In this document: in pieces, positions 1-64,000 of the stretch
How the letters are laid out: the number at the start of each line of letters is the position of its first letter
Position numbering within the stretch: position 1 is the stretch's first letter
Assembly (NCBI GenBank): GCA_050084515.1
Contig: CM114271.1
Span: forward strand, 23,622,001-23,686,000
Length of the DNA: 64,000 nucleotides
Source: Blasia pusilla
Taxonomy: Eukaryota
Direction of reading: 5' to 3'
Notes under the pieces: model-generated
What the model was told of the DNA's origin: nothing
The model's database searches: none
The model's input: only the letters and a program-made list of their open reading frames with translations
Position numbers and translations under genes: made by a program

Positions 1-3000
1 TGCTTCGTATGGTCATGGATGGATCCATGGATAGCAGGATGGTCCTACGCCAGCTCACCCGGGATTCCACTCCTGAACTGGGTCGAAAGCATCAGGACCG
101 GCCTGCAACAGAACGACCGGGAAACCGGCCGAGATTCTACCGGCACGGTCGCGCAATCCACCGACCGGCGTAACGTCAACCTCCGTAGCTAGTCACGGCA
201 CCCGCGAGCCGACTGATGGTGGACTCGGATGCCCTAAAGAACGCACCCGGCAGGCGGCCGTCCAGCCAGGTGGCGCTGCGGCCGCCGAGCCGCCGGGCGC
301 CGCAAAAGTATCGCGTCCGACTTGTTTTGAACAGTTCGGGTCCCGGCTGCTCTCTTTCTTTCTGTTCGGGTGGCCATGCAAACGGCAAGAATCGCTAGCT
401 TCTCCGTCACCCTCCTATCCATACTAGTATTCGTAAATCCTACCACGATACCTTACTTTCCTCTCGGCGGAGAAGCGTAGCCTAACGCCGTAGAGCATAT
501 CCTCTCGGCACCCGTGTCGGGATTATGTCGCCGAGAAGTGGCTCTCTTCCCGGCATAGTGGCCTTCTCCTGTGCGAGTAGGTATCTGAAAGAACCTTCCG
601 ATTGTCCATATCCCGAACCGGGTTATAGAGGGTCGGAATGAGTTTCGGGAGGGGCCACATTGCTTTTAATGCGAGGCACGCCCCTTTGTTTCGCGATAAG
701 TGTGCACGATGGGACGCTCCACCGGAGAGGCTCCGCAACAGCGCCAGCAATTTTATAAATCATAAACTGAACAACGCCCTGGCCCACCGGATTAGCGGGT
801 CATTTCTAATCCGTGATGAGATAAAAAATAAATATAAGTAATTCAGTTACTCGTGATGGACCCCGGGGCATAATGGGAGACGGGTACTTCGGATGGCACA
901 TTGGGATTGTCACCTCTCAATTCAGCCATTGAGATTACCGTAGACACTGAGCCCGGTCAGGGCAGCGCAGCGCAGCGCAGGGCAGGGCAGCGACATGGAA
1001 ATATAATTGCCCGAGTAAATAAAATACGGTAAGTGATGGTCATATTTTCTAACATCCACTCCGCCGCATAATAGTCTAGGATCGTCGCTTCCACGCCACT
1101 CCATCACACTCGTGTACCAACTTGTGTGGCTACGCTCGTCCCCTGCGCTGCTATTAACGTTCCCTCGTCTTCTTTCTCTCTCTCTCTCTCTGAAAAAAGA
1201 AACGAACTGCCCTCCCACGTTTCTTACTACCTTCGCCGTCGCCACTCGCCAGCCCTCCAGCCAGTACCTGCGAGAACGAGAGAAACAGTCGTCTCATCCC
1301 ACTTTTGGCACACCCTCTAGCTAGTCTATTAACTGCATTATGAGATGGGGGTGCCTCGTCTCGCGTTGTGTCTTGCGTCGAACCCGTCGCAGACCCGACC
1401 GAGGCGCCCCAGGCGGGCACGCAGGCGAGGGAAGCCTCGGCCCTGCCTTCTTTATTAGCAATTGTACCCTACCTACCACAAGCCGGTCAGAAGCATCTCT
1501 CTGGTCTCGTTATGCAATCCGCATATGTCTCTGTTATCTTTACGCTCGCTCTTGAATGTGGACACACATGCAAGGAGGCTCGTTGGCTTATCGTCCTTGT
1601 ACTTGCCTGCGGTGCGACGCAGCATGACCCTTTCGCTCCCTCCCTCGCTTCCGCGTCTGTCAACAAAGCCATTCCCGCCAAACTTAGTCCCTCTCAGTAT
1701 ACCACTGACCACCGACTTCTGTTACAAAGCCGCCCTTGGGTCGGTTCGGCGTTTGACGCTTCTCCACGGCTGCATGGATCCACACTACCCTGGGGGAGCG
1801 GCTTCGCCTGCTTTTGGTGACACAACCGGTACGACCCGCGCTCGAGCTTGTCGAGACAGCCGTTCCGTCAGGGCATCCGCAACTTTAACGGAGAAAGGGA
1901 GAAGTACACCACCATCTCCTGAAATTCCCATCCATCTTTCATCCGACCACCATAATCTCCTTCGACGTACGCTCAGCCGACACGGTCCTCCACAGTAGCC
2001 AAATTTGGCACGCTTGATAAATTTGACTACGCTTCAGAACTTGTAGGGTAGTTGGCGGGTATTCGCGCTAAATTTGGCTTGCTATTTCCAAGGAGGAAAC
2101 CGACTCCGGCCACATTCATGGCGTCGGCTTGTCCACTTAGCGGCTCGGAGCCTCGGACTCGCGTTTTGGAGGCGTGAACGGCTGAATTTGGAGGTATTTA
2201 TACCCGTTGTCGGATCTGGCTGCCACGCTGCACCTCTCGAGCCTACAACTCAACTTACGCCTCGGTTGTAATTATGAAAACGACTGCACTGGTGTCTTTC
2301 TAGGCACTTCCCCGAAAGTACTTCCCGAGAGGTAAAGCGCTTCTTTCATCTAATGCTAACGAGGAGATGCTAATCCTTGTTGTTGTTAACTACCCGGTTA
2401 GCCCCCCATTGCAATCAGAACCAGACCGCAGACCATCATAGTCGTCCACATCATCCACACTATCTCTTCTCTTTTTTAGGAACCTAATGCCACTTAGGAT
2501 TAGGGTTGCAGAGAAGAGCGAGCAAGCCAAAGTGACAGGCGAACGGTACATGCAATTATCCCCGGCGGATTTGATTTTCTCCTCAGGGCTCAAGCAGAGG
2601 GTCAGAGGTTCCGCCTATCATCTTCCTGTATCCCCATTTTCTTTTAATTTCGCCACTATTACACGAGGAAAGAACTTTGTGGTGGTCTGTCCAAGCGCTT
2701 GGAACCTGTCAACGTGAAGCAGCCCGGAGAGAGATAGAGCTCAGTGGGGCCACGCGAACGGGTGGCCCCACTATGAATCTTCTTCGCATAATCTGCTGGT
2801 TTCGTGACGATCGCGTCCAGCGGCGTTCCGAGTTGGCCCGTCGCATTCGCGCCATACTCACTGTAGAATTGCATAGAGTCTAGAATGCTGCCAACCGAGG
2901 CCGCCGGAGTTGGAGACTCTCTCTCTCTCAGGGGAATGGCCCCTTCTTCCTTTTCTGGTCCTGTTGTGGCCTTCAGGTTTTGACTCTTTGAGTCCCCCTC

Positions 3001-6000
3001 TTTTGTACTTCCGATGGGTTTTCCATCACTCGTTTTTATCGAAGTGCATCTTCGCCTTCTCTCAGGCCCTCTAACGGGAGCGCTCCTTCGTCGTTCTCAT
3101 TAAAAGTAGGCCCTGTTCCACCATTTAAGAGTCCTGGGTTATGCAACGGTTACCAGTGATCTAGCTTTGTCCTGCCTATTGCCATGTCTCGACACTCCCA
3201 ACCCATGAGGACCATGAGTTTTGGACTGGCATTTCCTTCATGCTCGCATAGCTGGAACTTGGAAGCCATCGTCCGCTCTCGCGTGCGAACTAACAAAACT
3301 TCATTAATATTTGATTTGACAAAACCGCTAGTGCAGCCAAATCCCAGGAATTTCATCAGAGCGTTTGGCGGTGATGTTTGAGGTGTCCCTGCCGCTTAAA
3401 CCCCCGCTGAAGTTGAGATCATGACGAAGGAATGCTCGTGAACTTTCTCGCGGCTTCGATCTTCTTTCTGGTTTCGTGTCAAAACTAATTTTCCTCCCCG
3501 TCGAGTTTAACTAAAACCCAAAACCAGGGCCGCCTACTGGTTTTCCCTTCCGGTTGGAGCCAATGAACTTCACCCAAACGACTTTCCATCGTTTATGTTA
3601 TGGCTTCAACCTGTGTGATGCAACTCGACGGCTTCGCAGACATATCGACCGTTTACTGCACGTTTTGATACATCTTTGAACATGTCTGAGTGAAGCTCCA
3701 GAAAAGCCTCATTCATGGTTCCGATCGAGAGGGGATGCCCCTGGCACCATAGGGAAACCCATCTCCTTAGAATCCAAAGAGCATATTCGCAGCTATGTGA
3801 ATGGATGGCAGAACTTCGTGGTCGCTGATCCAAGCCCCGGTCTGAAGCGGACACTGGAGAAAGCCACCGATGGAGAATAATGGGCGACAAATTCTGCACT
3901 TGGCTTTTACTACCAATGTCAGGCAACCGGCTTCTTGCCAGGAAAATCCCACCTAGCAAATCTTGCAAGTAAAGCTTAACCCTTGTAAAACCGCGTAATG
4001 TGGGGGACGGACAGTCAAGAACTAGTAGCGAACGCAAATGGTCCTCATTCACGTGAAAACGGGCTACGCATGCATCCCACTAAGTCAGAAATTACGGTTC
4101 TTGAGAATCCCCTCGTCCTGTGAACTTCTTCGTTGGAGGTCTTTGTATGCGCCATGAGGCCCATGACATACGAATGCCGACGCGAGAGAAGATGATGTCA
4201 TTTCATTTCATTCCTAGCAGGATTCCTGAGAACATACTCTCGCTGCTTCACGTTGACAACTGCATCCTCATGCCTTCATTCTTTGAACAAGCAAGGGACA
4301 AAAAAGCTGCCGTAGAAAAACACAATCGTGAGGACCTTCTTCTTCCATCCAGTATAGCGAAACGGCAACGAATTCAACACTCTTGAAACCTTGTGACATC
4401 TCTGGCGGAACTTACATCTTCTATTCCCGTCCCGAGGATCTTTTCTTTAAAATCCTCTCTCGGAGAATAGTATCTCGATGCCCCTTCGTTTCATTTTATT
4501 TTACTCCTTTCCTTTCGTCTTCTTTTTTTATTTTACACTGCATGTATCGCACAATCATATTATATTTCTACTATTCCTAAAAATGGAAACTCCTTTCCAC
4601 TGTACTCAATCAAACCCTGCCAGTTATGAAAGCCTTCCATGGCCCCACAACCAACCCCGGCCAAGATACCCCCAACCACGGTTGAGACCTTTTGTTGCTA
4701 GACACTTTCTAGTGCTCTCTCTCCAGCCATGGTTGAAGAGGGGAGGGGCTTCTCTTTTCTTTTCTCATCCTCGAATCTTTCTTCATACATTTGCCGAGCC
4801 AGCAGTATGTACATATACCGACGTGCGAAGTGCGAAGGTCATGTATCGACGGGAGCATGATATGAAGTACGTTCTTCTCAAATTGTCGCGGCTACTCATT
4901 TTCGCCCCGACTAACCACATCCACAGAGGTCAATGAGAGAAGAGAGAGGAAAGCCCTGAGGATGGGATGGAATGGTGGGAGTTCTTGATCCAAAGTTTAG
5001 ACGGCCGCTTACTACGGCGTCGTAGGACAACGTCCCTGAGGGATATACTCCGCTTGAAGGAGGGAGCGTTTGGGGTGGTGATCTAAAGTCAATTATTGGC
5101 TTCGCTACTCTTCACTACTCTTTCGCGACTTCCATATGTGATCGGAAGGAGAGTACGAACCCTAAATGTTTAGCATTATCCTCGAGGTAGGAGAGCTAAT
5201 TCTGACGTTCACAAAAGCTGCCAGAGGTCGATCTTATGCAGCGAAGGATCGCAGTAGCCCTTTCCAACGCCCGGTTGCGCGGGTCTTTCATGCCATGCGC
5301 TCATCTGGTCCATCATTGTGAAGCGCTTTTCAAGAAATGGCGGAGATCAAAACTAGTTTACGATACGCATGTGGGATGTTTGAAGATATCCCAGAAATGT
5401 TGAATTTAGTTCATCAATGATGGGAGTCATAACTAATTCTTCCTGCCACGGCACCAACTTGGGGTGCATGGAAGCTTGTGTGTCCCACACACATGGTAAT
5501 CTAGTAGTTCATTCCGGTCCGGTATGTGGCTTCCATACCTGAATACATTCCAATTATTGAATATTGACATTCGAGGAATATTTCTCAAATGAGTGCAAGG
5601 ATGCAAAGGGAATCTTCACTTGTTTTCGATTCTTCTTTTCGTTACAGTGATGCCACTTTCTCACATCCCCGACGTGCCATGCATGACCGGAGGAATTGAC
5701 TTCCTTTGTCCTCGAAAGGAAAATCACGAGGATAAGAAGCGCTCTCGGACTCCGATTCCGCTCGACGATTTCCGTGACAACATTACGTCAGCAAGGTTAT
5801 CTTCGCAATGTACGCGTTCACGGTTTCTTTTTTATTTGTATATCTCTCGGTATCGCGACTCCGTTTCTCAACAGTGCTTCACTATATCTCCTCACCGCTG
5901 GCATACCCTCTTCGCTTCTCTTATCCTCAACAAACAAATTCAATCAATTCATTTCTTTTCTCTCTTTTAAACTTTAAAAAATCGATGCCAGCAGCTCCAC

Positions 6001-6739
6001 CGGAGAAAACCCCCATTACAACTGTCCACCTGTGCGAGGTGTCAATGGACTGCTGGACAATCCCAAAACCACTAGCGGAAAAAAAGAGCCCCGACCTCAT
6101 AACCAAGTAAACCTACCAGGCAAGACGTCAACGACAATACCGTCCTAGTGTGAACGTCAGTCATGGTGAGGGAGGTCGCTGGTCACAAACGGGTGCTGTT
6201 ATTAGGGCGTGTCACATCCACCCCGTATGCTTACCTGCTTCTCGTTTCGGCGAAAGCGACCGCACTATGAATTATTCTAAGGAAAAAAAATGATTTTCAG
6301 ATTGCGAATGAAATATCGATGTCTCCTTAACCTCCACAAAACAGGTTTCAATACGTGACCACGAGATCTAGTACGGTCGTGTGACCTTTCTTTTCGGGGG
6401 AGTATTCGATGGCTGAGTACTCGAGAAAGTTTTTTCTAAGTGAAAGTGAAGTAGTCACAAATTCATTGGACTCGTTTAATCTTTTCTGTTGAAAATTTCG
6501 GATTTCTTTTTTCTAATTCGGCAACTACCCAACATGAATGGAAATTTGTTAGAGAAACATATTAAAACAGTTATCATCTATTCTGGTGCACCTAAAAAAC
6601 TTTTTATAGTTAAACAATCTACTTCATGGATTAGATTTTGTCGGCTAGTGACTTTTGCACCCAAACAAAGATCACGCATTCTATCTCAATTTAGGTTAGT
6701 TTTTCATGGGTGGATGCTAGTTATTATGCCCGTGTTTAC

Positions 6740-8590
6740 CCAAAACGGGTTGCAAGGACAAAGTTGACCAACGTGCAACCTCTCGGAACCAAACCGGTTG
6801 CACGGGTGGGGGGTACGGACCGAGAACCATGTGAACCCGACGAACTCCGACGGTTTGCACGAGGATCACGCATCGTAAAGGGACAGCATCGCCGTGCAAC
6901 CTGTCGGATTTTGACAGCTTGCAAGGATGAAGGTGGCCAACGACCGCGTGCAAATTGTCGCATTCGGACGGGTTGCACTCATTGTTGGTATTTCTCGAGA
7001 ACCCCATGCAAACCGTCGGACTTTGCTGGGTTGCACAAGGGTCGCGATTAGACAGGGCCCTCCTTGAGGTCGGCATGGAACATGACGAGGGGTTGCGACA
7101 CGGACACCCTACCCACTTGTTCGCGTGCAACCCATCAGATTACAACCTGACGGAATCCCACGGGTTGCAAAGAGACAGATGCCTCGGGTTTGCAACCATA
7201 CAGATTTTGACGGTTTGCAACTTGTCAGAGTTTGAAGATTTGCAAGTAGACGGATTTCAAGGGTTTGTCGGACTCCGACGGATTGCAACTAGTCGAAATT
7301 CGACGGGTTGAACTAATCTCGTGAATGGCCAAACTAGGCAATCCAGACAGTGTCATAACAATTCAACATGTTCAATCCCAATGGTGATTTATTTGTAATG
7401 CACTTTCCTTAGTCCAAACAGGGACAAACAATCTCACCTACCAACCAACACCTTGTCATACGATTTATGTCATAAGTTTAATGGTCACTATTCACTATAA
7501 ATTGAACATTCTCATTCTCACTCTCATTGTAATTCTTATTCTCCTACGGATGGAATCATCCCTACTGTCATCTCCAAATGGATAATTATGTGAAGCTCAC
7601 GAGTGGCAGTCATCTAGCGGCCCTTCCTCAATCCAAAATAATTTTGATCGCAAGCTTGTGACTCTTATGTACTAGTGGATGAAAATTTCCTCTCACTCTA
7701 ATTTCTTCTCCAAATTGGAACAATCTTCATTTTGGACTTGCAAGCCGTCGGAATCGGACGGGTTGCAAGTAGGAGACGATCCACGGAATACCTCCATGAT
7801 TTGGCCCATTGCTGTAGGTACCAATTGCACTTAGGAGGAAATGGAAAATCTTACAAGTGTCGGTTTGAGACTCGTAGATAGAGGGAGTTCATAACATGTT
7901 TGCATTACAGAGACCTTCGCATTTCGGATCCAACCTAAGATTGATGTCAACATGTATTTGAAGAAGGTGGATGATCTCAATCCACAATTTATGTTCGAGT
8001 CAAGAAATGGGGTGAAGAGAAACACAATGTGTAGGCCAACCGTGGAGAGAGCAAAGCGAATCGCATCAGCTCGAGAGGCCAACATGGAAATCATCGTCAT
8101 AAAAGACGTTCATAGTGGGAACGGAATAGGAAGGATGTATTGGGTCAGAAACAACATTGTAAATTCAAGTGTCATAGGGGTGTATGTTGTACATATCTGT
8201 TGCTTTCCCACATGTTCCTCTTATGACTTTAACCAAAGAGAGACAAGCGGGAAAAATGTATTTCCCTTGTAAGCATATGTACTATGTGTTGCTTGTAATT
8301 CTAAGAGAGTGGAGATGGGAGCAGGAATCCACCAACCAATTTTGTCCCTCAAAGAACTACGAAGTATCCTGAACAAACCACTCTGAGGATGCAACATGAG
8401 GTCTTAGAGTGTACGTTGAAATGCCAGAATGTTCACTATGAGCTTGAACTCCAATCAGCTAAGGCAAAATGATATCTTTTTCAGACCTAGGATGAAAAAA
8501 GTGATTTGATCCACAATTGTGATTCCAATGATTTTTCAGTTTGTTTAATTGTGTGTAAGTTGCAACCCGTCGGATTCAAACGGGTTGCCA
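6740..8590. repeat. Cluster of dispersed CGGGTTGCA/TGCAACCCG-like motifs in both orientations; probable subterminal repeats of a decayed DNA transposon
   Basis: More than a dozen exact or near-exact GGGTTGCA/TGCAACC motifs in 6745-7310, plus copies at ~7760 and 8560-8590 that bracket a SWIM fragment. No TIR or TSD identified. Confidence 0.5.
7952..8320 (+). pseudogene. SWIM zinc-finger domain fragment, frameshifted and probably transposon-derived
   Basis: ORF 7952..8272 ends in YVVHICCFPTCSSYDF. The overlapping frame (8184..8372) gives PCKHMYYVLLVIL. Together they match SWIM Y-x-V-x-I...C-x-C-x-D-F...C-K-H, with one Cys changed to Ser. Confidence 0.55.
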
Positions 8591-8999
8591 AAATGGGGAA
8601 GAGGAAAAACCAATTTGTGGGAGTGACTAAATTAAAAAATATGTTCACAAAATAAATTCCTCTCGTCAACCCAACCGAAACTCTCTTCAAATCATAGGAA
8701 ACTATCTTAAAAAAATGTATATCTCTTCCTATCCTCTTACCGCGCCTCTTTATTTTTTGGCGATGGTTCGTTCTACTTGTGCTTCTTGTTATGGATTTTT
8801 CATTATCAAATACGTCTTACGGACAAGTTCTCTATTGTGGTTTGTTGCAGTACCTTCTCCTCGGTCCTTCCAACTTGAGGCATTTTAGGTTTGTAGGCAC
8901 TTTCGGATAACATCTATATTTGATACAAATCCCAATAATAGCATGTACTTATCTACCTATTAATACCGAGCTAATCCTTGCCTTGATGGGGAAGAAACC

Positions 9000-10340
9000 A
9001 TCCCAAGATTGTACTTATGATTTTCTTCATCATTAAAAAATATTCCATCTCAAAATCTAGGTATAATTTTTCTTTTTTAAAATCTTCAAAGAATACTAAC
9101 ATTTCATTTTAAAATAAAACTCAATTCCTTCAAATAAGTTCACTCCTTCATAAAAGTTTGAATGATATCTACTCTTCCCCTTCCACTCTTCCCATCCGAA
9201 TAAAATTGAGTTTTTTATTTTTTATTATAATTAATTAAAGAATCTTCCTTTCCCAAAATATCAAATGTGAATGAATATTTTTAAAAGTAGTAATATTTTC
9301 ATTTGAAAATTAAACTATAATTTCTACTTTATGAAACATTAGGAGAGTAGCAACATTCCACTCTTCTAAGTAATTCCATTCCTCAATTAACATTTACATA
9401 TATCCCATTCTCCCAAATAATTCATCCCTTCCATAAAATTTGAATAAAATCTACTCTCCATTAAAATTTATTTTCCCTTCCCATTAAATCGAACTTGAAG
9501 GAATATATTTTAATAATTTTTCGTATCTTTCTAATCATTCCAACAAATAATTATAATTATAATTATAATATAATTTAGTTGATTAATTTTTTAGAAAAAA
9601 AAAATTTCCTCTCCCACTCAAATTCATCCTCTCTACCCATCTAATATGACTCTAATGAACAAACCTTAAACATGTTGTTATTTTATCTTATTATTACACT
9701 ATTGTATATTGATTGTCATCCATTATAACATAGACTAGTTAGCATACTTATGCTTGCTATATTTTAGAAATTATTTTCATTTCAAAATTTAAGTACGATT
9801 TCCATTTTAAAGAAAAATCTTAAAGCAGCAATGACATTTCACTTTTAAAAAATCTTAAAAGAGTAATGAAATTTCACTTTTCTTTCCCAAAATATGAAAT
9901 GTGGATAATCATGATTATTTCAAATTTAAATATAATATATATTTTCTTCAATCTTAGAAGAGTAATAATATTCCACTCTTCTGAGTAATTCTATTCCTCA
10001 ATTAAAACTTAAATGATATCCCAATCCCCTAAATAATTTTACTCTCCCATAAAATTTAAACCATATCTACTTCTTCTCCTTGAAATTTTATTTTCCATTC
10101 ACCAAAAATATAAATTAAGAGAAAAACAATAAATTTTTTAACAATATTTTTTATTATACACTTACAATCATTCCTTATAATATACATTAATACAAATATT
10201 TTCCTCTTCTAGTCAGATGCATTCTTTCTGCCCATCTAATCTGATTCAAAGAACAAGCTTTAAATGTGTTATTCTATCTTATTATCCCACTATTTTGTTT
10301 TATTGGATATATGGAGTCGCCCATTATAAAATAGATTAGA
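9000..10340 (-). repeat. AT-rich dispersed repeat with an internal tandem duplication; inverted homologue of the Helitron-like element at 38750-39634
   Basis: 9970-10100 (ttaaatgatatcccaatcccctaaataatttt...) matches the reverse complement of 39050-39180. ~9300-9750 is repeated at ~9900-10340. Boundaries approximate. Confidence 0.65.
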
Positions 10341-10359
10341 ATAAGTGTGCCTCATTCTA

Positions 10360-11030
10360 GCAAGCATGAAAAGAAAATTAAAGCTAAATCATACGGGGCA
10401 TGACTAAGAGTCTTGTTGACATACTGTAACCATGATAGGCTAAAACCTATCAAGCGTTTTTTAATTGTGTCTACAAAAATCACTTTTTTGGAGGTAAGAA
10501 TATACTTCCCCCGTTCTTCTAGTGGCATGGTTCTCTGAAAGAGATCACCTTGCCAAGAATGCAATGGTAACCATAGGTTACGTTGGCAAGGTCAAGCCCT
10601 TCCACTATATCGAAGCATAAATTGATGTTAGTAAATCGGGCTCTTTCCCATAGATTAAGAAATCTTGTGAAAATGCCTAGGATATCTCTTGATTGAAGAA
10701 TTTTCCCATACCCAATAATAGAATTTGTGGATCCCAAGTATCATGTGTGCAATCCATACTCGCACAATTCCGTCTTCATCGACTAGATAATTCTCTTTAC
10801 CAAACCATCTGCCTTAGGATGATCTTGCGAAGGTGTACGATGATCTATCATCACTTGATGACATAAGGCAAGAAAATTACCTTTGAACTTAGTATCTTGG
10901 TCTTTCATCACCTCTACTAGTGCACAAAGATTCAACATTTGATCGAAGAGTGTGTAAGACACTTCCTCGTTTGATCTGTCTAAACAAATTTACCAATTAT
11001 AACTAAATCCACTTGGAGAAGTGTACAAGG
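10360..11030 (-). mobile_element. Old degenerate integrase fragment related to the DNMT/PHD retrotransposon family
   Basis: The minus strand translates as FKGNFLALCHQVMIDHRTPSQDHPKADGLVKRII and GDLFQRTMPL. These align with EFRSEFQPLCD.ALIDHRTTSRDHLEADGLAERVV and ELFRRVMPM of copy 1. Confidence 0.7.
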
Positions 11031-12665
11031 AGAAAGGTTAGAGAAAATTGTTAAAACATGAAAGATTCCTTATCACATCAAACCAATGTTACTATTGGAA
11101 TCCCATGAGTTGCATCGGGTCTCTCCTTGTATTTCTATTTTCTGATCCATGCATTGATTTGACTGAACGACTAGCTTGTGCTCTATATAAACTAGTTGAA
11201 AAGGATACAAATGATATAGGTGGTGGAAAATTGCTTGAAAAGGGTTGCACTTATTTGAATTCTGGTAGTTAGAAAAGGAAAAAGAAAATTAATAGAAAAG
11301 AAGGTGAAGATATGTGAAGTAGAGGATGGACTCTATAACCTGTATTATTTACAGATATAAGTTCTTATGATGTTTTTAGACTTTAAATTCCTTGAAATTC
11401 AACAAATACCCTTAATCTTTGGAAGGTGATTTATGTTGAAGCAAGAAGAAGAGATTCACTATGATTACCGAGAAGAGCTTGTTACTTTAGAGAGAGAAAG
11501 GGATTCAATACCATTGAGAATATTAAACAAAATGGCTTGAAAATGCCATCAAATTTGGTTTGAAATGCTTTGGTCCTAATTGAGAAAATAGAAATGTATA
11601 TGCCATAAGTATAGATTTTTTTGGTGATTAATTTTGTGCAAATATTTTCATTATGAAAATATTCAGATTTTATTTATGATGAATTCAAAAGAAATGTCTT
11701 GTATAAAAAAATTGATTGTGCATGCTTATGTTATGGATACAAAGATGATTGAAGAAATGATTAATCATACATTACCACTACTACCAAGAAATATACTAGT
11801 TTGGCATAAACGGTGAAAGGACAAAAGAATTGGAATAAGGTATATGAGATCAAATTTTGGGCAAGCTCTTAATCTTTTTGGTCCAGGGCTCGGTCTTTTC
11901 GAGCGTTTTCACGCTCATTGTCATATATTTTATAACCGAAAATACCCGCCCCGCCTACAATGACAGCAATAGACCTTACTAAATCAAGGTATCCTACCTT
12001 GATTTAGTAAGGTCGGTCTAGTTGGTTTTGATCGCCGCATACACTTTTTTTTGCCATTTTTTAGCCTATTGCTAAGGGAATCGTTCCGCGATAAGATGAT
12101 CTCGTTTTCATGGTTGACAAGGACCGAAAGAGTCTCCGATTCGCCAGGCATTTTGCTGTGTGTCATATGACGAGCTTCTTAACCGCCTAAAACTACGCTT
12201 GGGAAATCCTTCTCTATACAAGTTCTCATACAAGGTGAAAGATGGTTTTGTAATGGCTGATTATCCCTATTAATTCGGGCCATTTCCCAAGCGTCTTGGG
12301 CTTGCTGGTGTTGTCCCCGGTTCATAGTTGCCAACCCCTGGGTACCTAATATGAGAGCAAGACCAGTCCCTGCGACTAATGATGAGCTATGTCGTATCCT
12401 GTTCGCATTTCCAATAAGCTTTGGCTAGGCCTCACTGGTTCTGTAAGGTAATTAAGTCAAACCTACCTAGCACCCCCTCGAAAGATTTGCAATTTTTGTT
12501 CTATATTTACGTGGCCATCCCTAAACTTGAAATTGAAAATGAAGGTTCTCCTATGGTACTATGATGGATGGAAAAAAGAAGGTTCTTTTCCCCAAAAAAA
12601 TTCAATTATATGTACTATAATATTATTAGTGACATTATTAGGAAGAGTTGGATTTTGGGAGGATT

Positions 12666-13662
12666 TTTTGTGACTCTCATAGCCAAACGTGCGCCGATGC
12701 GAAACCTCATAACTTTACTAGGCTCACACTAGGATGAATGCACATTGGAGAATTCTAGTGAATAAGACACGAGATTTGAGATCTGAGCAAGGTTAAACAT
12801 TTCAAGTGGTAATGGTAATAACCGAGTAAAGCAAGACCAAACGTGAAGTAAGACTTGAGAAGCGCTCAAGTCCCATGAGAGTTGGGCGCCTATGGGATTT
12901 GGAAGTTGACTAGTGTTTGAGGTTTTTTTTATGTTGAAGGTAATAACGACCCGACCCAAGGTATGGGTTGGGATGAATAAGGGGGCATTGGAAAGCTTAT
13001 GCAAAGATGATGCCAACGTATGAAAAATCCAAATAAATGCATGAAGAGAGATTGAGAATATGCCCCTAAACTATCAAATTGGTAGTTGGGTTGAGGGCCA
13101 AAAGGAGCGGCCCAAGAGGACTTTCCCAAACTTGGGAAGGGGATGGAAATCTCTAAAACTGTATATAAGGGGGGAGGATCTCTAAGGGATGCTTGGAACC
13201 TAGACCCTACTTTGAGGAGACGTGGGGCAAACCAAGGGCATGGAATGGATCAAGAAATTGGCTTTGAGGTATGAACACCAAGCCAAGTCCAAGGGAGAAA
13301 ATGATGGATATTAACCTTGGACCTCAACCCATGATTCATATCTCGGGTCTCGGTTAGAGACTCGTTTGGGATTCATTTTCAGTTAGAACCACGAAGTGCG
13401 CAAGCGCCATTTAGGTATCTCGACTATCTACAAAGTTTGTCAGAGGTCCATAAAGACTTGCCTATGTTGGAAGTGAGAGGTTAAGAATTGTTGAGCTTGA
13501 TGGATAGCGTAGTGAGGCACTTAAGAAGATGTCAGGCTGATAGAGTCAAACCGAGACTAATGTTAGTGTGTTTGGGTGTAAATCAATATTATGAGCGTGA
13601 CCTACTGAAGACAAGCTTCTACACATCACGAGATCGATGTTTGATGAAGTAGGCGCACCACA
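12666..13662. mobile_element. Diverged solo LTR (~1 kb), same family as the solo LTR at 28572-29573 but in the opposite orientation
   Basis: Colinear matches to the reverse complement of 28572-29573 at both ends and internally (gaccaaacg..agacttga, gggttga.ggcc, gcttggaacc, gacctactgaa). Ends in CA. Flanks GGATT/TGATT form a 5-bp TSD with one mismatch. Confidence 0.75.
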
Positions 13663-13739
13663 TGATTCTTCTACATTATTTCATAAATGGAATGGTTTCA
13701 CTTTGACATATGAAGTTAATAAATACAAGAAAGGAAGTA

Positions 13740-16700
13740 ACAAATTACATTTAGGAATCAAGGGAATTATGGGAAACAAAATGGAAAGAATACATATATG
13801 TGCAACATATTAATATTGGAATAAAAAAACTTTCACCAAGTATGAAAGCGATTTCCAAAAAAAAACATGTTAATAAAATAAATGAATGGAAAATGGTGAT
13901 GGAGATACTTTAATAACACTTATATATGAAAGACTAAAATCAGGAGGAATTGTTATATCTGTCATATCTGGATCACAATTAGTATCAACTAAGCAAATTG
14001 TTGGAATTCCTAAGATAATACACTCTTGAATAGTTATTTTTGGTAGTCCACATGGAAGGTGTCATTTACAACGACTGGACAAGTGTGTATAGGATGTCCT
14101 TAAAGAGGTTGGAGGATAATGTTATGAGGTTAAGGATGACGTGCTAAGGACTAGGGAAATATGAAAGAGCCGGTTTTTTTTCATTTTTTAGACTCATTTC
14201 GAGTTATATGGATGAACTTATTATTTCAAGTATGTGTCTATTCCACAAATTTAGAATTGCTATAGGAGGTGGCGAGGAAGGAGTGAGGTTGAAGTGGTTA
14301 TTCATCTACATGGAAGGTGAGTTCATCATGAACCTCTAGCAAAAGGTTGGTATGGCCTTTCAATGTGCATAAGTGGACCGAATACAATGGAATGTTGTTG
14401 CAAAGAGTGGTTATTGTATTGAAGGTCATAGACCCTTGATCTAAGGATCTCATAATATCAAGAGACAAGTCACTAGACTATATGGCATGGAAGGCTTAGG
14501 AGTAGTGGAGTTTTTTCCTTTATTATTTTGTGAATATTTTTCTTGTTTCCACATTGAGGGATATTCCCATATGCTTAATTTTCAATGAAAGATCTTGATC
14601 GAGAGGAGTTTACTTTTAAAGTAATGCAACATTTAGGAGCATCAATTATCAAACACAAAATTGTGAAAAAAATACCCATGAATGAAAAGATCATCAAAAG
14701 TCCCAAAAGAAGAAGGAGAGGGAATAAGTTTACCAAAAAAGACCACGGAGCATCCCTATAAAGAGGCTTACGGCATGTGAGAACTTGACTATCACTCAAC
14801 ATTGGGATATCCCGAGGTACGTGACCATGTAAGGAGGATGTTGTCAACTAGGGATTTGGAGATTCTATCTTGGAAATTATGTCCATCAACAAAAGAAAGT
14901 GCTTGCGATGTTGGAGAAGATAGCGAGATGCACTATTTTATGTGTGCAAGAACATTTACCTTCAGAGGTTCTCGTGTTAGAGAGAAGATTGTGATAGTAC
15001 TATTTGGAAAGATCATGTGCATAACTCTATGTTGTGTCATCTTAAAAATATTAATATGAGTGTTGACTCGAGCTCGACCATAGTTTGCGTGGGCTTGAGA
15101 TGTGTGTTGTATGGTGTTTCCAAGGGATCCGGAGTGACCATGATGCTGGTTTGTGATGGATGTTCCAAGTATGGCATATATCGCGTTTGACGTTGCTTGT
15201 TGACTTGGTTCCTCACAGACCTTGGCTTTATCCCAGATGTATATAGGTGTAACAGGTAGATTACAAATAACTCTTGATGTTATAGAATGCATGAAGGTGA
15301 CTAAAAATGGAATGACATACCACCCATCCTCTTGATCTTAGCACCAAAAAGGTGCAAAAAATTTAGATTTATTGCGTAGTCTATCTACATTTAGACTACC
15401 AACTTAGGGTGGCGATTGGGTTGTGTGTAGTCATTCATGTGGAGATGTGTAAGAATTGGTAGTATAGATGGATCTTAGTTGATATGCGTGGACATAGACA
15501 TAAGACAAGACTTATGGAAAAGGGATATGTCCAAAGGGAAGACATTGACATTCACAATGGGGTTCTCTCATAAATGGTGACTATTGCATCTATTTTTTGA
15601 AGCAAAGTCTGAGGCAAAGATACAAGAGATTTGAGATCTTTATGACCATACAAGGACATACTCAGAGTGAGTTTGATTGTTGTACGCCTCTGAAGAAGAT
15701 AGAGGGATGTTGTGATCTTGGTTGCACTCCCTCGCTATTATATGTAAATAACATGTTCATCGACAGTGAAAATAGCGAAGCTGTTTCTGAATTGAAGGGA
15801 CAATTTAGCAAGAAGTTCAACATGAAGCACTTGGATCCTTCAAAGAGGATTCTTGAAAAAGGTATCCATAGAGATTGGATAAGTATACAACAATGGATAT
15901 CCTATAGGAGATACCTTAACAAATACTTTTATGTTTTAGTATGGAAAATGCTCAATTAGGTTTTGGCTTGCAGAATGGTAAATTTGTGAGCACTCCTTTA
16001 GATGGTCATTTTAGATCCTCCCTTTTTTTTCTAATTCGTTGCAAATACCTAAGTCTATTGTGCCCATACTTGTAAGGACTCGAGAAGCAAGTCGTGATCA
16101 TGGGTTAAGGAAGAAAGACCTTGGTATGATGCACACATAGTTAGAATCTAAAATAGCAAGTTGTGAGACTAGGAATGGAGGCAGAACGAGACGTTGAAAT
16201 TACACCAAGCGAGATGTTAGACTACCCTTAGAAAAAAAGGGGGAAAATCTACTCTTAGGGATAAGGTTAAGGAAATTAAGATATGAGATCTTTGAGCCAA
16301 GTTCCAAGTCAAGGGCAAGAAGTAAGGAATACGCGAGTAATCAAGACGAGCGAGACGCCACGTATGAGACTAATCATGAAATGTGATGGGTAGCAAAACA
16401 CCGATGAGACACCAAATGGGCAGACAAGTAGGCTCTAGTTATGAGACATACAAAATAAGGGCCGATTGCAAGCTCCTAGATGCATTCATAGAGTTCAGAG
16501 TTGCAAAATCTACACGAAGCCTCCATGCCACTAAGTCATCTTGAGGGATACCTAGTCAAACACATGTAGGTGGGTTGTGGACCATATTTGGGTTGAGGGC
16601 CAAAATCAAGGGCTTGAAGGGGAGGTTGGGAAAGGTAAGGTTTTGATGGAAACCTCCCGAATTACCTAAAAGGGGGTAGACTCTCCTTCCCTACCCGCTC

Positions 16701-17600
16701 AAGTCCATAAATAAGGAACCTACTATGATGCGTACTTTTTCGTGTTTCAGGTTTGAGCTAAGGCATTGTTTAGGGGGAACCTTGCTAGGATTAACCAACT
16801 CGCTCCGGGGAGATTCATTGAATTTTGGGGAAGAGGCTTCCTAGGAAGATAATCTACACTTTGTGAGGCTTGACCTAACTAGTGCTTGGCGGCATCTTGG
16901 CTACCTATGGAAGACGCAATTGGTTGAGTTTTTGAGATTCAATCCAAGACTTCCATTTGCAACGCTCAAGATCGGGAGTACGTTAAGGAGAAGCAAGGAG
17001 GGATAGAGGTTGAACTCTATGACGATTGAATATGAAAGGAAAGCATTGCCCTAGGTTCCTTATGATAATACGGTTGGAAATTCGAGACATCCAGTGATAA
17101 GTATTTGACTTGCTGTCTTGATGTTAGAAAATCTGGTTTGTTGGTTTATATCTAACCAAGGGAAGCAACATTGGCAAGTAGTGAAGTGGAATCTTCATTA
17201 TTTGAAGGGGATAGTGCCCATATGAGTTGTCTTTCATCGTACAGTAGATGGAGCTCGAGCTCTACTTAGGTATATGCATCGTGATGTTGAAGGATATTTG
17301 GACAAAAGAAGGTCCACCATGTGTTTTGTGTACATATTGGTGGATGGACCAGTTTGGTTGAAGTCCACACTACAAGCTTTTGTAGCAAAATCTACCTCAA
17401 AGGCCAAGTATATGGCTGCATCAAAGGCATCTAAGGATACTCGCCTTAGAGAATTAAAGTTGAGCTTGGTTTATTGCATGATGGATTTTTCATAAATTTG
17501 GATGGATAGTTAAGTAGAGTGGTATACACTTGGCTAAAAACCAAATGTTTCTTGCAAGGAGAAATCATAATGAAGTTACTTCAATTGATATCATTTCATT
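13740..17600 (+). mobile_element. Degenerate Ty1/Copia retrotransposon remnant (RT and RNase H clear, gag uncertain)
   Basis: Copia RT motifs KGYVQREDID (~15520) and LKQSLRQRYKRF...LLYVNNMFI...KKFNMKHLD (ORF 15597..15959). RNase H motifs LDKRRSTMCFVYILVDGPVWLKSTLQ...STSKAKYMAASKASK (17274..17495) and LAKNQMFLARRNH (~17530). The 5' limit is uncertain. Confidence 0.8.
16040..17005. mobile_element. LTR-like insertion interrupting the Copia RT; distant relative of the ~1-kb solo LTR family
   Basis: Copia RT text (VSTPLDGHF ... VPY) is split by ~1 kb. The insert shares gggttgagggcc and a gcaac.ct.aagat...gtt.aaggaga end motif with the solo LTRs. Ends and TSD not resolved. Confidence 0.45.
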
Positions 17601-19699
17601 TAAGAGGGGAAAACTTCAGGCTTGATGTTGATAATCAATTTACAAATTTTCCTTTTTTTAGTGTAGAGAATATAAGGCAAGATTGAGAGTTTTTCCAAAT
17701 ATCTTGTATTATATCAATTATCAAAGTCACGACATTTGATGGTCAACTATATAGAGGTAGCTTCCAAATTAAGAGGAATTGAATCACATATAGCATGTAC
17801 GTATAACCCGTATGATCAATTGTTCAATATTTTATAACATTTAGAGGTTGTGATCGATACTTCAAAGGTGTGCAGGTTGATGGGAAAGGCTTTCAAGGTG
17901 CAAGGCTCTAACTTGGTGGCATGCATGGACTTAGAGAGAATTTGCAAAGATACTTTCAACATCACTTTAAGGTTAACCATCCTAGTGTTATTCCTCCCAT
18001 ATTGGGCTTAATTAGGAAGTCCGTGTGCATGTTGTGAAAGCAACGTACCCATATGGTAAGGATGTCTTACCTTGGAGGATGTTGATATTTAGTTACTTTC
18101 TATTGATGATTGTGAGGGTGTTGGAGGTGTGATTTATTTATAAATTAAATGTGAGAGTTTGGTGACATCCATTATTTTAAGTGCGTTGATTAGTGCATAA
18201 GATCACTATGAAATTTCTTTTTGCTATTGTTAGGATAGAGTAATACCGTACTAATCAAGAGGCTACAAAGTGTGCAGGCAAGTTATTGAGTGTTGGTCTT
18301 GAATAAGACATGTGTATGTCTTAAGTTGGATATTTCTTTTTGTACGTCTTGCGGCTTTGGAGTGGGATAAACAAACACTCCACTAACCATATCCTCCATC
18401 TATATATTAAAATTTTTTTCAAAATATCACGAGTGTCATCATGCCATTCTTGTGGGACATGGGTGATTGCGATAAAACAAGTCCACAAATGGACCTTGGC
18501 AATTTTGGGGCATGTTGGAGACCATCAAGTTGGATGATCCATGGAGTAGTTTGATAGTTGTTGTGATGTATGAAGGATGTAGAGCCAATAGATATTTGAC
18601 CCTTTCATGGCATTGAAGGGACTTTTTGAGGATCAAGAGGGCCTTTCCATGGACGATTAGCATCAATTTTGGATTTTCCAAGAGGTGGACTTCGAGGGAT
18701 GAAAACTATACCGATGTTTATGAGATATATCTCTCATTAGGGATGCAATGTATAATATGGACTATAATTGTAACTATAATGACAACCATTTCTTGCTCAT
18801 AGGAGATATTTAAAGAGTTGTTGACACAAGTGCTACAACTAGGCCTATCCAAGTATAACCCGCCTTTAACCCATTGATTGAGCTCTTTCAAGAGTAAGGG
18901 AGGAACTACCATGGGATGAAGTTTGATAAATTAAAATCAATATATGAAATTTAACGTACATGGGAAGGGACTTCCAAAGGCATAAGAAATAAGTTAGTAT
19001 GTGATAGATGCAATAACGATGCAATAAAGATATGCCATGCTAGACCGCTATCATTTCGAGAGCCTTTCTTTGAGTAAGGGCATACCTTCTTGTTACGAAA
19101 ATTGTTGATGTAAGATGAGTTATGTGACAAGTTCTTTCCCTATTCAAAGTAGAACCATGGTGTTCACTTTCCATTCTGTAACGATAGGGATCACAAATGG
19201 CAGTTGTGCCGAAGTAATCACTTATTCGTAATACCTAAACCCAAAATTCCTCACTATGAAGTCTCTATAACCCACTTTGTGTTTTCACACTAAAAATATT
19301 GTACAAATAGTACTAAAACCTAATTAGGAAGACTTATTTGCATCTATTGGTTGATGAATAGTGACTTTTGATATACGATCCCTAATTCTTCCGTAAGTGA
19401 TAATTATACAAATATTATCGGAGTTGGTGGTTCTATGACTTCCTTAATAAATGTCTCTCTAAAGTCAAATACTAAATAACAAATAAGCCATAATTTATCC
19501 ACAAAGAGGATTTTTATGTGATACAGGTTTAGCAAAGAAAATCAACGACCTTTCATGTTGCGCCTTTATCAATATTTGACAAACATCCTCTATCCTTCTC
19601 TTTCTTCCTACATAGTTTAGGATCAAGGCGACTACTACACATATTCCCTCAAACTCATGAATGCTATGTTTCCCAAAATTAATGTACAATCATCAATCT

Positions 19700-20530
19700 C
19701 TAAATTTGCTCAAGAATGGATCATTGTTGAATTATTCTCCCAAGAGGGGTAAATACACTCGAGTTGAAAGAGTAACCAAGTCTAATATTATCCATTATTT
19801 AAAAAGTTGACAAAATACAAATTTTCTTAGATAACAAGTTTATAAAAAATACTTGACTCCACACTCATAAACTCTCAAACTCCTAAAGGGTGGGTCATGG
19901 CAAAATTATTCTTCCAAGAAGAGTAATTTATTCTCACTAGAAGAGCAACCAAGTCTAATATCATTGTCTCACGAATGGCAAAGACAACTCAAGAAAATGG
20001 AATTCGAGATAGTGAATACTTTAAGATCCCTCCGCTTTATGTATTCATTAAGGATCTATAAGAGTTGAAAGTAAGGCCTATCTTACCATGTACTACATGA
20101 CTTTCTCTCAAGGCTTGACTCATTTTGTTTGGAGACAAGTAAATTATTTTTTATCTCTTAGTAGAATATCATCATGAAACCATTTAATATCCTTCAACTA
20201 TCATAGCATTGATTTCTTCACCGATCCTCATATACTACTTTAGAATTATTTTTAAAAAGATCCCATTAAAATTTATTTTTCCTTCCCATCAAATATGAAT
20301 TAGGGCACAAATTTTATTATTTATTTATTTTTATTATCCCACCTTATTAACACTAAGGATCATCCATTATAATATTAATTATTAATTGGTTAATAAATTT
20401 CCTCTCTTTCATACAATCTCTCTAGCATCCATCTCTACCTATCTAATATGACTCAAACAACAAAATTCCAACAAATTACTATTCTATCTTATTATCTTGT
20501 TATATTCTACTCATAGGTTGCCCATTATTT
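19700..20530 (-). repeat. Further copy of the AT-rich Helitron-like repeat family
   Basis: 20260-20520 resembles 9460-9720 (ccattaaaattt.attt..ccttccca; ctacc.atctaatatgactc; tatt.tatcttattat). Boundaries approximate. Confidence 0.5.
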
Positions 20531-23032
20531 ATTTGAGATGAATAACCAGAAATTTGAAGGTTTACAAGAAAAATCTACTTGCAACAGAGAACACCTACAA
20601 CGTTGGATGTAACACCAAGACACACGATCTTGAGAGTGAGTAAGAAAGGTTGCATCAAAATGGACAAGTCCGTCCATGGGAGGCTCATGTGAGGACTAGT
20701 TAACAGTCATGCCAAACCGATCAACTCCTTGGGTTTTCTCTTAGCCCAGGTCGCCCACTCAGGCTCTAGTTGCGAGAACATGTACGTGGTGGAACCAAGG
20801 ATATGGGCTTGTCACGTCTTTTAGGATAGATCGGTGAGATCTAGTAGAGCGCCTTTGTTAGTAGTGGAGGACACGCTCAGTAGGTCGAGGATGACCTGTT
20901 GAGGCCCCGGGAAATCTGAGAGAGCAGGTTTTCCCTTCGTTTCGGCTCATTTGGAACCATATTGAAGAACTTACTATTTTAGGAAAGTACCATTTTGAGT
21001 ATATGATCGATTTTATATTTTTGGTAAGTGGCCCTTGACCTCCTACATCAAGTCAAGAGCCAAGGAGGTGACTTGGGAGAATAGGTTACCATGCAGAGAA
21101 CTTGGGAGAGGGGAGGGGTATACCTCAAGGAGAGAGAGCTTGAGAGCTCATTCTCTCTTTATTGAACCTCTTGGCATGAGGCGGCGGAGGTATGGTCCCT
21201 TGCCTTGTGAGTGTAACCCAAGCCTCTCATTAGGAGAGTGGGTTTGGTTTGACATGAGAGAGAGTGCACACCTTTGAGAGCTATGGTGTGAAATGGTGTA
21301 GAGAGAGATTGGATCTTACTTTACAAAGAGAGAATGAGAGAGTGAGATAACTTCATGGGGGAGCTTTCTGGTCACTCGCTATTTTTGCAAGACGATGTTC
21401 CCCGTTCAAGGGCTCATAGGAGTGCTCACCGGAGCAAGGGTTGCTTTGATTGTTCTTTGCATTTGCCAATTTTTGTGTGGAAGAGTGGCGCGCGGAAGCG
21501 CTGCCCAATTTCTGATGGGGATTGATTATGGGGCAGGTTGCTCCATGCTGGTGCTCTCAAGAGCACCATGTAGCTTGCTGATTTGTAGTTTTATAGGTTT
21601 TACATTTTGGTTGGGAGAAATCAGCACGGAAGCGCTGCCAAATTTTGTGTAGGAGAAAGAGACATTGGGCTTTACAACAGTCCCGCTCAATTTTTACTGG
21701 AATGTCTAATTACAAATATTTTTTGATGCTATTGTAGATCATGAAGTTGTGCACGTTGTGCAATAAATGGTGCGCAATTTGGAGTTGTGAGTAAAATGTT
21801 ATGGTCAATCTTGAAAAACTTCCATTGCTAGGCGATTTTTAGGGTTAAATTATTCAAACACTAGACCAGCCGCCATGCCGACGGCGGCCGTCACCGTCAA
21901 CGGCCAACCATCACCATCAATGGCCAACCGTCACTATCAACGGTCAACCGTCACCATCAACGATCCACCGTCCACCATTGGTGGTTACCGTTGTCCACCC
22001 TTTGGTTGCCATGGCCGCCATGACGAAGTGGAGGGTCTTCCACGACCACTATTGATTCTTTGACTTGCACCGCCACCACGTACTTGGGTTTGGCCGCCAC
22101 CATCATCAAAGTTTTTTCATCAACCAGTGATGGTAGATGACCTCCGATTATGGTATTTGAGTTTTCATTTCATGCTGCTATGTTGTGATTGGTAGCCGCT
22201 CGACGACGATTGAGTACCGTGCCGTAACGCCGGTAGCCGCAACGCGCCGCCGATTGCCGCGCCATGCTGCTCGTGGACCGCACCGGACCGTCTCGATTGC
22301 GTAGCCGCACTGTCATTATGGAGAAGAGTGTGGGTTTATAATTTATTGAGGAGGATATGCTGCCAAGTGCGGCATCTTACCATCGAGGGCGGTGCCGTTC
22401 GTAGCCGTTCCATGTCGCCTGCAACGCCGCACCGTTCTGCTGGAACTGCACTATCCATCAAGGAGTTTTAAGTAGCGTTAGTACGGGAGGAGTATGACTT
22501 GTTGATTGGAGGAGTTGTCTCGACGACCGAGTTGGGGTAGAGATTTGCAATTGTTGAGGAGCGATATCGACATGTGTTCAGATTACCCATTCTGATGCTT
22601 TACCCTACACGTGTCAAGGATTTTGGGATTTGGGTAGTTTATTTGGGGATATTGGATGTGCGGATGCTGAGAGCATCATTTATGTATGTGGTTTATGGGA
22701 CATAGATCTGTGTGGGATGTCCGGAGTTTAGGGTAGGTTATCGATGAGATGATAAGCCTGGTCGATTTGCCACACCACGCCGCTTGTTGCCGCACGTTAC
22801 ACGTCTCAGGGAGGGAGAGTGTAGATCGAGTGCCGCATGTTTGGGATGAGTGATTGAGGGATTACTCGCGAGGTTGAGAGTGATCGTGTGAGAGGCGCAC
22901 GAGGGCCATCACGCGTCCTTTCAAGATTTTGAGAGGAGAGGTAGTGGACGTGAGAGTAGCTCTGGAGGGTTTACCCGGAGTGGTGGGAGGTTTTGAGGGT
23001 CTCCACGTGAGAGACCATCCCTATCTCCTTCT

Positions 23033-24215
23033 GTGTCATCTTTAGACAAGGAGGAGCATGTAGAGGAGTTTGTGAGCACATCGCCACACATTGTGAGTGG
23101 TCCTACCACTTGGTCGTACGAGATGGACGATCGGGGTAGAGGACCGCGTAGGTTTGCAGATGTAGTTGGCACGATTGAGTTGCACAATTTTATAGAAAAG
23201 TTAGGGAGTTGGTGTGACTCCCAACGGTCCTGGAACTCTACAGAGTTCAACTCGTTTAAAGCATGAAACGGTATGTTCCAGCATTTAGAGGGGGCACCCA
23301 TGGACGATTACCTTGAGTTCTCCCACAAATATGCCTAGGAGATTGGGGCATGGCGACGCTACTACGACCCACACTATGTGTCATGGATGGAGCCATTCCC
23401 AGATGAGGAGGAGGAGTCAGGAGAGGCTACTTCCTCTTCCACTAGTGACATGTTAGGAGGGGTCATTGGCACGGGAGCAGTTGCACCATCTAGTCGGGTT
23501 TGTCCCAGGTTCAACTCTGTGGTTGAGTTCTTTGCTGAGTTGAGGGCGAGCTACCAGGGGGTACGGACGGAGAAGTTGCGGAGGATCCACGACTTCCAGA
23601 GGTTCCCTGATGAGAGTTTGCGTGAGGCTTACACTCGCTCGTGCCGATTGATCAACGTCACTAAGGGGGTGACATTGGCTCATACTATCCAGTCATGATA
23701 CGCGATGCTGGAACGGACCATGCGGACATGGGTGCGGAAGGGGGTGCTTCTTATGAACACCTCCCCTACGTTAAGAGATATTTTCAGGACCGCCGAGAAC
23801 ATTGAGCGCAACATAGCGGAGGAGAGCGTAGCCACCATGGGTTCTGGGCGAGAGCAATCACGATTGTCTGCACTACTTGTGCAGCAATATGGACACCGAG
23901 ATAGGTCAAATGTGGGACCACGAGCTCAGGGAGGATACCGGGAGGCCGTGCCACAGAGACCTGCGCTTTCATATGCGGCTCAAGAGTGTCCGCCTACTAT
24001 TACTTGTTGGTCATGTGGTGGAGCCCATCATCAGCTCCATTCATCTTGTCAGGGTCAAAGACGTGTGCCTCAGCATATATGGAGGAGGAGATGGTGCTGC
24101 ACCAGGAGGTTATCAGTGTGACTATTGTCAGAGGTATGGTCATACACGTACCAGGTCTTTCAGTTTACATCATGAGTTACGTCCCGACCGAGCGCCAAAG
24201 AGGGCACTAGAGTGA
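23033..24215 (+). pseudogene. gag: Retrotransposon Gag (capsid plus two zinc knuckles), with stops and a frameshift
   Basis: MHR-like FQRFPDESLREAYTR. Knuckles CWSCGGAHH(QRDC in copy 3) and CDYCQRYGH. The true start codon is not resolved. Confidence 0.8.
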
Positions 24216-25079
24216 GTAGTCGGTCAGGGTGGGCCTAGAGATCGTGCACCAAGTGGTCTCGTTGGGGGACGAGGAGCAGGAGTTGCCTGTGGAGGAGGTA
24301 GAGTCCTACCACCTAGACGTGTCAAGGGAGATGTCGGGCGTGAGGCTAGGATGGCTGCTCGAGATACATCAGCTACAGGAGCAGATTGCCGCTATGGTAT
24401 TGAGATGACCCGATGCCGGATCCGTGGCATCGAGATCATATGGAGCAGCTAGAGATATGGAGGATCCAGGTTGGATGTGTGGGATTGCCCAGATGGAGGC
24501 CGCCGCAGTTGTGATGCTTGGAGCAGCCATAGAGTTGGATCCACAGCGAGGGGAAGCCAGGAAACAAACTAGGCTTCCCCAATCTTTCACGTTGTCTGAG
24601 GCGATGAGGACCCCATCAATGGGTCCTGATCAGAGTTCCTGGAGAGTTGGTGATGTTGTTGGTGTGCAGGCACGGAGGGTGATGGGAGAAGCGAGTGTGA
24701 AGACTCCTATTGTTGATGCTCAGGAGGGGCATGTGTGGAGCACGCTGTTGGGGGCGGCCACCATTGTGTACCGCGCTCCTTTATTTTCTACTTCTGATGT
24801 TTTGACATTAGGGGGTACGCCCGCCGAGGATTTTTGGCTGGCCGCTATGCTATGTGAGCATGGAGTTGGAGTTCCTACATCACGTTCAGAGGTGATTGCA
24901 GAGGAGGTGATGAACCTGTCCTTGGAGCGGATGCTCGGGCCGTCCACGTTAGCTTCATGGCAGGTAGCGGCTGCTAGGATGGCGGACATGCCCGCTAGAC
25001 CCGCGATAGAGCGTGCCATGGCTTCTCCTGGTGTTGTGTTGTTGGATAATCGAGGAGAGGTCTTCTAGTTGATGAGTCC

Positions 25080-25450
25080 CGAAGGAAGAGCTTTTAGTCC
25101 GCGGCGCGTCTTGTTGAATTCAAGAGCGCAACCCCTGATGTTGGGGAAAGCGTCATTCAAAGGATTGGGCTTGACGAGAGCCGATGTGGAGCGTTGTCCA
25201 TTCCGGATACAGACATCCTTGGGTGGAGCAAGTACCACATAGTATATCACCGGACAAGAGGTCGTGGTGAGGATTTTCCCCGGACATCCTACAGATGAGT
25301 CCGTGGTGCGAGCCAAGGCGATAGTGACTAATGCACAGTCATACGACGTCTTGGTTGGTGGAGCAGTGTTATACCCGCTGGGGTTTTCCCTGGATAATTG
25401 GGAAGAGTCAGTGTCCTATAGACCAGGATGGCAATTAGGTGATGGATGCC
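25080..25450 (+). pseudogene. Retropepsin-type aspartic protease domain (degenerate)
   Basis: VLLNSRAQPLMLG, a decayed VLLDSGAQP, at ~25108. The YDVLVG C-terminal motif follows. Confidence 0.7.
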
Positions 25451-25820
25451 TTAGCTCATTACCCGTTCGATTCACATGTGTAGTGATCGAGCAATTGCCA
25501 TGAGAGATGGCGACCTTAGCAGCATTTAGCATTGCCATCACTTGGCTTAGTGATTTGATTGAGGGACATGTCCATGCAGAGGATACTCCCATTTGTGACA
25601 TTTGTATGGAGAGGAGAGTTATGGTAGTCGCATCATTCCGTGGAGGAGAGGTGCCGCTGTGGGGCTCGATTGAGGAGCTTCGACGATTGGCAGATGAGTT
25701 CGTGCAAACCGCGTGGAGCGAGGCGTTTGCACCGGAGCATGATGGGTCTGAGGAACCCAAGGTAGCAGGGAGTGCTACGATGATAGTCTTGGATACCACA
25801 CCCATTGTGTGGATATTTGA

Positions 25821-26760
25821 GTGTTAGATCTCTTTGGAGGGATTAGCACCGAGTTAACTACTATTTTGCAGGCAGGAGTGCAAGTATAACAATACATGTA
25901 TGTGGAGAGTGATGATGTTGCAAGGCGCATCTCATTACGACATATGGCGCAGTTACGCCTATGTTTTCTCGACTTATTGTCTGCGTCCTCGGTACAGGAA
26001 TTCCAGAGTTCCCTACCGAGGGATATTTTGTTGTTGGGGGTGCAGGACTTAGGGTTTAGGGTTTAGGGTTTAGGGACCATTGATTTGGTCATTTCTGGTC
26101 GGCCATGTGAGGGCCAATCGAGTGCTGGACGAGGCAACGGGTTGGTTGATACTCGATCCTGGTTGTTTTGGGAGATGTTGAGGGTCTTACGGCACTTGGA
26201 GGAGCACCAATCTCGTTCTCTAGCCTATATTATGGAGAATGTGCCATCTTAGGAGACTCCAGGTCACGGGTGGTGACAAGTGCTCATCAAGTGCGTGCCT
26301 GGATCGGCCCAGCAATGTTCTTGGATGCGGCGAGTGTAGGTTCTAAAGCCCATCGCCCGCGTCTATGGTGGACCAACTTGGTGCCCCATGCGGTGTTACG
26401 GAGGGCGTATGCGAGAGTGGAGCACCCCTCCCATTTGTTAGTGGATTCCATTCTGGATCGAGGTCGTCGATCACATGCAGTGAGGCATGATGATCGACCA
26501 CCGTTGACTGTGGTCAACAGGGTAAGCAGGCCGCAGGTAGCCTTTCCCACGTTTGTGAGTTTTCACGCTTCGTATGCATACAAGGAGGCCGGTCCTGGCT
26601 TGGTTTGGGATGACGTGGTTCAGAGGTTGGTGGGGCCCAACGCCAATGAGAGAGAGTAGGCGATGGGATTTCCCCCAGGAGTGACGGCACTCTCGTCAGT
26701 ATCAGAGGCATCACGACGTCATGTCTTGGGTCAGGCGATGTACCTGAATAATTTGACATG
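25821..26760 (+). pseudogene. DNMT3-like C5-cytosine DNA methyltransferase domain inside Pol, copy 1 (degenerate)
   Basis: Motif I VLDLFGGIST (25821), II YVESD, IV IDLVISGRPCEG, VI YIMENVP (ENV 26235-26243), VIII DAASVGSKAHRPRLWWTNL, IX-X ERE.AMGFP...RRHVLGQAM. Confidence 0.9.
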
Positions 26761-27115
26761 GATCTTCAGCTTCGGAGTGGCTGACCAGCGTCAGATGAGA
26801 TCGCGACAGATCACAGCGGTTGCGTTGGTGAGCCCCATGCCTACCGAGACAGTGGAGGCAGTGGCTGGGGGCGAGACCCGAGGAGATCGACACACCAAGG
26901 GAGATCGAGAGAGACACCCTTGGACTTCTTGGGATGTTTTGCAGGTAGGCCAGGAGATAATAGCCACAGCATCAAGCGTGGTTCCGAGCAATGCATGTGG
27001 AGGAGATCAGAGTTTGTTGTTGGCCGCAGGAGAGCGTTCGAGTATTGTCGTTCGAGACGGGGTTGCACCATAGCAACCACCGATATCCGCGCCGGAGAGT
27101 CCTACTGTAGTCACG

Positions 27116-28571
27116 ATGGAGACTTGGGAGCCAGATATGGGCCCTAAGTTGACAGGAGGAGAGCGGCGCCAAATACATCAGTTCCTCAGGAGTTATAGGA
27201 GCTGCTTTGCGTTTAGCATGGAGGATCTAGGTACGCTGAAGGGACGGGGGATCCGCATTGAGTTGTCGAGTGATACGTCGATCTTCCGATGGCCCTACTG
27301 GTACAGTGATATGAAGAGGGCTTTGATTCAGAGCAAGAGCCAGGACTTGGTTGGAGCATGATTAGTGGAGATGTCGCATGGGGAGTATGGATCTGCCACT
27401 GTCATGCCCGCCAAGAAGGATGTGCATGGCAACAGGACGGATGGGCGGATGTGGGGGGATTACCGACCTATCAATTGGCATACAAAGTCCGATAGGTATG
27501 CCATGCCCACCCGTGAGGAGATCTTTGATGCGATTGGTCATGCAAAGGATTTGATTCATTGATTTATGAAGTCGGATACCATCACCGCCTATCGATTGGT
27601 GGGACAGTGAAGACGGCATTTTGGGGCATCGATCCTTACGGGAAGGATTGTTTGTACTAGTGGCGGTTCTTACCATTTGGGTTGAAAACGCCCCGGCTGA
27701 GTTTCAGAGGGTCATGGATAGGATCTTGGCTGGTCTGGATTTTGCTAGGTCTTATATTGATGACATCGTAGTCTTTAGCGCCATGGTTGAGGAGCATGAG
27801 CGACATCTAGAGGAGGTGTTTTGACAATTGCAATTACATGGGCTGAAGCTACATCCAGGCAAGTGCAAGTTCTTCTACGACCAGATTGAGTATTTGGGTC
27901 ATACGATATATCCTGGGGGCCTTGGTGTTCAGCAGACAAAGGTAGAGGCTATCTCACGCATTCCACACCCTACAGATGTGAGCCGTATTCACGAATTCAT
28001 GGGATTGGCGAACTTCTATCGGCGGTACATCAAGGGATTCAGTTCGATTGCGAAGTCGCTGACCTTGCTGACCAAGGTGGATCACGAGTGGCACTGGGAG
28101 GGATGAGGAGGAGCGATCATTTCAGTTGCTCAAGGATAGGTTGACGTCCTCGCCCATCTTGAGGAGACCGATCAGGGGGCGTTCTTAACATTGCACACAG
28201 ATTGGAGCATGTTGGGGCTTGGAGCAGTGCTCACCCAACATGATGATGAGGATAGAGAGTTCGTGGTGGCTTACGGTAGCCGCTTGAACAACGTTGCAGA
28301 GGCAAAGTTCAACTCGTATGAGGGTGAGTGCTTGGCTGCAGTGTGGGCTATCGCGCATTTTAGGTGTTACTTCTTCGGAAACCCCTTTACAATCATCACT
28401 AATCATCAACCACTGAAGATGTTGATGGAGTCTGACAAGCTTACAGGAAGCTTGCGAGATGGGCAATGTTGTTGCAAGAGTATGATTTGCAGGTGGTACC
28501 CTCAACCAGGATGCAGATGGGTTGAGTCGTAACCCATGCCCGAGTCAGCGAGATGCGATTGGAGCTCGATG
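27116..28571 (+). pseudogene. pol: Reverse transcriptase and RNase H of copy 1 (degenerate)
   Basis: RT motifs DYRPIN...DRYAMP and YIDD (27753-27764), plus LKLHPGKCKF and YLGH. RNase H motifs HTDWSMLGLGAVLTQ, SYEGECLAAVWAI and TNHQPLK. Confidence 0.92.
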
Positions 28572-29573
28572 TGTCGCGCCCCTACTCTCCTTGAACGTCA
28601 ATCTTTAGTGTTGCGGAAGCGTACGTTCAGTAGGTCATGAACTCATCGCTGATCTGCACCCAAACACGCACTCTCGTTAGTCGGGTCTTGGCCAACCAGC
28701 GTTCCAACCCACCGAGTCCTCAACTCGGCGTCTCATCAAGCTCAACCTTCCTTAGTTCCTAGTTTCCAAAACATGGCAAGTCCTTCAAGACTTGGAACAG
28801 ACTTCCTGGTTAGTTCAGGGATTTGAAACGGCACTTGCGCGCCTAGGGATCCCAACTGTTCAACGGTCCTTGGGTGAGTTCCGAACCGAGACCCAAGTAA
28901 TTGAGTCGCGGGGTGGAATCCAAGAGGGATGTCTAAAATTGCCTCAATGGACTTGGTGCAGGTTTTCCAACCCAACCCCCAAACTCGCGTTCCGTTCCAT
29001 GCCCTTGAGCCGCCCCGTGGTGCCCAAAGTGGGGTTTGGGTTCCAAGCACTCTCGGAGACCTTCCCCTTTACTAGTACTTCTGGGGTTCTCCAATAGCCC
29101 CTCCCCTTTGGGAAAAGAGGGTCGGGCCCTTCATTGTGGCCTTCAACCCGACTCCACTTACAGTCGTTTTCGGGTTGTATCTCGGCCGCTGCTTATGCGT
29201 TTGCAGCGATCTTTGGTGCGTTTGGACCGGCTCTTCCTAAGCTTTCCAACTCACTCTTATTTGTTCCAAAGAATCTTGGCGCTAAAAGTTATGGCCATAA
29301 ATACAGTCAGAAACTCTCAAACGCTAGTGGCGTTCCAAATCCGGATCTTTCCTTTGGCAACCCACTTCCTAGACTCGACTTCTTTCAAGTCTCATTCCGC
29401 GTTTGGTCCAGTTTTCTCAATCGCGACCATAGCATCTAAAACGCGACTCCTCGCTCGCGTCTCGTCTCTTGTCTCCTCTTTGAGACAACTCCAACGCGCA
29501 AACCATCTTAGCGTGAGCCCGCTAATGTTCCGATGTTCCGCTTGGCACTTGTTTGGTCATGAGGGTCGCAACA
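28572..29573. mobile_element. Solo LTR (1002 bp) of an unrelated conventional LTR retrotransposon nested in copy 1
   Basis: TGTCGCG...CGCAACA termini and a perfect 5-bp TSD CGATG (28567-28571 / 29574-29578). Copy 2 has the empty site gagctcgatggcatgg (~61206). Confidence 0.92.
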
Positions 29574-29899
29574 CGATGGCATGGAGAGAGTGATGAGGAG
29601 TCAGTGCTAGGATGGCTCGCGTCAGCCTATTTAGGCATGTTAGCTATGGAGAGCGAGAGTGTGGAGACTTCGATGGCGAGGTCTAGTGGAGAGTCCTTGG
29701 ATCCTGAGGCCAGTGAGGAGACGATAGATGGCCGAGATATTCATGATGATGGAGTAGTCTTGGAGTACCTTCGGACTAGTAGCGTTGCGAGCACCGTGGG
29801 TGCTAGAGAGCGGGATCGGATCCTACAACGGGCCAAACGGTTTCGTTGGGAGGGGACACATGTTTTGAGGGTTTGGGAGGATGGAAGAGTACGCGTGGT

Positions 29900-31171
29900 G
29901 CCGCATCCTTTGCAGAGAGCACGACTAGTGCAGCATGCCCACGAGGAGTTGGGTCACGGGATGAAGCGGACGTACAACTTGCTCCAGATTCACTATTGGT
30001 GGCGAGGCATGCAGACTGACGTTCAACAGTTTGTTGCCAGATGTATGGTGTGTGATCGGGTCCGAGCATCAATGCTCTGACTCCACATTTGCATCCATTA
30101 CCGATCATGGGCTTAGGGTATAGATGGAGTTTGGATTTTGCAGGACCTTTGCCTTTGACGAAGCGTCACAGTTGTTATGTGTTGGTGATGGTCGATCACT
30201 TCTCGAAGTGGATCGAGTTGGCTGCATTGCCTGACAAAGCGAGTGAGGGAGTAGCTTATGCCTTCCTTAACAGAGTATTGAGTCATTATGGCGCACCGGC
30301 TGAGGTGTTGACAGACCAATATACTGAGTTTCGCAGTGAGTTCCAGCCCTTGTGTGATTAGGCGCTGATCGACCATCGCACGACTTCGCGAGATCATCTT
30401 GAGGCGGATGGATTAGCGGAGAGAGTTGTGTACACGGTGAAGAGGGGTTTACGCAAGTATGGCTTGCAGAGAGGTCACATAGGAGATTGGGACCTCCAAT
30501 TGCCCTGGTTGGCGATGGGATACAGATTTAGCAGGCAGGCATCCTTAGCGTCTTTTTCACCATACTTGCTACTTTATGGCCGAGAGCCAGATTTGCCTGC
30601 GGCCATTCGTCGAGATGCTGGTGAGGTGTTGGATCTTGATGACCCATATATATGGATGCGAGCATGTTCTTAGAGGGATGAGTTGTTTCGGAGAGTGATG
30701 CCCATGGCGTTCGAGAACTTCGCGATTGCACAACATCGGGATACGTTGAGGTATGCGACTATTCGGGGTGGTGGTTATCGGCCAACTATCCGGAGGTTTC
30801 ATCAAGGAGACTTTGTATACTTGCAGCAGACGCCACCGACGACATTGGATGTGACTGTAGGGCGCACTAACCTGAGAGTGCGTGACGTTTTGCCATCCGG
30901 TGTTCTCTTGTGGGAGGGACGCGATGGTATGGTATGGAAGGACCATGTGCGTAATTGTGCGCCATTTCACCTTCCTAACATTGATGGTACAGTAGATCCG
31001 AGCTGAGCAGTAGTTCCTGCAGGCTTGCGTTGTATATTGTATGGTTCTGCCCATGGTGCGGCCACGATGCTAGTCTGTGATGGATGTTCAAGAGGTTGGC
31101 ATATGGCATGTCTGACGCCACTTCTCACTAGGATTCCTTGGGGACGATGGATGTGTCCCAGATGTACATAG
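29900..31171 (+). pseudogene. DDE integrase with C-terminal PHD finger, copy 1 (degenerate)
   Basis: HHCC (HEELGH...CMVC), WSLDFAGPLP, VLTDQ, GLAERVV. PHD-like CILY...CDGCSRGWHMACL...WMCPRC at 31031-31165, stop TAG 31169-31171. Confidence 0.9.
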
Positions 31172-34100
31172 AGGAGATACTAGGTAGGTTTGATTTCGAA
31201 CTGAAAAATTCGATTTCGAATTTTTCTGTGACATGGATGACAAGAAGGCGACAAATGATGGGGCCACATGAGCACCCGGCCTTCTTGCTCTTAGCGTCCG
31301 AGAGATGTATGTCATGGTAGGTAGAGATAGATGGCTATCTGGAGTTAGAGGGACCTAACCACCAGCTAAGGGGCGATTGGAGATATTTTAGTACTTCTTG
31401 TCTTGTTGTTTGGATGCCATGAGTTAGCATGGGATCGTGCGTGTTTGTGTGTGTGTTCGGTGACAGCGATGTATGTTCCATAGTGATGTGTGTGCGCACG
31501 ATAACTGTAATGTCTTTTAGGATAGATCGGTGAGATCTAGTAGAGCGCCTTCGTTAGTAGTGGAGGACACGCTCAGTAGGTCGAGGATGACATGTTGAGG
31601 CCCCATGAAACCTGAGAGAGCAGGTTTCCCCTTCGTTTCGGCTCATTTGGAGCCATATTGAAGAACTTGCTATTTTAGGTAAGTACCATTTTGAGTATAT
31701 GATCAACTTTATATTTTTGGTAAGTGGCCCTTGTCCTCCTACATCTGGTCAAGAGCCAAGGAGGTGACTTGGGAGAATAGGTTACCATGGAGAGAGCTTG
31801 GGAGAGGGGAGGGGTGAACCTCAAGGAGAGAGAGCTTGAGAGCTCATTCTCTCTTTGTTGAACCTCTTGGCATGAGGCGGCGGAGCTATGGTCCCTTGCC
31901 TTGTAAGTGTAATCCAAGCCTCTCATTAGGAGAGTGGGTTTGGTTTGACATGAGAGAGAGTGCACACCTTTGAGAGCTGTGGTGTGAGATGGTATAAAGA
32001 GAGATTGGATCTTACTTTAATTGGAGATATTTTAGTACTTCTTGTCTCGTTGTTTGGATGCCATGAGTTAGCATGAGATTGTGCGTGTTTGTGTGTGTGT
32101 TCGGTGACAACGATGTATATTGTATAGCGATGTGTATGCGCACAACAGGCTTGTTAAGACTTGAAGGCATGCCATAGGTGCGATCGGGGCTTGGCAAGTT
32201 GAGGGTGAGCCTCATGCAAGCTTGCAGGCCTGGCAGGCGGGCCATTTGGGCTTAGTGTGAGCCAATAAGGCAAGTGGTGTGCGGACCATGCGGATTTCTT
32301 GTAGGCCTAGGTTCTGAGCATGTGGGTTGTGCGGACTAAGGCTTGGGACAAGGTTTAAGATGTTGGATTCTGAACATCCACTTCTCTGAGCACCATTAAT
32401 TTAATCGGCCCCCTTGAATGAGGAAAAGCCTAGTTTGATGGTTCCGACTTAGACGTCGAAGGAGTCATAGTAGTATGACGTAGGTGGTTTGTGGAGTAGC
32501 GTTACTAGGATTATCCAACCCTATATTGCATCAGGGTCCGGGGCACCCTGATGCGTCGCAGGGGTCCAAAGGTGCAGCCCTTGGTATGCCAAGACGACGC
32601 GGGGGTCCGAAGAAAATTAGGTTAAAAACCTAGTTTCCTAAGTAGTGACATAGTGGGGAGCGGCATCGGTAGCGCGTTCTCATATGTCAAGTTATCTCCA
32701 TATTCAGGTTCCATCGAAGCTCTTCTGTGAGCGCACAGACGGACCAGGCCACTTTGTATCTCTATGTTTTGTAAAGATTTCAGTGATTTCGTCACTTTTG
32801 TTTTCTCACATGAGGGTGTGGGTTGAAGCAAGCTCCGCGAGGCTGCGTCCGAACTTAAGCGCGGTTCATGTGTGGGTAGGGGAAGATTTTGAAGGTTATT
32901 GAAGGCACTTGAGGGGATGGAGAAGAAAGTAGAAGATTAAAATATAATTGCAAATGAATGTGGTTAAAGAAGTGGGAATAGTAGTGATCGAGAGAGGTAG
33001 GATGCATGTTAAAATAGAATTGAATTAGGTGGTTGTATTAGAAAATAGATTAGTTGCAAACAAAAGTGGATAAAGAAGTTAGGATAGTTGAATAAGGATT
33101 GGGTTTAGGAGAAAAAAAAAAGATTTGCTAAATGATAATTACTATGAATGGTTTATATGATAATTTAAAATAAAAAGTGGGAGGCATTTGGAGATCTTCT
33201 TAGTGAAAAAGTAAAGAAAATTTTTGAGCAAAGTAGTTTTGAAAAAGGATAAATTGAGAACGTCTACCTTGTTTCCGAGGACTCTAGTACATCACAAGCT
33301 CAGAATTAATAGTAAGTGGGGGTAAATCAGGTAAAAGAGTGAAGGGTTCATTCTCTTCCATCCACACTCCCCAATATAAAATTATTTATTTTGGGTATAT
33401 CCTCACAATCTCATTCCTCCCTTCATATCTTTCTATCTCTACTCTTTTATGGAAAAAACATATCTCCATAGATAGGTGAACTTGATAAGTGAGACTATAT
33501 TTTGCCACTAGATAATCATGATAGTTTAAGGTATTTTGGTTATCTAGGTTAGCATATTGATCATTCTTGTTCATAGTGATGGTTCCACAATTGCTTGTGG
33601 AGCATTCACAGACAATATTTGGTGTAAGTTATTTATATTTCACCGGTCGATATATCCTATTATAGACATTATGTACGCTTGATCTTCTGTAAATCACTTT
33701 AACTCGCCCCTCTATTCTTAAAGGGTATGGTTTGGTCACATCCAATTTTCAAGATGCCCACCATTCTAGAATGGATAGATGACGTATAGTGGATGCTCGA
33801 TCAACCTTCCCACTATGGGAGCCATCCCTTGATATAAAATTGTTGCAAACATCTCCTCACACATTATTGATTATCTTGAATAAAACCGAGATGCTTCCTT
33901 AAACACCTTCATGCAATAGTAAATATCCTCACTAAATCCAAGGATTTGATTTATTTTACAACAATATATGGTTCCGTGTAAACCTGAGTCGTCAATATCC
34001 TCAAAATAATGTCCTACTACTACATCCTTGTAAGAAATCCACTTACATCCATGAGAAACCACCAATTTCTTCCCTACATGAGTATTAAGTCCCTTAAAAA

Positions 34101-34329
34101 GATGTTGAGCAATTTTTTCAACCCCCGACCTCTTTGGCATCGATTTCCCAGTTCCATGTCTTTGAGACTCTCGTAGAAAATCTTTACAATTCCAAGATAT
34201 AGTCATGGAAACCATCTATATCCCTCAAAATGTAGGATTGTCTATTCTTTAACATAAGCTAGAAAACCAGTCTAGCCATTCCTACATTAAAGCTATGTTA
34301 AACTCACTTGTGGAATCGACTCTTTGCCT

Positions 34330-37300
34330 TGTCATGCGCATACACATCGCTACACAACATACATTGCTGTCATCGAACACACCCACAAACACTCACGATC
34401 CCATGCTAACTCATGGCATCCATACACAAAGGCGAGAAGTACCAAAATATCTCCAATCTGATAATTGATAACCTCCTGGTGCAGCACCATCTCCTCCTCC
34501 ATGCTGAGGCACACGTCCATGACCTTGACAAGTGCAATCGCGCTGATGATAGGCTCCACCACATGACCAACAAGTAATAGTAGGAGGCTGCTGTTGAGCC
34601 GCATATGAAGATGCAGGGTCTCTATGGCACGGCCTCCTAGTATCCTCCCTGAGCTCGTGGTGCCACAGTCGATCTATCTCGGAGTCCACGTTGTTGCACA
34701 TGTGGTGCAGCCAATCATGACTGCTCTCGCCTAGAACCCATTGTGGCTACGCTCTCCTCTGCCATGTTGCACTCAATGTTCTCGGCGGTCCTAGAAGCAT
34801 CTCTCAACATAGGGAAGGTGTTCATAAGAAGTACCCCCTCCCCCACCTGTGTTCGAAGGGTCTGGTCCAACATTGCGTACCATGATTGGATAGCCTGAGC
34901 CTGTGTCACCCCCTGAGTGACGTTGATCAACCGGCGCAAGCGAGTGTAAGCCTCACGCAAACTCTCACTTGGGCGCCTCTGTAAGTCATGGATGCTCCGC
35001 AACTTCTCCGTCCGTACCCCTTGGTAGCTCACCCTCAACTCAGCAAAGAATTCAACCACAGGGTTGAACCTGTGACGACCCCGCCTAGACGTTGCAACTG
35101 CTCTAGTGCGAGTGACCCCTCCTAAAATGTCACTTGTGGAAGAGGAAGTAGCCTCTTTTGACTCCTCCTCCTCATGTGGGAGTGGCTCCGTCCATGACAT
35201 ATAATGTGGGTCATAGTAGAGCCTCAACGCCTAGATCTCACATGCATATCTCTGAGAGAATTCATGGTCATCGTCCATGGGCGCCCCCTCTAAGAAATTG
35301 TGCAACTTAATCGTGCCTATTGCACCAGAAAACCTACGCGGTCCTCTACCTCGGTCGTCCATCTCGTATACCCAACTGGTAGGACCACTCACAATGTGTG
35401 GCGATGTGCTCACAAATTCCTCTACATCCTCCCCCTCGTCTAACGATGACATAGAAGGAGGTCGAGGTGGTCCCTCACATGGAGACCCTTGAAAACTCGT
35501 GCCACTCCGTGTAAAACCTGTAGAGCTACTCTTGGGTTGACCACCTCGCCTCTCAAAGTCTCGAATGGACGCCGTGATGACCCTCGTGCCCCTCTCACCC
35601 GATCACTCTCAACCTTGCAAGTAATCCCTCAATCACTCATCCGAAATATGCAGCACTCGATCTACACTCTCCCTCCTCGAGACGTGTAACGTGCGGCAAC
35701 ACGCGGCGTGGTGTGGAAAATTGACCAGGCTATCATCTCATTGACAACCTACCCTCAACTCTGGATATCCCACACAAATCTATGTCCCCTAAACCACATA
35801 CATGAAGGATGCTCTCAGCATCCACATAACCCAATATCCCCAAATAAACTTTCTAAATCCCAGAATCCCTCACACGTGCAGGGTAAAGGACCAGAATGGG
35901 TAACCTGAACACATGTCGATGTCGCTCCTCAGCAACTTCAAATCTCAACCCCAACTTGGTTGTGAAGACAACTCCTCCAATCAGCAAGTCGTACTCCTCT
36001 CGTTCTGACGCTACTCAACCTCCTCGATGTGCGGTGCAGGTTGAGCGGTCTGGTGCAGCACTGGCGGCATGAGACGGCTACAAAAAGCACGGCACTCGGT
36101 GGCATAGCCTCCTCAATCAGCAATTCACACGCTCTGCTCCTTAGTGAAGGAGCGGTTCCTCGATCGAGACGGTGCGGTGTGGCACGAGCGGCACGACGCA
36201 ACAATCGGCCGCGCGTTGCAGCTACACGCGTCACGACACGATACTCGATCGTTGTCGAGCAGCTACCAATCACAACATAACAACATGAAATCAAAACTCA
36301 AACACCATAACCGGAGGTCATCTGCCATCACTGGTTGATGACAAAATTGCGATGAAAGTGACGGCCAAAACAAAGTAAGTGGTGGCAACATCATGGAAGA
36401 CCCTCCACTCCATAATGGCGGCAATGGCAACCAAAGGGTGGACAACGGACGGTGGACCGTTGATGGTGACGATTGACCGTTGATGGTGACGGTGACGGTT
36501 GACCATTGACGATGACGGTTGACTATTGACGATGATGGTTGAATGTTGATGGTGAACCGTTGATAGTGACTATGATGGCGACGGCCGCCGGCGACGTGGC
36601 GGCTGGTTTAGGGTTTGAACAATTTAACCCTAAAGATCACCTCGCAATGGCAGTTTTGCAAGATTGACCATAACGTTTTTCTCGCAACTCTAAATTGTGC
36701 ACTGTTTATTGCACAGCGTGCACAACTGCATGATCTACGACAACATCAAAAAATATTTAGAATTGGACATTCCAATAAAAACTGACAGGGATTGTTGGAA
36801 AGCCCAATGTCTCTTTCTCCTACACAAAATTTGGCAGCGCTTCCGCGCTGATTTCTCCCAACGAAAATGTAAAATACAAATCAGCAAGTTACATGGTGCT
36901 CCCAAAAGCGCCAGAATGGGGCAACCTGCCCCCATAATCAATTCCTATCAGAAATTGGGTAGTTCTTCCGCGCGCCAGTCTTCCACACAAAAAATCGGCA
37001 AATGCAAGGAAGAATCAAAGCAGCCCTTGCTCCGATGAGCAGTCCCATGAGCCGCTGAACGGGGAACACGGTCCTCAACCTGCAAAAATAGCGAGTGACC
37101 AATGAGCTCCGCCATGAAGCTCTCTCACTCTCTCATTCTCTCATTCTCTCATTCTCTCTTTCTCTCATTCTCTCTTTGTAAAGTAAGATCCAATCTCTCT
37201 CTACACCATCTCACACCATAGCTCTCAAAGGTGTGCATTCTCTCTCATATCAAACCAAACCCACTCTCCTAATGAGAGGCTTGGGTTACACTCACAAGGC

Positions 37301-37691
37301 AAGGGACCATAGCTCTACTGCCTTATGCCAAGAGGTTCAACAAAGAGAGAATGAGCTCTCAAGCTCTCTCTCTTGGAGGTATACCCCCTTCCCTCTCCCA
37401 AGCCCTCTCAACGGTAACCTATACTCACAGGTCATCTCCTTGGCTCTTGACCTGCTGTAGCGGGTCAAGATTCACTTCCCAAAGTGGAAAGTCAACTATC
37501 CCTAATATGGAAACTTACCCGAAATAATAAGTTTCTCTATATGGCTCCAAATGAGACGAAACGAAGGTGAAACCGGCTCTCTTAGGTTCCCCAAGGCCTC
37601 AACAGGTCATCCTCAACCTTGTGGGCATGTCCTCCACTACTCGTGTAGACGCTCTACTTGATCCCACCGATGTATCCTAACAGTCGTGACA
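34330..37691 (-). mobile_element. Internally deleted copy 3 of the same retrotransposon (A - leader - partial gag - B)
   Basis: The minus strand starts TGTCACG at 37691 and ends GACA at 34330, with TSD GCCT (34326-34329 / 37692-37695). A 37179-37691, B 34330-34458. Gag ORFs 35231..35452, 34715..35227 and 34411..34701. Confidence 0.92.
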
Positions 37692-38399
37692 GCCTCGATC
37701 TTGGCACCATCGCTTGACTCGATTTGGTTATATCTTGCTTCCGATGACTTAGCTCCACTAAACATATAGCTTGGAGTAAGAAGATAATAAGATTTCATAT
37801 TAAACCAATGTAGCAACCTTGAAAGCCCTTAGTTGTCAAGGCACCAATGAAATTTGGGGCCTAATCCAAAACTAATCCTGCTTTGAAAGAAAAGGAGGAA
37901 AAACATGAAAATTGGAGAGAAAAAATGAGTTACTTAGCCCCCAATCACCTCCTTATGAGCATTTGGCCTCACTTGTGCACCCTTTTCTTATGGGTTTATG
38001 TTTCAAACCCATTTTAGAAGTTAGGAAGGGGGAGATAAGTTCACACCTCCACCAATTAGACTCCGCCACATGTTCTCACAAGATTTATGGGAAGCTAGCC
38101 AAACGTGCGCTAAGTGTGGGATTGGAGGAAGAGTACAACAATGCTACATGGCGAGCTAGGATTGGAGGATTAGAGGTGGGCTAGGCGTAGGCCTCCTTAC
38201 GCCCGCCGTGGGCCTCTTGCGTGCTCGACGTGGACTCCACAAGATGAATCGAGGCGGTCTAGGATGGGGGCCCGATGTTGGCCCAACTCGTGTGCGAGAA
38301 AGAAGCCAATAGGCCCGACGCGGGCTACAAAAATGGGCGTCAAAATACATGGACAAGATGCGGGCTATCCGAGCAAGGGCTTAATGTTTGCTCAATACA

Positions 38400-38670
38400 T
38401 GTTCAGATACCGTGTATAGGTAATCCAGGTGGAAAAATCCGCAGATATGTGTGTAGCTGTAGGCTTTTTTTGTGTGCAACCTTGTGCATGAGGTATCAAT
38501 GTCCAGTGTCATTTTACTAGAGGGATATGATGGTGTGATTCTAGAAGACTCATGTGCATGACTATGCGTCATGTCATCTTCCTAATATTGATGGGACAAT
38601 TGATCCAAGTTTGGCACTAATACTTGCAAGGTTATGTTCTATATTGCGTGGATATGCCCAAGGTGAAAGG
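38400..38670 (+). mobile_element. Old integrase C-terminal fragment of the same family
   Basis: Translates as VILLEGYDGV...HVHDYASCHLPNIDGTIDPSL, compared with VLLLEGRDGM...HVRHCAPCHLPNIDGTVDPSL in copy 2. Confidence 0.75.
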
Positions 38671-38749
38671 TAGGGGAGTTAACTGTTTGGCTTGTTGACA
38701 ATATATATTGGGGGGAATAGATGGGGATGGGGTCAATTTGGTTATGGGA

Positions 38750-39634
38750 AAGCTTACTAAAACGTGTTATGATGATTTATATATAATAATTGGCGGCCCC
38801 ATATGCATAATATGACAAGATAGTGAGATAATAGGACAAAATAGACAACACGTTTGAATTTGTTGTATGAGCCATGTGAAATGGGTAGAAATAGATAGGG
38901 ATAGAGGAAAACGGATAGGGATTTGAGTCAAATAGAGTTTTTTAATTAATAAAAATTAATTTTTTGAATATTGTAATGGATGATTATAAATATGAATAAA
39001 TTAGAATAATTATGATAAATAAATTTTTTCCTTAATTAAGAGTTTTTGGAAAGGGAAAATAAGTTTTAATGGAGAAGGAGTAGATTTTGTTTAAATTTTC
39101 TAGAAGGGTAAAATTACTTAGGGGATTGGGATATCATTTAAATTTGAATGGAGGAGTGTCATTATTTAGAAGAGTCAAAGGTTATTACTCTTGTAAGATT
39201 TTAGAAGAAAGAATTATATTTAAAATCTTGAAGAAATCATTTGATTATTTTTAAAAATAATGGTATTAATTCACAAGTGATATTTTGGGAAAGGAAAATG
39301 AATTTGAATGGAAAAGGAAAATGATTTCGTTTATTAAAATTAACCAATAATTTAGTTAGTGAATGTTATTTTGGTGGGAAGAGTGGAAGGCGAAGAATAG
39401 TTATTGTTTGAACTTTTACGCAGGAGTGAAATCATTTAGGGGAGATGGGTATTATTTGAAGGTGAAATTTTCTTATTTTTTTAAGATTTTTAAAAGTGGA
39501 AATTAGACTTAAAAATTTAAATTAAGTTTCAAATTCTCTGTATAATTAAAAAAAACTATGATTGAAACCTATTTTTTAAGGCCCTTCTATCGAGGAAGCT
39601 ATGTTATGCGTGCATTGCACGAGCGACATACTAG
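38750..39634 (+). mobile_element. Non-autonomous Helitron-like element (AT-rich body with a canonical 3' end)
   Basis: Hairpin CGTGCATTGCACG (39609-39621), then 9 nt, then CTAG|T (39631-39635). The body is homologous to the AT-rich repeats at 9-10.3 kb and ~20.3 kb. The 5' end was not found. Confidence 0.65.
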
Positions 39635-39641
39635 TGTATAT

Positions 39642-40205
39642 TGTTATACAATATACAATACACACCGTCTTTGCTAATCAAATAAACTAGAAAGTCGTGT
39701 AATACATTCAACCATGGAGTCAAAATGAAGAAGCAAGTAGAATCTATTGAAATATCTCCAAAATATCAAAAGAGGACCTTTCCTTACACAAAAACAAAGC
39801 TCCATCTCTCTCTCTCTCTCTCTCTCTCACATTCATTATGAGAGGATGGGGTTATTGACAAGGAGGATCATAGTTTTACTACCTCATGCAAAGAAGGTTC
39901 CACAAAGAGAGAATAAGCTCCCAAACTCTCTTTTCTCGAGATGTACCTACTCGCTCCCCAAACCCTCTCCCTTGTGACCAATGTGCATAGGTGATCTTCT
40001 CGACCCAAAACCTTAAATAGTTGATCAAGGATTCTTTCCACTAATAGATAGATGATTATCTAAAAGTAATTATTTCCTTAAATAAATTCCAAAAGGGCCT
40101 AAACCAAACTTACAAGATACTCTACTCCTCAAAATGTTCTCCTTACATATTTGGCTCTTCCATCGATCTCCCCCATAATGCCACACGGATAATCTTCTTT
40201 TTGCA
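39642..40205 (-). mobile_element. Highly diverged A+B terminal-repeat remnant of a related element
   Basis: aatatctccaa at 39751-39761 is the reverse complement of the B start, and B-like sequence lies to its left. 39836-39970 resembles A (atgagagg..gggtta, catagt, aaggttc.acaaagagagaat.agctc). Ends approximate. Confidence 0.55.
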
Positions 40206-43200
40206 ATATATATTTTTTACTTAACAATATTTTTTAATGGGAAGTTCTTACTTGTCCAACCAGCTAATACCCATTTTTGGAATGGGGAATGAAAAGGTCT
40301 TAGCTGCCAATAATTCCCTCTCGGAAGTTTTCTAGAGTTAACTATTACTACAATGCTTGCCAATGTAGTAACCTTTCTTCTTCTAGAAATATTAGAAAGC
40401 TTCACTTCTTTGAATAAATTTGAACCTTCCATTTGAGGAAAGAGCTTTACTGCATAGATGGTAGTACTTCTGCAGAATCTGCACTCACTTTTAACGAAAG
40501 GCTTGAAGGTCTGGCCAGAGTATTCTGACACAGTAGCGTCAGTAAAGTGTGAGTCAGCCGTGATGCAGTGGTTTTCAGCTCGCCACGAATGCAGTTGAAG
40601 GGTCCAAGCATGGGTCGGGTTACACACAGTCAATCTCACCGAATCTAACGACGTTGGACTCAACACAAGCATTGTAGCCCTCACTCGCCACAGACATGGG
40701 CTGCTGCTGCAAGCCCAACTTTTCCGACTCGTTCCTCTGCTGCGAGCCTTTTACGCCCTTTCACATGAAGTTTTCGAGGGACTTTCCTGTCGCGCGACCA
40801 CTGGCTAGCTAGTCCTACTGTCCTCCTTCCTACATGCTCGCGTTTGCTTTGCTTACTGGGAGGGCACTTTGTGTGTACGGTGCGGTTCATTCCAGCGGAT
40901 CCACGACCAACAAAGTCCGCCTAAATATGGCCCACATCGTTCGCTGCAAGTTTCACTACTACCTGTGTTATAGCGTTTGCACCTAGACATCCTCTGTTTT
41001 CCGACCTGAAGTTGAGTCAGTTTAATCATGAGGTGGAGGTGAAGGTGAAGAAGAGATTTATTATTTATTATTTTCTTTTCTTTTTGCATCGCATTGCTCC
41101 TAAACTAACTCATTTTCAACAGTCGGACTAATAATCCATGGATGCGTAGGCGCAAGGGCTGGAACTCCACAAACCCGTAAACAACAGTTGTAATCTGCCC
41201 CTAGAACGGAAAGAATAGGTGGACTCATAGAAAGAATCAGTCACACGCAGAGAGTCCATCAGCTTCAACTAAGCAGGATTCTGCACGAAGTTTATATCCC
41301 CCAAGAATTCCCACGAAGGGTTGTCCCTTCCCTTCTAACGTCTCTAAAAACAGACGTTGTGCAGGAGGCAGACCCGAGTTAACTCTTGGTGCGTTGTACC
41401 TTTCATCGTTCGAGTTTGTTGTCGCCTTCGCAATTCCTCAACACCTGCTCCCGATCTCTCATGGTTTATGTGTAGGTAGCGGGCGGGGAGCGTCCTCCGT
41501 TTTCGAGCAGTGGATTATTCTACGCAGCTTCATCGTCACCGTCTCGGGAGGAACGAACATACACATTCGTTACATTTTCACTGCCAAGGAATTTCAGGTC
41601 ACATTTCATTGTCTCACAAGTCGTCAAGATATCATCCCATTCGTGTGGATCGTCCAATGGGGAAGTTGACATGGTGCCTGATCAACACAAGGAGGAAATC
41701 AATCATCTTGACGAAATGCAGGTTAAGCGCAAGATTGAAATGGTCTCCCTGTGTGTGTATTATTGAGAGTTGGTCTTTTACTAGTTGATGTATAATTTTG
41801 AATTATCAAGAAAAACACTTGAGTTTGAACCATTTTATTGATTTATTGAATATAGAGAGATTCTATTGACTAAAGAAGACATGTGTCAAAAAGAAATGAT
41901 CTCAAGAAGGAGAAATACTCTCTAATAATGATTGAAAATTCCTCTCCATTTGAAATGGCACTTGAGAATTAAACCGAGTTGGGGAGGTAGTATAAACCAC
42001 TTCGAATTCAGGGAGCTCGAAGAAGCACCAAATCTGAAATGCCCAATTAAAACGGGAGATGAGAGAGGAGGGCACCGTAACCTCCGATCTACACGGTTGC
42101 TAGAAAACCTAAGAGATTCCCACGTTGCTACCTTAGTAAAGTCAATGGAGCGATTCTCCTCACATACTTTTGTTAGGGTAAACATAAGGTTGCAATCATG
42201 CTCGAACAATCAATATGAAAAATGATAAAAGAAAATAGCTGTTAGCCCACATTCGGGAGCATACCAGGTCATAAGTCACCATTTGACTGCCTTATATTAC
42301 TATGTTGCAATGATAGGTTTCTTGTTTGTAATATGAGTATTTTATTTACACACTAGTACGATGATGTTCATAGCACTTTATTCATAGTGCAGGGGCCTAT
42401 ATTCTTTCGTTGTCAATATTCATCCCTCTCTCTATCAATATTCAATTCTTCTTTTGTCCACGTATTTTGTCCCTTTGTCACATGGGATAAGTAGAAACCC
42501 CAAAAGTGAAATCATTCTTGGTCAAGCGGTTAAATGAAGTACCTTGCACTATATTTAGAAAGTGTAAAAAGCTGTTATTTACAAATCGTTAAATAATCAG
42601 AAAATTATAAATGTGGAATATAATATAAGACTTGAACGGGTCGAATTTTATTAGTGATTTTCCTTTTCGCGTGGACAGTCTTATCTTTGATGGTCCATCG
42701 GGACGCACTCCGGTGATCGCCACGTCTAATGATTGTGTTGGTCACTCGGTGGCCGCGCATGAGAGTGCCGTGAAGTGAAGTGAGTCGGGGAGTCCATGTT
42801 CTTCACGGGAAGGGTCACGAACGAAGAGCTCCGAGTATGAATCGAAAAATCATGGACGGCGCGTTATGACGTTACTAACTGAAGCAAAGTAGGAAACGAG
42901 CTGGACTCGGCACAGTGTGCAGGTGCCGGGTGGACCATCATGGTTTTCATGCGTTTTGGGATCCACACAGTAGATCGCTTGGGTTTCATCGTGGTTAGCA
43001 TGCAGTTCCAGCTGCCGAGGGTAGTCGGAGGTCATTGATGATGGCCTTCAAGTTTAGCCCATAGTAATTAGCATGATTTTTTTCTATGGGAGTTATCATT
43101 ATCGAAGTCCTACCGTGTTGTGTGTGTGTGTGAGGTACTGTACGTCTCTTGTCAGAGTATGAAGGTGGCAGCCCAGAGCTGAGCTGAGCTGAGTCAGCTG

Positions 43201-44209
43201 ACATGACCGGACCTGCGACGACTGACAACTCACCCACTGAAATATCCGGTCAGCCGGTGTGTGTCCAAATAACGTAACTTGTTGATCGAAAGTACCGCAC
43301 TGCCCTTACTTTTAGGCGTGCAGCTCAAGTGCCAAGCCACGATCGCCGGTCCGCGAGAACGAGCGCTTGTCGCGCAGCTCCGGAGCAGGTTCGACGGCGC
43401 GAGAGGGGTGAATATGGGGCGTGAATATCCTGATATAAAGGGCGCGGAACTCGAGGATGCACTTTACCCTCGGTAGGAAGCAGTTACTGCGAGGAGGAGG
43501 AGTGCGAGCATTAGTACAGCGGGGTACAGTATGGTATGCGGCCAATACGATGCCGGGAATGTAAGGCTTTGCAAGTTTGCAGGGGCCCAATTGGATCGGG
43601 CAGCTTTCCTCGGCAGTAGAAATACCAGCGAATAATTGCTTTTCGGAAACATTCACGGACCCTTCAGCCTTCCCGTCAACCTGTCAAAGCTTCTCATATG
43701 ATCGACGCTTTTTTTTTCATTTCTGCGCTGACAGTTTCGGAATTTGGAATATCGTTTACATTGTGTGGGTTGTCTACAGTGGTTTCGGTTCCCCATCCCG
43801 GGGTAACCCGCACTGGACCCGAGGTGTGGTGAGGTCAGGAGCGGTCAATTCCGGCTCGCCATCGCGGATACAGCAGCCTCGGAAATGGGAGCGATTGTCA
43901 GCGGATGTCCATCACTAGTCGGAATTAACTGCCCGTCTAAGGGATCGCTTTCGCTATAGTAGCGTCGCCATGATTAGTTACGGCGACACTGAGAACCGCC
44001 GAGTGGACGCGCTCCCCGGTCACTGCGACAAGCTGATTCGTGGTGAAGTTTTGCTGCCCTCGGGAGACAGACGAACACCGACGAGGGTTTCGAGACCGTC
44101 TCCTCCTCTGCGATCACTCCGGCCGCACTCGTTGGTTCCGCCCGTATGAATTTTGAAACGTCTCTGTGGAACTCGTCGGCATCGTCGGAGTCTGGAGCAG
44201 GTAGGGATA

Positions 44210-44297
44210 ACTCGGTTTCGTCCATTGAGATGACTCGGTTTCGTTCATAGAGATGACTCGCGGTTTCGTTCATAGAGATGACTCGGTTTCATTCATG
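44210..44297. repeat. Short tandem repeat, ~23-bp unit (gactcggtttcgttcatagagat), about 3.5 copies
   Basis: Directly visible head-to-tail units with no spacers. Confidence 0.8.
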
Positions 44298-47200
44298 CTT
44301 GCGACGCGTCCGATCCGGGTCGATTGGCTAGTTGGCATGAGATTCACGAAAACATCTTTTCTTCTTCCGACGATGTTACCATTCTCGTTCCGATAGTTCA
44401 TGGATTCGTCATCTTGGGTATCTCATGTTTTTAGATAGGTTGACGCGTCCTTCCCTCATCTATACTCAATCCCCAATATATCCCGCTCCACGAGCAGTAA
44501 AGCGTTTAGGCGCTCCTGCCAAGCCCATTTGACTCATTCACGAGTCACGACGGGTAGGCGCCCCTGATTGGTTCCGCGGATCGTCCGGCACATCCTTGTT
44601 CTCCCGGGGCTTTGGGCACCATTCCGCACTTCCATCTTGGGTGCCATATCTCCCGCTCCTCCGCTTTTGCTTGTTCATGCGTTTGTTGCATCCGACGATA
44701 CGACAGAAGTTTAATATATCAATTCTTCCTATCCGTTCCCGCCGATGTGGCGATGGCGTCCCTAGCTCGCACCTCGACATTCGCAGCTTTTGCGGACGCG
44801 GCCACGGCATCTGTGGCCTCAACGAACGGCAGCAGCAGTGTTGCAAGGAGCTTGTCCGTAGTTACCCTGAGATCATCGTCTCTGCACCGGCAAACGTCGC
44901 AAATGGTGCGCTCCTGCATCCGTCAGAATGGCGGCTGGTTTCACACTCTCACCCTTCTGGAGATCGATGGTCGACAGCCCATCGCCAGTTTTCAGGGAAA
45001 GAACTAGTGGTTCTCTCCTTCATGCACAGATCGGGGAATTCCTTGTGATAGCGAGAGAATCTTCCCAAGGGGCATCTTCGAGATGCTAACCAGAGGGCTC
45101 TGCCTAAACACCTAATTGTTTATGAAGTCCCCGGCCCATACTAGCTCGTCCTGACGTCTGGTCCCAGCTGCTCGAGCTGGTCAGGAAAGAGCAATGTTTG
45201 GGTGAATGCTTTGAGGAGCAAGTACAAGTTCCACACACCGTCTTCCCGACGGCTGGCAGAGGTGTTGTTGCACTGAGCTCTCGCTCTGGTGGAAAGAACG
45301 CCAACCGCGGTCACCTGAAAGGCCGCTTCTGAGGCGTACAGCACTGTGAGTGTCCCGTGATTCGATTGAGATTATACTTGGTTAAGTAATTAGTGTCTTC
45401 CTTTCTCTGAAGTCGAACTGTATCCGTATTATGAAACACACATCAGTTCTCGAGTGTGGTAGCACCCTTTCGCTGTATCTTCTCATCGTGCGTCATTTAT
45501 CGTCCTCGACGTCGCTGTCGGTTTAGTTCTTCCGAGATGGCACCAGCGCGTGGAATCTCTGTAATACCCTCTTCAAAGATGGGAAGAACAGGATCGATTA
45601 GTCTTCCGGACTCACTCACGAACTGCGACAGCTCTTTTCATAAATTTCACGCAGGATCGTGGGAGATCGGTTCTTTGGAGGATCTCAGAGCCGTCACGTT
45701 CTACATGTTCTCTCCGGGAATTTCCGGTGCCATCCGAAACACAGAGCGGAGGGAAGAACAGCTTTACATCCTTGAGTCCTCGATTGGCTGCCTCATCTTG
45801 CAGTTAGCGGGAAGTGTCGAATTCCTGTCGAGGCCTTTAGACTTCACACGTCATCGGCAACGAGACCATGCGGCCAGTACAGAGACAGTTAACAGGAGGG
45901 AAATCCTGGATCAGGAAATTGTCTGGCAATAAAATTTCCAACACCGAATTGTTTAAGACCTGGCTGAGATCAGATGGACATCATCTTTCGTTTTGAAATC
46001 ATATTAATATTAGAGATGGAAACATACACGATTGTTCATTCATGGTTTGTCCCTACATATCTAATCTAATATGGAGACGATTGAAAGGGACAGGTCTAAG
46101 ACGGAGACAGGCTGAAACAAGGGGTGTATTATGATGACAGAGAAAGAAAAAGATGGTCAAAGATGGGGACATACTCAATAAAGAGGATTGAAAATTATGA
46201 TTGCATGACGGAAGCTTTCAAAATGGGGACAAATGGAACACGATCGAATCGAACCAGGACGGACGAAACACGGGCACCCCTCTAGTGTCTCGTGTATAGA
46301 TCCGCCACTTAGAAGAAGATGAGCAAGCTCCCGTCATCACGAAGAGTTTGGTGTGGACTGGATAAAATACGGCCAAGGTTTAGCGAATACTGTCAACATG
46401 CAGATTGTTCACCACAGGGCGAATCGGGAGGGATCACCACTGTCAATGCTTGTACGCCAGTGTGTGTACCTCCTGACCCCGGCAAACGGAGACGAGGCTA
46501 ATGCCGGGTGGCAAGCTATTAGAACGTGCTAGTAAGCAGTCATTCTGGTCTCTAATGGACTGGCGAATGATTCTTCCTACTCACTTTTGAAACTCCAAGA
46601 ATTATTTTTTCATATTCCAGCCTTCCATTCCACCTACTACGACGCCTCCTCCCGGCCGTCATTGAGCGGTTTAGGAACGGTACGTTTAAAACACCGTTTT
46701 GATTTGACGGAGGTGCCGTGATCCTCCGATAGGGAACGGTTTCTAAATAATAATTCAATACGGTTGTATATCCCGTGGGATTGAAACGGTGTATCAAAAT
46801 AATAATGGGATGCCGTTTGTTGTCAGTTTGTACGCTTTTACGATTCGTGGAAAATAACTTTAGGTTGAGAATTCTAGTACGTGGTCATTGTTAATCTGTA
46901 GGTAATTCTTCTTTTTTTTAGCGAAATGTACTGGAATTCCCTTACCATCGAGTGCATACTTTCGGCAAATTATGCTTATTTCTTCACCATCAAGTATCGA
47001 CCTCTGAAGTCTGCTACTAGCTTATTCCCCCTCTTTTGTACTTCCGATGGGTTTCCCATCACACGTTTTTATCGAAGTGCATCATTATTCTCCCTATTAG
47101 CTTACATTTGGTAGGTTTTCCTCCATGTCCATTGGTCCTCAGTCACACGACCTTTCTGGCCGGTAAGATTCTGCATCGCATTTGAAGCACGCTCGCTCTC

Positions 47201-49224
47201 GACTTGACTCTGTTTCCGAGCGTAGAGCTCTGTTTATCTCCGAACTGAGGCCAAGGTCGCGCTGTTTGCGTAGCGCTCTGTTTATCTACGATCTGAGGCC
47301 GTTGTCATAGCCGCGTTTCTACCCCGAGGTCGAGTTAGTTTGACCAGGCCTTCCGGATGGATAACAGAAAAATTTGTTTATGCTACAGGGCACTCTAGAG
47401 CAATTGACTGCAGGTCCACGGAACCGAAATTCGAACTTGGCGGTCGGATTTGTTTTAAGTCGTTCTTCCTCTCCAACTCATCCTGAAATGCTGCTTCTTT
47501 ATCTCCGGTTGAGGATCCGCCAGGCAAATCTAGAGCCTGCTTCGGATTCCGTCTTTTCCGAGATTGGGAGAGGGGAACGGGTACGAGATCACGTGGCTTC
47601 TCAAATTCTTCACGTCTTGCGTGTTAGATGCTGCTTCTACTGGACTGCAATGTGATGTTGCCATCCTCAGCGGTTGCGAGGTGAGTCTTGTTTCGTCCAA
47701 GGCTGCGCAGACACTGGGACACACACGCCTTATAGCCAGATGCCACAACGATGGATTGCAGGGGGTCCAACAAATGTAAGGCATAAGCCGAAGTGCCAGA
47801 GAATTGGAGGTTTGTTGAAAGTAATGACTTCCCCAGAGTGAATTTTGGAAGACGGAGTTTGAGTCTCTTGTGCAATTCCTTAATCGGAAAATGAAACTTC
47901 TGGGAAATGCGAACACGAGATCTCATCAGATAAGGAAGTCCGACACGAGCAGGTCTGATTTCAAATGATGCGAGTCGGTAGACACACCATTTGAAATCAG
48001 ACTCCTTTAAGTGAGGAAATAGTCCTTGACCAGCTCAAGGATGCTGGAATCTTTTTTGATATACATATGAAACCTGACTTTTTGGGAGAAATTCATGTAG
48101 TCCCACGAATATTGCACATTAACTGGCGACAGACCTTTAAAACTATGGACGAGTGCACACGTCGTGTGCAACAACGATCCCCATAGGACCTGAACAGAAT
48201 GAGCATGAGAAATCCTTAGAAGAAACAGTAACCAGAGCAATGCCAAAACTGCGACAGCAAAACGTGATAGAGGGAGCAAAACGAAACTTCAGATCCTTAA
48301 TCACCGAATGTATATAATGGGCCAGCAGGGCTCCCGAAATACTTGGGATGGATTCCCTCAACGGGTCCCGAGTTCGAGTATCAAATACATGGCAGTGATA
48401 CTTTCCTTCAACCACAAAAGGAGCATGATGGGAACTCAATCGACGTCCTCTACAGTGTTGTGATGCGGATTAAACTTCAGTCACTACCTGGTCCCTTGTG
48501 CACAGAGAAACAGCCTGCTCTGAGATTATGAAGTTGGTAATACCGGAGCTCTTTGTGGACTTCCAGAGACTGGTTTGATTTACTTCCCAAAGCTGCTGCA
48601 CTGTTGGGTGTTTTTGGGGTTCAAAACTCAAGGTGAGATAGATAGTGTTGTGAAAAGTTTCTTAGCTTCACACCTGGAACTCCCCATCAGTACTTTGATT
48701 GATTAGCGCTTCCTCCTATCATATGGTAATTTCTTCACTCATGACTCCTGCACTCATCCCAGTCACTGGCACTGTCCGCCGGGTGCAGGGCTAAGATCGC
48801 AAGGGTATGACAAGCACGCCCAAATCAATACCATCTCTCTCCACTATGAACCTTGGACTTTTACCACATCTGGAAGGGGGCTGGTAAATCATAGATAGAA
48901 GTACGGGCAACTAAAATCAGAGCACAATTCTCCCCTCCCGTTGACGGGGAGGTCATGATCATTAGAACTGATAAGTTCTTCATCGGTTGGAAAACGTGCT
49001 AATAGAGCCGGCATTGAAGTTTAGGCTGAAGGACAAGGGAGGACACAATCCAAAGCAAACCGGAAACAGACTGAGGGGGTGTGAAGCTTAGCTGACGGAC
49101 GAGGTGGTAGAAGTTACTCAATCCACGAGGGATTAGTAAAGTGAGCAGAGTTTATGCCTGATTTTGAACTCTGCTGGCACCCTCGTCTGTGGTTCGAAAA
49201 ATCAAAAGATAAATTACGTTTTGA

Positions 49225-50774
49225 TCATCTCGTCCAAGATGCCAATGTCTTGGGTTCCCAAAGATGGAGAGCCTTGTCATAAAAAGAGCACGTTGCAACC
49301 AGGGTTCTTAAGCCTTGGCAATCAGTCACGCTTCTTGATGCTTGCGGTTCAAGCGATTCGTTGACTACCCCCTGCAGCCCAACTCCTGCACTTTCTTCCT
49401 CTGTTTCCTCCCATCGACATCCCTTGGATGTGGGCACAACCTGTGTAACATCTCCTCCTTCATCTGAGGTCACAGATCCCTGTTTACTTCGAAGGTAGTT
49501 CCGTTTAATTCCATCACCTGCAATATCCAGCCCTTCAAATCCGCTGAGCAATGCAGTAGAGTCTTTTCTGGTAGACAAAGAATGTTCCAAGTCACCCCGG
49601 TACCAACTCGCTCCATATGCCAAAGACTGATGCTCCTTGTAGTCTTCGAGTATCTGAATTTCCTCCTCCCCAACACGCGCTATTGCGAAGCCACTATGCA
49701 TGCAGGCGGCCAGAATTAACCTCTTATCTAGGTGATGCCACTTCAGTCTCCAGACCCCTCCACCCAGTCCCAACTGGAATTTCTTTAAAGGGCGCTGCAT
49801 CATTCTTAAGTCCCATAATCGCACGTTCTCATCGTAACTACCGGTCATGAGGATGTTCTCCCACAAGGGATTGCTCTGAATGCTGCACACACCCATCTGA
49901 TGGGTCTTCTTGTCGAGGAATACTGGACGATGAGGTTCTTCTCTCAAGTCCCAGCAGGAGAATCTCGAATCGTCACCTCCGCTGTAAACGATTTGAGGTT
50001 TCCAAGTGTCGTACGAAACAGTCCAGGCCTCAAACTCGTGCGCATTCCATGTGGCAGTTATCTCTAGCTCCGACTGTCCCAAGTCCACAACGGACAGCGA
50101 TCCATCGGAATGGCTCACAGCAACCTGACGCTCGGAAGCTATCGGATCCCACTCCACAAACAGGCACATGGAAGACGAGACGTCCACCCGGGCGGTCTCA
50201 TGAAGCTCCAGCTCTGAACCCTCGGTACCTGTCCCAGCCGAGCAGCTCGGCAAACTTTACTCGCACTGTCGACAATGGCCGACCGACACCGGCATCGAGG
50301 TGCATCGAAGCACAATGCACAAAAACCATCACGCAAAAAAACGACTAGATGGAAAACCTGACGAGATTGCAATGCACCAGCCCAACTTCCGCAGCAGGTT
50401 TCGACAACAATCTCACCTGATGAGCCGTCTGCACTCCCTCCCTCCCGCAACGTGTGCAAGCGTAAGCTACCATCAGCACTGGCCTGAGCTAAACGAGGGG
50501 CGACCCTCCCGCCCGCCATCCCCGGCTCCCATTTTATATCAAAAACCCCTGAAGTCTCCTGCTGATACAGCTGCGTCAAATGAAGGCTGCTTGAACCCCC
50601 AGCGGAACCCCGGTTCTCAGCTGAGAAGAGGTACAAACCCCCCACACGAACCGGCGTGCCATGGTTCCCCGTCTCTTGCAAAGTGTACGAGGCAGCAGCT
50701 AGGACGTGCAGATAGGGCTCGTGAGGGCAGAATTCTGCTGCATCTGCATTCCCTGACAATTTCACCCTCGCCAT
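49225..50774 (-). CDS. DPH7: Diphthine methylesterase homologue (WD40 protein DPH7/WDR85/RRT2), 2 exons, about 453 aa
   Basis: Exon 1 is 50774-50417 (MARVKLSGNADAAEFCP...ASYTLQE...GVFDIKW). GT donor at 50416; phase-compatible AG acceptor at 50229, with an alternative 15 nt downstream. Exon 2 has AHEFEAW, SGGDD, HQMGVCSI, TGSYDE, GGGVWRLKW, AACMHSGF, HQSLAYGASW and ATCSFYD, all characteristic of DPH7. Confidence 0.9.
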
Positions 50775-53299
50775 TCCGAAATGACTACCGCGGAATCCCT
50801 CTGAATACACCAACCACAATCAGCAAGATTGCATCATCGAGCCACGACTCGAACCAAGATATGTCATCGATGGCAGGCAATTTGCCCTTCACTGCAGCTA
50901 TTCCACATCTAAGACCAGGATCGCAGATCTCCGGAGATAGAATATGTTGTGGTCGGCACACGAATCCATTTCGTCATATGGGCCAACTTCTCCAATAAAC
51001 CTGCCGCACATTCCACGCTTTGCACCGTTCATGATTCGAAAACTACCACTACTTACATAACGTAATCATTGTGAATTCACTATGGCTCGGTGAATGTACC
51101 CGAGTTCGATGGGAGGGTTTGAATTAAGTAGCAATAACAAATACAAAATTCTCTTCTAAAATCGCCTAAATCATTCCGTGTCTCCGTCAACTTTGGGCCC
51201 TCAAAGTAAACCTCTTACGCTCGTATGTAGGGAAGCATTGATCCTAGCCAGCAGGTAGAACTATCGCCGTCGCTGAGCTGGAAAAACTCCCTGAGCTCGT
51301 CGGGAATTCCTGCCCTTCAGCTCGTTCGCCCAACCAGTTCAAGGACCGCAAGCTATCCCGACTCCCACAACCTCAAAAAAAAAATCTCACCCCTCCATGA
51401 TTGATGACGGGAGCAAACGTTGGCAAGTGAATCTCGCATAGAGGACAGACCGTGTTAGCGAATTGTCATGTTCTTTGCTACGACGAGGGTCACCTCAGAT
51501 CACACGTTCCCAATGTGCATGCACGCCTTTAAACAAACCTGCTGACATGAAAGACCGGGCTGCCAAGAGTCGCCCCTCACTTGAAATACAGGCCTACCCT
51601 ACTCCACGTTTCTCGTATTCGTCAATTCAATTAGATAGAAGAAACACGGAACACACCAAACAGTGCCTCCACGAAGTCCCAGAAACAGCTGTTCCCAAAA
51701 GTCGCTGCACGCCCAGGCAAGGAACTGGAATCAGGCTGGACTGACACTACGACGAGGGACATAAGATTCAATGTTTGATACTGCCAGCTATAGCCACGAG
51801 CAAGCAAACAGGAAAGTATCAGATTCTGTGAAACTTTGAAATAATTCTCGGGAGGCGAAGCCGAACACTACGTCATTCCAAATCCTTACCCAATCAATCA
51901 CCTTCTGCGACAGAGCAAGAGCTAAGCACACTTCCGCTACTCACCCACATCACATCAATCACTCCCACTTTCCAAAATTTCAACCCAGCAGACCCTGACG
52001 ACCGCACGACATATGGCACTCGATAGACACCCGAGCTTAGCAATCAATTCAACTGACGACATGACCTATCCACGCCGCGTCATGCGCGGCGTCGTTACCT
52101 TGTGCAGATGTAAGTTTTTGCCAAATTTCGACGATCACCGGCTCTTCCGCGTCTCCTCCCTTCTTCAACAATACAGCGTCCAAGCATGTGCTCCCCAGAC
52201 AAGCCTCACGCTGCGAGATCGCACGGGATCCCCACCCTGATACGTCCAGAGTCGTAAGGCCTTCTGGAGTTGTGCACGAATAAGTACATCATTCATTGGA
52301 TTAATCTTCCCCCATCACTCGAATCGCGCAGGCTCCTCAGGCTGCACTGCACTGCATTACGCCCACCTGATTATTAGTTTTGGAAACAAGAGGGCACTTG
52401 GACGACCAGCTTTGGTAGAATGGAAAGTGCTACATACTACTGAACTCCTGCTTGTGAGTGTAAGACCCTAACCTCTTCAAAGGAAAAAGAGCGACCAGTG
52501 CAGATTCCCATAACTGCACAAGAATCATGCCAAAAGAAACTTTCTGCCCATTCTAACAAAATCCCCCTTCCAACAAAACAAACATTTTCTTGTTGCCTTG
52601 TTTGTTTCTTATAGAATTCATGTAATTATATAAAAACAAACTTCAAAAGAGGATAGTGAGAGAAATGGCAAAAAGGAATGTTGCTCAAGGTATAGAGTTG
52701 TTTGCAAATCAGGCACTATGATCCTCTAATGGTATAAATTTTTCACATCATGTTATAACTTGTAACAATAGTGACTAGAGAGTGCAAGAGGATAGGGTTG
52801 GTTAATTGAACCCCATTCTTCATGGCAACATATTCACATGACCTTTTATGAAATAAAATCATCTACAAGAACATAGAATTGTAATATGAATCATTCCACC
52901 ATTTTATGCATCACAAATCAAAACCCTACACCCACACAATATACACTAGTAATTAAGTCTTTGCACTCTATCACAAGGATAGAAATGAAAAATGACAATA
53001 AAAAACCTATATATTTTGGAATTCCCAAGGAAAAAAAGAAGAAGTTATGGTTAATTATTTGTGATTTTTTTTTCCATAGAAATGGGATTTGAAAACTTTC
53101 CTGGTTGGATGTTTTTAGACGAATAGTTTCCGCGATGGAAATTGGACTTGATAATGTTTTCGGTTGGATGTTTCTAACGAGTACAACTTTTGAAGAGTTA
53201 CCATATGAAACCTTTGGATACATTTTGCATTATCAAAAATATTTGGATATATATATATATGTTTCCCCTTCTTGATTTGGGAAAAGGGAAATCTCACTT

Positions 53300-53496
53300 G
53301 TCTTAATAAAGTCCGTGTCCGCAGACTTATGCTTGTCCCTAAGACGGACATGTCCATGCGGGCTTGGATACCCAGGTACCCACGCCCACACCTAAGTCTG
53401 CCTCCGGAGTCCACCAAGCCCGTAGCGGGCATCCGGGCAGGTCGAGCCCGCATTGGTTTTGTGGCCCGCGGGGTGGGCTCAGGCTCGCCCAGCGGG
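53300..53496. repeat. Left arm of a GC-rich foldback/MITE-like host repeat interrupted by copy 2
   Basis: gagcccgcattggttttgtggcc (53444-53466) is an imperfect inverted repeat of gaccacaaaaccattgtgggctc (63816-63838), on the far side of the insertion. Confidence 0.55.
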
Positions 53497-53805
53497 TGTC
53501 ACGTCTTTTAGGATAGATCGGTGGGATCTAATAGAGCGCCTTCATGAGTAGTGGAGGACACGCCCAGTAGGTTGAGGGTGACCTGCTGAGGCCCTTGGAA
53601 ACTTGAGATAGCAGGTTTCCCCTTCGTTTCGGCTCATTTGGAGCCATATTGAGGAACTTACTATTTTAGGTAAGTACCATTTTTAGTATATGATCGACTT
53701 ACTATTTTTGGTAAGTGACCCTTGACCTCCTACATCAGGTCAAGAGCCAAGGAGGTGACTTGGGAGAATAGGTTACCATGGAGAGAGCTTGGGAGAGGAG
53801 AGGGG

Positions 53806-53849
53806 TATACCTCAAGGAGAGAGAGCTTGAGAGCTCATTCTCTCTTTGT
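53806..53849 (+). promoter_or_regulatory. Putative Pol II core promoter in repeat A (TATA-like element plus initiator-like TCATT)
   Basis: TATAC (TATAAC in A2) at 53806, and CTCATTC about 30 nt downstream (53834). The same segment is complementary to the PBS-position sequence. Confidence 0.45.
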
Positions 53850-54009
53850 TGAACCTCTTGGCATGAGGCGGCGGAACTATGGTACCTTGCCTTGTGAGTG
53901 TAACCCAAGCCTCTCATTAGGAGAGTGGGTTTGGTTTGACATGAGAGAGAGTGCACACCTTTGAGAGCTATGGTGTGAGATGGTGGAGAGAGAGATTGGA
54001 TCTTACTTT

Positions 54010-54025
54010 ACAAAGAGAGAATGAG
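54010..54025 (+). promoter_or_regulatory. Putative self-priming primer-binding site
   Basis: ACAAAGAGAGAATGAG begins at the last base of A1 and is the exact reverse complement of 53834-53849. There is no tRNA-type TGG PBS. The same sequence occurs in copy 1 (21323-21338) and copy 3 (37164-37179). Confidence 0.6.
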
Positions 54026-57000
54026 AGAATGAGAGAGTGAGAGAGCTTCATGGGGAGAGCTGGTCACTCGCTGTTTTTGTAGGTTGGGGACCGTGTTCCC
54101 CGTTCAGCGGCTCATGGGAGTGCTCACCGGAGCAAGGGCTGCTTTCATTACTCTTTGCATTTGCCGATTTTTCGTGTGGAAAAGTGGCGCGCGGAAGCGC
54201 TGCCCAATTTCTGATAGGGATTGAGTATGGGGGCGGGTTGCCCCATGCTGGTGCTCTCGGGAGCACCATGTAGCTTGCTGATTTGTATTTTTACAGATGT
54301 TACATTTTCGTTGGGAGAAATCAGCGCGGGAGCGCTGCCGAATTTTGTCTAGGAGAAAGAGACATTGGGATTTACGACAGTCCCCGTCAGTTTTTACTGA
54401 AATGTCCGATTCTAAATATTTTTTGATGGTAGCGTAAATCGTGAAGCTGTGCACACTGTGCAACAAACAGTGCACAATTTGGAGTTGCAAGCAAAAAGTT
54501 ATGGGCAATCTTGTAAAGCTGCCATTGCTAGGCGATTTTTAGGGTTAAATCGTGCAAACCCTAAATCAGCCGCCCCACCGGCGGCGGCCGTCGCCATCAT
54601 AGTCACCGTCAACGGTCGATGGTCAACCGTCACCATCATCGGTCGGTCGTCACCATCAGCGGTCAACCGTCACTGTCAAGGGTCCACCGTCCATTGTCCA
54701 CCCTTTGGGTGCCATTGCCGCCATTACGGAGTGGAGGGTCTTCCATGACGTTCGTTGATTCCTTGACTTGCGTCGCCACCACGTACTTTGTTTTGGACGC
54801 CACCGTCATCGCAGTTTCTTCATCAACCAGTGAAGGCAGATGACCTCCGGTTATGGTGTTTGAGTTTTGATTTCATGCTGCTATGTTGTGATTGGTAGCC
54901 GCTCGACGACGATCGAGTATCGTCGCGGACGCCCGTGAGCCGCAACGCCGCCGATTGCCGCGCCATGCCGCTCGGGGCGCACCGCACCATCTCGATCACG
55001 AGCCGCACCGTCATTGTGGAGCAGAGTGTGGGATTATTATTGATTGAGGAGGGTATGCCGCCGAGTGCCGCATCCCACCATCGGGGCGTGCCGTTCGAGC
55101 CGTTCGTGCCGCTGCAACGCCGCACCGTTCGTTGGGACCGCATCGTCTATCGAGGAGTTTTGAGCAAAGATCGATGACGGGAGGAGTATGACTTGTTGAT
55201 TGGAGGAGTTGTCTCCACGATCGAGTTGGGGTCGAGATTTGCGATTCTTTGAGGAGCGACATCGACATGTGTTCAAGTTAGGTTACCCATTCTGGTCCTT
55301 TACCCCGCACGTGTGAGGGATTTAGGATTTATTTGGGGATATTGGGTATGTGGATCGAGAGCATCATTTATGTATGTGGTTTAGGGACATAGACCTGTGT
55401 GGGATGTCCGGAGTTGAGGGTAGGTTGTCGATGAGATGATAGCCTGGTCGATTTGCCGCACCACGCCGCGTGTTGCCCGACGTTACGTCTCGGAGAGAGA
55501 GAGTGTAGATCGAGTGCCGCATGTTTGGGATGAGTGATTGAGGGATTCCTCACGAGGTTCAGAGTGATCGGGTGAGAGGGGCACGAGGGTCATCACGGAG
55601 TCTGTTCGGGACTTTGAGAGGTGAGGTGGTGAACCCGAGAGTAGCTCTAGAGGTTTTCGCGGAGTGGCGCGAGGTTTCGAGGGTCTCCACGTGAGGGACC
55701 ACCTCGACCTCCTTCGTGTCATCGTCAGACGAGGGGGAGGGTGTAGAGGAGTTTGTGAGCACATCGCCACACATTGTGAGTGGTCCTACCAGTTGGGCGT
55801 ATGAGATGGACAACCGGGGTAGAGGACGCGTAGGTTTTCAGTGCGATGAGGGGCGATTGAGTTGCACGATTTTATAGCAGAGTTTAGGAGTTGATGCGAC
55901 TCCCGGGCCAGGAACTCTAGAGAGTTCAACCCGTTCTGACATGGAACGGTATGTTCCAGCATTTAGAGGGGGCGCCCATGGGCGATTACCATGAGTTCTC
56001 GAGAGATATGCATGTGAGATCGGCGTGGAGGCTCTACTATGACCCACATTATGTGTCATGGACGGAGCCGTTCCCAGATGAGGAGGAGGAGTCGAGGAGA
56101 GGCTCCGCCTCTTCCACTAGTGACGTTTTAGGAGGGGTCACTCGCACAGAGCGATTGCATTGCCGTCTAGTCGGGTTCGTCCCGAGTTCAACCCGTGGTT
56201 GAGTTCTTTTTGAGTTGAGGGCGAGCTACCGGGGGCGGACGGAGAAGTTGCGGAGCATCCACGACTTCAAAGGCGCTCGGGTGAGAGTTTGCGTGAGGCT
56301 TACACTCGCTTGCGCGGTTGATCAACGTCACTCGGTGGGGTGACAGAGGCTCGAGCTATCCGGTCATGGTATGCGATCTTGGACCGGACCTGCGGACACG
56401 GAGTGCGGGAGGGGTGCTTCTTATGAACACCTCCCCTACGTTGAAGATGTTTTAGGACCGCCGAGAACATTGAGCGCAACATGGCGGAGGAGAGCGTAGC
56501 CACCATGGGTTGGGCGAGAAGCGATCCACGATTATGCACCACGTGTGCGGCAGAACGTGGACTCGAGATAGGTCGATCGTGGCACCACGAGCTCGGGGAG
56601 GATACCGAGAGGCCGTGCCCACGAGACTGCGCCTTCATATGCGGCTCAGCAGCCGCCTACTATTACTTGTTGGTCATGTGGTGGAGCCCATCATCAGCCG
56701 CGATTGCACTCGTCGGGGTCATGGGCGTGTGCCTCAAAGATGGAGGAGGAGATGGTCTTTGCACCAGGAGGTTATCAATGTGACTATTGTCGAGGTATGG
56801 TCATACACGCGCCATGTGTTTTAGTTTACATCTGAGTTACGCCTGGACCGAGGGCCAGAAAGGGCACCAGAGCGAGTAGCCGGTCCGGGTGGGCCTAGAG
56901 ATCGTGCTCGGTGGTCCCGTTGGGGACGAGGAGGGAGTTGCCCGAGAGGGTGGTGGAGCTGCCCGTGGAGGAGGTAGAGTACCACCATCTAGACGCGCCG

Positions 57001-58490
57001 AGGAGATGCCGGACGTGAGGTCGGGATGGTTGCTCGATACAACGACTACAGGAGAGAGATTGCCGCTATGGCATTGAGGTTACCCGATGCGGATCCGTGG
57101 CATCGACATCATATGGAGCAGCCAGAGATCTGGAGGATCCTAGATGGATGTGCGGGGTTGCCCAGATGGAGGCCGCCGCAGTTGTGATGCGTGGAGCGCC
57201 GCAGAGTTGGATCCACGGCCAGGGGAAGCCAAGAGATGGCAGACTAGGCTTCCTCAATCTTTCACGTTGTCGAAGCGATGAGGACCCCATCGATGGGTCC
57301 TCATCAAAGTTCCGGAGAGTTGGTAATGTTGTTGGTGTGCAAGCACGAGGGCGATGGGAGAAGCGAGTGCGGCGACTCCTATTGTTGATGCTCGGGAGGG
57401 GCATGTGTCGAGCACGTTGTTGGGGCGGCCACCGTTGTGTACCGCACTCCTTTATTTTTGCTTCCGATGTTGTGGCGTTGGGAGGTACGCCCGCCGAGGC
57501 TTTTTTGGCTGGCCGCTTCACTATGTGAGCGCGAGTTGGAGTTCTGCATCACGTTAGAGGTGATTGAGGAGGTGATGGACCTGCCCTTGAGCGGATGCTC
57601 GGGCCGCCCACGTCGATTCATGGCGGTGCGGTCGCTAGGATGGCGGAGATGCCCGCTAGACCCGCGATAGAGCGTGCCATGGCTTCTCCTGGTGTTGTGT
57701 TCTTTGGATAACCGAGGAGAGGTCTTCCAATTGGTGAGTCTTGGAGGTAGAGCTTTTAGTCCGTGGCAGCGTCTTGTTGATTCAGAGCGCAACCCTTGAT
57801 GTTGGGGAAAGTGTCATTAGAGGATTGGGCTTGACGAGAGCCGATGTGGAGTGTTGTCCATTTCGGATACTGAGACATCCTTGGGTGGAGCGAGTACCAC
57901 CACAATATATCACCCGACAGAGGTCGTGGTGAGGATTCGCCGGGACATCCTGAGATGAGTCCGTGGTGCGCGCCAAGGCGATAGTGATCGATCTTTGAGT
58001 CCTCGACGTCTTGGTTGGTGGAGGAGTGTTATACCCGATGGGGTTTTCCCTGGATTCTTGGGAGGAGTCGCATCTCTGAGACCAGGATGGCAATCAGGTG
58101 ATGGGCGCCTTAGCTCATTACCCGTTCGATTCACAGGTGCGATGATCGAGCAACGGCCAGAGAGATGGCGACCTTAGCAGATTTAGCAGTGCCATCACTT
58201 GGCCTAGTGATTTGATTGAGGGACATGTCCATGCAGAGGATACTCCCGTTCCTGACATTTCTATGGAGAGGAGTGTTATGGTAGCCGCATCATTCCGTGG
58301 AGGAGAGGTGCTGTGTGGGGGCTCGGACCGAGGAGCTTCAACGATTGGCGGTGCGCACGCGCGCATCAGCGTGGAGCGAGGCGTTTGCACGAGGCGTGGC
58401 GGGTGTGAGGAACCCGAGGTAGCGGGAGTGCTACGATGACACCCTTGGATACTACACCCATTGTGTGGTGTACCGGAGGAGGGTATTCGA

Positions 58491-59420
58491 GTGTTAGATC
58501 TCTTTGGAGGGATTAGCACCGGGTTAGGCTCTTTGTTTTGAGGCAGGAGTCGAGTCTGATAGTACTTGTATGTGGAGAGTGATGATGTTGCGGCGCGTCT
58601 CACTCGACATGTGGTGCAATTACGCCCACGTTTTCCCGACTTATTGTCTGCGCCGCGTCTGGGTACCGAGTTCCCCTACCGAGGGATATTTTGTTGTTGG
58701 GGGCGCAGGACTTAGAGCGGGTAGGGACCATTGATTTGGTCATTGCCGGTTGGCCATGTCAGGGCCAATCGAGTCTTTGGGACGAGGCGCGGGTTGGTGA
58801 CACTCGGTCCAGTTGTTTTGGGAGATGTTGAGGGTCTTACGGCGATTCTGCAGGAGAGCACCGATCTCGTTCTCCAGCCTACATTCTGGAGAAAGTGCCG
58901 ATCTCAGGAGACTCCAGGTCACGGGTCGTGATGAGTGCTCATCAGGTGCGTGCCTGGATCGGCCCAGCAGTGTTCTTGGATGCGGCGAGTGTAGGTTCTA
59001 GAGCCCATTGCCCGCATCTATGGTGGACCAACTTGGTGCCCCATGCGGTGTTATGGAGGGCGTATGCGAGAGTGGAGCGCCCCTCCCCTTTGTTAGTGGA
59101 TTCCATTCTGGATCCAGGTCGTCGATCACACGCAGTGAGGCACGATGATCGACCACCGCTGACTGTGGTCAACAGGGTAGGCAGGCCGCGGGCAGCCTTG
59201 CCCACGTTTGTGAGTTTTCCCGCTTCCTATGCATACAAGGAGGCCGGTCCTGGCTTGGTTTGGGATGACCAGGTTCAGCGGTTGGTGGAGCCCAACGCCG
59301 ACGAGAGAGAGCGAGCGATGGGATTTCCCAGAGTGACGGCAGTACCATCGGTGTCAGAGGCATCACGACGCCATGTCTTGGGTCAGGCGATGGACCTGAA
59401 TCGCTTGACATGGATCCTCG
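58491..59420 (+). pseudogene. DNMT3-like C5-cytosine DNA methyltransferase domain inside Pol, copy 2 (frameshifted as assembled)
   Basis: VLDLFGGISTG (58491-58523), IDLVIAGWPCQG (catalytic PC within 58748-58765), YILE.VP, DAASVGSRAH..HLWWTNL and ERERAMGFP...RRHVLGQAMD. Confidence 0.92.
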
Positions 59421-59766
59421 GCCTTGGGAGTGGTCGAGCGGCGTCGTATGAGATCGCGACAGATCACACGGCATTGCGTTAGGAGCCCCATGCCTACCGA
59501 GACGGTGGAAAAGTGGGCTAGGGGCGAGACCCGAGGAGATCTACGCACCGGGGGGAGATCGGGAGAGACACCCTTGGACTTCTTGGGATGTTTTGAAGGT
59601 ACGCAAGGAGATGATAGCCACAACATCGAAGCGTGGTTTCGGCAATCGCACGTGGAGGAGATCGAGTTTGCGATTGGTGTAGGAGAGCGGCCGAGTGTTG
59701 TTGTTCGAGACGGGTTGCACCATAGCAACCACCGATACCCGCGCCGGAGAGTCCTACCGTAGTCAC

Positions 59767-62700
59767 GATGGAGACTTGGGAGCCAGATATGGGCCCTAAG
59801 TTGACAGGAGGAGAGCGGCGCCGAATACATCGTTCCTCGGGAGTTATAGGAGCGCTGCGTTTAGCATGGAGGATTTGGGTACGCTGAAGGGACCGGGATC
59901 CGCATTGAGTTGTCGAGTGATATGCCGATCTTCCGGCGACCCTACACAGTCTGATGATATGGAGAGGGCTCGATTGAGTAGGAGCAAGACTTGGTCGGAG
60001 CGGGACTAGTGGAGATGTCGCATGGGGAGTATGCATACCGCCCTTTGTCATGCCCGCCAAGAAGGATGTGCATGGCAACCGGGCGGATAGGCGGATGTGT
60101 GGGGATTACCGACCTATCAATCGCGACGAAGTCCGATAGGTATGCCATGCCCACCCCGAGAGATCTTTGATGCGATTGGTCACGCAAAGGTCTTGATTCA
60201 TTGATTTTGAGTGGATACCATCACCGCCTATCGATTGGAGGACAGAGGAAGACGGCATTTTGGGGCATCGATCCTCACGGGAAGGATTGTTTGTACCAGT
60301 GGCGGTTCTTACCATTTGGGTTAAAGAACGCCCGGCTGAGTTTGAGAGGGTCATGGATAGGATCTTGGCTGGTCCGGATTTTGCTAGGTGTTATATTGAT
60401 GACATTGTAGTCTTTAGCGCCACGGTTGAGGAGCATGAGCAACATCTAGAGGAGGTGTTTCGGCGATTGCAATTACATGGGCTGAAGCTACATCCAGGCA
60501 AGTGCAAGTTCTTCTATGACCAGATTGAGTACTTGGGTCATACGATATACCCGGGGCCTTGGTGTTCAGCAGAGGCGAAGGTAGAGGCTATCTCACGCAT
60601 TCCACGCCCTACTGAGATGTGAGCCGTGATCGGCGCATTCATGGGATTGACGAACTTCTATTGGCGTACGTCAAGGGATTGATTTGATTGCGGGGGCCGA
60701 CCTTGCTCACCAAGGTGGATCACGAGTGGCACCAGGGGATGAGCAGAGCGAGCATTTCGATTGCTCAGGGCAAAGTTGGCGTCCGCACCCATCTTGAGGA
60801 GACCGATCGGGCGTCCTTTCGATTGCACCTGATTGGAGCATGTTGGGGCTTGGAGCGGTGCTCACCCAAAGATGATGATGAGGGTAGAGAGTTCGTGGTA
60901 GCTTACGCTAGCCGCTCGAACAACGCTGCAGAGGTGAAGCACACTCGTATGAGGGTGAGTGCTTGGTGCGATGTGGGGTGTCGCGCATTTCAGGTGTTAC
61001 TTATTCGGCAACCCCTTTACCATCATCATCGATCATCAACCACCTGAAGTGGTTGATGGAGTCCGACAAGCTTTGAGGAAGCTTGCGAGATGGGCTCTGT
61101 TGTTGCAGGAGTATGATTTTCAGGTGGTACATAGACCTGGAACGCTCAACCAGGATGCAGATGGGTTGAGTCGTAACCCATGCCCGAGTCAGCGAGATGC
61201 GATTGGAGCTCGATGGCATGGAGAGAGTGATGAGGAGTCGGTGCCAGGATGGCACGCGTCAGCCTATTTAGGCATGTTGGCTATGGAGAGCCAAAGTGTG
61301 GAGACTTCAATGGCGAGGTCTAGTGGAGAGTCTTTGGATCCCGAGGCCAGTGAGGACACAACAAGTGGCCGAGATATTCATGATGATGGAGTAGTCTTAG
61401 AGTACCTTCGTACTGGCAGCCTTGCGAGCACCATGAATGCTAGAGAGCGGGATCGGATCCTACAGCGGGCCAGACGGTTCCGTTGGGAGGGGACACATGT
61501 TTTGAGGGTTTGGGAGGATGGTAGAGTACGCGTAGTGCCGCATCCTTTGCAGAGAGCACGACTAGTGCAAACCATGCCCACGAGGAGTTGGGTCACTTTG
61601 GGGTGAAGCGGACGTATAGCTTGCTCCAGATTCGATATTGGTGGCGAGGCATGCAGGCGATCGACGTTCAGCAGATTTGTTGCCAGGTGCATGGTGTGTG
61701 ATCGGGTCCGAGCATCGTTCAATGCTCCGACTCCACGATTGCATCCATTACCGATCATGGGCTTAGGGTATAGATGGAGTTTGGATTTTGCGGGACCTTT
61801 GCCCTTGACGGAGCGCCACGGTCGTTATGTGTTGGTGATGGTGAGCACTTTCGAAGTGGATCGAGTTGGTTGCATTGCCTGAAAAAGCAAGTGAGGGAGT
61901 AGCTTATGCCTTCCTTGACGGTGTCTTTGAGTCATTATGGCGCACCGGTGAGGTGTTGATGACCAGGTACCGAGTTTAGCGGTGAGTTCCAGGCCTTGTG
62001 TGATCAAGCGATCGACCACCGCGACGACGACCGCGAGATCATCCCGAGGCGGATGGATTAGCGGAGAGAGTTGTGCAGACGGTGAAGAGGGGTTTACGCA
62101 AGTATGGCTTGCAGAGAGGTCACCTAGGAGATTGGGACCTCCAGTTGCCATGGTTGGCGATGGAATACAAATTCAGCAGGCAGGCATCCTTATCGTCTTT
62201 TTCACCGTACTTGCTACTTTATGGCCGAGAGCCAGATTTACCTGCGGCCATTCGTCGAGATGCTGGTGAGGTGCTGAACCTTGATGACCCAGATGTATGG
62301 GTGCGAGCATGTTCTCAGAGGGCTGAGTTATTTCGGAGAGTGATTCCCATGGCGTTCGAGAACTTGGCGATTGCACAACATCGGGATACGTTGAGGTATG
62401 CGACTATTCGAGGTGGTGGTTATCGACCAACTATCCGGAGGTTTCATCAGGGAGATTATGTCTATTTGCAGCGACGGCACCGGCGGCGTTGGATGTGATC
62501 GCAGGGCGCACTATCTTGAGAGTGCGTGACATTTTGCCATCGGGTGTTCTCTTGCTGGAGGGACGCGATGGTATGGTATGGAAGGACCATGTGCGTCATT
62601 GTGCGCCATGTCACCTTCCTAACATTGATGGTACAGTAGATCCGAGCTTAGTAGTAGTTCTTGCAGGCTTGCGTTGTATGTTGTGTAGTTCTGCCCGTGA

Positions 62701-62815
62701 TGCGGCCACGATGCTAGTCTGTGATGGGTGTTCGAGAGGATGGCATATGGCATGTTTGACGCCACCTCTCACTAGGGTTCCTCAAGAACGATGGATGTGT
62801 CTTAGATGTAGATAG
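59767..62815 (+). pseudogene. pol: RT - RNase H - DDE integrase - PHD region of copy 2 (many 1-bp indels as assembled)
   Basis: CYIDDIVVFS, VVAYASR, KLARWALLLQEYDF...HRPG..NQDADGLSR, WSLDFAGPLP. Intact PHD at 62675-62809, stop at 62815. Confidence 0.9.
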
Positions 62816-62986
62816 AGAAGTTAGTTCTACATTCCGACTTGTGTCTATGACATGGATGACAAGGAGGCGACTAACGATGGGGCCACATGAGCACCCGGCC
62901 TTCTTGCTCTTAGCGTCCGAGAGATGTATGTCATGGTAGGTAGGGATAGATGGCTATCTGGAGTTAGAGGGACCTAACCACCAGCT

Positions 62987-62993
62987 AGGGGGG
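62987..62993 (+). promoter_or_regulatory. Short polypurine tract just upstream of repeat B1
   Basis: AGGGGGG-C-GATTGG in copy 2 and AAGGGG-C-GATTGG in copy 1 (31368-31373). Absent before B2. Short for a PPT. Confidence 0.5.
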
Positions 62994-63772
62994 CGATTGG
63001 AGATATTTTGGTTCTTCTTGTCTCGTTGTTTGGATGCCATGAGTTAGCATGGGATCATGCGTGTTTGTGAGTGTGTTCGGTGACAGCGATGTATGTTGTG
63101 TAGCGATGTGTATGCACACGACAGCTATCACGTCTTTAAGGATAGATCGGTGGGATCTAATAGAGCGCCTTCATGAGTAGTGGAGGACATGCCCAATAGG
63201 TCGAGGGTGACCTGCTGAGGCCCTTGGAAACCTGAGATAGCAGGTTTCCCCTTCGTTTCGGCTCATTTGGAGCTATATTGAGGAACTTACTATTTTAGGT
63301 AAGTACCATTTTTAGTATATGATCGACTTAATATTTTTGGTAAGTGACCCTTGACCTCCTACATCAGGTCAAGAGCCAAGGAGGTGACTTGGGAGAATAG
63401 GTTACTATGGAGAGAGCTTGGGAGAGGAGAGGGGTATAACTCAAGGAGAGAGAGCTTGAGAGCTCATTCTCTCTTTGTTGAACCTCTTGGCATGAGGGGG
63501 CGGAGCTATGGTACCTTGCCTTGTGAGTGTAATCCAAGCCTCTCATTAGGAGAGTGGGTTTGGTTTGACATGAGAGAGAGTGCACACCTTTGAGAACTAT
63601 GGTGTGAGATGGTGGAGAGAGAGATTGGATCTTACTTTAGATTGGAGATATTTTGGTTCTTCTTGTCTCGTTGTTTGGATGCCATGAGTTAGCATGGGAT
63701 CATGCGTGTTTGTGTGTGTGTTCGGTGACAGCGATGTATGTTGTGTAGCGACGTGTATGCGCACGACACGGG

Positions 63773-63925
63773 CCTCTAGCTCACCATGTGCACGCCCTAC
63801 ATGGGCCTAGCTACAGACCACAAAACCATTGTGGGCTCTAGGGAGGGGCTTGGATGCGGGCCATAGGTACCCGAGCAACATGTCAGTCCAATGGACGGAC
63901 TTGTCCGCTTCCGTGCAACCTTGCA
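63773..63925. repeat. Right arm of the GC-rich host repeat; shares a motif with the left flank of copy 1
   Basis: atggacggacttgtcc-N7-tgcaacctt (63891-63922) is the reverse complement of aaggttgca-N7-ggacaagtccgtccat (20646-20677). Confidence 0.65.
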
Positions 63926-64000
63926 TGACATAGTTGGTAAGTACTTAGAGTTCTATCATGTCAATGGTGTAGGGAGTAAACATGATGATTGGCTAAAATT

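What the first reader, a model, noticed from the sequence alone, without database searches (positions are those of the whole stretch)
53497..63768. DDE-integrase (Gypsy-type) retrotransposon with split direct repeats A...B-A-B instead of paired LTRs
Seen: both full-length copies are A1(514 bp) - internal - B1(129) - 2 nt - A2(514) - B2(~129). They have TG...CA outer ends and different 4-bp TSDs (GGCT, CGGG), so they are independent insertions with the same architecture. A1 and A2 of each copy share private variants (copy 2 gtgggatctaatag and ggtacc; copy 1 gtgagatctagtag and ggtccc), so each A pair comes from one reverse-transcription event. Established: A-B-A-B split repeats characterise tyrosine-recombinase retroelements (PAT/Ngaro-like), which lack DDE integrase and normally make no TSD; Ty3/Gypsy elements normally have two full LTRs. 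Inference: this is a hybrid architecture that I do not recognise as described, and standard LTR finders would miss or mis-bound it.
Basis: partly seen in the sequence, partly recalled or inferred. Interest (0 to 1): 0.95.

Follow-up and report, generated by a model that had tools for sequence, protein, structure and literature searches.

The report
Gypsy-DNMT3 retrotransposon with split repeats
This is a dead copy of a plant-lineage jumping gene that uses an ordinary integrase yet has its terminal repeats arranged in the odd A...B-A-B pattern of a quite different class; the pattern has been noted once in print for an alga, and the sequence here suggests how it may arise.

Summary
Window 53497-63768 (c2) and 20810-32147 (c1) are A1(514)-internal-B1(129)-2 nt-A2-B2, with TG..CA ends and 4-bp duplications GGCT and CGGG. 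A and B pairs carry copy-specific variants. The internal part encodes gag-protease-C5 DNA methyltransferase (DNMT3-like)-RT-RNase H-DDE integrase-PHD finger, all broken by stops. No tyrosine recombinase was found.

De Mendoza et al. 2018 (PMC5890265, Fig. 4c legend) state that KnitGypsy-Dnmt3 of Klebsormidium has a DIRS-type repeat structure with Gypsy domains. This is a new, probably liverwort, member of that kind. About 0.9% of sampled genomic reads lie on it.

I found the same architecture in 16 unique metagenome loci. Eight are complete, and none has conventional LTRs.

What I did not find in the texts I read or in six full-text searches:
- A G-run (PPT-like) abuts B1.
- The 14-17 nt after A1 are complementary, with covariation, to a site inside A about 30 nt after a TATA box. 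This looks like Tf1-like self-priming.
- B1-GC-A2 is a palindromic "joined ends" site.

So the LTR defined by reverse transcription (B-GC-A) is a circular permutation of the unit defined by integrase (A..B). I infer that integrase cuts this internal palindrome and that the outer cDNA ends are then joined to form A2|B2.

The parts
53493..53496 (+). 5' copy of the 4-bp target-site duplication CGGG of copy c2
   Evidence: flank ...CAGCGGG|TGTCACG; the same CGGG follows B2.
53497..54010 (+). A1 of c2 (514 bp). It starts TGTC. It holds a TATA-like box about 30 nt before 53834 and the inferred transcript start / self-primer site at 53834-53849.
   Evidence: (alignment)
54010..54025 (+). PBS-like 16 nt abutting the end of A1. 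It is the exact reverse complement of 53834-53849 inside A.
   Evidence: 16-nt exact complement; 0 of 200 control 40-mers from the internal region reach it.
55829..58160 (+). Degenerate gag (CCHC) and aspartic protease region of c2
   Evidence: tblastn of Marchantia and metagenome polyproteins. The protease position is inferred from c1 24985-25497 by offset.
58479..59480 (+). C5 cytosine DNA methyltransferase domain (DNMT3-like). Motif IV PCQ is present; there is one in-frame stop.
   Evidence: The c1 counterpart 26076-26261 scores 30.2 bits for Pfam DNA_methylase, above the cut-off of 22. The family profile is nearest DNMT3A/B/C.
59777..61215 (+). Reverse transcriptase and RNase H, broken by stops and frameshifts
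   Evidence: RVT_1 at 60332-60547, RT_RNaseH at 60959-61114
61343..62471 (+). DDE integrase (H2C2 zinc domain at 61573-61677, then the rve core)
   Evidence: the c1 counterpart has rve at 30119-30388.
62675..62809 (+). C-terminal PHD finger
   Evidence: PF00628, E 3.8e-09; c1 31055-31165
62983..62994 (+). G-run (AGCTAGGGGGGC), a polypurine-tract-like site directly 5' of B1
   Evidence: A G-run abuts B1 in the window, in L052 and in the L016-type loci.
62995..63123 (+). B1 of c2 (129 bp), ending GACA
63119..63130 (+). Junction B1-GC-A2. Its ancestral form GACA-GC-TGTC is a perfect palindrome, and it is the inferred integrase recognition site. In c2 the A2 side is mutated to TATC.
   Evidence: (5c), 51, 52, 53: exactly 2 nt (GC, AC, GT or AT) in 15 of 15 junctions read; 18-bp perfect palindrome in L052.
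63126..63639 (+). A2 of c2
63640..63768 (+). B2 of c2, the right terminus ...GACA
   Evidence: 1,169 genomic reads become unlike the window exactly behind 63768.
63769..63772 (+). 3' copy of the target-site duplication CGGG
20810..32147 (+). Copy c1, with the same architecture and duplication GGCT at 20806-20809 and 32148-32151. It is older (A pair 94.5%) and carries a private 1,002-bp solo LTR at 28572-29573.
34330..37691 (-). Copy c3. It holds A, about 2.8 kb of 5' internal sequence up to the gag zinc knuckle, then B from its first base. It has no B1-A2. Duplication AGGC lies at 37692-37695 and 34326-34329.

Best explanation
**What it is**
- The element is a decayed member of the streptophyte 'Gypsy-DNMT3' retrotransposons. 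These are Ty3/gypsy elements with a DNMT3-like cytosine methyltransferase in the polyprotein and a PHD finger after the integrase.
- Their integrated form is A1-internal-B1-GC-A2-B2.

**How I think it works (shown and inferred steps are marked)**
1. Inferred from a TATA box and complementarity: transcription starts inside A1, near position 338 of 514.
2. Inferred from a covarying complement of 14-17 nt: the first bases of the RNA fold back on the sequence abutting the end of A1 and prime minus-strand synthesis, as in Tf1/Sushi.
3. Inferred from a conserved G-run: plus-strand synthesis starts at the G-run abutting B1.
4. It follows from steps 2 and 3 under the standard LTR scheme that the cDNA carries LTRs of the form B-GC-A. 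This is a circular permutation of the unit A..B that integrase inserts.
5. The ends are shown; the cleavage is inferred. Integrase does not use the cDNA tips. It uses the internal palindrome GACA-GC-TGTC, which mimics joined LTR ends. It joins the start of A and the end of B to the target with a 4-bp stagger.
6. Inferred: the outer cDNA tips (end of A, start of B) are joined to each other. This happens either before integration, as a two-LTR circle, or after it, by host end joining. The result is the A2|B2 junction.

**My odds**
- Architecture and family: about 0.9.
- Permuted LTR (steps 2-4): about 0.7.
- Steps 5-6: about 0.4.
For: **Architecture, ends and duplications**

**Domains**
- RVT_1, RT_RNaseH, Integrase_H2C2, rve, PHD and DNA_methylase are present and no tyrosine recombinase is found.
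- The DNMT profile is nearest DNMT3A/3B/3C, E 7e-16.
- RT-RH is nearest Ty3, E 4e-48.

**Relatives**
- Calypogeia fissa at 64% identity and many Marchantia proteins.
- Conserved catalytic motifs (PCQ, ENV, RxR, ERERAMGF) in 13 aligned relatives.

**Prior description**
- PMC5890265, Fig. 4c legend.

**Same architecture elsewhere**
- Of 80 metagenome loci, 16 unique loci show B1-A2-B2 after pol.
- Eight of these also hold A1 (L007, L016, L019, L020, L034, L047, L048, L052).
- None shows a conventional LTR pair or the order A-B-A-internal-B.

**Perfect 4-bp duplications**
- Found in 7 of 11 copies checked: c1, c2, c3, L052 AAGG, L020 TTTA, L048 TTTT, L007 CCAC.

**PPT-like G-run**
- It abuts B1.

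**Self-primer**
- Exact complements of 14-17 nt occur between the bases after A1 and a site 118-181 nt before the end of A.
- Three lineages have unrelated sequences at both sites.
- Controls reached this length in 0 of 200 trials for five copies and in 9 of 200 for c3.
- A TATA motif lies 21-34 nt upstream in four of 12 rows (c2, L052, L016, L064); in c1 and c2 A1 the motif was read by eye.
- The bases after B1 have only 6-9 nt of complement.

**Palindrome**
- Exactly 2 nt in 15 of 15 junctions, all explicable as transitions of GC.
- Read joints carry AC (9), AT (5) and GT (5).

**A2|B2 behaves like joined free ends**
- It varies by 0-2 nt.
- c1 is 1 nt shorter than c2.
- In L007, B2 is cut back to its last 29 nt, yet the copy still has a duplication.
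- In c3, B joins from its first base to mid-gag.
- In L064, B is inverted at the left end and the end of A joins the flank.

**Reads**
- Sense-strand RNA reads cover the element.
- 115,284 of 12,434,590 sampled genomic reads lie on it.
Against: - No cDNA, circle or transcript end was observed.
- The RNA table of read starts shows none at the predicted start, 53834. Only the best-supported rows are printed, and A1 and A2 reads cannot be told apart.
- A simple two-LTR-circle model predicts the order A-B-A-internal-B about half the time. I saw it in 0 of 10 complete copies, so an asymmetry must be assumed. I suggest the left LTR becomes double-stranded long before the right one. This is untested.
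- Three complete loci (L016, L019, L047) have no duplication.
- L034 has unresolved boundaries, no G-run and only an 8-nt complement.
- For L019 and L048 I could not place the end of A1, so the self-primer is untested there.
- Of the 35 loci with enough 3' sequence, an automatic screen found the B..B pair in only 11. The rest are degenerate, or needed looser settings, or stay unexplained.
- The c3 junction shares a GATT microhomology, so an ordinary later deletion is possible.
- Junction variation could also be ordinary decay.
- Membership with the Klebsormidium family rests on shared features, not on a sequence comparison. No K. nitens name appeared among the listed hits.
Confidence: 0.55

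Rival explanations
1. DIRS/PAT-style regeneration at the level of reverse transcription.
- The RNA runs from inside A1 to inside B2, so the A2|B2 junction is inherited through the RNA.
- The missing left part of A1 and right part of B2 are restored by template switches onto the internal B1-A2.
- A full-length linear cDNA, A-internal-B-A-B, is then inserted by the DDE integrase through its tips in the ordinary way.
For: - The repeat geometry is exactly that of PAT/Ngaro elements, as the legend in PMC5890265 says.
- This model makes the architecture deterministic. That fits 10 of 10 complete copies having one order.
- B is GT-rich, and RNA reads cover B1/B2, so a poly(A) site in or after B2 is possible.
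Against: - With the primer site abutting A1, minus-strand DNA starts at the end of A. After the first jump it cannot copy B2, so B2 must come from B1.
- The conserved G-run abutting B1 has no role in this model unless it primes a plus strand starting at B.
- The variable A2|B2 junction and the aberrant copies (L007, c3, L064) fit joined free ends better than templated copying.
Confidence: 0.25
2. An ordinary LTR retrotransposon that has been mis-bounded or rearranged.
- Either the true LTR is A+B (or A alone) and the 5' LTR has lost B.
- Or the coding part is an insertion into the first of two tandem LTRs.
- Or the arrangement is an assembly artefact.
For: - A2-B2 together look like a 643-bp LTR with TG..CA ends and a short terminal inverted repeat.
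- Nested LTR insertions are common here. One example is the solo LTR inside c1.
Against: - The same arrangement occurs in 2 window copies and 8 complete metagenome loci of several lineages. Duplications flank the start of A and the end of B.
- There is no duplication at A1|internal or at internal|B1.
- A and B pairs are copy-specific, so both are remade at each transposition.
- Raw reads support the right end and the B/A joint.
- L064 and L065 are independent assemblies of one locus.
Confidence: 0.03
3. A tyrosine-recombinase (DIRS/PAT/Ngaro) element whose recombinase has decayed beyond recognition, with the integrase coming from a nested Gypsy element.
For: Split direct repeats are the hallmark of PAT/Ngaro. 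Earlier notes of this scan (e1-631996, e1-672520) describe such elements.
Against: - No Phage_integrase hit in the sense frames of c1 or c2, nor among the Pfam lists of the named relatives.
- RT-RH is nearest Ty3.
- One continuous gag-PR-DNMT-RT-RH-IN-PHD order is seen, colinear with intact relatives.
- 4-bp duplications are present.
Confidence: 0.01

Closest known systems
KnitGypsy-Dnmt3 of Klebsormidium nitens (de Mendoza et al. 2018, Nat Commun 9:1341, PMC5890265); called 'Gypsy-DNMT3' of streptophytes in a 2026 preprint (10.64898/2026.05.21.726589; passages)
   Same: - Gypsy domain composition.
- A DNMT3-related methyltransferase inside the polyprotein.
- A DIRS-type A-coding-B-A-B repeat structure.
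- A streptophyte host lineage.
   Different: - The host here is probably a liverwort with a large genome. The best hit is Calypogeia at 64%, with Marchantia at 46-57%.
- The copies here are dead.
- I could not compare sequences with K. nitens, and I do not know where its DNMT sits in Pol.
- Target duplications, the palindromic B/A junction, the PPT position and the self-primer are not in the text I read. The supplements were closed.
PAT-like and Ngaro elements of the DIRS order (Goodwin and Poulter 2004; recalled, and cited in PMC5890265)
   Same: Split direct repeats A1-internal-B1-A2-B2, with B1 abutting A2.
   Different: - Those elements use a tyrosine recombinase and make no target duplication.
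- They have a DIRS-type RT.
- Some carry a Dam-like adenine methyltransferase.
- Here there is a DDE integrase, a Ty3-like RT, 4-bp duplications and a C5 DNMT3-like domain.
Tf1/Sushi self-priming Ty3/gypsy elements and the plant Tcn1 clade (Neumann et al. 2019, PMC6317226; passages)
   Same: - There is no tRNA-type primer site.
- The bases just after the upstream repeat are complementary to a site that would be the transcript's 5' end.
- Tcn1 elements occur in mosses and are predicted to self-prime.
   Different: - Those elements have conventional LTRs and a chromodomain.
- This element has a PHD finger, a DNMT and split repeats.
- The phylogenetic relation was not tested.
Integrase cleavage of the palindromic LTR-LTR junction of two-LTR circles in foamy virus and HIV-1 (PMC1180852, PMC1905944; search listing and abstract starts only)
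   Same: A ...CA-nn-TG... palindrome made of the two joined att sites, proposed as an integrase substrate.
   Different: - In retroviruses the junction arises only in circles and is a side pathway.
- Here it is a permanent part of every copy, and it would be the obligatory substrate.

Membership tests
Ty3/gypsy (Metaviridae) LTR retrotransposons | Pol order PR-RT-RNase H-integrase with a DDE (rve) integrase | tested here: met
   Pfam hits in that order on c1 and c2. They are colinear with intact relatives.
Ty3/gypsy (Metaviridae) LTR retrotransposons | RT related to Ty3 rather than to DIRS, copia or retroviruses | tested here: inconclusive
   Among solved structures the nearest to the Marchantia relative P0009 is Ty3 RT/RH 4OL8, E 4e-48, ahead of caulimovirus and retroviruses. 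No tree against REXdb or GyDB could be built.
Ty3/gypsy (Metaviridae) LTR retrotransposons | Two identical full LTRs at the ends | tested here: not met
   Only A is at the left end. B-GC-A-B is at the right end.
Ty3/gypsy (Metaviridae) LTR retrotransposons | TG..CA termini and a 4-5 bp target-site duplication | tested here: met
   TGTC..GACA ends. A perfect 4-bp duplication in 7 of 11 copies checked.
DIRS order (DIRS1, PAT, Ngaro) | Tyrosine recombinase instead of integrase | tested here: not met
   No PF00589 hit at E<=0.05 in the three sense frames of c1 or c2. Antisense frames were not scanned. The relatives' Pfam lists hold rve and no recombinase.
DIRS order (DIRS1, PAT, Ngaro) | Split direct repeats A1...B1A2B2 (PAT/Ngaro type) | tested here: met
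DIRS order (DIRS1, PAT, Ngaro) | No target-site duplication | tested here: not met
   4-bp duplications are present.
Gypsy-DNMT3 (KnitGypsy-Dnmt3) | DNMT3-type C5 methyltransferase domain inside the Gypsy polyprotein | tested here: met
   Pfam DNA_methylase scores 30.2 bits on c1. Motifs were read. The profile is nearest DNMT3A/B/C. The domain lies between protease and RT.
Gypsy-DNMT3 (KnitGypsy-Dnmt3) | DIRS-like A-coding-B-A-B repeats together with Gypsy domains | tested here: met
   against the legend of Fig. 4c in PMC5890265
Gypsy-DNMT3 (KnitGypsy-Dnmt3) | Sequence relatedness (same clade) to the Klebsormidium elements | not testable with these tools
   No K. nitens sequence was at hand, and none was named among the listed hits.
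Tf1/Sushi/Tcn1 self-priming chromoviruses | Primer site complementary to the 5' end of the element's own transcript | tested here: inconclusive
   A complement of 14-17 nt, covarying in three lineages, with a TATA about 30 nt upstream. The transcript start itself was not observed.
Tf1/Sushi/Tcn1 self-priming chromoviruses | C-terminal chromodomain | tested here: not met
   A PHD finger is there instead.

The most novel reading that the evidence does not exclude
- A whole clade of green-lineage Ty3/gypsy elements (DNMT- and PHD-bearing) replicates with an LTR that is circularly permuted relative to its integration ends.
- Reverse transcription is self-primed and yields B-GC-A LTRs.
- The integrase obligatorily cuts an internal palindrome that mimics a two-LTR circle junction.
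- The true cDNA tips are sealed to each other.
- This would be a DDE-integrase integration pathway not known for any retroelement. It would also offer a mechanistic bridge to the split repeats of tyrosine-recombinase elements.
Probability: 0.35. Interest if true: 0.85.

Novelty: new member of a known kind. Interest (0 to 1): 0.6.

Why it matters
**A rule that does not hold here**
- LTR retrotransposons are taught, and found by software, on the rule that the repeats made by reverse transcription are also the ends used by integrase.
- In this family the two do not coincide.
- LTR finders will therefore mis-bound a family that makes up about 0.9% of the sampled reads of this genome.

**An open question**
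- How a DDE-integrase element maintains split repeats is unanswered in the texts I read.
- The only printed mention I found is one figure legend.

**Testable predictions**
- The sequence features found here turn the oddity into predictions that could be tested in Klebsormidium or Marchantia.
- They are a self-primer site after A1, a polypurine-type G-run before B1, a conserved palindromic junction and a variable A2|B2 seam.

**Wider distribution**
- The methyltransferase-carrying Gypsy family extends to bryophyte-type genomes.
- It has relatives with another domain order in chlorophyte algae.

Tried and rejected
- **Whole genome.** None is held for this window, so no genome-wide census was possible. 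I used raw reads and metagenome loci instead.
- **Translating whole frames.** I then used ORF pieces and a read-through with X at stops.
- **tRNA-type primer site.** The recalled initiator-Met motif TGGTATCAGAGC had 2 matches at 2 mismatches against 4.8 expected. Neither is near A1. Rejected.
- **Splicing of the internal part to make the A|B junction.** There are no GT..AG borders at A1|internal or internal|B1. Rejected.
- **A primer site after B1.** Only 6-9 nt of complement. Rejected.
- **Earlier notes of this scan.** None exist for this genome or sequence.
- **Sequencing runs.** No RNA holder was listed among the indexed runs. Raw RNA runs were laid instead.
- **Viral-contig scan.** A scan with the chlorophyte-type alignment A4 found nothing. 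Whether those relatives have split repeats stays untested.
- **Automatic boundary refinement.** It was unreliable for several loci, so those junctions were read by eye.
- **L025 and L072.** These are low-complexity arrays and were dropped.
- **L030/L032.** They hold a small 2.5-kb A-x-B-A-B unit downstream of pol that I did not resolve.
- **Literature searches.** Searches for another description of integrase elements with split repeats found only PMC5890265 and the 2026 preprint. One search failed on a term that was too short.

Full report
**Observation**

The window holds two full copies of one element on the + strand.
- c2 lies at 53497-63768: A1 53497-54010, B1 62995-63123, GC, A2 63126-63639, B2 63640-63768.
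- c1 lies at 20810-32147: A1 20810-21323, B1 31375-31503, AC, A2 31506-32018, B2 32019-32147.
- Both begin TGTC and end GACA.
- Both are flanked by perfect 4-bp duplications, GGCT for c1 and CGGG for c2.

The repeat pairs are more alike within a copy than between copies.
- The A pair is 94.5% identical in c1 and 97.3% in c2, against 92.2-93.6% between copies.
- The B pair is 90.7% in c1 and 97.7% in c2.
- In A, 16 sites separate the c1 pair from the c2 pair and only one separates first from second repeats. In B the counts are 4 and 0.

A third copy on the minus strand (34330-37691) has its own duplication, AGGC. It consists of A, about 2.8 kb of 5' internal sequence, and then B.

**Coding content**

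All frames are broken. ORF pieces and an X read-through of the three sense frames gave these Pfam hits: RVT_1, RT_RNaseH, Integrase_H2C2, rve, a C-terminal PHD finger and, on c1, DNA_methylase (30.2 bits against a cut-off of 22). No Phage_integrase hit appeared at E<=0.05.
- tblastn with intact relatives gives the order gag(CCHC)-protease-DNMT-RT-RNase H-integrase-PHD.
- c2 58586-59479 shows the C5-methyltransferase motifs, including AGWPCQG.
- A profile of 13 relatives keeps PCQ, ENV, RxRWxWTN and ERERAMGF. It is nearest DNMT3A/3B/3C among solved structures, E 7e-16. Bacterial methylases score about 1e-7 or weaker and DRM2 about 2e-4.
- RT-RH of the Marchantia relative is nearest Ty3, E 4e-48.
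- c1 carries a private 1,002-bp solo LTR of another element at 28572-29573, with TG..CA ends and duplication CGATG.

**Prior knowledge**

De Mendoza et al. 2018 (PMC5890265; passages, section 9 read in full) describe KnitGypsy-Dnmt3 of Klebsormidium nitens. It is a Gypsy element with a Dnmt3-type domain in Pol.
- The legend of their Fig. 4c states that its repeat structure is that of a DIRS element while its domains are those of Gypsy.
- A 2026 preprint speaks of 'streptophytes (Gypsy-DNMT3)'.
- The architecture is therefore in print, though only in passing.
- I saw no target duplications, junction anatomy or mechanism in the text I read. The supplements were closed.
- Searches found no other description.

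**Host and abundance**
- The best protein hits are Calypogeia fissa (64% identity), many Marchantia polymorpha proteins (46-57%) and Sphagnum. I infer a bryophyte host, probably a liverwort.
- Of 12,434,590 sampled reads of a whole-genome run, 115,284 (0.93%) lie on c2 at 88% likeness or more.
- Depth is roughly 800-1,800 over the internal part and higher over A.
- 1,169 reads turn into unlike, mutually different sequence exactly behind 63768 (agreement 0.33).
- Joints from the end of B to the start of A carry AC (9 reads), AT (5) or GT (5) between them.
- No joint from the end of B to the internal start, or from the internal end to the start of A, is among the listed joints. Those listed have about 20 reads or more, and 270 weaker ones are not shown.
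- C>T and G>A dominate the differences.
- Three RNA runs give 4,870-5,190 reads each, almost all in the orientation expected for sense transcripts, with a 3' bias.

**Relatives**

A scan of metagenome contigs with an alignment of 13 relatives returned 80 loci. I removed duplicates (L035=L042, L034=L038, L064=L065) and two low-complexity cases.
- 16 unique loci show B1-A2-B2 downstream of pol.
- 8 of these also contain a lone A1 upstream: L007, L016, L019, L020, L034, L047, L048 and L052.
- No locus shows a conventional LTR pair or the order A-B-A-internal-B.
- An automatic screen found the B pair in only 11 of 35 loci that had enough 3' sequence. Looser settings added L052, L034/L038, L007 and the probable L022 and L063. 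About ten loci show no repeats at all and stay unexplained.
- Perfect 4-bp duplications flank L052 (AAGG), L020 (TTTA), L048 (TTTT) and L007 (CCAC). L016, L019 and L047 have none, and L034 is unresolved.

**Anatomy that bears on mechanism**

(a) The B1/A2 junction.
- It holds exactly two bases in 15 of 15 junctions read. The bases are always GC, AC, GT or AT, that is, GC or its transitions.
- With GC the site reads GACAGCTGTC, a perfect palindrome. In L052 the palindrome is 18 bp long.
- It has the form of two att sites joined head to head, like a two-LTR circle junction.

(b) The G-run.
- A G-run abuts the first base of B1 in the window family, in L052 and in the L016-type loci. This is the position of a polypurine tract.

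(c) The self-primer.
- The 14-17 nt straddling the end of A1 are the exact reverse complement of a site 118-181 nt before the end of A.
- This holds in c1, c2, c3, L052, L016 and L020.
- Controls reached this length in 0 of 200 trials for five of these copies and in 9 of 200 for c3.
- The three lineages have unrelated sequences at both sites, so the pairing covaries.
- A TATA motif lies 21-34 nt upstream of the site in c2, L052, L016 and L064 (four of the 12 rows), and I read one in c1 and c2 A1.
- The bases after B1 have no such complement, only 6-9 nt.
- This is the layout of Tf1/Sushi self-priming (recalled). Neumann et al. 2019 predict self-priming for the related Tcn1 clade, which occurs in mosses (PMC6317226).

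(d) The A2|B2 seam.
- It is less exact than the other junctions. It carries 0-2 extra bases that match the first bases of the primer site.
- c1 is one base shorter than c2.
- L017 has about 19 extra bases.
- In L007, B2 is cut back to its last 29 nt, although the copy has a duplication.
- In c3, B is joined from its first base to the middle of gag.
- In L064/L065, B lies inverted at the left end with its start against the start of A. There the end of A2 joins a flank that is duplicated over 111 bp.

**Interpretation**

By the ordinary rules of LTR replication, the primer site after A1 and the polypurine-type tract before B1 define an LTR of the form B-GC-A. The ends that are actually joined to the target are the start of A and the end of B. 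These lie side by side inside that LTR. The integrated element therefore equals a conventional cDNA, (B-GC-A)-internal-(B-GC-A), with two changes: the left B has been cut off at the palindrome, and it is attached behind the right A.

I propose that integrase cuts the internal palindrome and inserts the two new ends with a 4-bp stagger, and that the true cDNA tips are sealed to each other. The sealing could happen beforehand, as a two-LTR circle, or afterwards, by host end joining. Integrase cutting of such palindromic junctions is reported for foamy virus and HIV-1 (PMC1180852, PMC1905944; I saw only the listing and abstract starts). The aberrant copies L007, c3 and L064 fit B existing as a separate fragment with a free start.

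**Weak points**
- Nothing here observes cDNA or a transcript start.
- A plain circle model predicts the order A-B-A-internal-B as often as the observed one, yet 0 of 10 complete copies show it. A kinetic asymmetry must be assumed: the left LTR becomes double-stranded long before the right one.
- Some loci lack duplications or the self-primer.
- Junction variation may be decay.
- The main rival is a DIRS/PAT-like, fully templated regeneration followed by ordinary end integration. It explains the single order well. It explains poorly the primer site, the G-run and the ragged seam.

**Verdict**
- The claim of novelty is not. This is a new, probably liverwort, dead member of the Gypsy-DNMT3 kind, whose odd repeat structure is already noted in print.
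- Interest stays moderate to high. The family is abundant and LTR finders would mis-bound it. The features found here give a concrete, testable account of a replication and integration route that I did not find explained in print.

Noticed in passing
window 28572-29573: A 1,002-bp solo LTR of another retrotransposon is inserted in the RNase H-integrase linker of c1 only. It has TGTCGCG...GCAACA ends, an 11-nt imperfect terminal inverted repeat and a 5-bp duplication CGATG.
   Followed up: yes
window 59889-60944 (c2): An RNA-only joint skips 1,054 nt, from the end of the DNMT region through most of RT. It has 9, 21 and 10 reads in three RNA runs and 0 reads in the DNA run at depth of about 1,300. 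Five unmatched letters lie between the two sides. No GT..AG is seen in c2 itself. It could be a spliced or subgenomic transcript of an expressed relative.
   Followed up: partly
L064 6141-6744 and 14996-15576 (L065 is the same locus from another assembly): An aberrant copy. B lies inverted at the left end with its start against the start of A1. A2 has no B2 behind it. A 111-bp stretch of flank is duplicated on both sides.
   Followed up: partly
window 21873-21994 and 54592-54713: An array of 20-bp tandem repeats lies in the long (about 1.8 kb) untranslated leader between A1 and gag of both copies.
   Followed up: no
window 62675-62809 (c2) and 31055-31165 (c1): A PHD finger follows the integrase where chromoviruses carry a chromodomain. 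The same occurs in relatives with the order RT-RH-DNMT-IN-PHD that are named from chlorophyte algae (Haematococcus, Tetrabaena, Monoraphidium, Pleodorina, Chlamydomonas eustigma).
   Followed up: partly
window 49228-50819, minus strand: A host gene fragment encodes WD40 repeats in two long open frames (343 and 226 aa; several beta-propeller Pfam families below their cut-offs, WD40 at 31 bits). It is the only clear non-transposon coding sequence I saw near the elements.
   Followed up: partly
window 10750-10980 (minus) and 18469-18957 (plus): Further short fragments with similarity to integrase and gag of the same kind of polyprotein (tblastn). The window is largely made of transposon remains with AT-rich stretches between them.
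   Followed up: no
L030 16646-19115 (L032 shows the same sequences at these junctions): A small (about 2.5 kb) unit with the same A-x-B-A-B repeat logic lies downstream of a DNMT-Gypsy pol. It may be a non-autonomous derivative.
   Followed up: no
L034 6638-18301 (= L038): A divergent lineage with A of about 925 bp and B of 93 bp. The first ~16 nt of A reappear after B2 and are missing from A1, so the repeat boundaries are shifted. There is no G-run before B1 and only an 8-nt complement after A1.
   Followed up: partly

Follow-up and report, generated by a model that had tools for sequence, protein, structure and literature searches.

A predicted self-priming signature in a split-repeat Ty3/gypsy retrotransposon family from Blasia pusilla

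How does a retrotransposon begin minus-strand DNA synthesis when no tRNA-type primer site follows its 5′ repeat? This question is raised by an element in a 64,000-nt stretch of Blasia pusilla DNA (the whole stretch analysed, hereafter the window), in which a preliminary description had pointed to a motif directly after a long repeat as the exact 16-nt reverse complement of a segment inside that repeat and had proposed priming without a tRNA. The proposal turns on the following features:

53497–54010, plus strand: repeat A1, 514 nt, starting TGTCACG and 97.5% identical to a second copy, A2; promoter, R and U5 lie inside it.
53806–53809, plus strand: TATA-like motif within GGTATACC, which aligns with the TATAAAG of a related family described below.
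53834–53849, plus strand: 5′ segment CTCATTCTCTCTTTGT, proposed self-primer and predicted beginning of the RNA.
54010–54025, plus strand: candidate primer-binding site ACAAAGAGAGAATGAG, the exact complement of 53834–53849, beginning at the last base common to A1 and A2.
54018–54041, plus strand: GAGAATGA units (two in this copy) followed by GAGAGTGA; the number of units differs among copies.

The two 16-mers are complementary at 16 of 16 positions, and the site shares one base with repeat A, which ends at 54010. The setting is also as first described: TATA lies 28 nt before 53834, the first TGG after A1 occurs at 54051, 41 nt downstream, and the motif is absent after A2, which continues into a further repeat, B. 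The site carries no complement to a tRNA 3′ end at its start, and tRNA gene searches returned none within the 64-kb window or across 80 metagenome loci introduced below.

A direct-repeat search, BLAST and alignment identified three copies of one retrotransposon family in the window, all degenerate and with many stops:

20810–32147, plus strand: copy 1, with A1 at 20810–21323, site at 21323–21338, B1 at 31375–31503, A2 at 31506–32019 and B2 to 32147; target-site duplication GGCT.
34330–37691, minus strand: copy 2, a short form in which a single A and a single B enclose a reduced internal part; target-site duplication AGGC.
53497–63768, plus strand: copy 3, containing the features listed above; target-site duplication CGGG.

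The pair recurs in all three copies with a constant segment-to-site spacing of 176 nt. It is an exact 16-nt pair in copy 3 and in copy 2 (37355–37340 with 37179–37164, minus strand), and copy 1 retains 14 contiguous Watson-Crick pairs: as had been reported, its A1 segment (21147–21162) has one mismatch, its site (21323–21338) is exact, and an intact 16-mer is held in its A2 (31843–31858). The A2 of copy 3 likewise holds a second 16-mer (63463–63478), and a search of the window allowing up to two mismatches gave 13 matches against 0.05 expected. The reported variation in the units after the site also stands, with one GAGAATGA unit in copy 1, two in copy 3 and four in copy 2, which has one GAGAAAGA variant besides. 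Segmental duplication was considered as the origin of copies 1 and 3 and rejected because their flanks and target-site duplications differ.

The preliminary description had cautioned that low-complexity, GA-rich sequence might by itself produce such a match. We scored the complementarity of A1 with the 30 nt after A1 against dinucleotide shuffles of either A1 or the downstream 60 nt, and 16 nt was reached by 0 of 5000 trials under either scheme, the longest complements being 12 nt (A shuffled) and 15 nt (downstream shuffled), so that this caveat does not hold as the source of the match. The G/A-rich repeat has just two pyrimidine runs of at least 8 nt, one of which is the C/T-rich 16-mer. The predicted fold of RNA 53834–54045 places the 5′ end on the site, with an energy of −70.4 kcal/mol and a z-score of −3.59, and 0 of 200 shuffles folded as well.

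We examined the identity of the element with Pfam scans that covered 84 plus-strand ORF pieces. These reveal the domain order RVT_1, RT_RNaseH, Integrase_H2C2, rve and a C-terminal PHD finger, which in copy 3 fall within one region:

54042–62986, plus strand: internal region of copy 3, with many stops; RT at 60197–60622, RNase H from 60959, integrase zinc domain at 61525–61698 and PHD finger within 62327–62815.

The PHD finger ends the integrase region in both long copies (within 62327–62815 in copy 3 and at 31007–31168 in copy 1) and in relatives too. Upstream of the RT, copy 1 contains a piece of a C5 DNA methyltransferase (PF00145; 26067–26249, E 2.1e-9); this domain was found in that one ORF piece and in none from copy 3 among the 84 plus-strand pieces, and it is carried by relatives P0022, P0024 and P0030. 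When a 215-aa RNase H/integrase piece was used as query, 31 longer proteins matched, several of them carrying PF00145 and PF00628, and the best named relatives come from liverworts, namely Riccia sorocarpa (62% identity), Calypogeia fissa and Marchantia polymorpha; the ESM Atlas returned generic RNase H/integrase clusters only. By its domains and repeat layout, we class the element as a degenerate Ty3/gypsy member of the streptophyte Gypsy-DNMT3 group. We rejected a tyrosine-recombinase (DIRS/Ngaro) identity, since the element has a DDE integrase and target-site duplications and no tyrosine recombinase occurs among the 84 plus-strand ORF pieces. In the leader and first ORF region, both long copies also contain a tandem array of 20-nt units of the ACCGTCAACGG type (54592–54713 in copy 3 and 21873–21994 in copy 1).

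An alignment of related pol proteins, running from the RT to the PHD finger with a mean column identity of 43%, retrieved 80 metagenome loci, and a nucleotide profile of the TATA-to-site stretch was used to find the ends of the related family. Profile matches at 12 loci (10 distinct) were of 5′ type, with A1 followed by a primer-like site, and matches at 12 loci were of 3′ type, with A2 followed by B. The commonest form in this family is TATAAAG, then AGTTCTTTGAGT, then ACTCAAAGAACT directly after A, an exact 12-nt complement. At locus L045, 31 nt separate the start of the TATAAAG motif from that of the segment, which in turn begins 170 nt upstream of where A ends; the site lies at offset 0, and the 12-nt complement was reached by 7 of 5000 and 3 of 5000 shuffles under the two schemes. 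Only the core TCTTTG/CAAAGA is common to the two families; it is flanked by CTC/GAG and T/A in the window family and by AGT/ACT and AGT/ACT in the related family, and helices formed between the segment of one family and the site of the other reach only 5–9 nt.

This comparison, which covers two families, bears on the compensatory changes that had been named as a check, and the answer is divided. Between families the expectation holds, since four aligned flanking pairs differ on both sides and are still Watson-Crick, with positional homology resting on anchoring at the core. Within the related family it does not: covariation is not significant, the three both-side changes among 11 decayed 5′ ends being reached by 75 of 500 shuffles. 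Across these 11 ends 81.3% of cells pair, compared with 33.9–49.7% when the partner is slid by 1–3 columns, and L020 has two pairs changed on both sides. Single copies are decayed, with strict helices of 5, 5, 10, 12, 7, 10, 13, 11, 5 and 5 nt in the 10 scored, and the 5′ end of L014 is without the segment. A second family with a different pair at the same two places nonetheless supports self-priming of the Tf1 type and offers independent comparative support for it, and together with the position of the site and the TATA spacing it favors the tRNA-independent priming that had been proposed. The A1/A2 repeat pair was not found in the more distant loci L055, L058/L059, L062/L063, L073, L078 and L079. 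The last of these (47% protein identity) has an exact 11-nt inverted pair, ACTTTGTAGTT at 3382–3392 and AACTACAAAGT at 3485–3495, in the expected 5′ region; this pair has a CTTTG/CAAAG core and is not tied to a repeat boundary.

The exact pairing, its place at the end of the repeat, its recurrence among copies and the arrangement in the second family are direct observations, and from them we infer a start site, a cleavage and a priming event as follows. Transcription would start at about 53834–53837, roughly 30 nt after the TATA box, and the first 13–16 bases of the RNA would fold back over the 160-nt R-U5 to pair with the site. The RNase H of the element would nick the RNA where the paired segment ends on its 3′ side, and the freed 3′-OH would start minus-strand DNA from the final base of repeat A, in the manner of Tf1. 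A plus strand that copies the primer would then rewrite the site from the 5′ segment, which would keep both complementary and could let GAGAATGA units slip in number. We put the probability that 54010–54025 is the minus-strand primer-binding site, and that the element primes from the 5′ end of its own RNA without a tRNA, at about 0.75.

The strongest competing explanation, which we consider unlikely, is that the complementarity maintains a conserved long-range RNA helix closing the R-U5 leader, with a role in packaging, dimerisation or translation control, and that some other primer is used. The strong predicted leader fold, which includes the helix, would suit such a function, as would the existence of a competing local hairpin. 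Yet the 3′ arm starts exactly where A ends in both families, a place set by the start of minus-strand DNA, and no other candidate primer site follows A, there being no TGG for 41 nt. Priming by a host tRNA, a tRNA half or another small RNA, with the self-match secondary, is an improbable reading. Half-tRNA primers do occur in plant copia lineages, as described in PMC6317226, but the site here does not begin with TGG, and it differs between the families while remaining complementary to each family's own 5′ segment, a pattern not predicted by a shared host primer.

The competing local hairpin involves one further feature of the promoter region:

53813–53833, plus strand: arm 1, rich in purines and lying between TATA and the predicted start; it can pair with the 16-mer and is a near copy of the primer site.

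The predicted hairpin of arm 1 with the segment (53813–53849) has an energy of −19.1 kcal/mol in the window family and −14.3 kcal/mol in L045 (9797–9838), so that the hairpin is kept as a structure and the sequences differ between the two families. A bacterial promoter and terminator scan, whose model is not relevant to a eukaryote, pointed to small hairpins only. If the element primes itself from the predicted start, RNA begun in the 5′ repeat would lack arm 1 there, and the 3′ repeat copy within the RNA would contain it. In that copy arm 1 may keep the 3′ segment masked; such a masking hairpin, if real, would account for priming by the 5′ segment alone.

We compared these predictions with three RNA-seq runs bearing the same species label, mapped at 85% likeness. 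The family is expressed, and its RNAs cross both internal joints: loose read ends left of 53497 mostly carry terminal B sequence (77+32, 151+63 and 101+33 reads for the three runs), and 19 reads in one run cross from the end of A into B. Most of the coverage of repeat A, as these loose ends show, comes from RNAs that pass from B1 into A2. Over A and the leader, first-mate minus-strand depth is about 10–50 times plus-strand depth in the two most biased runs and less in the third, as expected of sense RNA, provided that the libraries were made in the usual way. Over A the depth is 150–390; it drops in the interval 53922–54009 and stays near 45 along the leader. At 53834 the step in depth is small and uneven (152 to 197, 284 to 303 and 152 to 175 in the three runs) because A2 reads dominate repeat A, and no pile of read starts was listed near this position at a threshold of one fifth of adjacent depth, a level unreachable where A2 reads dominate. 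None of the 40 best-supported among 491 letter differences falls in 53834–53849 or 54010–54025, which says little on rarer variants. A few reads (5, 2 and 5 in the three runs) reach 54045 and continue 169 nt upstream at 53877, as would be expected if some expressed copies carried R-U5 and the site twice in tandem.

Those 5, 2 and 5 RNA reads with a 54045-to-53877 joint could also be cited for a highly improbable reading in which the inverted repeat acts on DNA, as a promoter-near hairpin or in strand transfer, and not as an RNA primer pair. Arm 1, segment and site do form a three-part set, but no known step needs such a DNA structure over 176 nt, and priming explains the position at the U5 boundary more simply. 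Chance complementarity has the least to recommend it and is rejected: the repeat is rich in G and A and has many short GAGAG runs, but the shuffles never reach 16 nt, and in the related family the arrangement persists in sequence that is not GA-rich.

The repeats themselves are split. Beyond A1 and the primer site, copy 3 comprises:

53493–53496, plus strand: left target-site duplication CGGG, repeated after B2 at 63769–63772.
62987–62993, plus strand: AGGGGGG, polypurine-tract-like, ending one base (C62994) before B1; such a run also precedes B1 in the related family.
62995–63123, plus strand: repeat B1, 129 nt, ending CACGACA and 97.7% identical to B2.
63124–63125, plus strand: 2-nt spacer, GC, separating B1 from A2; among the copies this border most often reads GACA-GC-TGTC, a palindrome.
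63126–63639, plus strand: repeat A2, carrying the 16-mer copy.
63640–63768, plus strand: repeat B2, the right element end (ending GACA), joined directly to the end of A2.
63769–63772, plus strand: right target-site duplication CGGG.

Copies 1 and 3 have the order A1 - internal - B1 - A2 - B2, with no B left of A1. The unit from A1 to B2 has TG..CA ends (TGTCACG ... CACGACA) and 4-bp target duplications, which are perfect in seven of the nine elements from window and metagenomes with both ends (CGGG, GGCT and AGGC in the window; L066 CATA; L070 AATC; L014 TCTC; L020 TGTG) and match at three of four positions in L045 and L047. The related family has the same layout, with A1, B1, A2 and B2 in L066/L068, L070 and L014 and the 3′ parts of the split layout in L008, L018/L061, L025, L041 and L076, the last of which (37% protein identity) shows B-A-B after a G-run. 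Leaving out L019 and L054, in which B is partial, B1-A2-B2 occurs in seven distinct metagenome loci, and B1 is followed directly by flank, giving an A-int-B arrangement like copy 2, in 13 distinct loci (L009, L013, L015, L020, L024, L026, L032, L038, L045, L047, L048, L065 and L071). Ten distinct 5′ A1 ends adjoin unrelated flanks, and B precedes none of the ten.

These positions bear on what the long terminal repeat of the element is. The AGGGGGG run adjoins B1, not A2, and with this tract before B and the primer site after A, the repeat defined by reverse transcription would be B+A and the integrated copy would be permuted. The two borders of reverse transcription, after the G-run and before the primer site, adjoin each other at A2/B2, and the integrated ends lie at the B/A border. 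In its layout the integrated copy resembles the ordinary two-LTR product, (B+A)-internal-(B+A), after circular permutation. A is not the whole replicative LTR, and the primer-site reading is unaffected by this correction to B+A. Primer site, G-run and A/B joint together would fix the start and end of reverse transcription, with the integrated ends elsewhere.

The A/B joint varies exactly at the join, reading CTTTA-GA-TTGG in copy 3, CTTTA-A-TTGG in copy 1 and CTTTA-TTGG in most RNA reads, and a G is added at one locus of the related family. In L014 (10837–10857) and L044 (2669–2689) the joint holds a 19-nt filler in which 11 nt of U5 sequence are repeated; this filler resembles the irregular joints of ligated DNA ends. 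The short form, with a single A and a single B, is flanked by target-site duplications where both ends are seen and is no rarer than the long form (13 distinct metagenome loci against seven); it may derive from B1 × B2 recombination or arise as a direct product.

For the permutation we favor, tentatively and as a possible but doubtful account, a model in which self-primed reverse transcription makes a product with LTRs of B+A, and the integrase cuts at the internal palindrome GACA-GC-TGTC instead of at the DNA ends, so that permuted copies follow. The A/B joint would be made anew by end joining in each cycle, and short A-int-B copies would be by-products. A symmetric alternative, in which a two-LTR circle is cut at either palindrome, predicts A-B-A-int-B copies; none occurs among the 10 distinct related-family 5′ ends, the three window copies and the seven distinct B2 ends, an absence that could reflect faster loss by recombination. 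Joined-end and circular integration intermediates are debated for retroviruses, and if the permutation reading is true, the family described here would be a retroelement with a DDE integrase that integrates through such an intermediate.

A diverged A-B unit (about 75% identity) without an internal part lies at 39607–40191 on the minus strand of the window; it contains the 16-mer with one mismatch (39902–39917) and a B-like start, TTGGAGATATTT, its flanking 4-mers are unmatched (AGAT and TAGC), and its form is like that of a solo unit from a related family. For sequencing run X1, summed word depth in the DNA contigs over most of A (53614–54009) is about 20–60 times that of the leader (54054–54650), at 0.35–1.0 million compared with 12–69 thousand across most of the leader, which suggests that the host contains very many solo or partial A units.

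Self-priming is established in Tf1 of Schizosaccharomyces pombe, where the 5′ end of the RNA pairs with the primer-binding site through an 11-nt helix, and to our knowledge experimental proof is confined to Tf1 and its close relatives. The element described here resembles Tf1 and sushi elements in that the candidate primer site adjoins the 5′ repeat, is complementary to the element's own (here predicted) RNA start and lacks a tRNA-type TGG, and in that an R-U5 leader loops out between the two arms. It differs from Tf1 in the length of the helix, 16 nt here and 12 nt in the related family compared with 11 nt, and from both in an integrase that ends in a PHD finger and not a chromodomain, in its 4-bp target-site duplications and in its split A-int-B-A-B repeats.

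Among plant elements, self-priming is the dominant prediction for two lineages in the survey of Neumann et al. (2019, PMC6317226), which also cites the Tf1 mechanism: it was predicted for 83% of 1500 Tcn1 elements, chromoviruses of mosses and club-mosses, and for 89% of 203 TAR Ty1/copia elements. Like these, the window element is a plant LTR element in which the site after the 5′ LTR matches its own RNA. Tcn1 as described there has a chromodomain and 5-bp target-site duplications, whereas the lineage here has PHD and DNMT domains, 4-bp duplications and split repeats. The text and supplements consulted for PMC6317226 name neither Marchantia nor another liverwort, and the lineage described here does not figure among those it names. 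Plant self-priming has so far been a sequence-based prediction for these two lineages, and the Gypsy-DNMT3 signature would make a third, one that differs from those surveyed in its domains (PHD, DNMT) and in the length of its target-site duplications. In the literature we found nothing specific on self-priming in the Gypsy-DNMT3 lineage or on PHD-bearing integrases, and this appears to be a known priming mechanism in a lineage where it is apparently unreported.

The closest described counterpart of the whole element is KnitGypsy-Dnmt3 of Klebsormidium nitens, an element with Gypsy order and a C5 DNA methyltransferase in pol (de Mendoza et al. 2018, PMC5890265), whose repeats are described as DIRS-like, A-coding-B-A-B (Fig. 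4c legend and section 9 of that paper). The group is named again as 'streptophytes (Gypsy-DNMT3)' in bioRxiv 10.64898/2026.05.21.726589, and the portions consulted of PMC5890265 and of the bioRxiv paper mention no primer site, target duplication or repeat mechanism. Gypsy domain order, a DNMT in pol and A-coding-B-A-B repeats are shared with the window family; this likeness to the Klebsormidium element is by description only, and the closest named proteins are from liverworts. The same repeat order, A1-B1-A2-B2, is described for the split direct repeats of the tyrosine-recombinase retrotransposons PAT, Ngaro and VIPER (PMC4157794). Those elements encode a tyrosine recombinase, whereas the family here has a DDE integrase (rve, Integrase_H2C2), TG..CA ends and 4-bp target-site duplications. 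With the borders of both the repeats and the predicted priming step placed on the sequence, the unexplained 2018 note of DIRS-like repeats on a Gypsy element becomes directly testable.

What the first reader, a model, noticed from the sequence alone, without database searches (positions are those of the whole stretch)
58491..59420. DNMT3-like cytosine methyltransferase embedded in Pol between protease and reverse transcriptase
Seen in both full copies: motif I (VLDLFGGISTG), II (YVESD), IV (GWPCQG), VI (ENV), VIII (DAASVGSxAHRxRLWWTNL) and IX/X (ERERAMGFP...RRHVLGQAM). In copy 1 the ORF pieces 26168-27562 stay in one frame from the MTase C-terminal half into RT, broken only by point stops, so the domain is part of the polyprotein. 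Established: these are the C5-MTase catalytic motifs, and VIII-X resemble DNMT3 (AAHRARYFWGNL; ERVFGFP; RQRLLGRSW). DNMT-carrying retrotransposons have been reported in dinoflagellates and a charophyte alga, so the concept is not new, but they are not a standard feature of land-plant Gypsy elements. Inference: the packaged enzyme could methylate the element's own cDNA, or alter host methylation at insertion sites.
Basis: partly seen in the sequence, partly recalled or inferred. Interest (0 to 1): 0.88.

Follow-up and report, generated by a model that had tools for sequence, protein, structure and literature searches.

The report
Dead methyltransferase-carrying Gypsy retrotransposon copies
Two decayed copies of a jumping gene in a liverwort-like plant genome really do carry a DNMT3-type DNA cytosine methyltransferase inside their polyprotein, but this kind of element is already described from a green alga, so the new point is that it also occurs widely in bryophytes.

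Summary
At 58473-59434 (copy 2) and 25821-26803 (copy 1) there is an unrearranged C5 cytosine methyltransferase domain. It lies between the protease region and reverse transcriptase of a Ty3/Gypsy-type element. Pfam PF00145 matches copy 1. DNMT3A/B/C are the nearest solved proteins by sequence, profile and fold.

Both window copies are pseudogenes. Each has 3-4 in-frame stops, at least one frameshift and damaged catalytic motifs.

The family is large, with 837 protein clusters at E<=1e-3. Named members come from Marchantia, Calypogeia, Sphagnum, Klebsormidium, Haematococcus and Scenedesmus.

Catalytic residues are kept in 97-99% of the 218 fetched relatives. dN/dS falls to about 0.1 between old lineages.

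The element shares the odd 'split direct repeat' ends reported for KnitGypsy-Dnmt3 of Klebsormidium (PMC5890265), and here it also shows 4-bp target duplications.

Verdict: a new member of a known kind, in a liverwort-like land plant. Methylation of the element's own cDNA remains an inference.

The parts
53497..54010 (+). Copy 2, terminal repeat A1 (starts TGTCACG). The 4-bp target duplication CGGG lies at 53493-53496 and 63769-63772.
   Evidence: Self-blastn gives 97.5% identity to A2. Ends and flanks were read.
55829..58132 (+). Copy 2, gag and protease region, heavily decayed.
   Evidence: tblastn with Marchantia P0159 and P0162.
58473..59434 (+). Copy 2, DNMT3-type C5-MTase domain (the finding). 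Motifs I, II, IV, VI, VIII, IX and X are in order. It has 4 stops and at least one frameshift; ENV has become EKV and R-x-R has become C-x-H.
59777..61252 (+). Copy 2, reverse transcriptase (YIDD) and RNase H.
   Evidence: Pfam RVT_1 at 1.3e-13 and RT_RNaseH at 6.4e-9; tblastn.
61280..62474 (+). Copy 2, integrase (H2C2 zinc domain plus core).
   Evidence: Pfam Integrase_H2C2 at 3.3e-8; tblastn with P0020, P0025 and P0210.
62675..62809 (+). Copy 2, PHD finger at the C-terminal end of Pol.
   Evidence: Pfam PF00628 at 4e-9, 36.8 bits.
62995..63768 (+). Copy 2, 3' repeat block: B1 (62995-63123), 2-4 nt, A2 (63128-63639), B2 (63640-63768, ends CACGACA). A G-rich purine run lies just before B1.
20810..21323 (+). 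Copy 1, terminal repeat A1. The target duplication GGCT lies at 20806-20809 and 32148-32151.
   Evidence: 94.6% identity to A2; ends read.
23138..25818 (+). Copy 1, gag and protease region.
   Evidence: tblastn with P0159, 42% identity.
25821..26803 (+). Copy 1, DNMT3-type C5-MTase domain. It has 3 stops and one frameshift near 26246; GWPCQG has become GRPCEG, while ENV and R-x-R are kept.
   Evidence: PF00145 at E 8.4e-9; DNMT3A at 1.2e-5.
27125..28581 (+). Copy 1, RT and RNase H.
   Evidence: Pfam RVT_1 at 1.4e-14 and RT_RNaseH at 2.8e-22.
29658..31165 (+). Copy 1, integrase and the start of the PHD region.
   Evidence: Integrase_H2C2 at 9e-12; tblastn with P0020 residues 2013-2525.
31375..32147 (+). 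Copy 1, 3' repeat block: B1 (31375-31501), spacer, A2 (31506-32019), B2 (32020-32147).
34330..37691 (-). Copy 3, an internally deleted relative: A, leader, 5' part of gag, then B. It has no Pol and no MTase. The target duplication is AGGC.
   Evidence: Self-blastn; ends read.

Best explanation
The feature is the methyltransferase module of a 'Gypsy-DNMT3' retrotransposon.

What the element is (shown):
- It is a Ty3/Gypsy-type element ordered gag, protease, MTase, RT, RNase H, integrase, PHD.
- Its Pol carries an unrearranged DNMT3-type C5 cytosine methyltransferase domain.
- The window holds two full-length copies and one internally deleted copy, in a bryophyte genome that is most likely a liverwort.
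- All three are old insertions. The two MTase domains are pseudogenes, so nothing is made from this locus.

What holds for the family (shown): in living relatives the domain is translated as part of Pol and is kept under purifying selection with its catalytic residues intact.

Mechanism (inferred, about 40-50% likely): the enzyme travels with RT and integrase and puts 5-methylcytosine on the element's newly made cDNA or on the fresh insertion. The new copy would then carry a host-like methylation pattern rather than look like foreign DNA.
For: Identity:
- PF00145 match.
- DNMT3A is the best solved match for copy 1 (1.2e-5), for the Marchantia relative (1.7e-8) and for a 45-sequence family profile (9.3e-29).
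- An AlphaFold model of an intact relative, the L002 ORF, has pLDDT 85.8 and pTM 0.83. All rows shown for ranks 1-49 by Foldseek are DNMT3A/B/C.

Part of Pol:
- Domain order follows.
- Relatives have single ORFs running through MTase and RT.

Same family as the published alga element:
- Klebsormidium KFL_000540020 matches at E 4.6e-23 and falls in the same half of the MTase tree.
- The A1...B1-A2-B2 repeat layout is in both full window copies and in 4 of 14 relatives' loci examined. This is the layout the legend of Fig. 4c in PMC5890265 describes.

Selection in the family:
- Among the 218 fetched relatives, the motif IV Cys is kept in 170 of 172 rows that cover it, the E of ENV in 190 of 194, and the two Arg of motif VIII in 195 of 204 and 196 of 202.
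- Over 1252 copy pairs with at least 100 shared codons, median dN/dS falls from 0.61 (dS 0.05-0.15, n=185) to 0.33 (0.15-0.3, n=340), 0.32 (0.3-0.6, n=30), 0.14 (0.6-1, n=6) and 0.10 (1-2, n=35).

Decay of the window copies.

Host:
- The neighbouring DPH7 gene best matches Marchantia (55%), Riccia (54-55%) and Calypogeia (50%) at 95-97% coverage.
- The window MTases sit in a clade with Calypogeia and Marchantia (100* support).

The family is transcribed: three RNA-seq runs of the organism label that best holds this DNA lay 3700-3906 reads each over the whole element, about 10:1 on one strand.
Against: - No enzymatic activity has been shown for this lineage. The Klebsormidium domain gave no methylation in yeast, though human DNMT3B failed in the same assay (PMC5890265).
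- Within the window, copy 1 against copy 2 looks close to neutral. MTase-N gives dN/dS 1.18 and MTase-C 0.56, and off-frame controls give 0.66-0.90. Over 275 codons the value is 0.74. The window alone therefore gives no evidence of selection.
- Only 4 of the 80 metagenome loci have the whole domain in one ORF, so most copies everywhere are dead.
- Only 28-41 of about 3800 laid RNA reads per run are at least 99% like this copy. The transcripts come mostly from other family members.
- I could not place the domain in a tree with canonical DNMT3 and DRM sequences, because none could be fetched. 'DNMT3-type' rests on similarity ranking and on the published tree for Klebsormidium.
Confidence: 0.85

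Rival explanations
1. The domain is active but its substrate is RNA. It would methylate the element's genomic RNA or a primer, as DNMT2 does for tRNA, rather than DNA.
For: A DNA methylation assay of the Klebsormidium domain was negative (PMC5890265). The same paper raises RNA methylation for its LINE-borne DNMT. The domain sits directly upstream of RT.
Against: DNMT2 chains score far below DNMT3 (3e-7 against 9.3e-29). All Foldseek rows shown for ranks 1-49 are DNA-bound or apo DNMT3. The negative yeast assay was inconclusive because DNMT3B also failed.
Confidence: 0.1
2. The domain is kept as a non-catalytic DNA or chromatin-binding module, like DNMT3L, that tethers the pre-integration complex. 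Methyl transfer would be irrelevant.
For: Pol also carries a PHD finger, a chromatin reader. An earlier scan note (e1-2850094, unchecked) describes a diatom Gypsy with an MTase fold that lacks catalytic residues.
Against: The catalytic Cys, ENV and R-x-R are kept in 97-99% of relatives that cover them. A mere binding module would not need this.
Confidence: 0.05
3. The MTase is not part of the element. It is a host DNMT3 gene fragment caught between nested insertions, or an assembly chimera.
For: The window is rich in nested and broken transposons.
Against: The same domain lies at the same place in both copies, which have different target duplications. It shares a frame with RT, and it is in single ORFs with PR and RT in dozens of relatives from other organisms.
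Confidence: 0.01

Closest known systems
KnitGypsy-Dnmt3 of Klebsormidium nitens (de Mendoza et al. 2018, PMC5890265; passages read)
   Same: - It is an LTR Gypsy element with an unrearranged Dnmt3-type domain inside Pol, upstream of RT.
- Its repeats are laid out as in DIRS elements.
- The domain is under purifying selection in the family.
- A K. nitens protein matches the window domain directly (E 4.6e-23, 35% identity).
   Different: - The host is a liverwort-like land plant, not a charophyte alga.
- MTase identity is only about 35%.
- The window copies are dead.
The supplements of that paper were closed, so some of these may be shown there.
Canonical DNMT3A/3B/3C (solved structures)
   Same: - Same catalytic fold and the same order of motifs I to X.
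- The motif VIII-X wording resembles DNMT3A (alignment).
- They are the best sequence, profile and fold matches.
   Different: - There is no PWWP or ADD domain; Pfam found none.
- The domain is embedded in a retrotransposon polyprotein.
- Identity to the model is only 19-23%.
PAT-like / DIRS tyrosine-recombinase retrotransposons
   Same: The terminal layout A1 ... B1 A2 B2 ('split direct repeats'). That term and its link to PAT-like elements are recalled, apart from the Fig. 4c legend in PMC5890265.
   Different: - It encodes a DDE integrase (H2C2 and rve); no tyrosine recombinase was found.
- It makes 4-bp target duplications: 3 of 3 window copies and 3 of 4 relatives' loci with readable ends.
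Chromoviruses (Ty3/Gypsy elements with a chromodomain after integrase)
   Same: A Gypsy Pol with a chromatin-reader domain at the C-terminal end of integrase.

Membership tests
C5 cytosine methyltransferase (Pfam PF00145) | Match above the curated Pfam score. | tested here: met
   Copy 1 at 25770-26270 scores 35.7 bits against a cut-off of 22, E 8.4e-9. The copy 2 piece alone scores 10.6 bits, below the cut-off. Intact relatives score E 1e-7 to 1e-12.
C5 cytosine methyltransferase (Pfam PF00145) | Catalytic motifs IV (P-C), VI (E-N-V) and VIII (R-x-R) present. | tested here: inconclusive
   They are present in the family at 97-99%. Neither window copy has all three intact: copy 1 has GRPCEG, and copy 2 has EKV and C-x-H.
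DNMT3 class of eukaryotic DNMTs | Nearer to DNMT3 than to DRM, DNMT1, DNMT2 or bacterial enzymes, with the motif order not rearranged. | tested here: met
   Profile against the PDB: DNMT3A 9.3e-29, DNMT3B 1e-25, DRM 4.8e-14, HhaI 2e-9, DNMT2 3e-7. All Foldseek rows shown for ranks 1-49 are DNMT3. The motif order I to X was read.
DNMT3 class of eukaryotic DNMTs | Placement inside the DNMT3 clade in a phylogeny with reference DNMTs. | not tested
The published tree places the Klebsormidium element DNMTs as a divergent Dnmt3-related clade (PMC5890265).
Gypsy-DNMT3 retrotransposons (KnitGypsy-Dnmt3 type) | Ty3/Gypsy Pol order with the DNMT in the Pol ORF. | tested here: met
   PR region, MTase, RT, RNase H, INT in both copies.
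Gypsy-DNMT3 retrotransposons (KnitGypsy-Dnmt3 type) | Homology of the DNMT domain to the Klebsormidium element's DNMT. | tested here: met
   P0147 (KFL_000540020) matches at E 4.6e-23 with 35% identity. It falls in the same layout-A half of the tree (FastTree only).
Gypsy-DNMT3 retrotransposons (KnitGypsy-Dnmt3 type) | DIRS-like arrangement of the terminal repeats. | tested here: met
   A1...B1-A2-B2 in both full window copies and in L020, L030, L033 and L071.
Gypsy-DNMT3 retrotransposons (KnitGypsy-Dnmt3 type) | [quoted passage not shown] | tested here: met
   Family level: dN/dS falls to 0.10-0.14 for deep pairs and residues are conserved. The window pair alone gives 0.74, not distinguishable from neutral.
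DIRS / PAT-like tyrosine-recombinase retrotransposons | Tyrosine recombinase instead of integrase, and no target duplication. | tested here: not met
   Integrase H2C2 and rve were found, and no recombinase. 4-bp duplications are present.

The most novel reading that the evidence does not exclude
These elements may form one old lineage of methyltransferase-plus-PHD Gypsy elements that spans green algae and bryophytes and is still transcribed, and perhaps mobile, in liverworts.

Their ends would not be ordinary LTRs. The B1-NN-A2 joint (ACA-NN-TGT) looks like a circle junction. The A1...B1A2B2 layout is what results if a cDNA whose reverse-transcription repeat is B-NN-A is closed end to end and then opened by integrase at that joint.

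In this reading the enzyme writes host-like 5mC on the cDNA before integration. The two positions of the MTase in Pol (before RT, or between RNase H and integrase) split the MTase tree cleanly. That points to a single relocation or a second capture early in green-plant evolution.
Probability: 0.25. Interest if true: 0.7.

Novelty: new member of a known kind. Interest (0 to 1): 0.45.

Why it matters
Hosts use DNA methylation to silence transposons, so a transposon that brings its own de novo methyltransferase turns the usual picture around. Papers describe this from dinoflagellates and one charophyte alga, and two later papers refer to it under 'streptophytes'.

This window shows the same lineage in a liverwort-like land plant. 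The searches show it is common in Marchantia, Calypogeia and Sphagnum annotations and reaches chlorophytes. Marchantia is a tractable model with intact gene models of this family, so the open question of what the enzyme methylates, and to whose benefit, becomes testable in a land plant.

The locus itself has no function, because its copies are dead.

Tried and rejected
- Whole-genome search: no genome is held for this window, so copy number and intact copies in the host could not be counted.
- dN/dS between the two window copies is uninformative. Values of 0.56-1.18 in the MTase compare with 0.66-0.90 in off-frame controls.
- PDB phmmer with the copy 2 piece alone gave only a chance-level dioxygenase hit at 8.9e-4. 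The N-terminal half of copy 1 was needed to see DNMT3A.
- Rooting the MTase tree with canonical DNMT3 or DRM was not possible, because no reference sequences were fetchable. The tree is FastTree with midpoint rooting only.
- I looked for a tRNA-type primer binding site (TGG...) after A1 and found none. The sequence there is purine-rich (CAAAGAGAGAATGAGAG) and poorly conserved among relatives.
- Copy 3 (A...B with duplication AGGC) was considered as evidence that A...B alone can transpose. I rejected this because one internal deletion of a full copy explains it equally well.
- The look-up of sequencing runs listed no indexed holder on record as RNA. The RNA evidence comes from laying raw reads.
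- Literature: five searches found no paper describing these elements in liverworts or mosses. led only to a 2026 preprint that cites 'streptophytes (Gypsy-DNMT3)'. One search found no paper linking split direct repeats to integrase-bearing Gypsy elements. Subscription journals and supplements were not searchable.
- Earlier notes of this scan hold nothing on this genome and no look-alike sequence. One note on a diatom element turned up.

Full report
**What is there**

The window holds three copies of one LTR-type element (self-blastn).
- Copy 1 spans 20810-32147 on the + strand.
- Copy 2 spans 53497-63768 on the + strand.
- Copy 3 spans 37691-34330 on the - strand. It is an internally deleted relative with no Pol.

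Pfam on read-through translations (stops as X) and tblastn with intact relatives give the same order in both full copies: gag, protease region, C5-MTase, RT, RNase H, integrase (H2C2 plus core), and a C-terminal PHD finger. RT before integrase, together with RT_RNaseH and Integrase_H2C2, fits Ty3/Gypsy. I found no chromodomain and no tyrosine recombinase.

**The methyltransferase**

- PF00145 matches the N-terminal half of copy 1 at E 8.4e-9 and 35.7 bits, above the cut-off of 22. The copy 2 piece alone stays below the cut-off.
- DNMT3A is the best solved match for copy 1 (1.2e-5) and for an intact Marchantia relative (1.7e-8).
- A 45-sequence family profile gives DNMT3A 9.3e-29, DNMT3B 1e-25, DNMT3C 1.5e-25, tobacco DRM 4.8e-14, Arabidopsis DRM2 3e-10, M.HhaI 2e-9 and DNMT2 3e-7.
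- An AlphaFold model of an intact relative's ORF (L002:11558-12904) has mean pLDDT 85.8 and pTM 0.83. By Foldseek, every row shown for ranks 1-49 is a DNMT3A, 3B or 3C chain, with E about 1e-18 to 1e-15. TM normalised to the target is 0.77-0.84 for the catalytic-domain chains.

The call 'DNMT3-like C5-MTase' therefore stands. I could not make a tree with reference DNMTs, so clade membership rests on these rankings and on the published tree for the Klebsormidium elements.

**State of the window copies**

Both are pseudogenes.
- Against the Calypogeia relative, copy 1 has 3 in-frame stops and one frame change. Copy 2 has 4 stops and at least one frame change, and a further stretch of it lies in a third frame.
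- Copy 1 has GRPCEG in place of GWPCQG.
- Copy 2 has EKV in place of ENV, and C-x-H in place of the R-x-R of motif VIII.
- The paired A repeats are 94.6% identical in copy 1 and 97.5% in copy 2. The two copies are 86-90% alike.
- dN/dS between the two copies is near neutral: MTase-N 1.18, MTase-C 0.56, RT 0.56-0.74, integrase 0.22-0.49, off-frame controls 0.66-0.90. It is 0.74 over 275 HMM-aligned codons.

The window alone says nothing about selection.

**The family**

phmmer of the copy 2 piece against 1.84 billion representatives gives 837 clusters at E<=1e-3, 434 at E<=1e-10 and 50 at E<=1e-30. Many of these are polyproteins of 1000-3200 residues.

Named members, with identity to the window piece where a call gave it:

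| Source | Identity to the window piece |
|---|---|
| Calypogeia fissa | 64-65% |
| Marchantia polymorpha (many gene models) | 55-62% for most; a few partial or divergent models lower |
| Sphagnum | 46-50% |
| Klebsormidium nitens KFL_000540020 | 35%, E 4.6e-23 |
| Haematococcus | 33% |
| Scenedesmus sp. ('pol') | 37% |

Among the 218 relatives fetched, the catalytic residues are almost invariant in the rows that cover them:
- motif IV Cys in 170 of 172;
- E of ENV in 190 of 194, and N in 177 of 195;
- the two Arg of motif VIII in 195 of 204 and 196 of 202.

A scan of metagenome contigs gave 80 loci. Only 4 of them have the whole domain in one ORF.

Codon-level comparison covered 69 copies, including the two window copies. 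It gave 1252 pairs with at least 100 shared codons. Of these, 613 were saturated and 36 fell outside the bins. Median dN/dS falls with divergence:

| dS bin | Pairs | Median dN/dS |
|---|---|---|
| 0.05-0.15 | 185 | 0.61 |
| 0.15-0.3 | 340 | 0.33 |
| 0.3-0.6 | 30 | 0.32 |
| 0.6-1 | 6 | 0.14 |
| 1-2 | 35 | 0.10 |

This is the pattern expected when copies decay neutrally after insertion while the active lineages are under purifying selection. The pairs are not independent, and the method is plain Nei-Gojobori.

**Two layouts**

Among the 218 relatives:
- 54 have the MTase before RT (PR-MT-RT-RH-INT, the window's layout);
- 63 have it between RNase H and integrase, usually followed by a PHD finger;
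- 101 show only the MTase.

A FastTree of 171 domain rows splits into two halves with 99* support that follow this layout. The one exception sits on a very long branch.
- The window copies pair with each other, inside a 13-row clade (100*) with Calypogeia, Marchantia and unnamed rows.
- With partial rows added, the Sphagnum proteins join this clade, now 17 rows (99*).
- Klebsormidium falls in the window's half and Haematococcus in the other.

**Ends of the element**

Both full copies have A1 (514 bp) at the 5' end. At the 3' end they have B1 (about 129 bp), a short spacer, A2 and B2.
- A starts TGTCACG and B ends CACGACA.
- The spacer at the B1/A2 joint reads as 2 nt once point changes are allowed for.
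- A G-rich purine run lies just before B1.

I self-blasted 14 relatives' loci, and 4 show the same layout: L020, L030, L033 and L071. The same end words appear in L020, L030 and L033.

4-bp target duplications flank all three window copies: GGCT, CGGG and AGGC. They also flank L020 (CATA), L030 (GGTC) and L033 (CCAA). The ends of L071 were unclear.

So integration is integrase-type, although the repeat layout is the one known from PAT-like DIRS elements. The legend of Fig. 4c in de Mendoza et al. 2018 says the same of KnitGypsy-Dnmt3 (PMC5890265).

A circle-junction model would explain the layout. In it, the reverse-transcription repeat is B-NN-A, the cDNA is closed end to end, and integrase opens it at ACA-NN-TGT. 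This is my inference and is untested.

**Host and expression**

A neighbouring host gene at 49225-50819 (- strand) encodes DPH7. Its best matches at 95-97% coverage are Marchantia (55%), Riccia (54-55%) and Calypogeia (50%). Mosses and vascular plants follow. The host is a bryophyte, most likely a liverwort, and not close to those three genera.

Three RNA-seq runs carrying the same organism label as the best DNA holder were laid on copy 2 at 90% likeness.
- They give 3700-3906 reads each across the whole element.
- About ten times more first mates lie on the - strand. With the usual stranded protocol this means sense transcripts.
- Only 28-41 reads per run are at least 99% alike, and most are 90-95% alike.

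The family is therefore transcribed, mostly from other members.

**Comparison with what is known**

The nearest described thing is KnitGypsy-Dnmt3 (passages read). It is a Gypsy element with a Dnmt3 domain in Pol, DIRS-like repeats and Ka/Ks below 0.2. Its activity in yeast was not detected, which the authors call inconclusive.

Later papers speak of DNMT3-bearing retrotransposons in 'streptophytes' (passages of PMC12344493, and of bioRxiv 10.64898/2026.05.21.726589).

My searches found no paper on liverwort or moss members. Supplements and non-open journals could not be searched.

**Verdict**

The finding is real and was read correctly. It is a new member of a known kind in a new host group, and the copies here are dead. 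The function of the enzyme is still an open question for the whole lineage.

Noticed in passing
window 34330-37691 (-): A third, internally deleted copy of the same element: A repeat, leader and 5' part of gag, joined directly to a B repeat. It has its own 4-bp target duplication, AGGC.
   Followed up: yes
window 28571-29574: Copy 1 has about 1 kb between RNase H and integrase that copy 2 lacks. It matches nothing else in the window and may be a nested insertion.
   Followed up: no
window 49225-50819 (-): A host gene for DPH7 (diphthine methyl ester acylhydrolase, WD40). Its best matches are liverwort proteins at 50-55% identity.
   Followed up: partly
window 18469-18957 (+) and 10759-10923 (-): Weak gag-like (25% identity to Marchantia P0159) and integrase-like (38% identity to P0020) remnants of other retroelements. 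The 8-12 kb region is AT-rich (32% GC), while the element copies are at 52-57% GC.
   Followed up: no
relatives P0020, P0025, P0059, P0210 and others: In the wider family the MTase sits in two places in Pol: before RT, or between RNase H and integrase. The MTase tree splits along this line. Most long members also end in a PHD finger.
   Followed up: partly
window 53300-63950, RNA runs X22-X24: RNA reads show a joint 59889>60944 (skipping 1054 bases of RT, with 5 letters between) in 3, 10 and 5 reads. This suggests transcribed deletion derivatives. Among the differences between this copy and the reads, C>T and G>A changes dominate.
   Followed up: no
window 21324-23137 and 54011-55828: About 1.8 kb lies between the A1 repeat and the start of gag. 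It begins with a purine-rich run and has no recognisable tRNA primer site. No coding match was found with the relatives used.
   Followed up: partly

Follow-up and report, generated by a model that had tools for sequence, protein, structure and literature searches.

Two degenerate retroelements of the Ty3/gypsy type, 10–11 kb long and both on the + strand of the window (the whole 64,000-nucleotide stretch of Blasia pusilla DNA analysed here), share a split-direct-repeat layout in the order A1...PPT-B1-NN-A2-B2, where NN is a two-nucleotide spacer and both elements run from TGTC to GACA. Relatives in metagenome contigs carry the same layout, and integrated copies lack the two identical terminal LTRs that are the norm for Ty3/gypsy elements. 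Our preferred reading, held with slightly better than even confidence, is that the integrase of this Ty3/gypsy-type element cuts an internal site of abutted ends on cDNA in which one LTR has been joined to the other. The features on which this reading draws are listed in Table 1.

Table 1. Features of the three retroelement copies in the window (positions are those of the window).
Feature	Position	Strand	Remarks
Copy 1, 5′ TSD GGCT	20806-20809	.	same letters as 32148-32151
Copy 1, A1	20810-21323	+	followed by PBS-like arm, 21325-21338
Copy 1, C5 DNA methylase match in pol	26076-26261	+	upstream of RT; PF00145, E 3.9e-07
Copy 1, rve DDE integrase core	30119-30388	+	PF00665, E 1.5e-11
Copy 1, PHD finger	31050-31165		
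Copy 1, B1	31375-31503	+	
Copy 1, spacer AC	31504-31505	+	
Copy 1, A2	31506-32019	+	
Copy 1, B2	32020-32147	+	
Copy 1, 3′ TSD GGCT	32148-32151	.	
Third copy, internally deleted	34326-37695	-	A...B form without A2-B2; A 37179-37691, B 34330-34458; TSD AGGC, 4 bp
Copy 2, 5′ TSD CGGG	53493-53496	.	same letters as 63769-63772
Copy 2, A1	53497-54010	+	starts TGTC; carries core promoter, R and U5; 97.3% identity with A2
Copy 2, TATA-like box in A1	53806-53809	+	28 nt ahead of inner arm
Copy 2, inner arm CTCATTCTCTCTTTGT	53834-53849	+	predicted RNA 5′ end; 16-nt perfect complement of 54010-54025
Copy 2, self-priming-type PBS	54010-54025	+	right after A1; first base is last base of A1
Copy 2, internal region	54026-62986	+	many stops and frameshifts; Pfam scan in 3 frames, stops as X
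Copy 2, RVT_1	60332-60547	+	
Copy 2, RT_RNaseH	60959-61114	+	
Copy 2, Integrase_H2C2	61573-61677	+	
Copy 2, PHD	62675-62809	+	
Copy 2, PPT-like G tract AGGGGGGC	62987-62994	+	adjoins B1
Copy 2, B1	62995-63123	+	ends GACA; 97.7% identity with B2
Copy 2, spacer GC, 2 nt	63124-63125	+	between B end and A start; proposed staggered cut site
Copy 2, A2	63126-63639	+	
Copy 2, B2	63640-63768	+	element end GACA
Copy 2, 3′ TSD CGGG	63769-63772	.	

Each of the two full-length copies is enclosed by a perfect 4-bp TSD, and the TSDs differ between the copies, so the whole A...B-A-B unit was inserted twice independently. The repeats are much too alike for chance: identity is 94.5% (copy 1) and 97.3% (copy 2) for A1/A2, and 90.7% and 97.7% for B1/B2. 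The substitutions are specific to the copy rather than to the position of the repeat within it (16 sites versus 1 in A, 4 versus 0 in B); the A pair and the B pair were thus each identical at insertion, as LTRs are, a pattern which indicates that A and B are each renewed in every cycle. In copy 2, B, the two spacer nucleotides and A together span 645 bp. The B1/A2 junction of this copy, at 63120-63129, reads GACAGCTATC (GACA-GC-TATC), and that of copy 1, at 31500-31509, reads GATAACTGTA (GATA-AC-TGTA), while copy 2 has CTTACTTTA|GATTGG at the A2|B2 join, where copy 1 is one G short. The G tract, the start of B1, the end of A1, the junction strings and the missing G had been picked out in an earlier note on this DNA, and all of them lie where it placed them.

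The coding content is that of a Ty3/gypsy element. Broken frames were translated through, with X at stops, and the three sense frames of each copy were scanned against Pfam. Both copies match RVT_1, a Ty3/gypsy-type RT_RNaseH, Integrase_H2C2 and a C-terminal PHD finger, and the pol order of RT, RNase H and DDE integrase across the copies and their relatives (RVT_1, RT_RNaseH, Integrase_H2C2, rve) is as in Ty3/gypsy. The PF00145 match of copy 1 is absent from the scan of copy 2, the more decayed of the two; the domain is present in the relatives P0013, P0036, P0101 and L072. Within the clade the domain has two positions: ahead of RT (P0013, P0101 and L072) or, in P0036, between RNase H and integrase. 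No match to the tyrosine recombinase domain PF00589 came from the sense frames (the three of each copy and those of L072), from the three antisense frames of copy 1 or from the intact homologues P0013, P0036 and P0101. The integrase-PHD part has homologues in Klebsormidium nitens, Tetrabaena, Haematococcus, Chlamydomonas eustigma and many metagenome proteins, several of them with PF00145. The integrase ends in a PHD finger where chromoviruses have a chromodomain, and this finger may aim insertion at particular chromatin. The Chlamyvir clade was considered as the identity of the family and rejected, as published descriptions give Chlamyvir a chromodomain, not a PHD finger. All the copies examined are old, with repeats 2–10% diverged and broken frames.

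The repeat unit that reverse transcription would recognize does not coincide with A or B taken singly. Of 44 copies, 41 have a G run immediately 5′ of the B that first follows pol, and the other 3 have weakened runs; the sequence right after A1 is complementary to a segment inside A. This pairing of inner arm and PBS is the top inverted repeat of its region in both window copies and is equalled in 0 of 500 shuffles. With different letters, the PBS also pairs with an inner segment of A in L023 (17 nt) and in L051 and L020 (11 nt), so that arm pairing is found in three sequence-unrelated families; for the window, L023 and L051/L020, 0–2 of 500 shuffles do as well. The arms measure 10 nt in L036, and four further relatives have weaker ones (8–9 nt, with 12–49 of 500 shuffles as good). 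In 9 of 9 elements the inner arm follows a TATA box at a distance of 26–34 nt, and this constant placement marks the arm as the predicted first stretch of the RNA. Folds of the RNA from the predicted start to the PBS have the arms paired in both the MFE and the centroid structure (z of -3.95, -2.72 and -3.93). No pile-up of RNA read starts or ends is listed in the same-species reads, and the transcript start and poly(A) site given here are predictions; inspection by eye of the two window copies found no classical tRNA-type PBS (TGG...) adjoining A1. With a PPT before B1 and a self-priming PBS after A1, U3 starts at the start of B and U5 ends at the end of A. These positions support the earlier note's definition of the LTR as B-NN-A, with a predicted RNA start inside A. 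Self-priming is known for the Tf1/sushi group and predicted for the plant Tcn1 clade (PMC6317226). In the manner of that self-priming, the PBS right after the 5′ repeat of the window family complements the predicted first nucleotides of the element's own RNA; across this family and its relatives the arms measure 8–17 nt and the RNA 5′ end is predicted from the TATA box.

The layout was followed through a copy census drawn from same-species reads and metagenome relatives. Metagenome contigs searched with a profile yielded 80 loci, among which 7 pairs are one place assembled twice. Probes for A and B, taken from five relatives and the window, matched 48 of the 80, and the 32 loci without nucleotide likeness were left unscored; self-comparison found no bracketing repeats among those of the 32 that were compared. 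The form A...B-NN-A-B is represented by 24 non-redundant copies (22 from metagenomes and 2 from the window), 10 of them complete. A second form, A...B, ends at B1 and continues into unrelated sequence, and accounts for 21 non-redundant copies: 17 were read by eye (16 loci and the minus-strand copy of the window, whose B has no PPT before it), 3 come from maps only (L026, L064 and L080), and in L028 B is truncated. Non-redundant 5′ ends carry A alone in 18 of 18 cases, whereas 3′ ends carry either B-NN-A-B or just B. The alternative product A-B-NN-A...B, which the earlier note had suggested looking for, is therefore found at none of these 18 ends. Among the complete A...B-A-B copies, the 4-bp TSD is perfect in 7 of 10, matches at 3 of 4 positions in 2 and is lacking in L056; among complete A...B copies it is perfect in 4 of 6. 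The A and B sequences of the L023/window group and of the L072 group have nothing in common beyond the terminal motifs, so the layout is a property of the clade and not of one family.

Some features of the relatives lie outside this comparison. Some copies carry the terminal 15 nt of B (CTACACGTCACGACA) as a tandem duplication (at the B2 end of L072 and the B1 end of L047), and B mostly ends with two or three subterminal repeats of the ACGACA type, which could be candidate binding sites for the integrase. The contigs L017, L044 and L034 have perfect or near-perfect terminal overlaps of 123, 127 and 204 nt; these fit a collapse of repeats into a 'circle' during assembly, an extrachromosomal circle being the alternative. 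L044 also carries GACAGCTGTC 50 nt past a G run. In L057, a B of the L023-like type lies 2 kb upstream of the element's own B.

The two junctions inside the repeat cluster behave differently. The B|A spacer has the same length, 2 nt, in all 24 of the non-redundant copies and is flanked by ..[GA]A[CT]A and T.T..; this spacing is presupposed by the motif rule of the script, but the conserved flanks are in register in all rows (L071 from its row), and the spacer columns are free of gaps in an independent alignment. Its letters are AC in 8 copies, GC in 7, AT in 4, GT in 3 and AA in 2, mostly one or two transitions off GC, as is expected from transitions away from GC in the CHG-rich core CAGCTG. 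The earlier note had derived a 10-bp palindrome centred on GC as the consensus. That palindrome holds in part: the 10-mer GACAGCTGTC is intact in neither window copy but is intact in the relatives L023 and L048, while the GC spacer is confined to the 7 copies just counted and the same-species family mostly has AC. Judging from these letters, the strict palindrome is no more than a putative ancestral state, and strict palindromy is either dispensable or not conserved.

The A|B joint is exact, with the U5 end directly followed by the U3 start, in 9 of 22 scorable copies, a count made without L042, where A2 is truncated, and L066, which has no A1 to fix the end of A. It departs from this in the other 13: 2 copies are at -1, 6 at -2, 1 at -3 and 2 at +1, and 2 hold a larger insertion. 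The joint was left out when 19 L072-like copies were placed on a tree; with L073 entered as -2 (later re-read as an insertion), the state of the joint changes 9 times on this tree; shuffled labels give a mean of 9.2, and 180 of 300 shuffles give as few changes as observed or fewer. Sister copies thus differ in their A|B joint, and its state is not inherited. Among 711 alignment columns, those of the joint have the most independent indel changes (7 and 6), followed by a TA/TG microsatellite in B with 5–6. Slippage could contribute to this variability in the L072-like families, whose joint falls within AAT|ATA. A fixed 2-nt B|A junction beside a variable A|B junction is what the earlier note had predicted of its model.

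Same-species reads agree with this pattern. Two DNA contig runs (including X1 and X5) and two raw RNA read runs, the latter being the whole of the RNA evidence, were mapped at 88% likeness, so that the figures pool many copies; the retroelement family is very abundant in them. Two nucleotides are missing at 63639 in about one third of the depth (29911/87117 depth units in X1 and 2573/7664 in X5), and one nucleotide is missing at 63640 in about one seventh (8999/63144 and 631/4833 depth units), while no indel is listed at the B|A spacer. The first spacer base is mostly A, in 511/578 and 1449/2257 depth units and in 32/38 and 71/77 RNA reads. Past 63768, 23 X5 contigs continue into unlike sequence. 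The species also expresses a second subfamily whose B differs over 62996-63084, with loose ends GTTGTGGTACAC..., and this B matches that of the metagenome locus L023 (L001 is also concerned).

In the mechanism that we propose, the RNA would begin inside A, about 30 nt past the TATA box, and its 5′ end would fold back onto the PBS. Minus-strand DNA would begin at this self-priming PBS just 3′ of A, and plus-strand DNA at the G-run PPT just 5′ of B. The end of A (the U5 end) would then become joined to the start of B (the U3 start), in a 2-LTR circle or in an equivalent run-on of reverse transcriptase or concatemer. The integrase would ignore the tips of the cDNA and use the internal U3 site, where ...GACA faces TGTC... 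across exactly 2 nt. If both strands were cut after CA, in staggered fashion, at the site in the PBS-proximal LTR, the 3′-OH CA ends would carry 2-nt 5′ overhangs, and insertion of these ends with a 4-bp duplication would produce A-PBS...PPT-B-NN-A|B. As the earlier note had proposed, the integrated termini match the half-sites on either side of the internal B-NN-A spacer; B2 sits where the tips defined by reverse transcription would meet, which makes tip joining the simplest account. The 2-nt spacing, strict across diverged families, is what such a staggered cut would demand. The joined intermediate, the making of its joint and the cut itself are what we infer from the layout, the TSDs, the positions of PPT, PBS and TATA box, the constant spacer and the variable joint; a covalent 2-LTR circle, as opposed to a run-on or concatemer, is one candidate form of the intermediate.

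Neither a circle nor any other joined extrachromosomal DNA was seen. The absence of A-B-NN-A...B from the 18 5′ ends bears on the choice between these forms. A 2-LTR circle has two identical sites, and free choice between them would also give A-B-NN-A...B. Such products could have been collapsed to A...B by recombination between the two A repeats, a route that a rough estimate of rates makes only marginally adequate; if no such collapse occurs, the mechanism is directional in a way that the circle model leaves unexplained. Alternatively, cuts at both LTRs of a linear cDNA could yield the A...B forms directly. One rival account keeps the internal integrase site but does without a closed circle: at the end of plus-strand synthesis, reverse transcriptase would leave the U5 end and continue at the U3 start, on the same cDNA or on another one, giving a linear molecule extended on the right, and the integrase would pair the leftmost A start with the rightmost B end. 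This explains the one-sidedness of the 24 A...B-A-B copies and takes the frequent A...B copies (at least 17) to be what linear cDNA gives when it has not been extended; joints that are exact, -1/-2 or +1 likewise fit an end-to-end template switch with microhomology or an untemplated base. A run-on at the left side is, however, equally conceivable, the A...B forms can also come from recombination between B1 and B2, and the right-extended linear molecule is hypothetical. We know of no precedent for end-switching by reverse transcriptase as a routine step of a life cycle, and regard this course of events as unlikely.

A route like that of DIRS, PAT and Ngaro elements looks decidedly improbable. 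It would have the RNA run from inside A1 into B2, the A2|B2 joint copied from that RNA, and B1-NN-A2 closing the circle as a bridging template, in the way put forward for split-direct-repeat elements that use a tyrosine recombinase. The order A1...B1A2B2 indeed defines the PAT, Ngaro and VIPER elements (PMC4157794), and the RNA offers some support, in that reads cross A2|B2 at a low level, as a templated joint of the DIRS-like kind would have it. The RNA is almost all sense, with a depth of 73–195 in B1, 150–326 in mid A and 23–29 in B2, and many reads depart from A at 63639 into PBS sequence. The crossing reads count against tip joining, since the joint might be templated, and the earlier note had named transcripts running through B2 as evidence against its model. 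RNA does enter B2, but at about one fifth of the depth of B1; most transcripts seem to end before B2 and some to run through. Against a DIRS-like route stand this low depth, the lack of inheritance of the A|B joint state, the canonical PPT at the start of B and PBS at the end of A, the presence of 4-bp TSDs and, over both strands of copy 1 and the sense frames of copy 2 and L072, the absence of a tyrosine recombinase. A joint templated by RNA in this manner is accordingly disfavoured. The RNA reads also contain a joint, 62938->63433, that skips 494 nt between a point just before the PPT and the promoter region of A2; it occurs in 4 and 8 RNA reads, is listed in no DNA contig and is without GT..AG ends.

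We give a negligible probability to the view that an ordinary LTR element was secondarily rearranged, or misassembled, into this layout and that replication has no part in it: both window copies are degenerate and the L017 and L044 contigs do have terminal overlaps of the assembly type, but independent assemblies supply 24 non-redundant copies with the layout, which belong to at least two sequence-unrelated families, the whole unit is enclosed by TSDs, contigs and RNA reads of independent runs span the joints, and a figure legend describes the same layout for Klebsormidium (PMC5890265).

DDE enzymes that act on abutted ends are familiar from bacteria, where the transposon circles of the IS3/IS911 and IS30 types, with abutted ends and a short fixed spacer, are the enzyme's substrate. 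Those are DNA transposons whose spacer derives from flanking DNA, whereas the spacer of the window family is inherited (GC or its transition derivatives). Joined-end DNA of the 2-LTR kind is usually regarded as a dead end, and elements with the PAT/Ngaro/VIPER or DIRS order are not expected to make TSDs. The window family resembles PAT, Ngaro and VIPER in the order A1...B1-A2-B2 and in the joined or circular intermediate that this order implies, but these elements are described as encoding a tyrosine recombinase (PMC4157794), where the window family has a DDE integrase, 4-bp TSDs, an ordinary PPT and a self-priming PBS. Closer in chemistry are the reports that retroviral integrases of PFV and HIV-1 cleave the palindromic LTR-LTR junction of the 2-LTR circle (PMC1180852, PMC1905944, PMC4372172), in which a DDE integrase likewise cuts an internal site of two abutted LTR ends. 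In retroviruses the palindrome is made by the joining of tips and its cleavage is at most a side route; in the window family each LTR carries a permanent, templated site of abutted ends, and the cut is proposed there, not at the joined tips (A|B).

The nearest published element is KnitGypsy-Dnmt3 of Klebsormidium nitens (de Mendoza et al. 2018), for which a figure legend gives a Gypsy pol, a C5 methylase and DIRS-like repeats in the order A-coding-B-A-B (PMC5890265). A C5 methylase inside a Gypsy pol together with DIRS-like repeats is also what the window family has, in another host and as another family. The integrase-PHD part of the window is 54% identical over 75% of the query to the K. nitens protein P0101, which carries PF00145. 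The main-text account of KnitGypsy-Dnmt3 contains no mechanism, TSDs, PBS/PPT analysis or junction statistics (PMC5890265). In the literature on split repeats combined with a DDE integrase we found just this 2018 legend, and no account of integration from an internal LTR site; the layout itself is thus already in print, and the mechanism was not found there.

We extend the mechanism to the whole green-lineage clade of Ty3/gypsy elements with a PHD-finger integrase, and often a DNA methylase, only tentatively, at a little under even confidence. The clade would then integrate obligatorily through LTR-LTR-joined cDNA, with the DDE integrase opening a permanent site of abutted ends with a 2-nt stagger, as in bacterial IS circles; 2-LTR-type junction forms would be productive, and the split-direct-repeat layout would be convergent with that of tyrosine-recombinase elements. 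If true, this is a natural retroelement lineage whose retroviral-type integrase acts on an internal LTR site of joined cDNA and not on linear tips, and in which a layout taken as a hallmark of tyrosine-recombinase elements evolved independently with a DDE enzyme. Plants and algae would then allow a direct test of the old question whether LTR-LTR junction forms can be integration precursors. In practice, an LTR finder built on two equal terminal repeats will misplace the boundaries of this abundant family; it would call A the LTR and B2 flank, and would miss the A...B forms.

The surroundings of the window copies hold further repeats. The 5′ internal region of both full-length copies contains a tandem array with a 20-nt period (ACCGTCAACGG-like), at 21873-21994 and 54592-54713, and repeats rich in GGGCC/GGGCT flank both copies. 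A separate A fragment lies at 39828-40084 (-), 2 kb beyond the third copy. Outside the retroelements, where the Pfam scan covered three ORFs of the window, a 343-aa open frame at 49225-50256 (-), between retroelement copies, has WD40 beta-propeller matches and is probably a host gene or exon.
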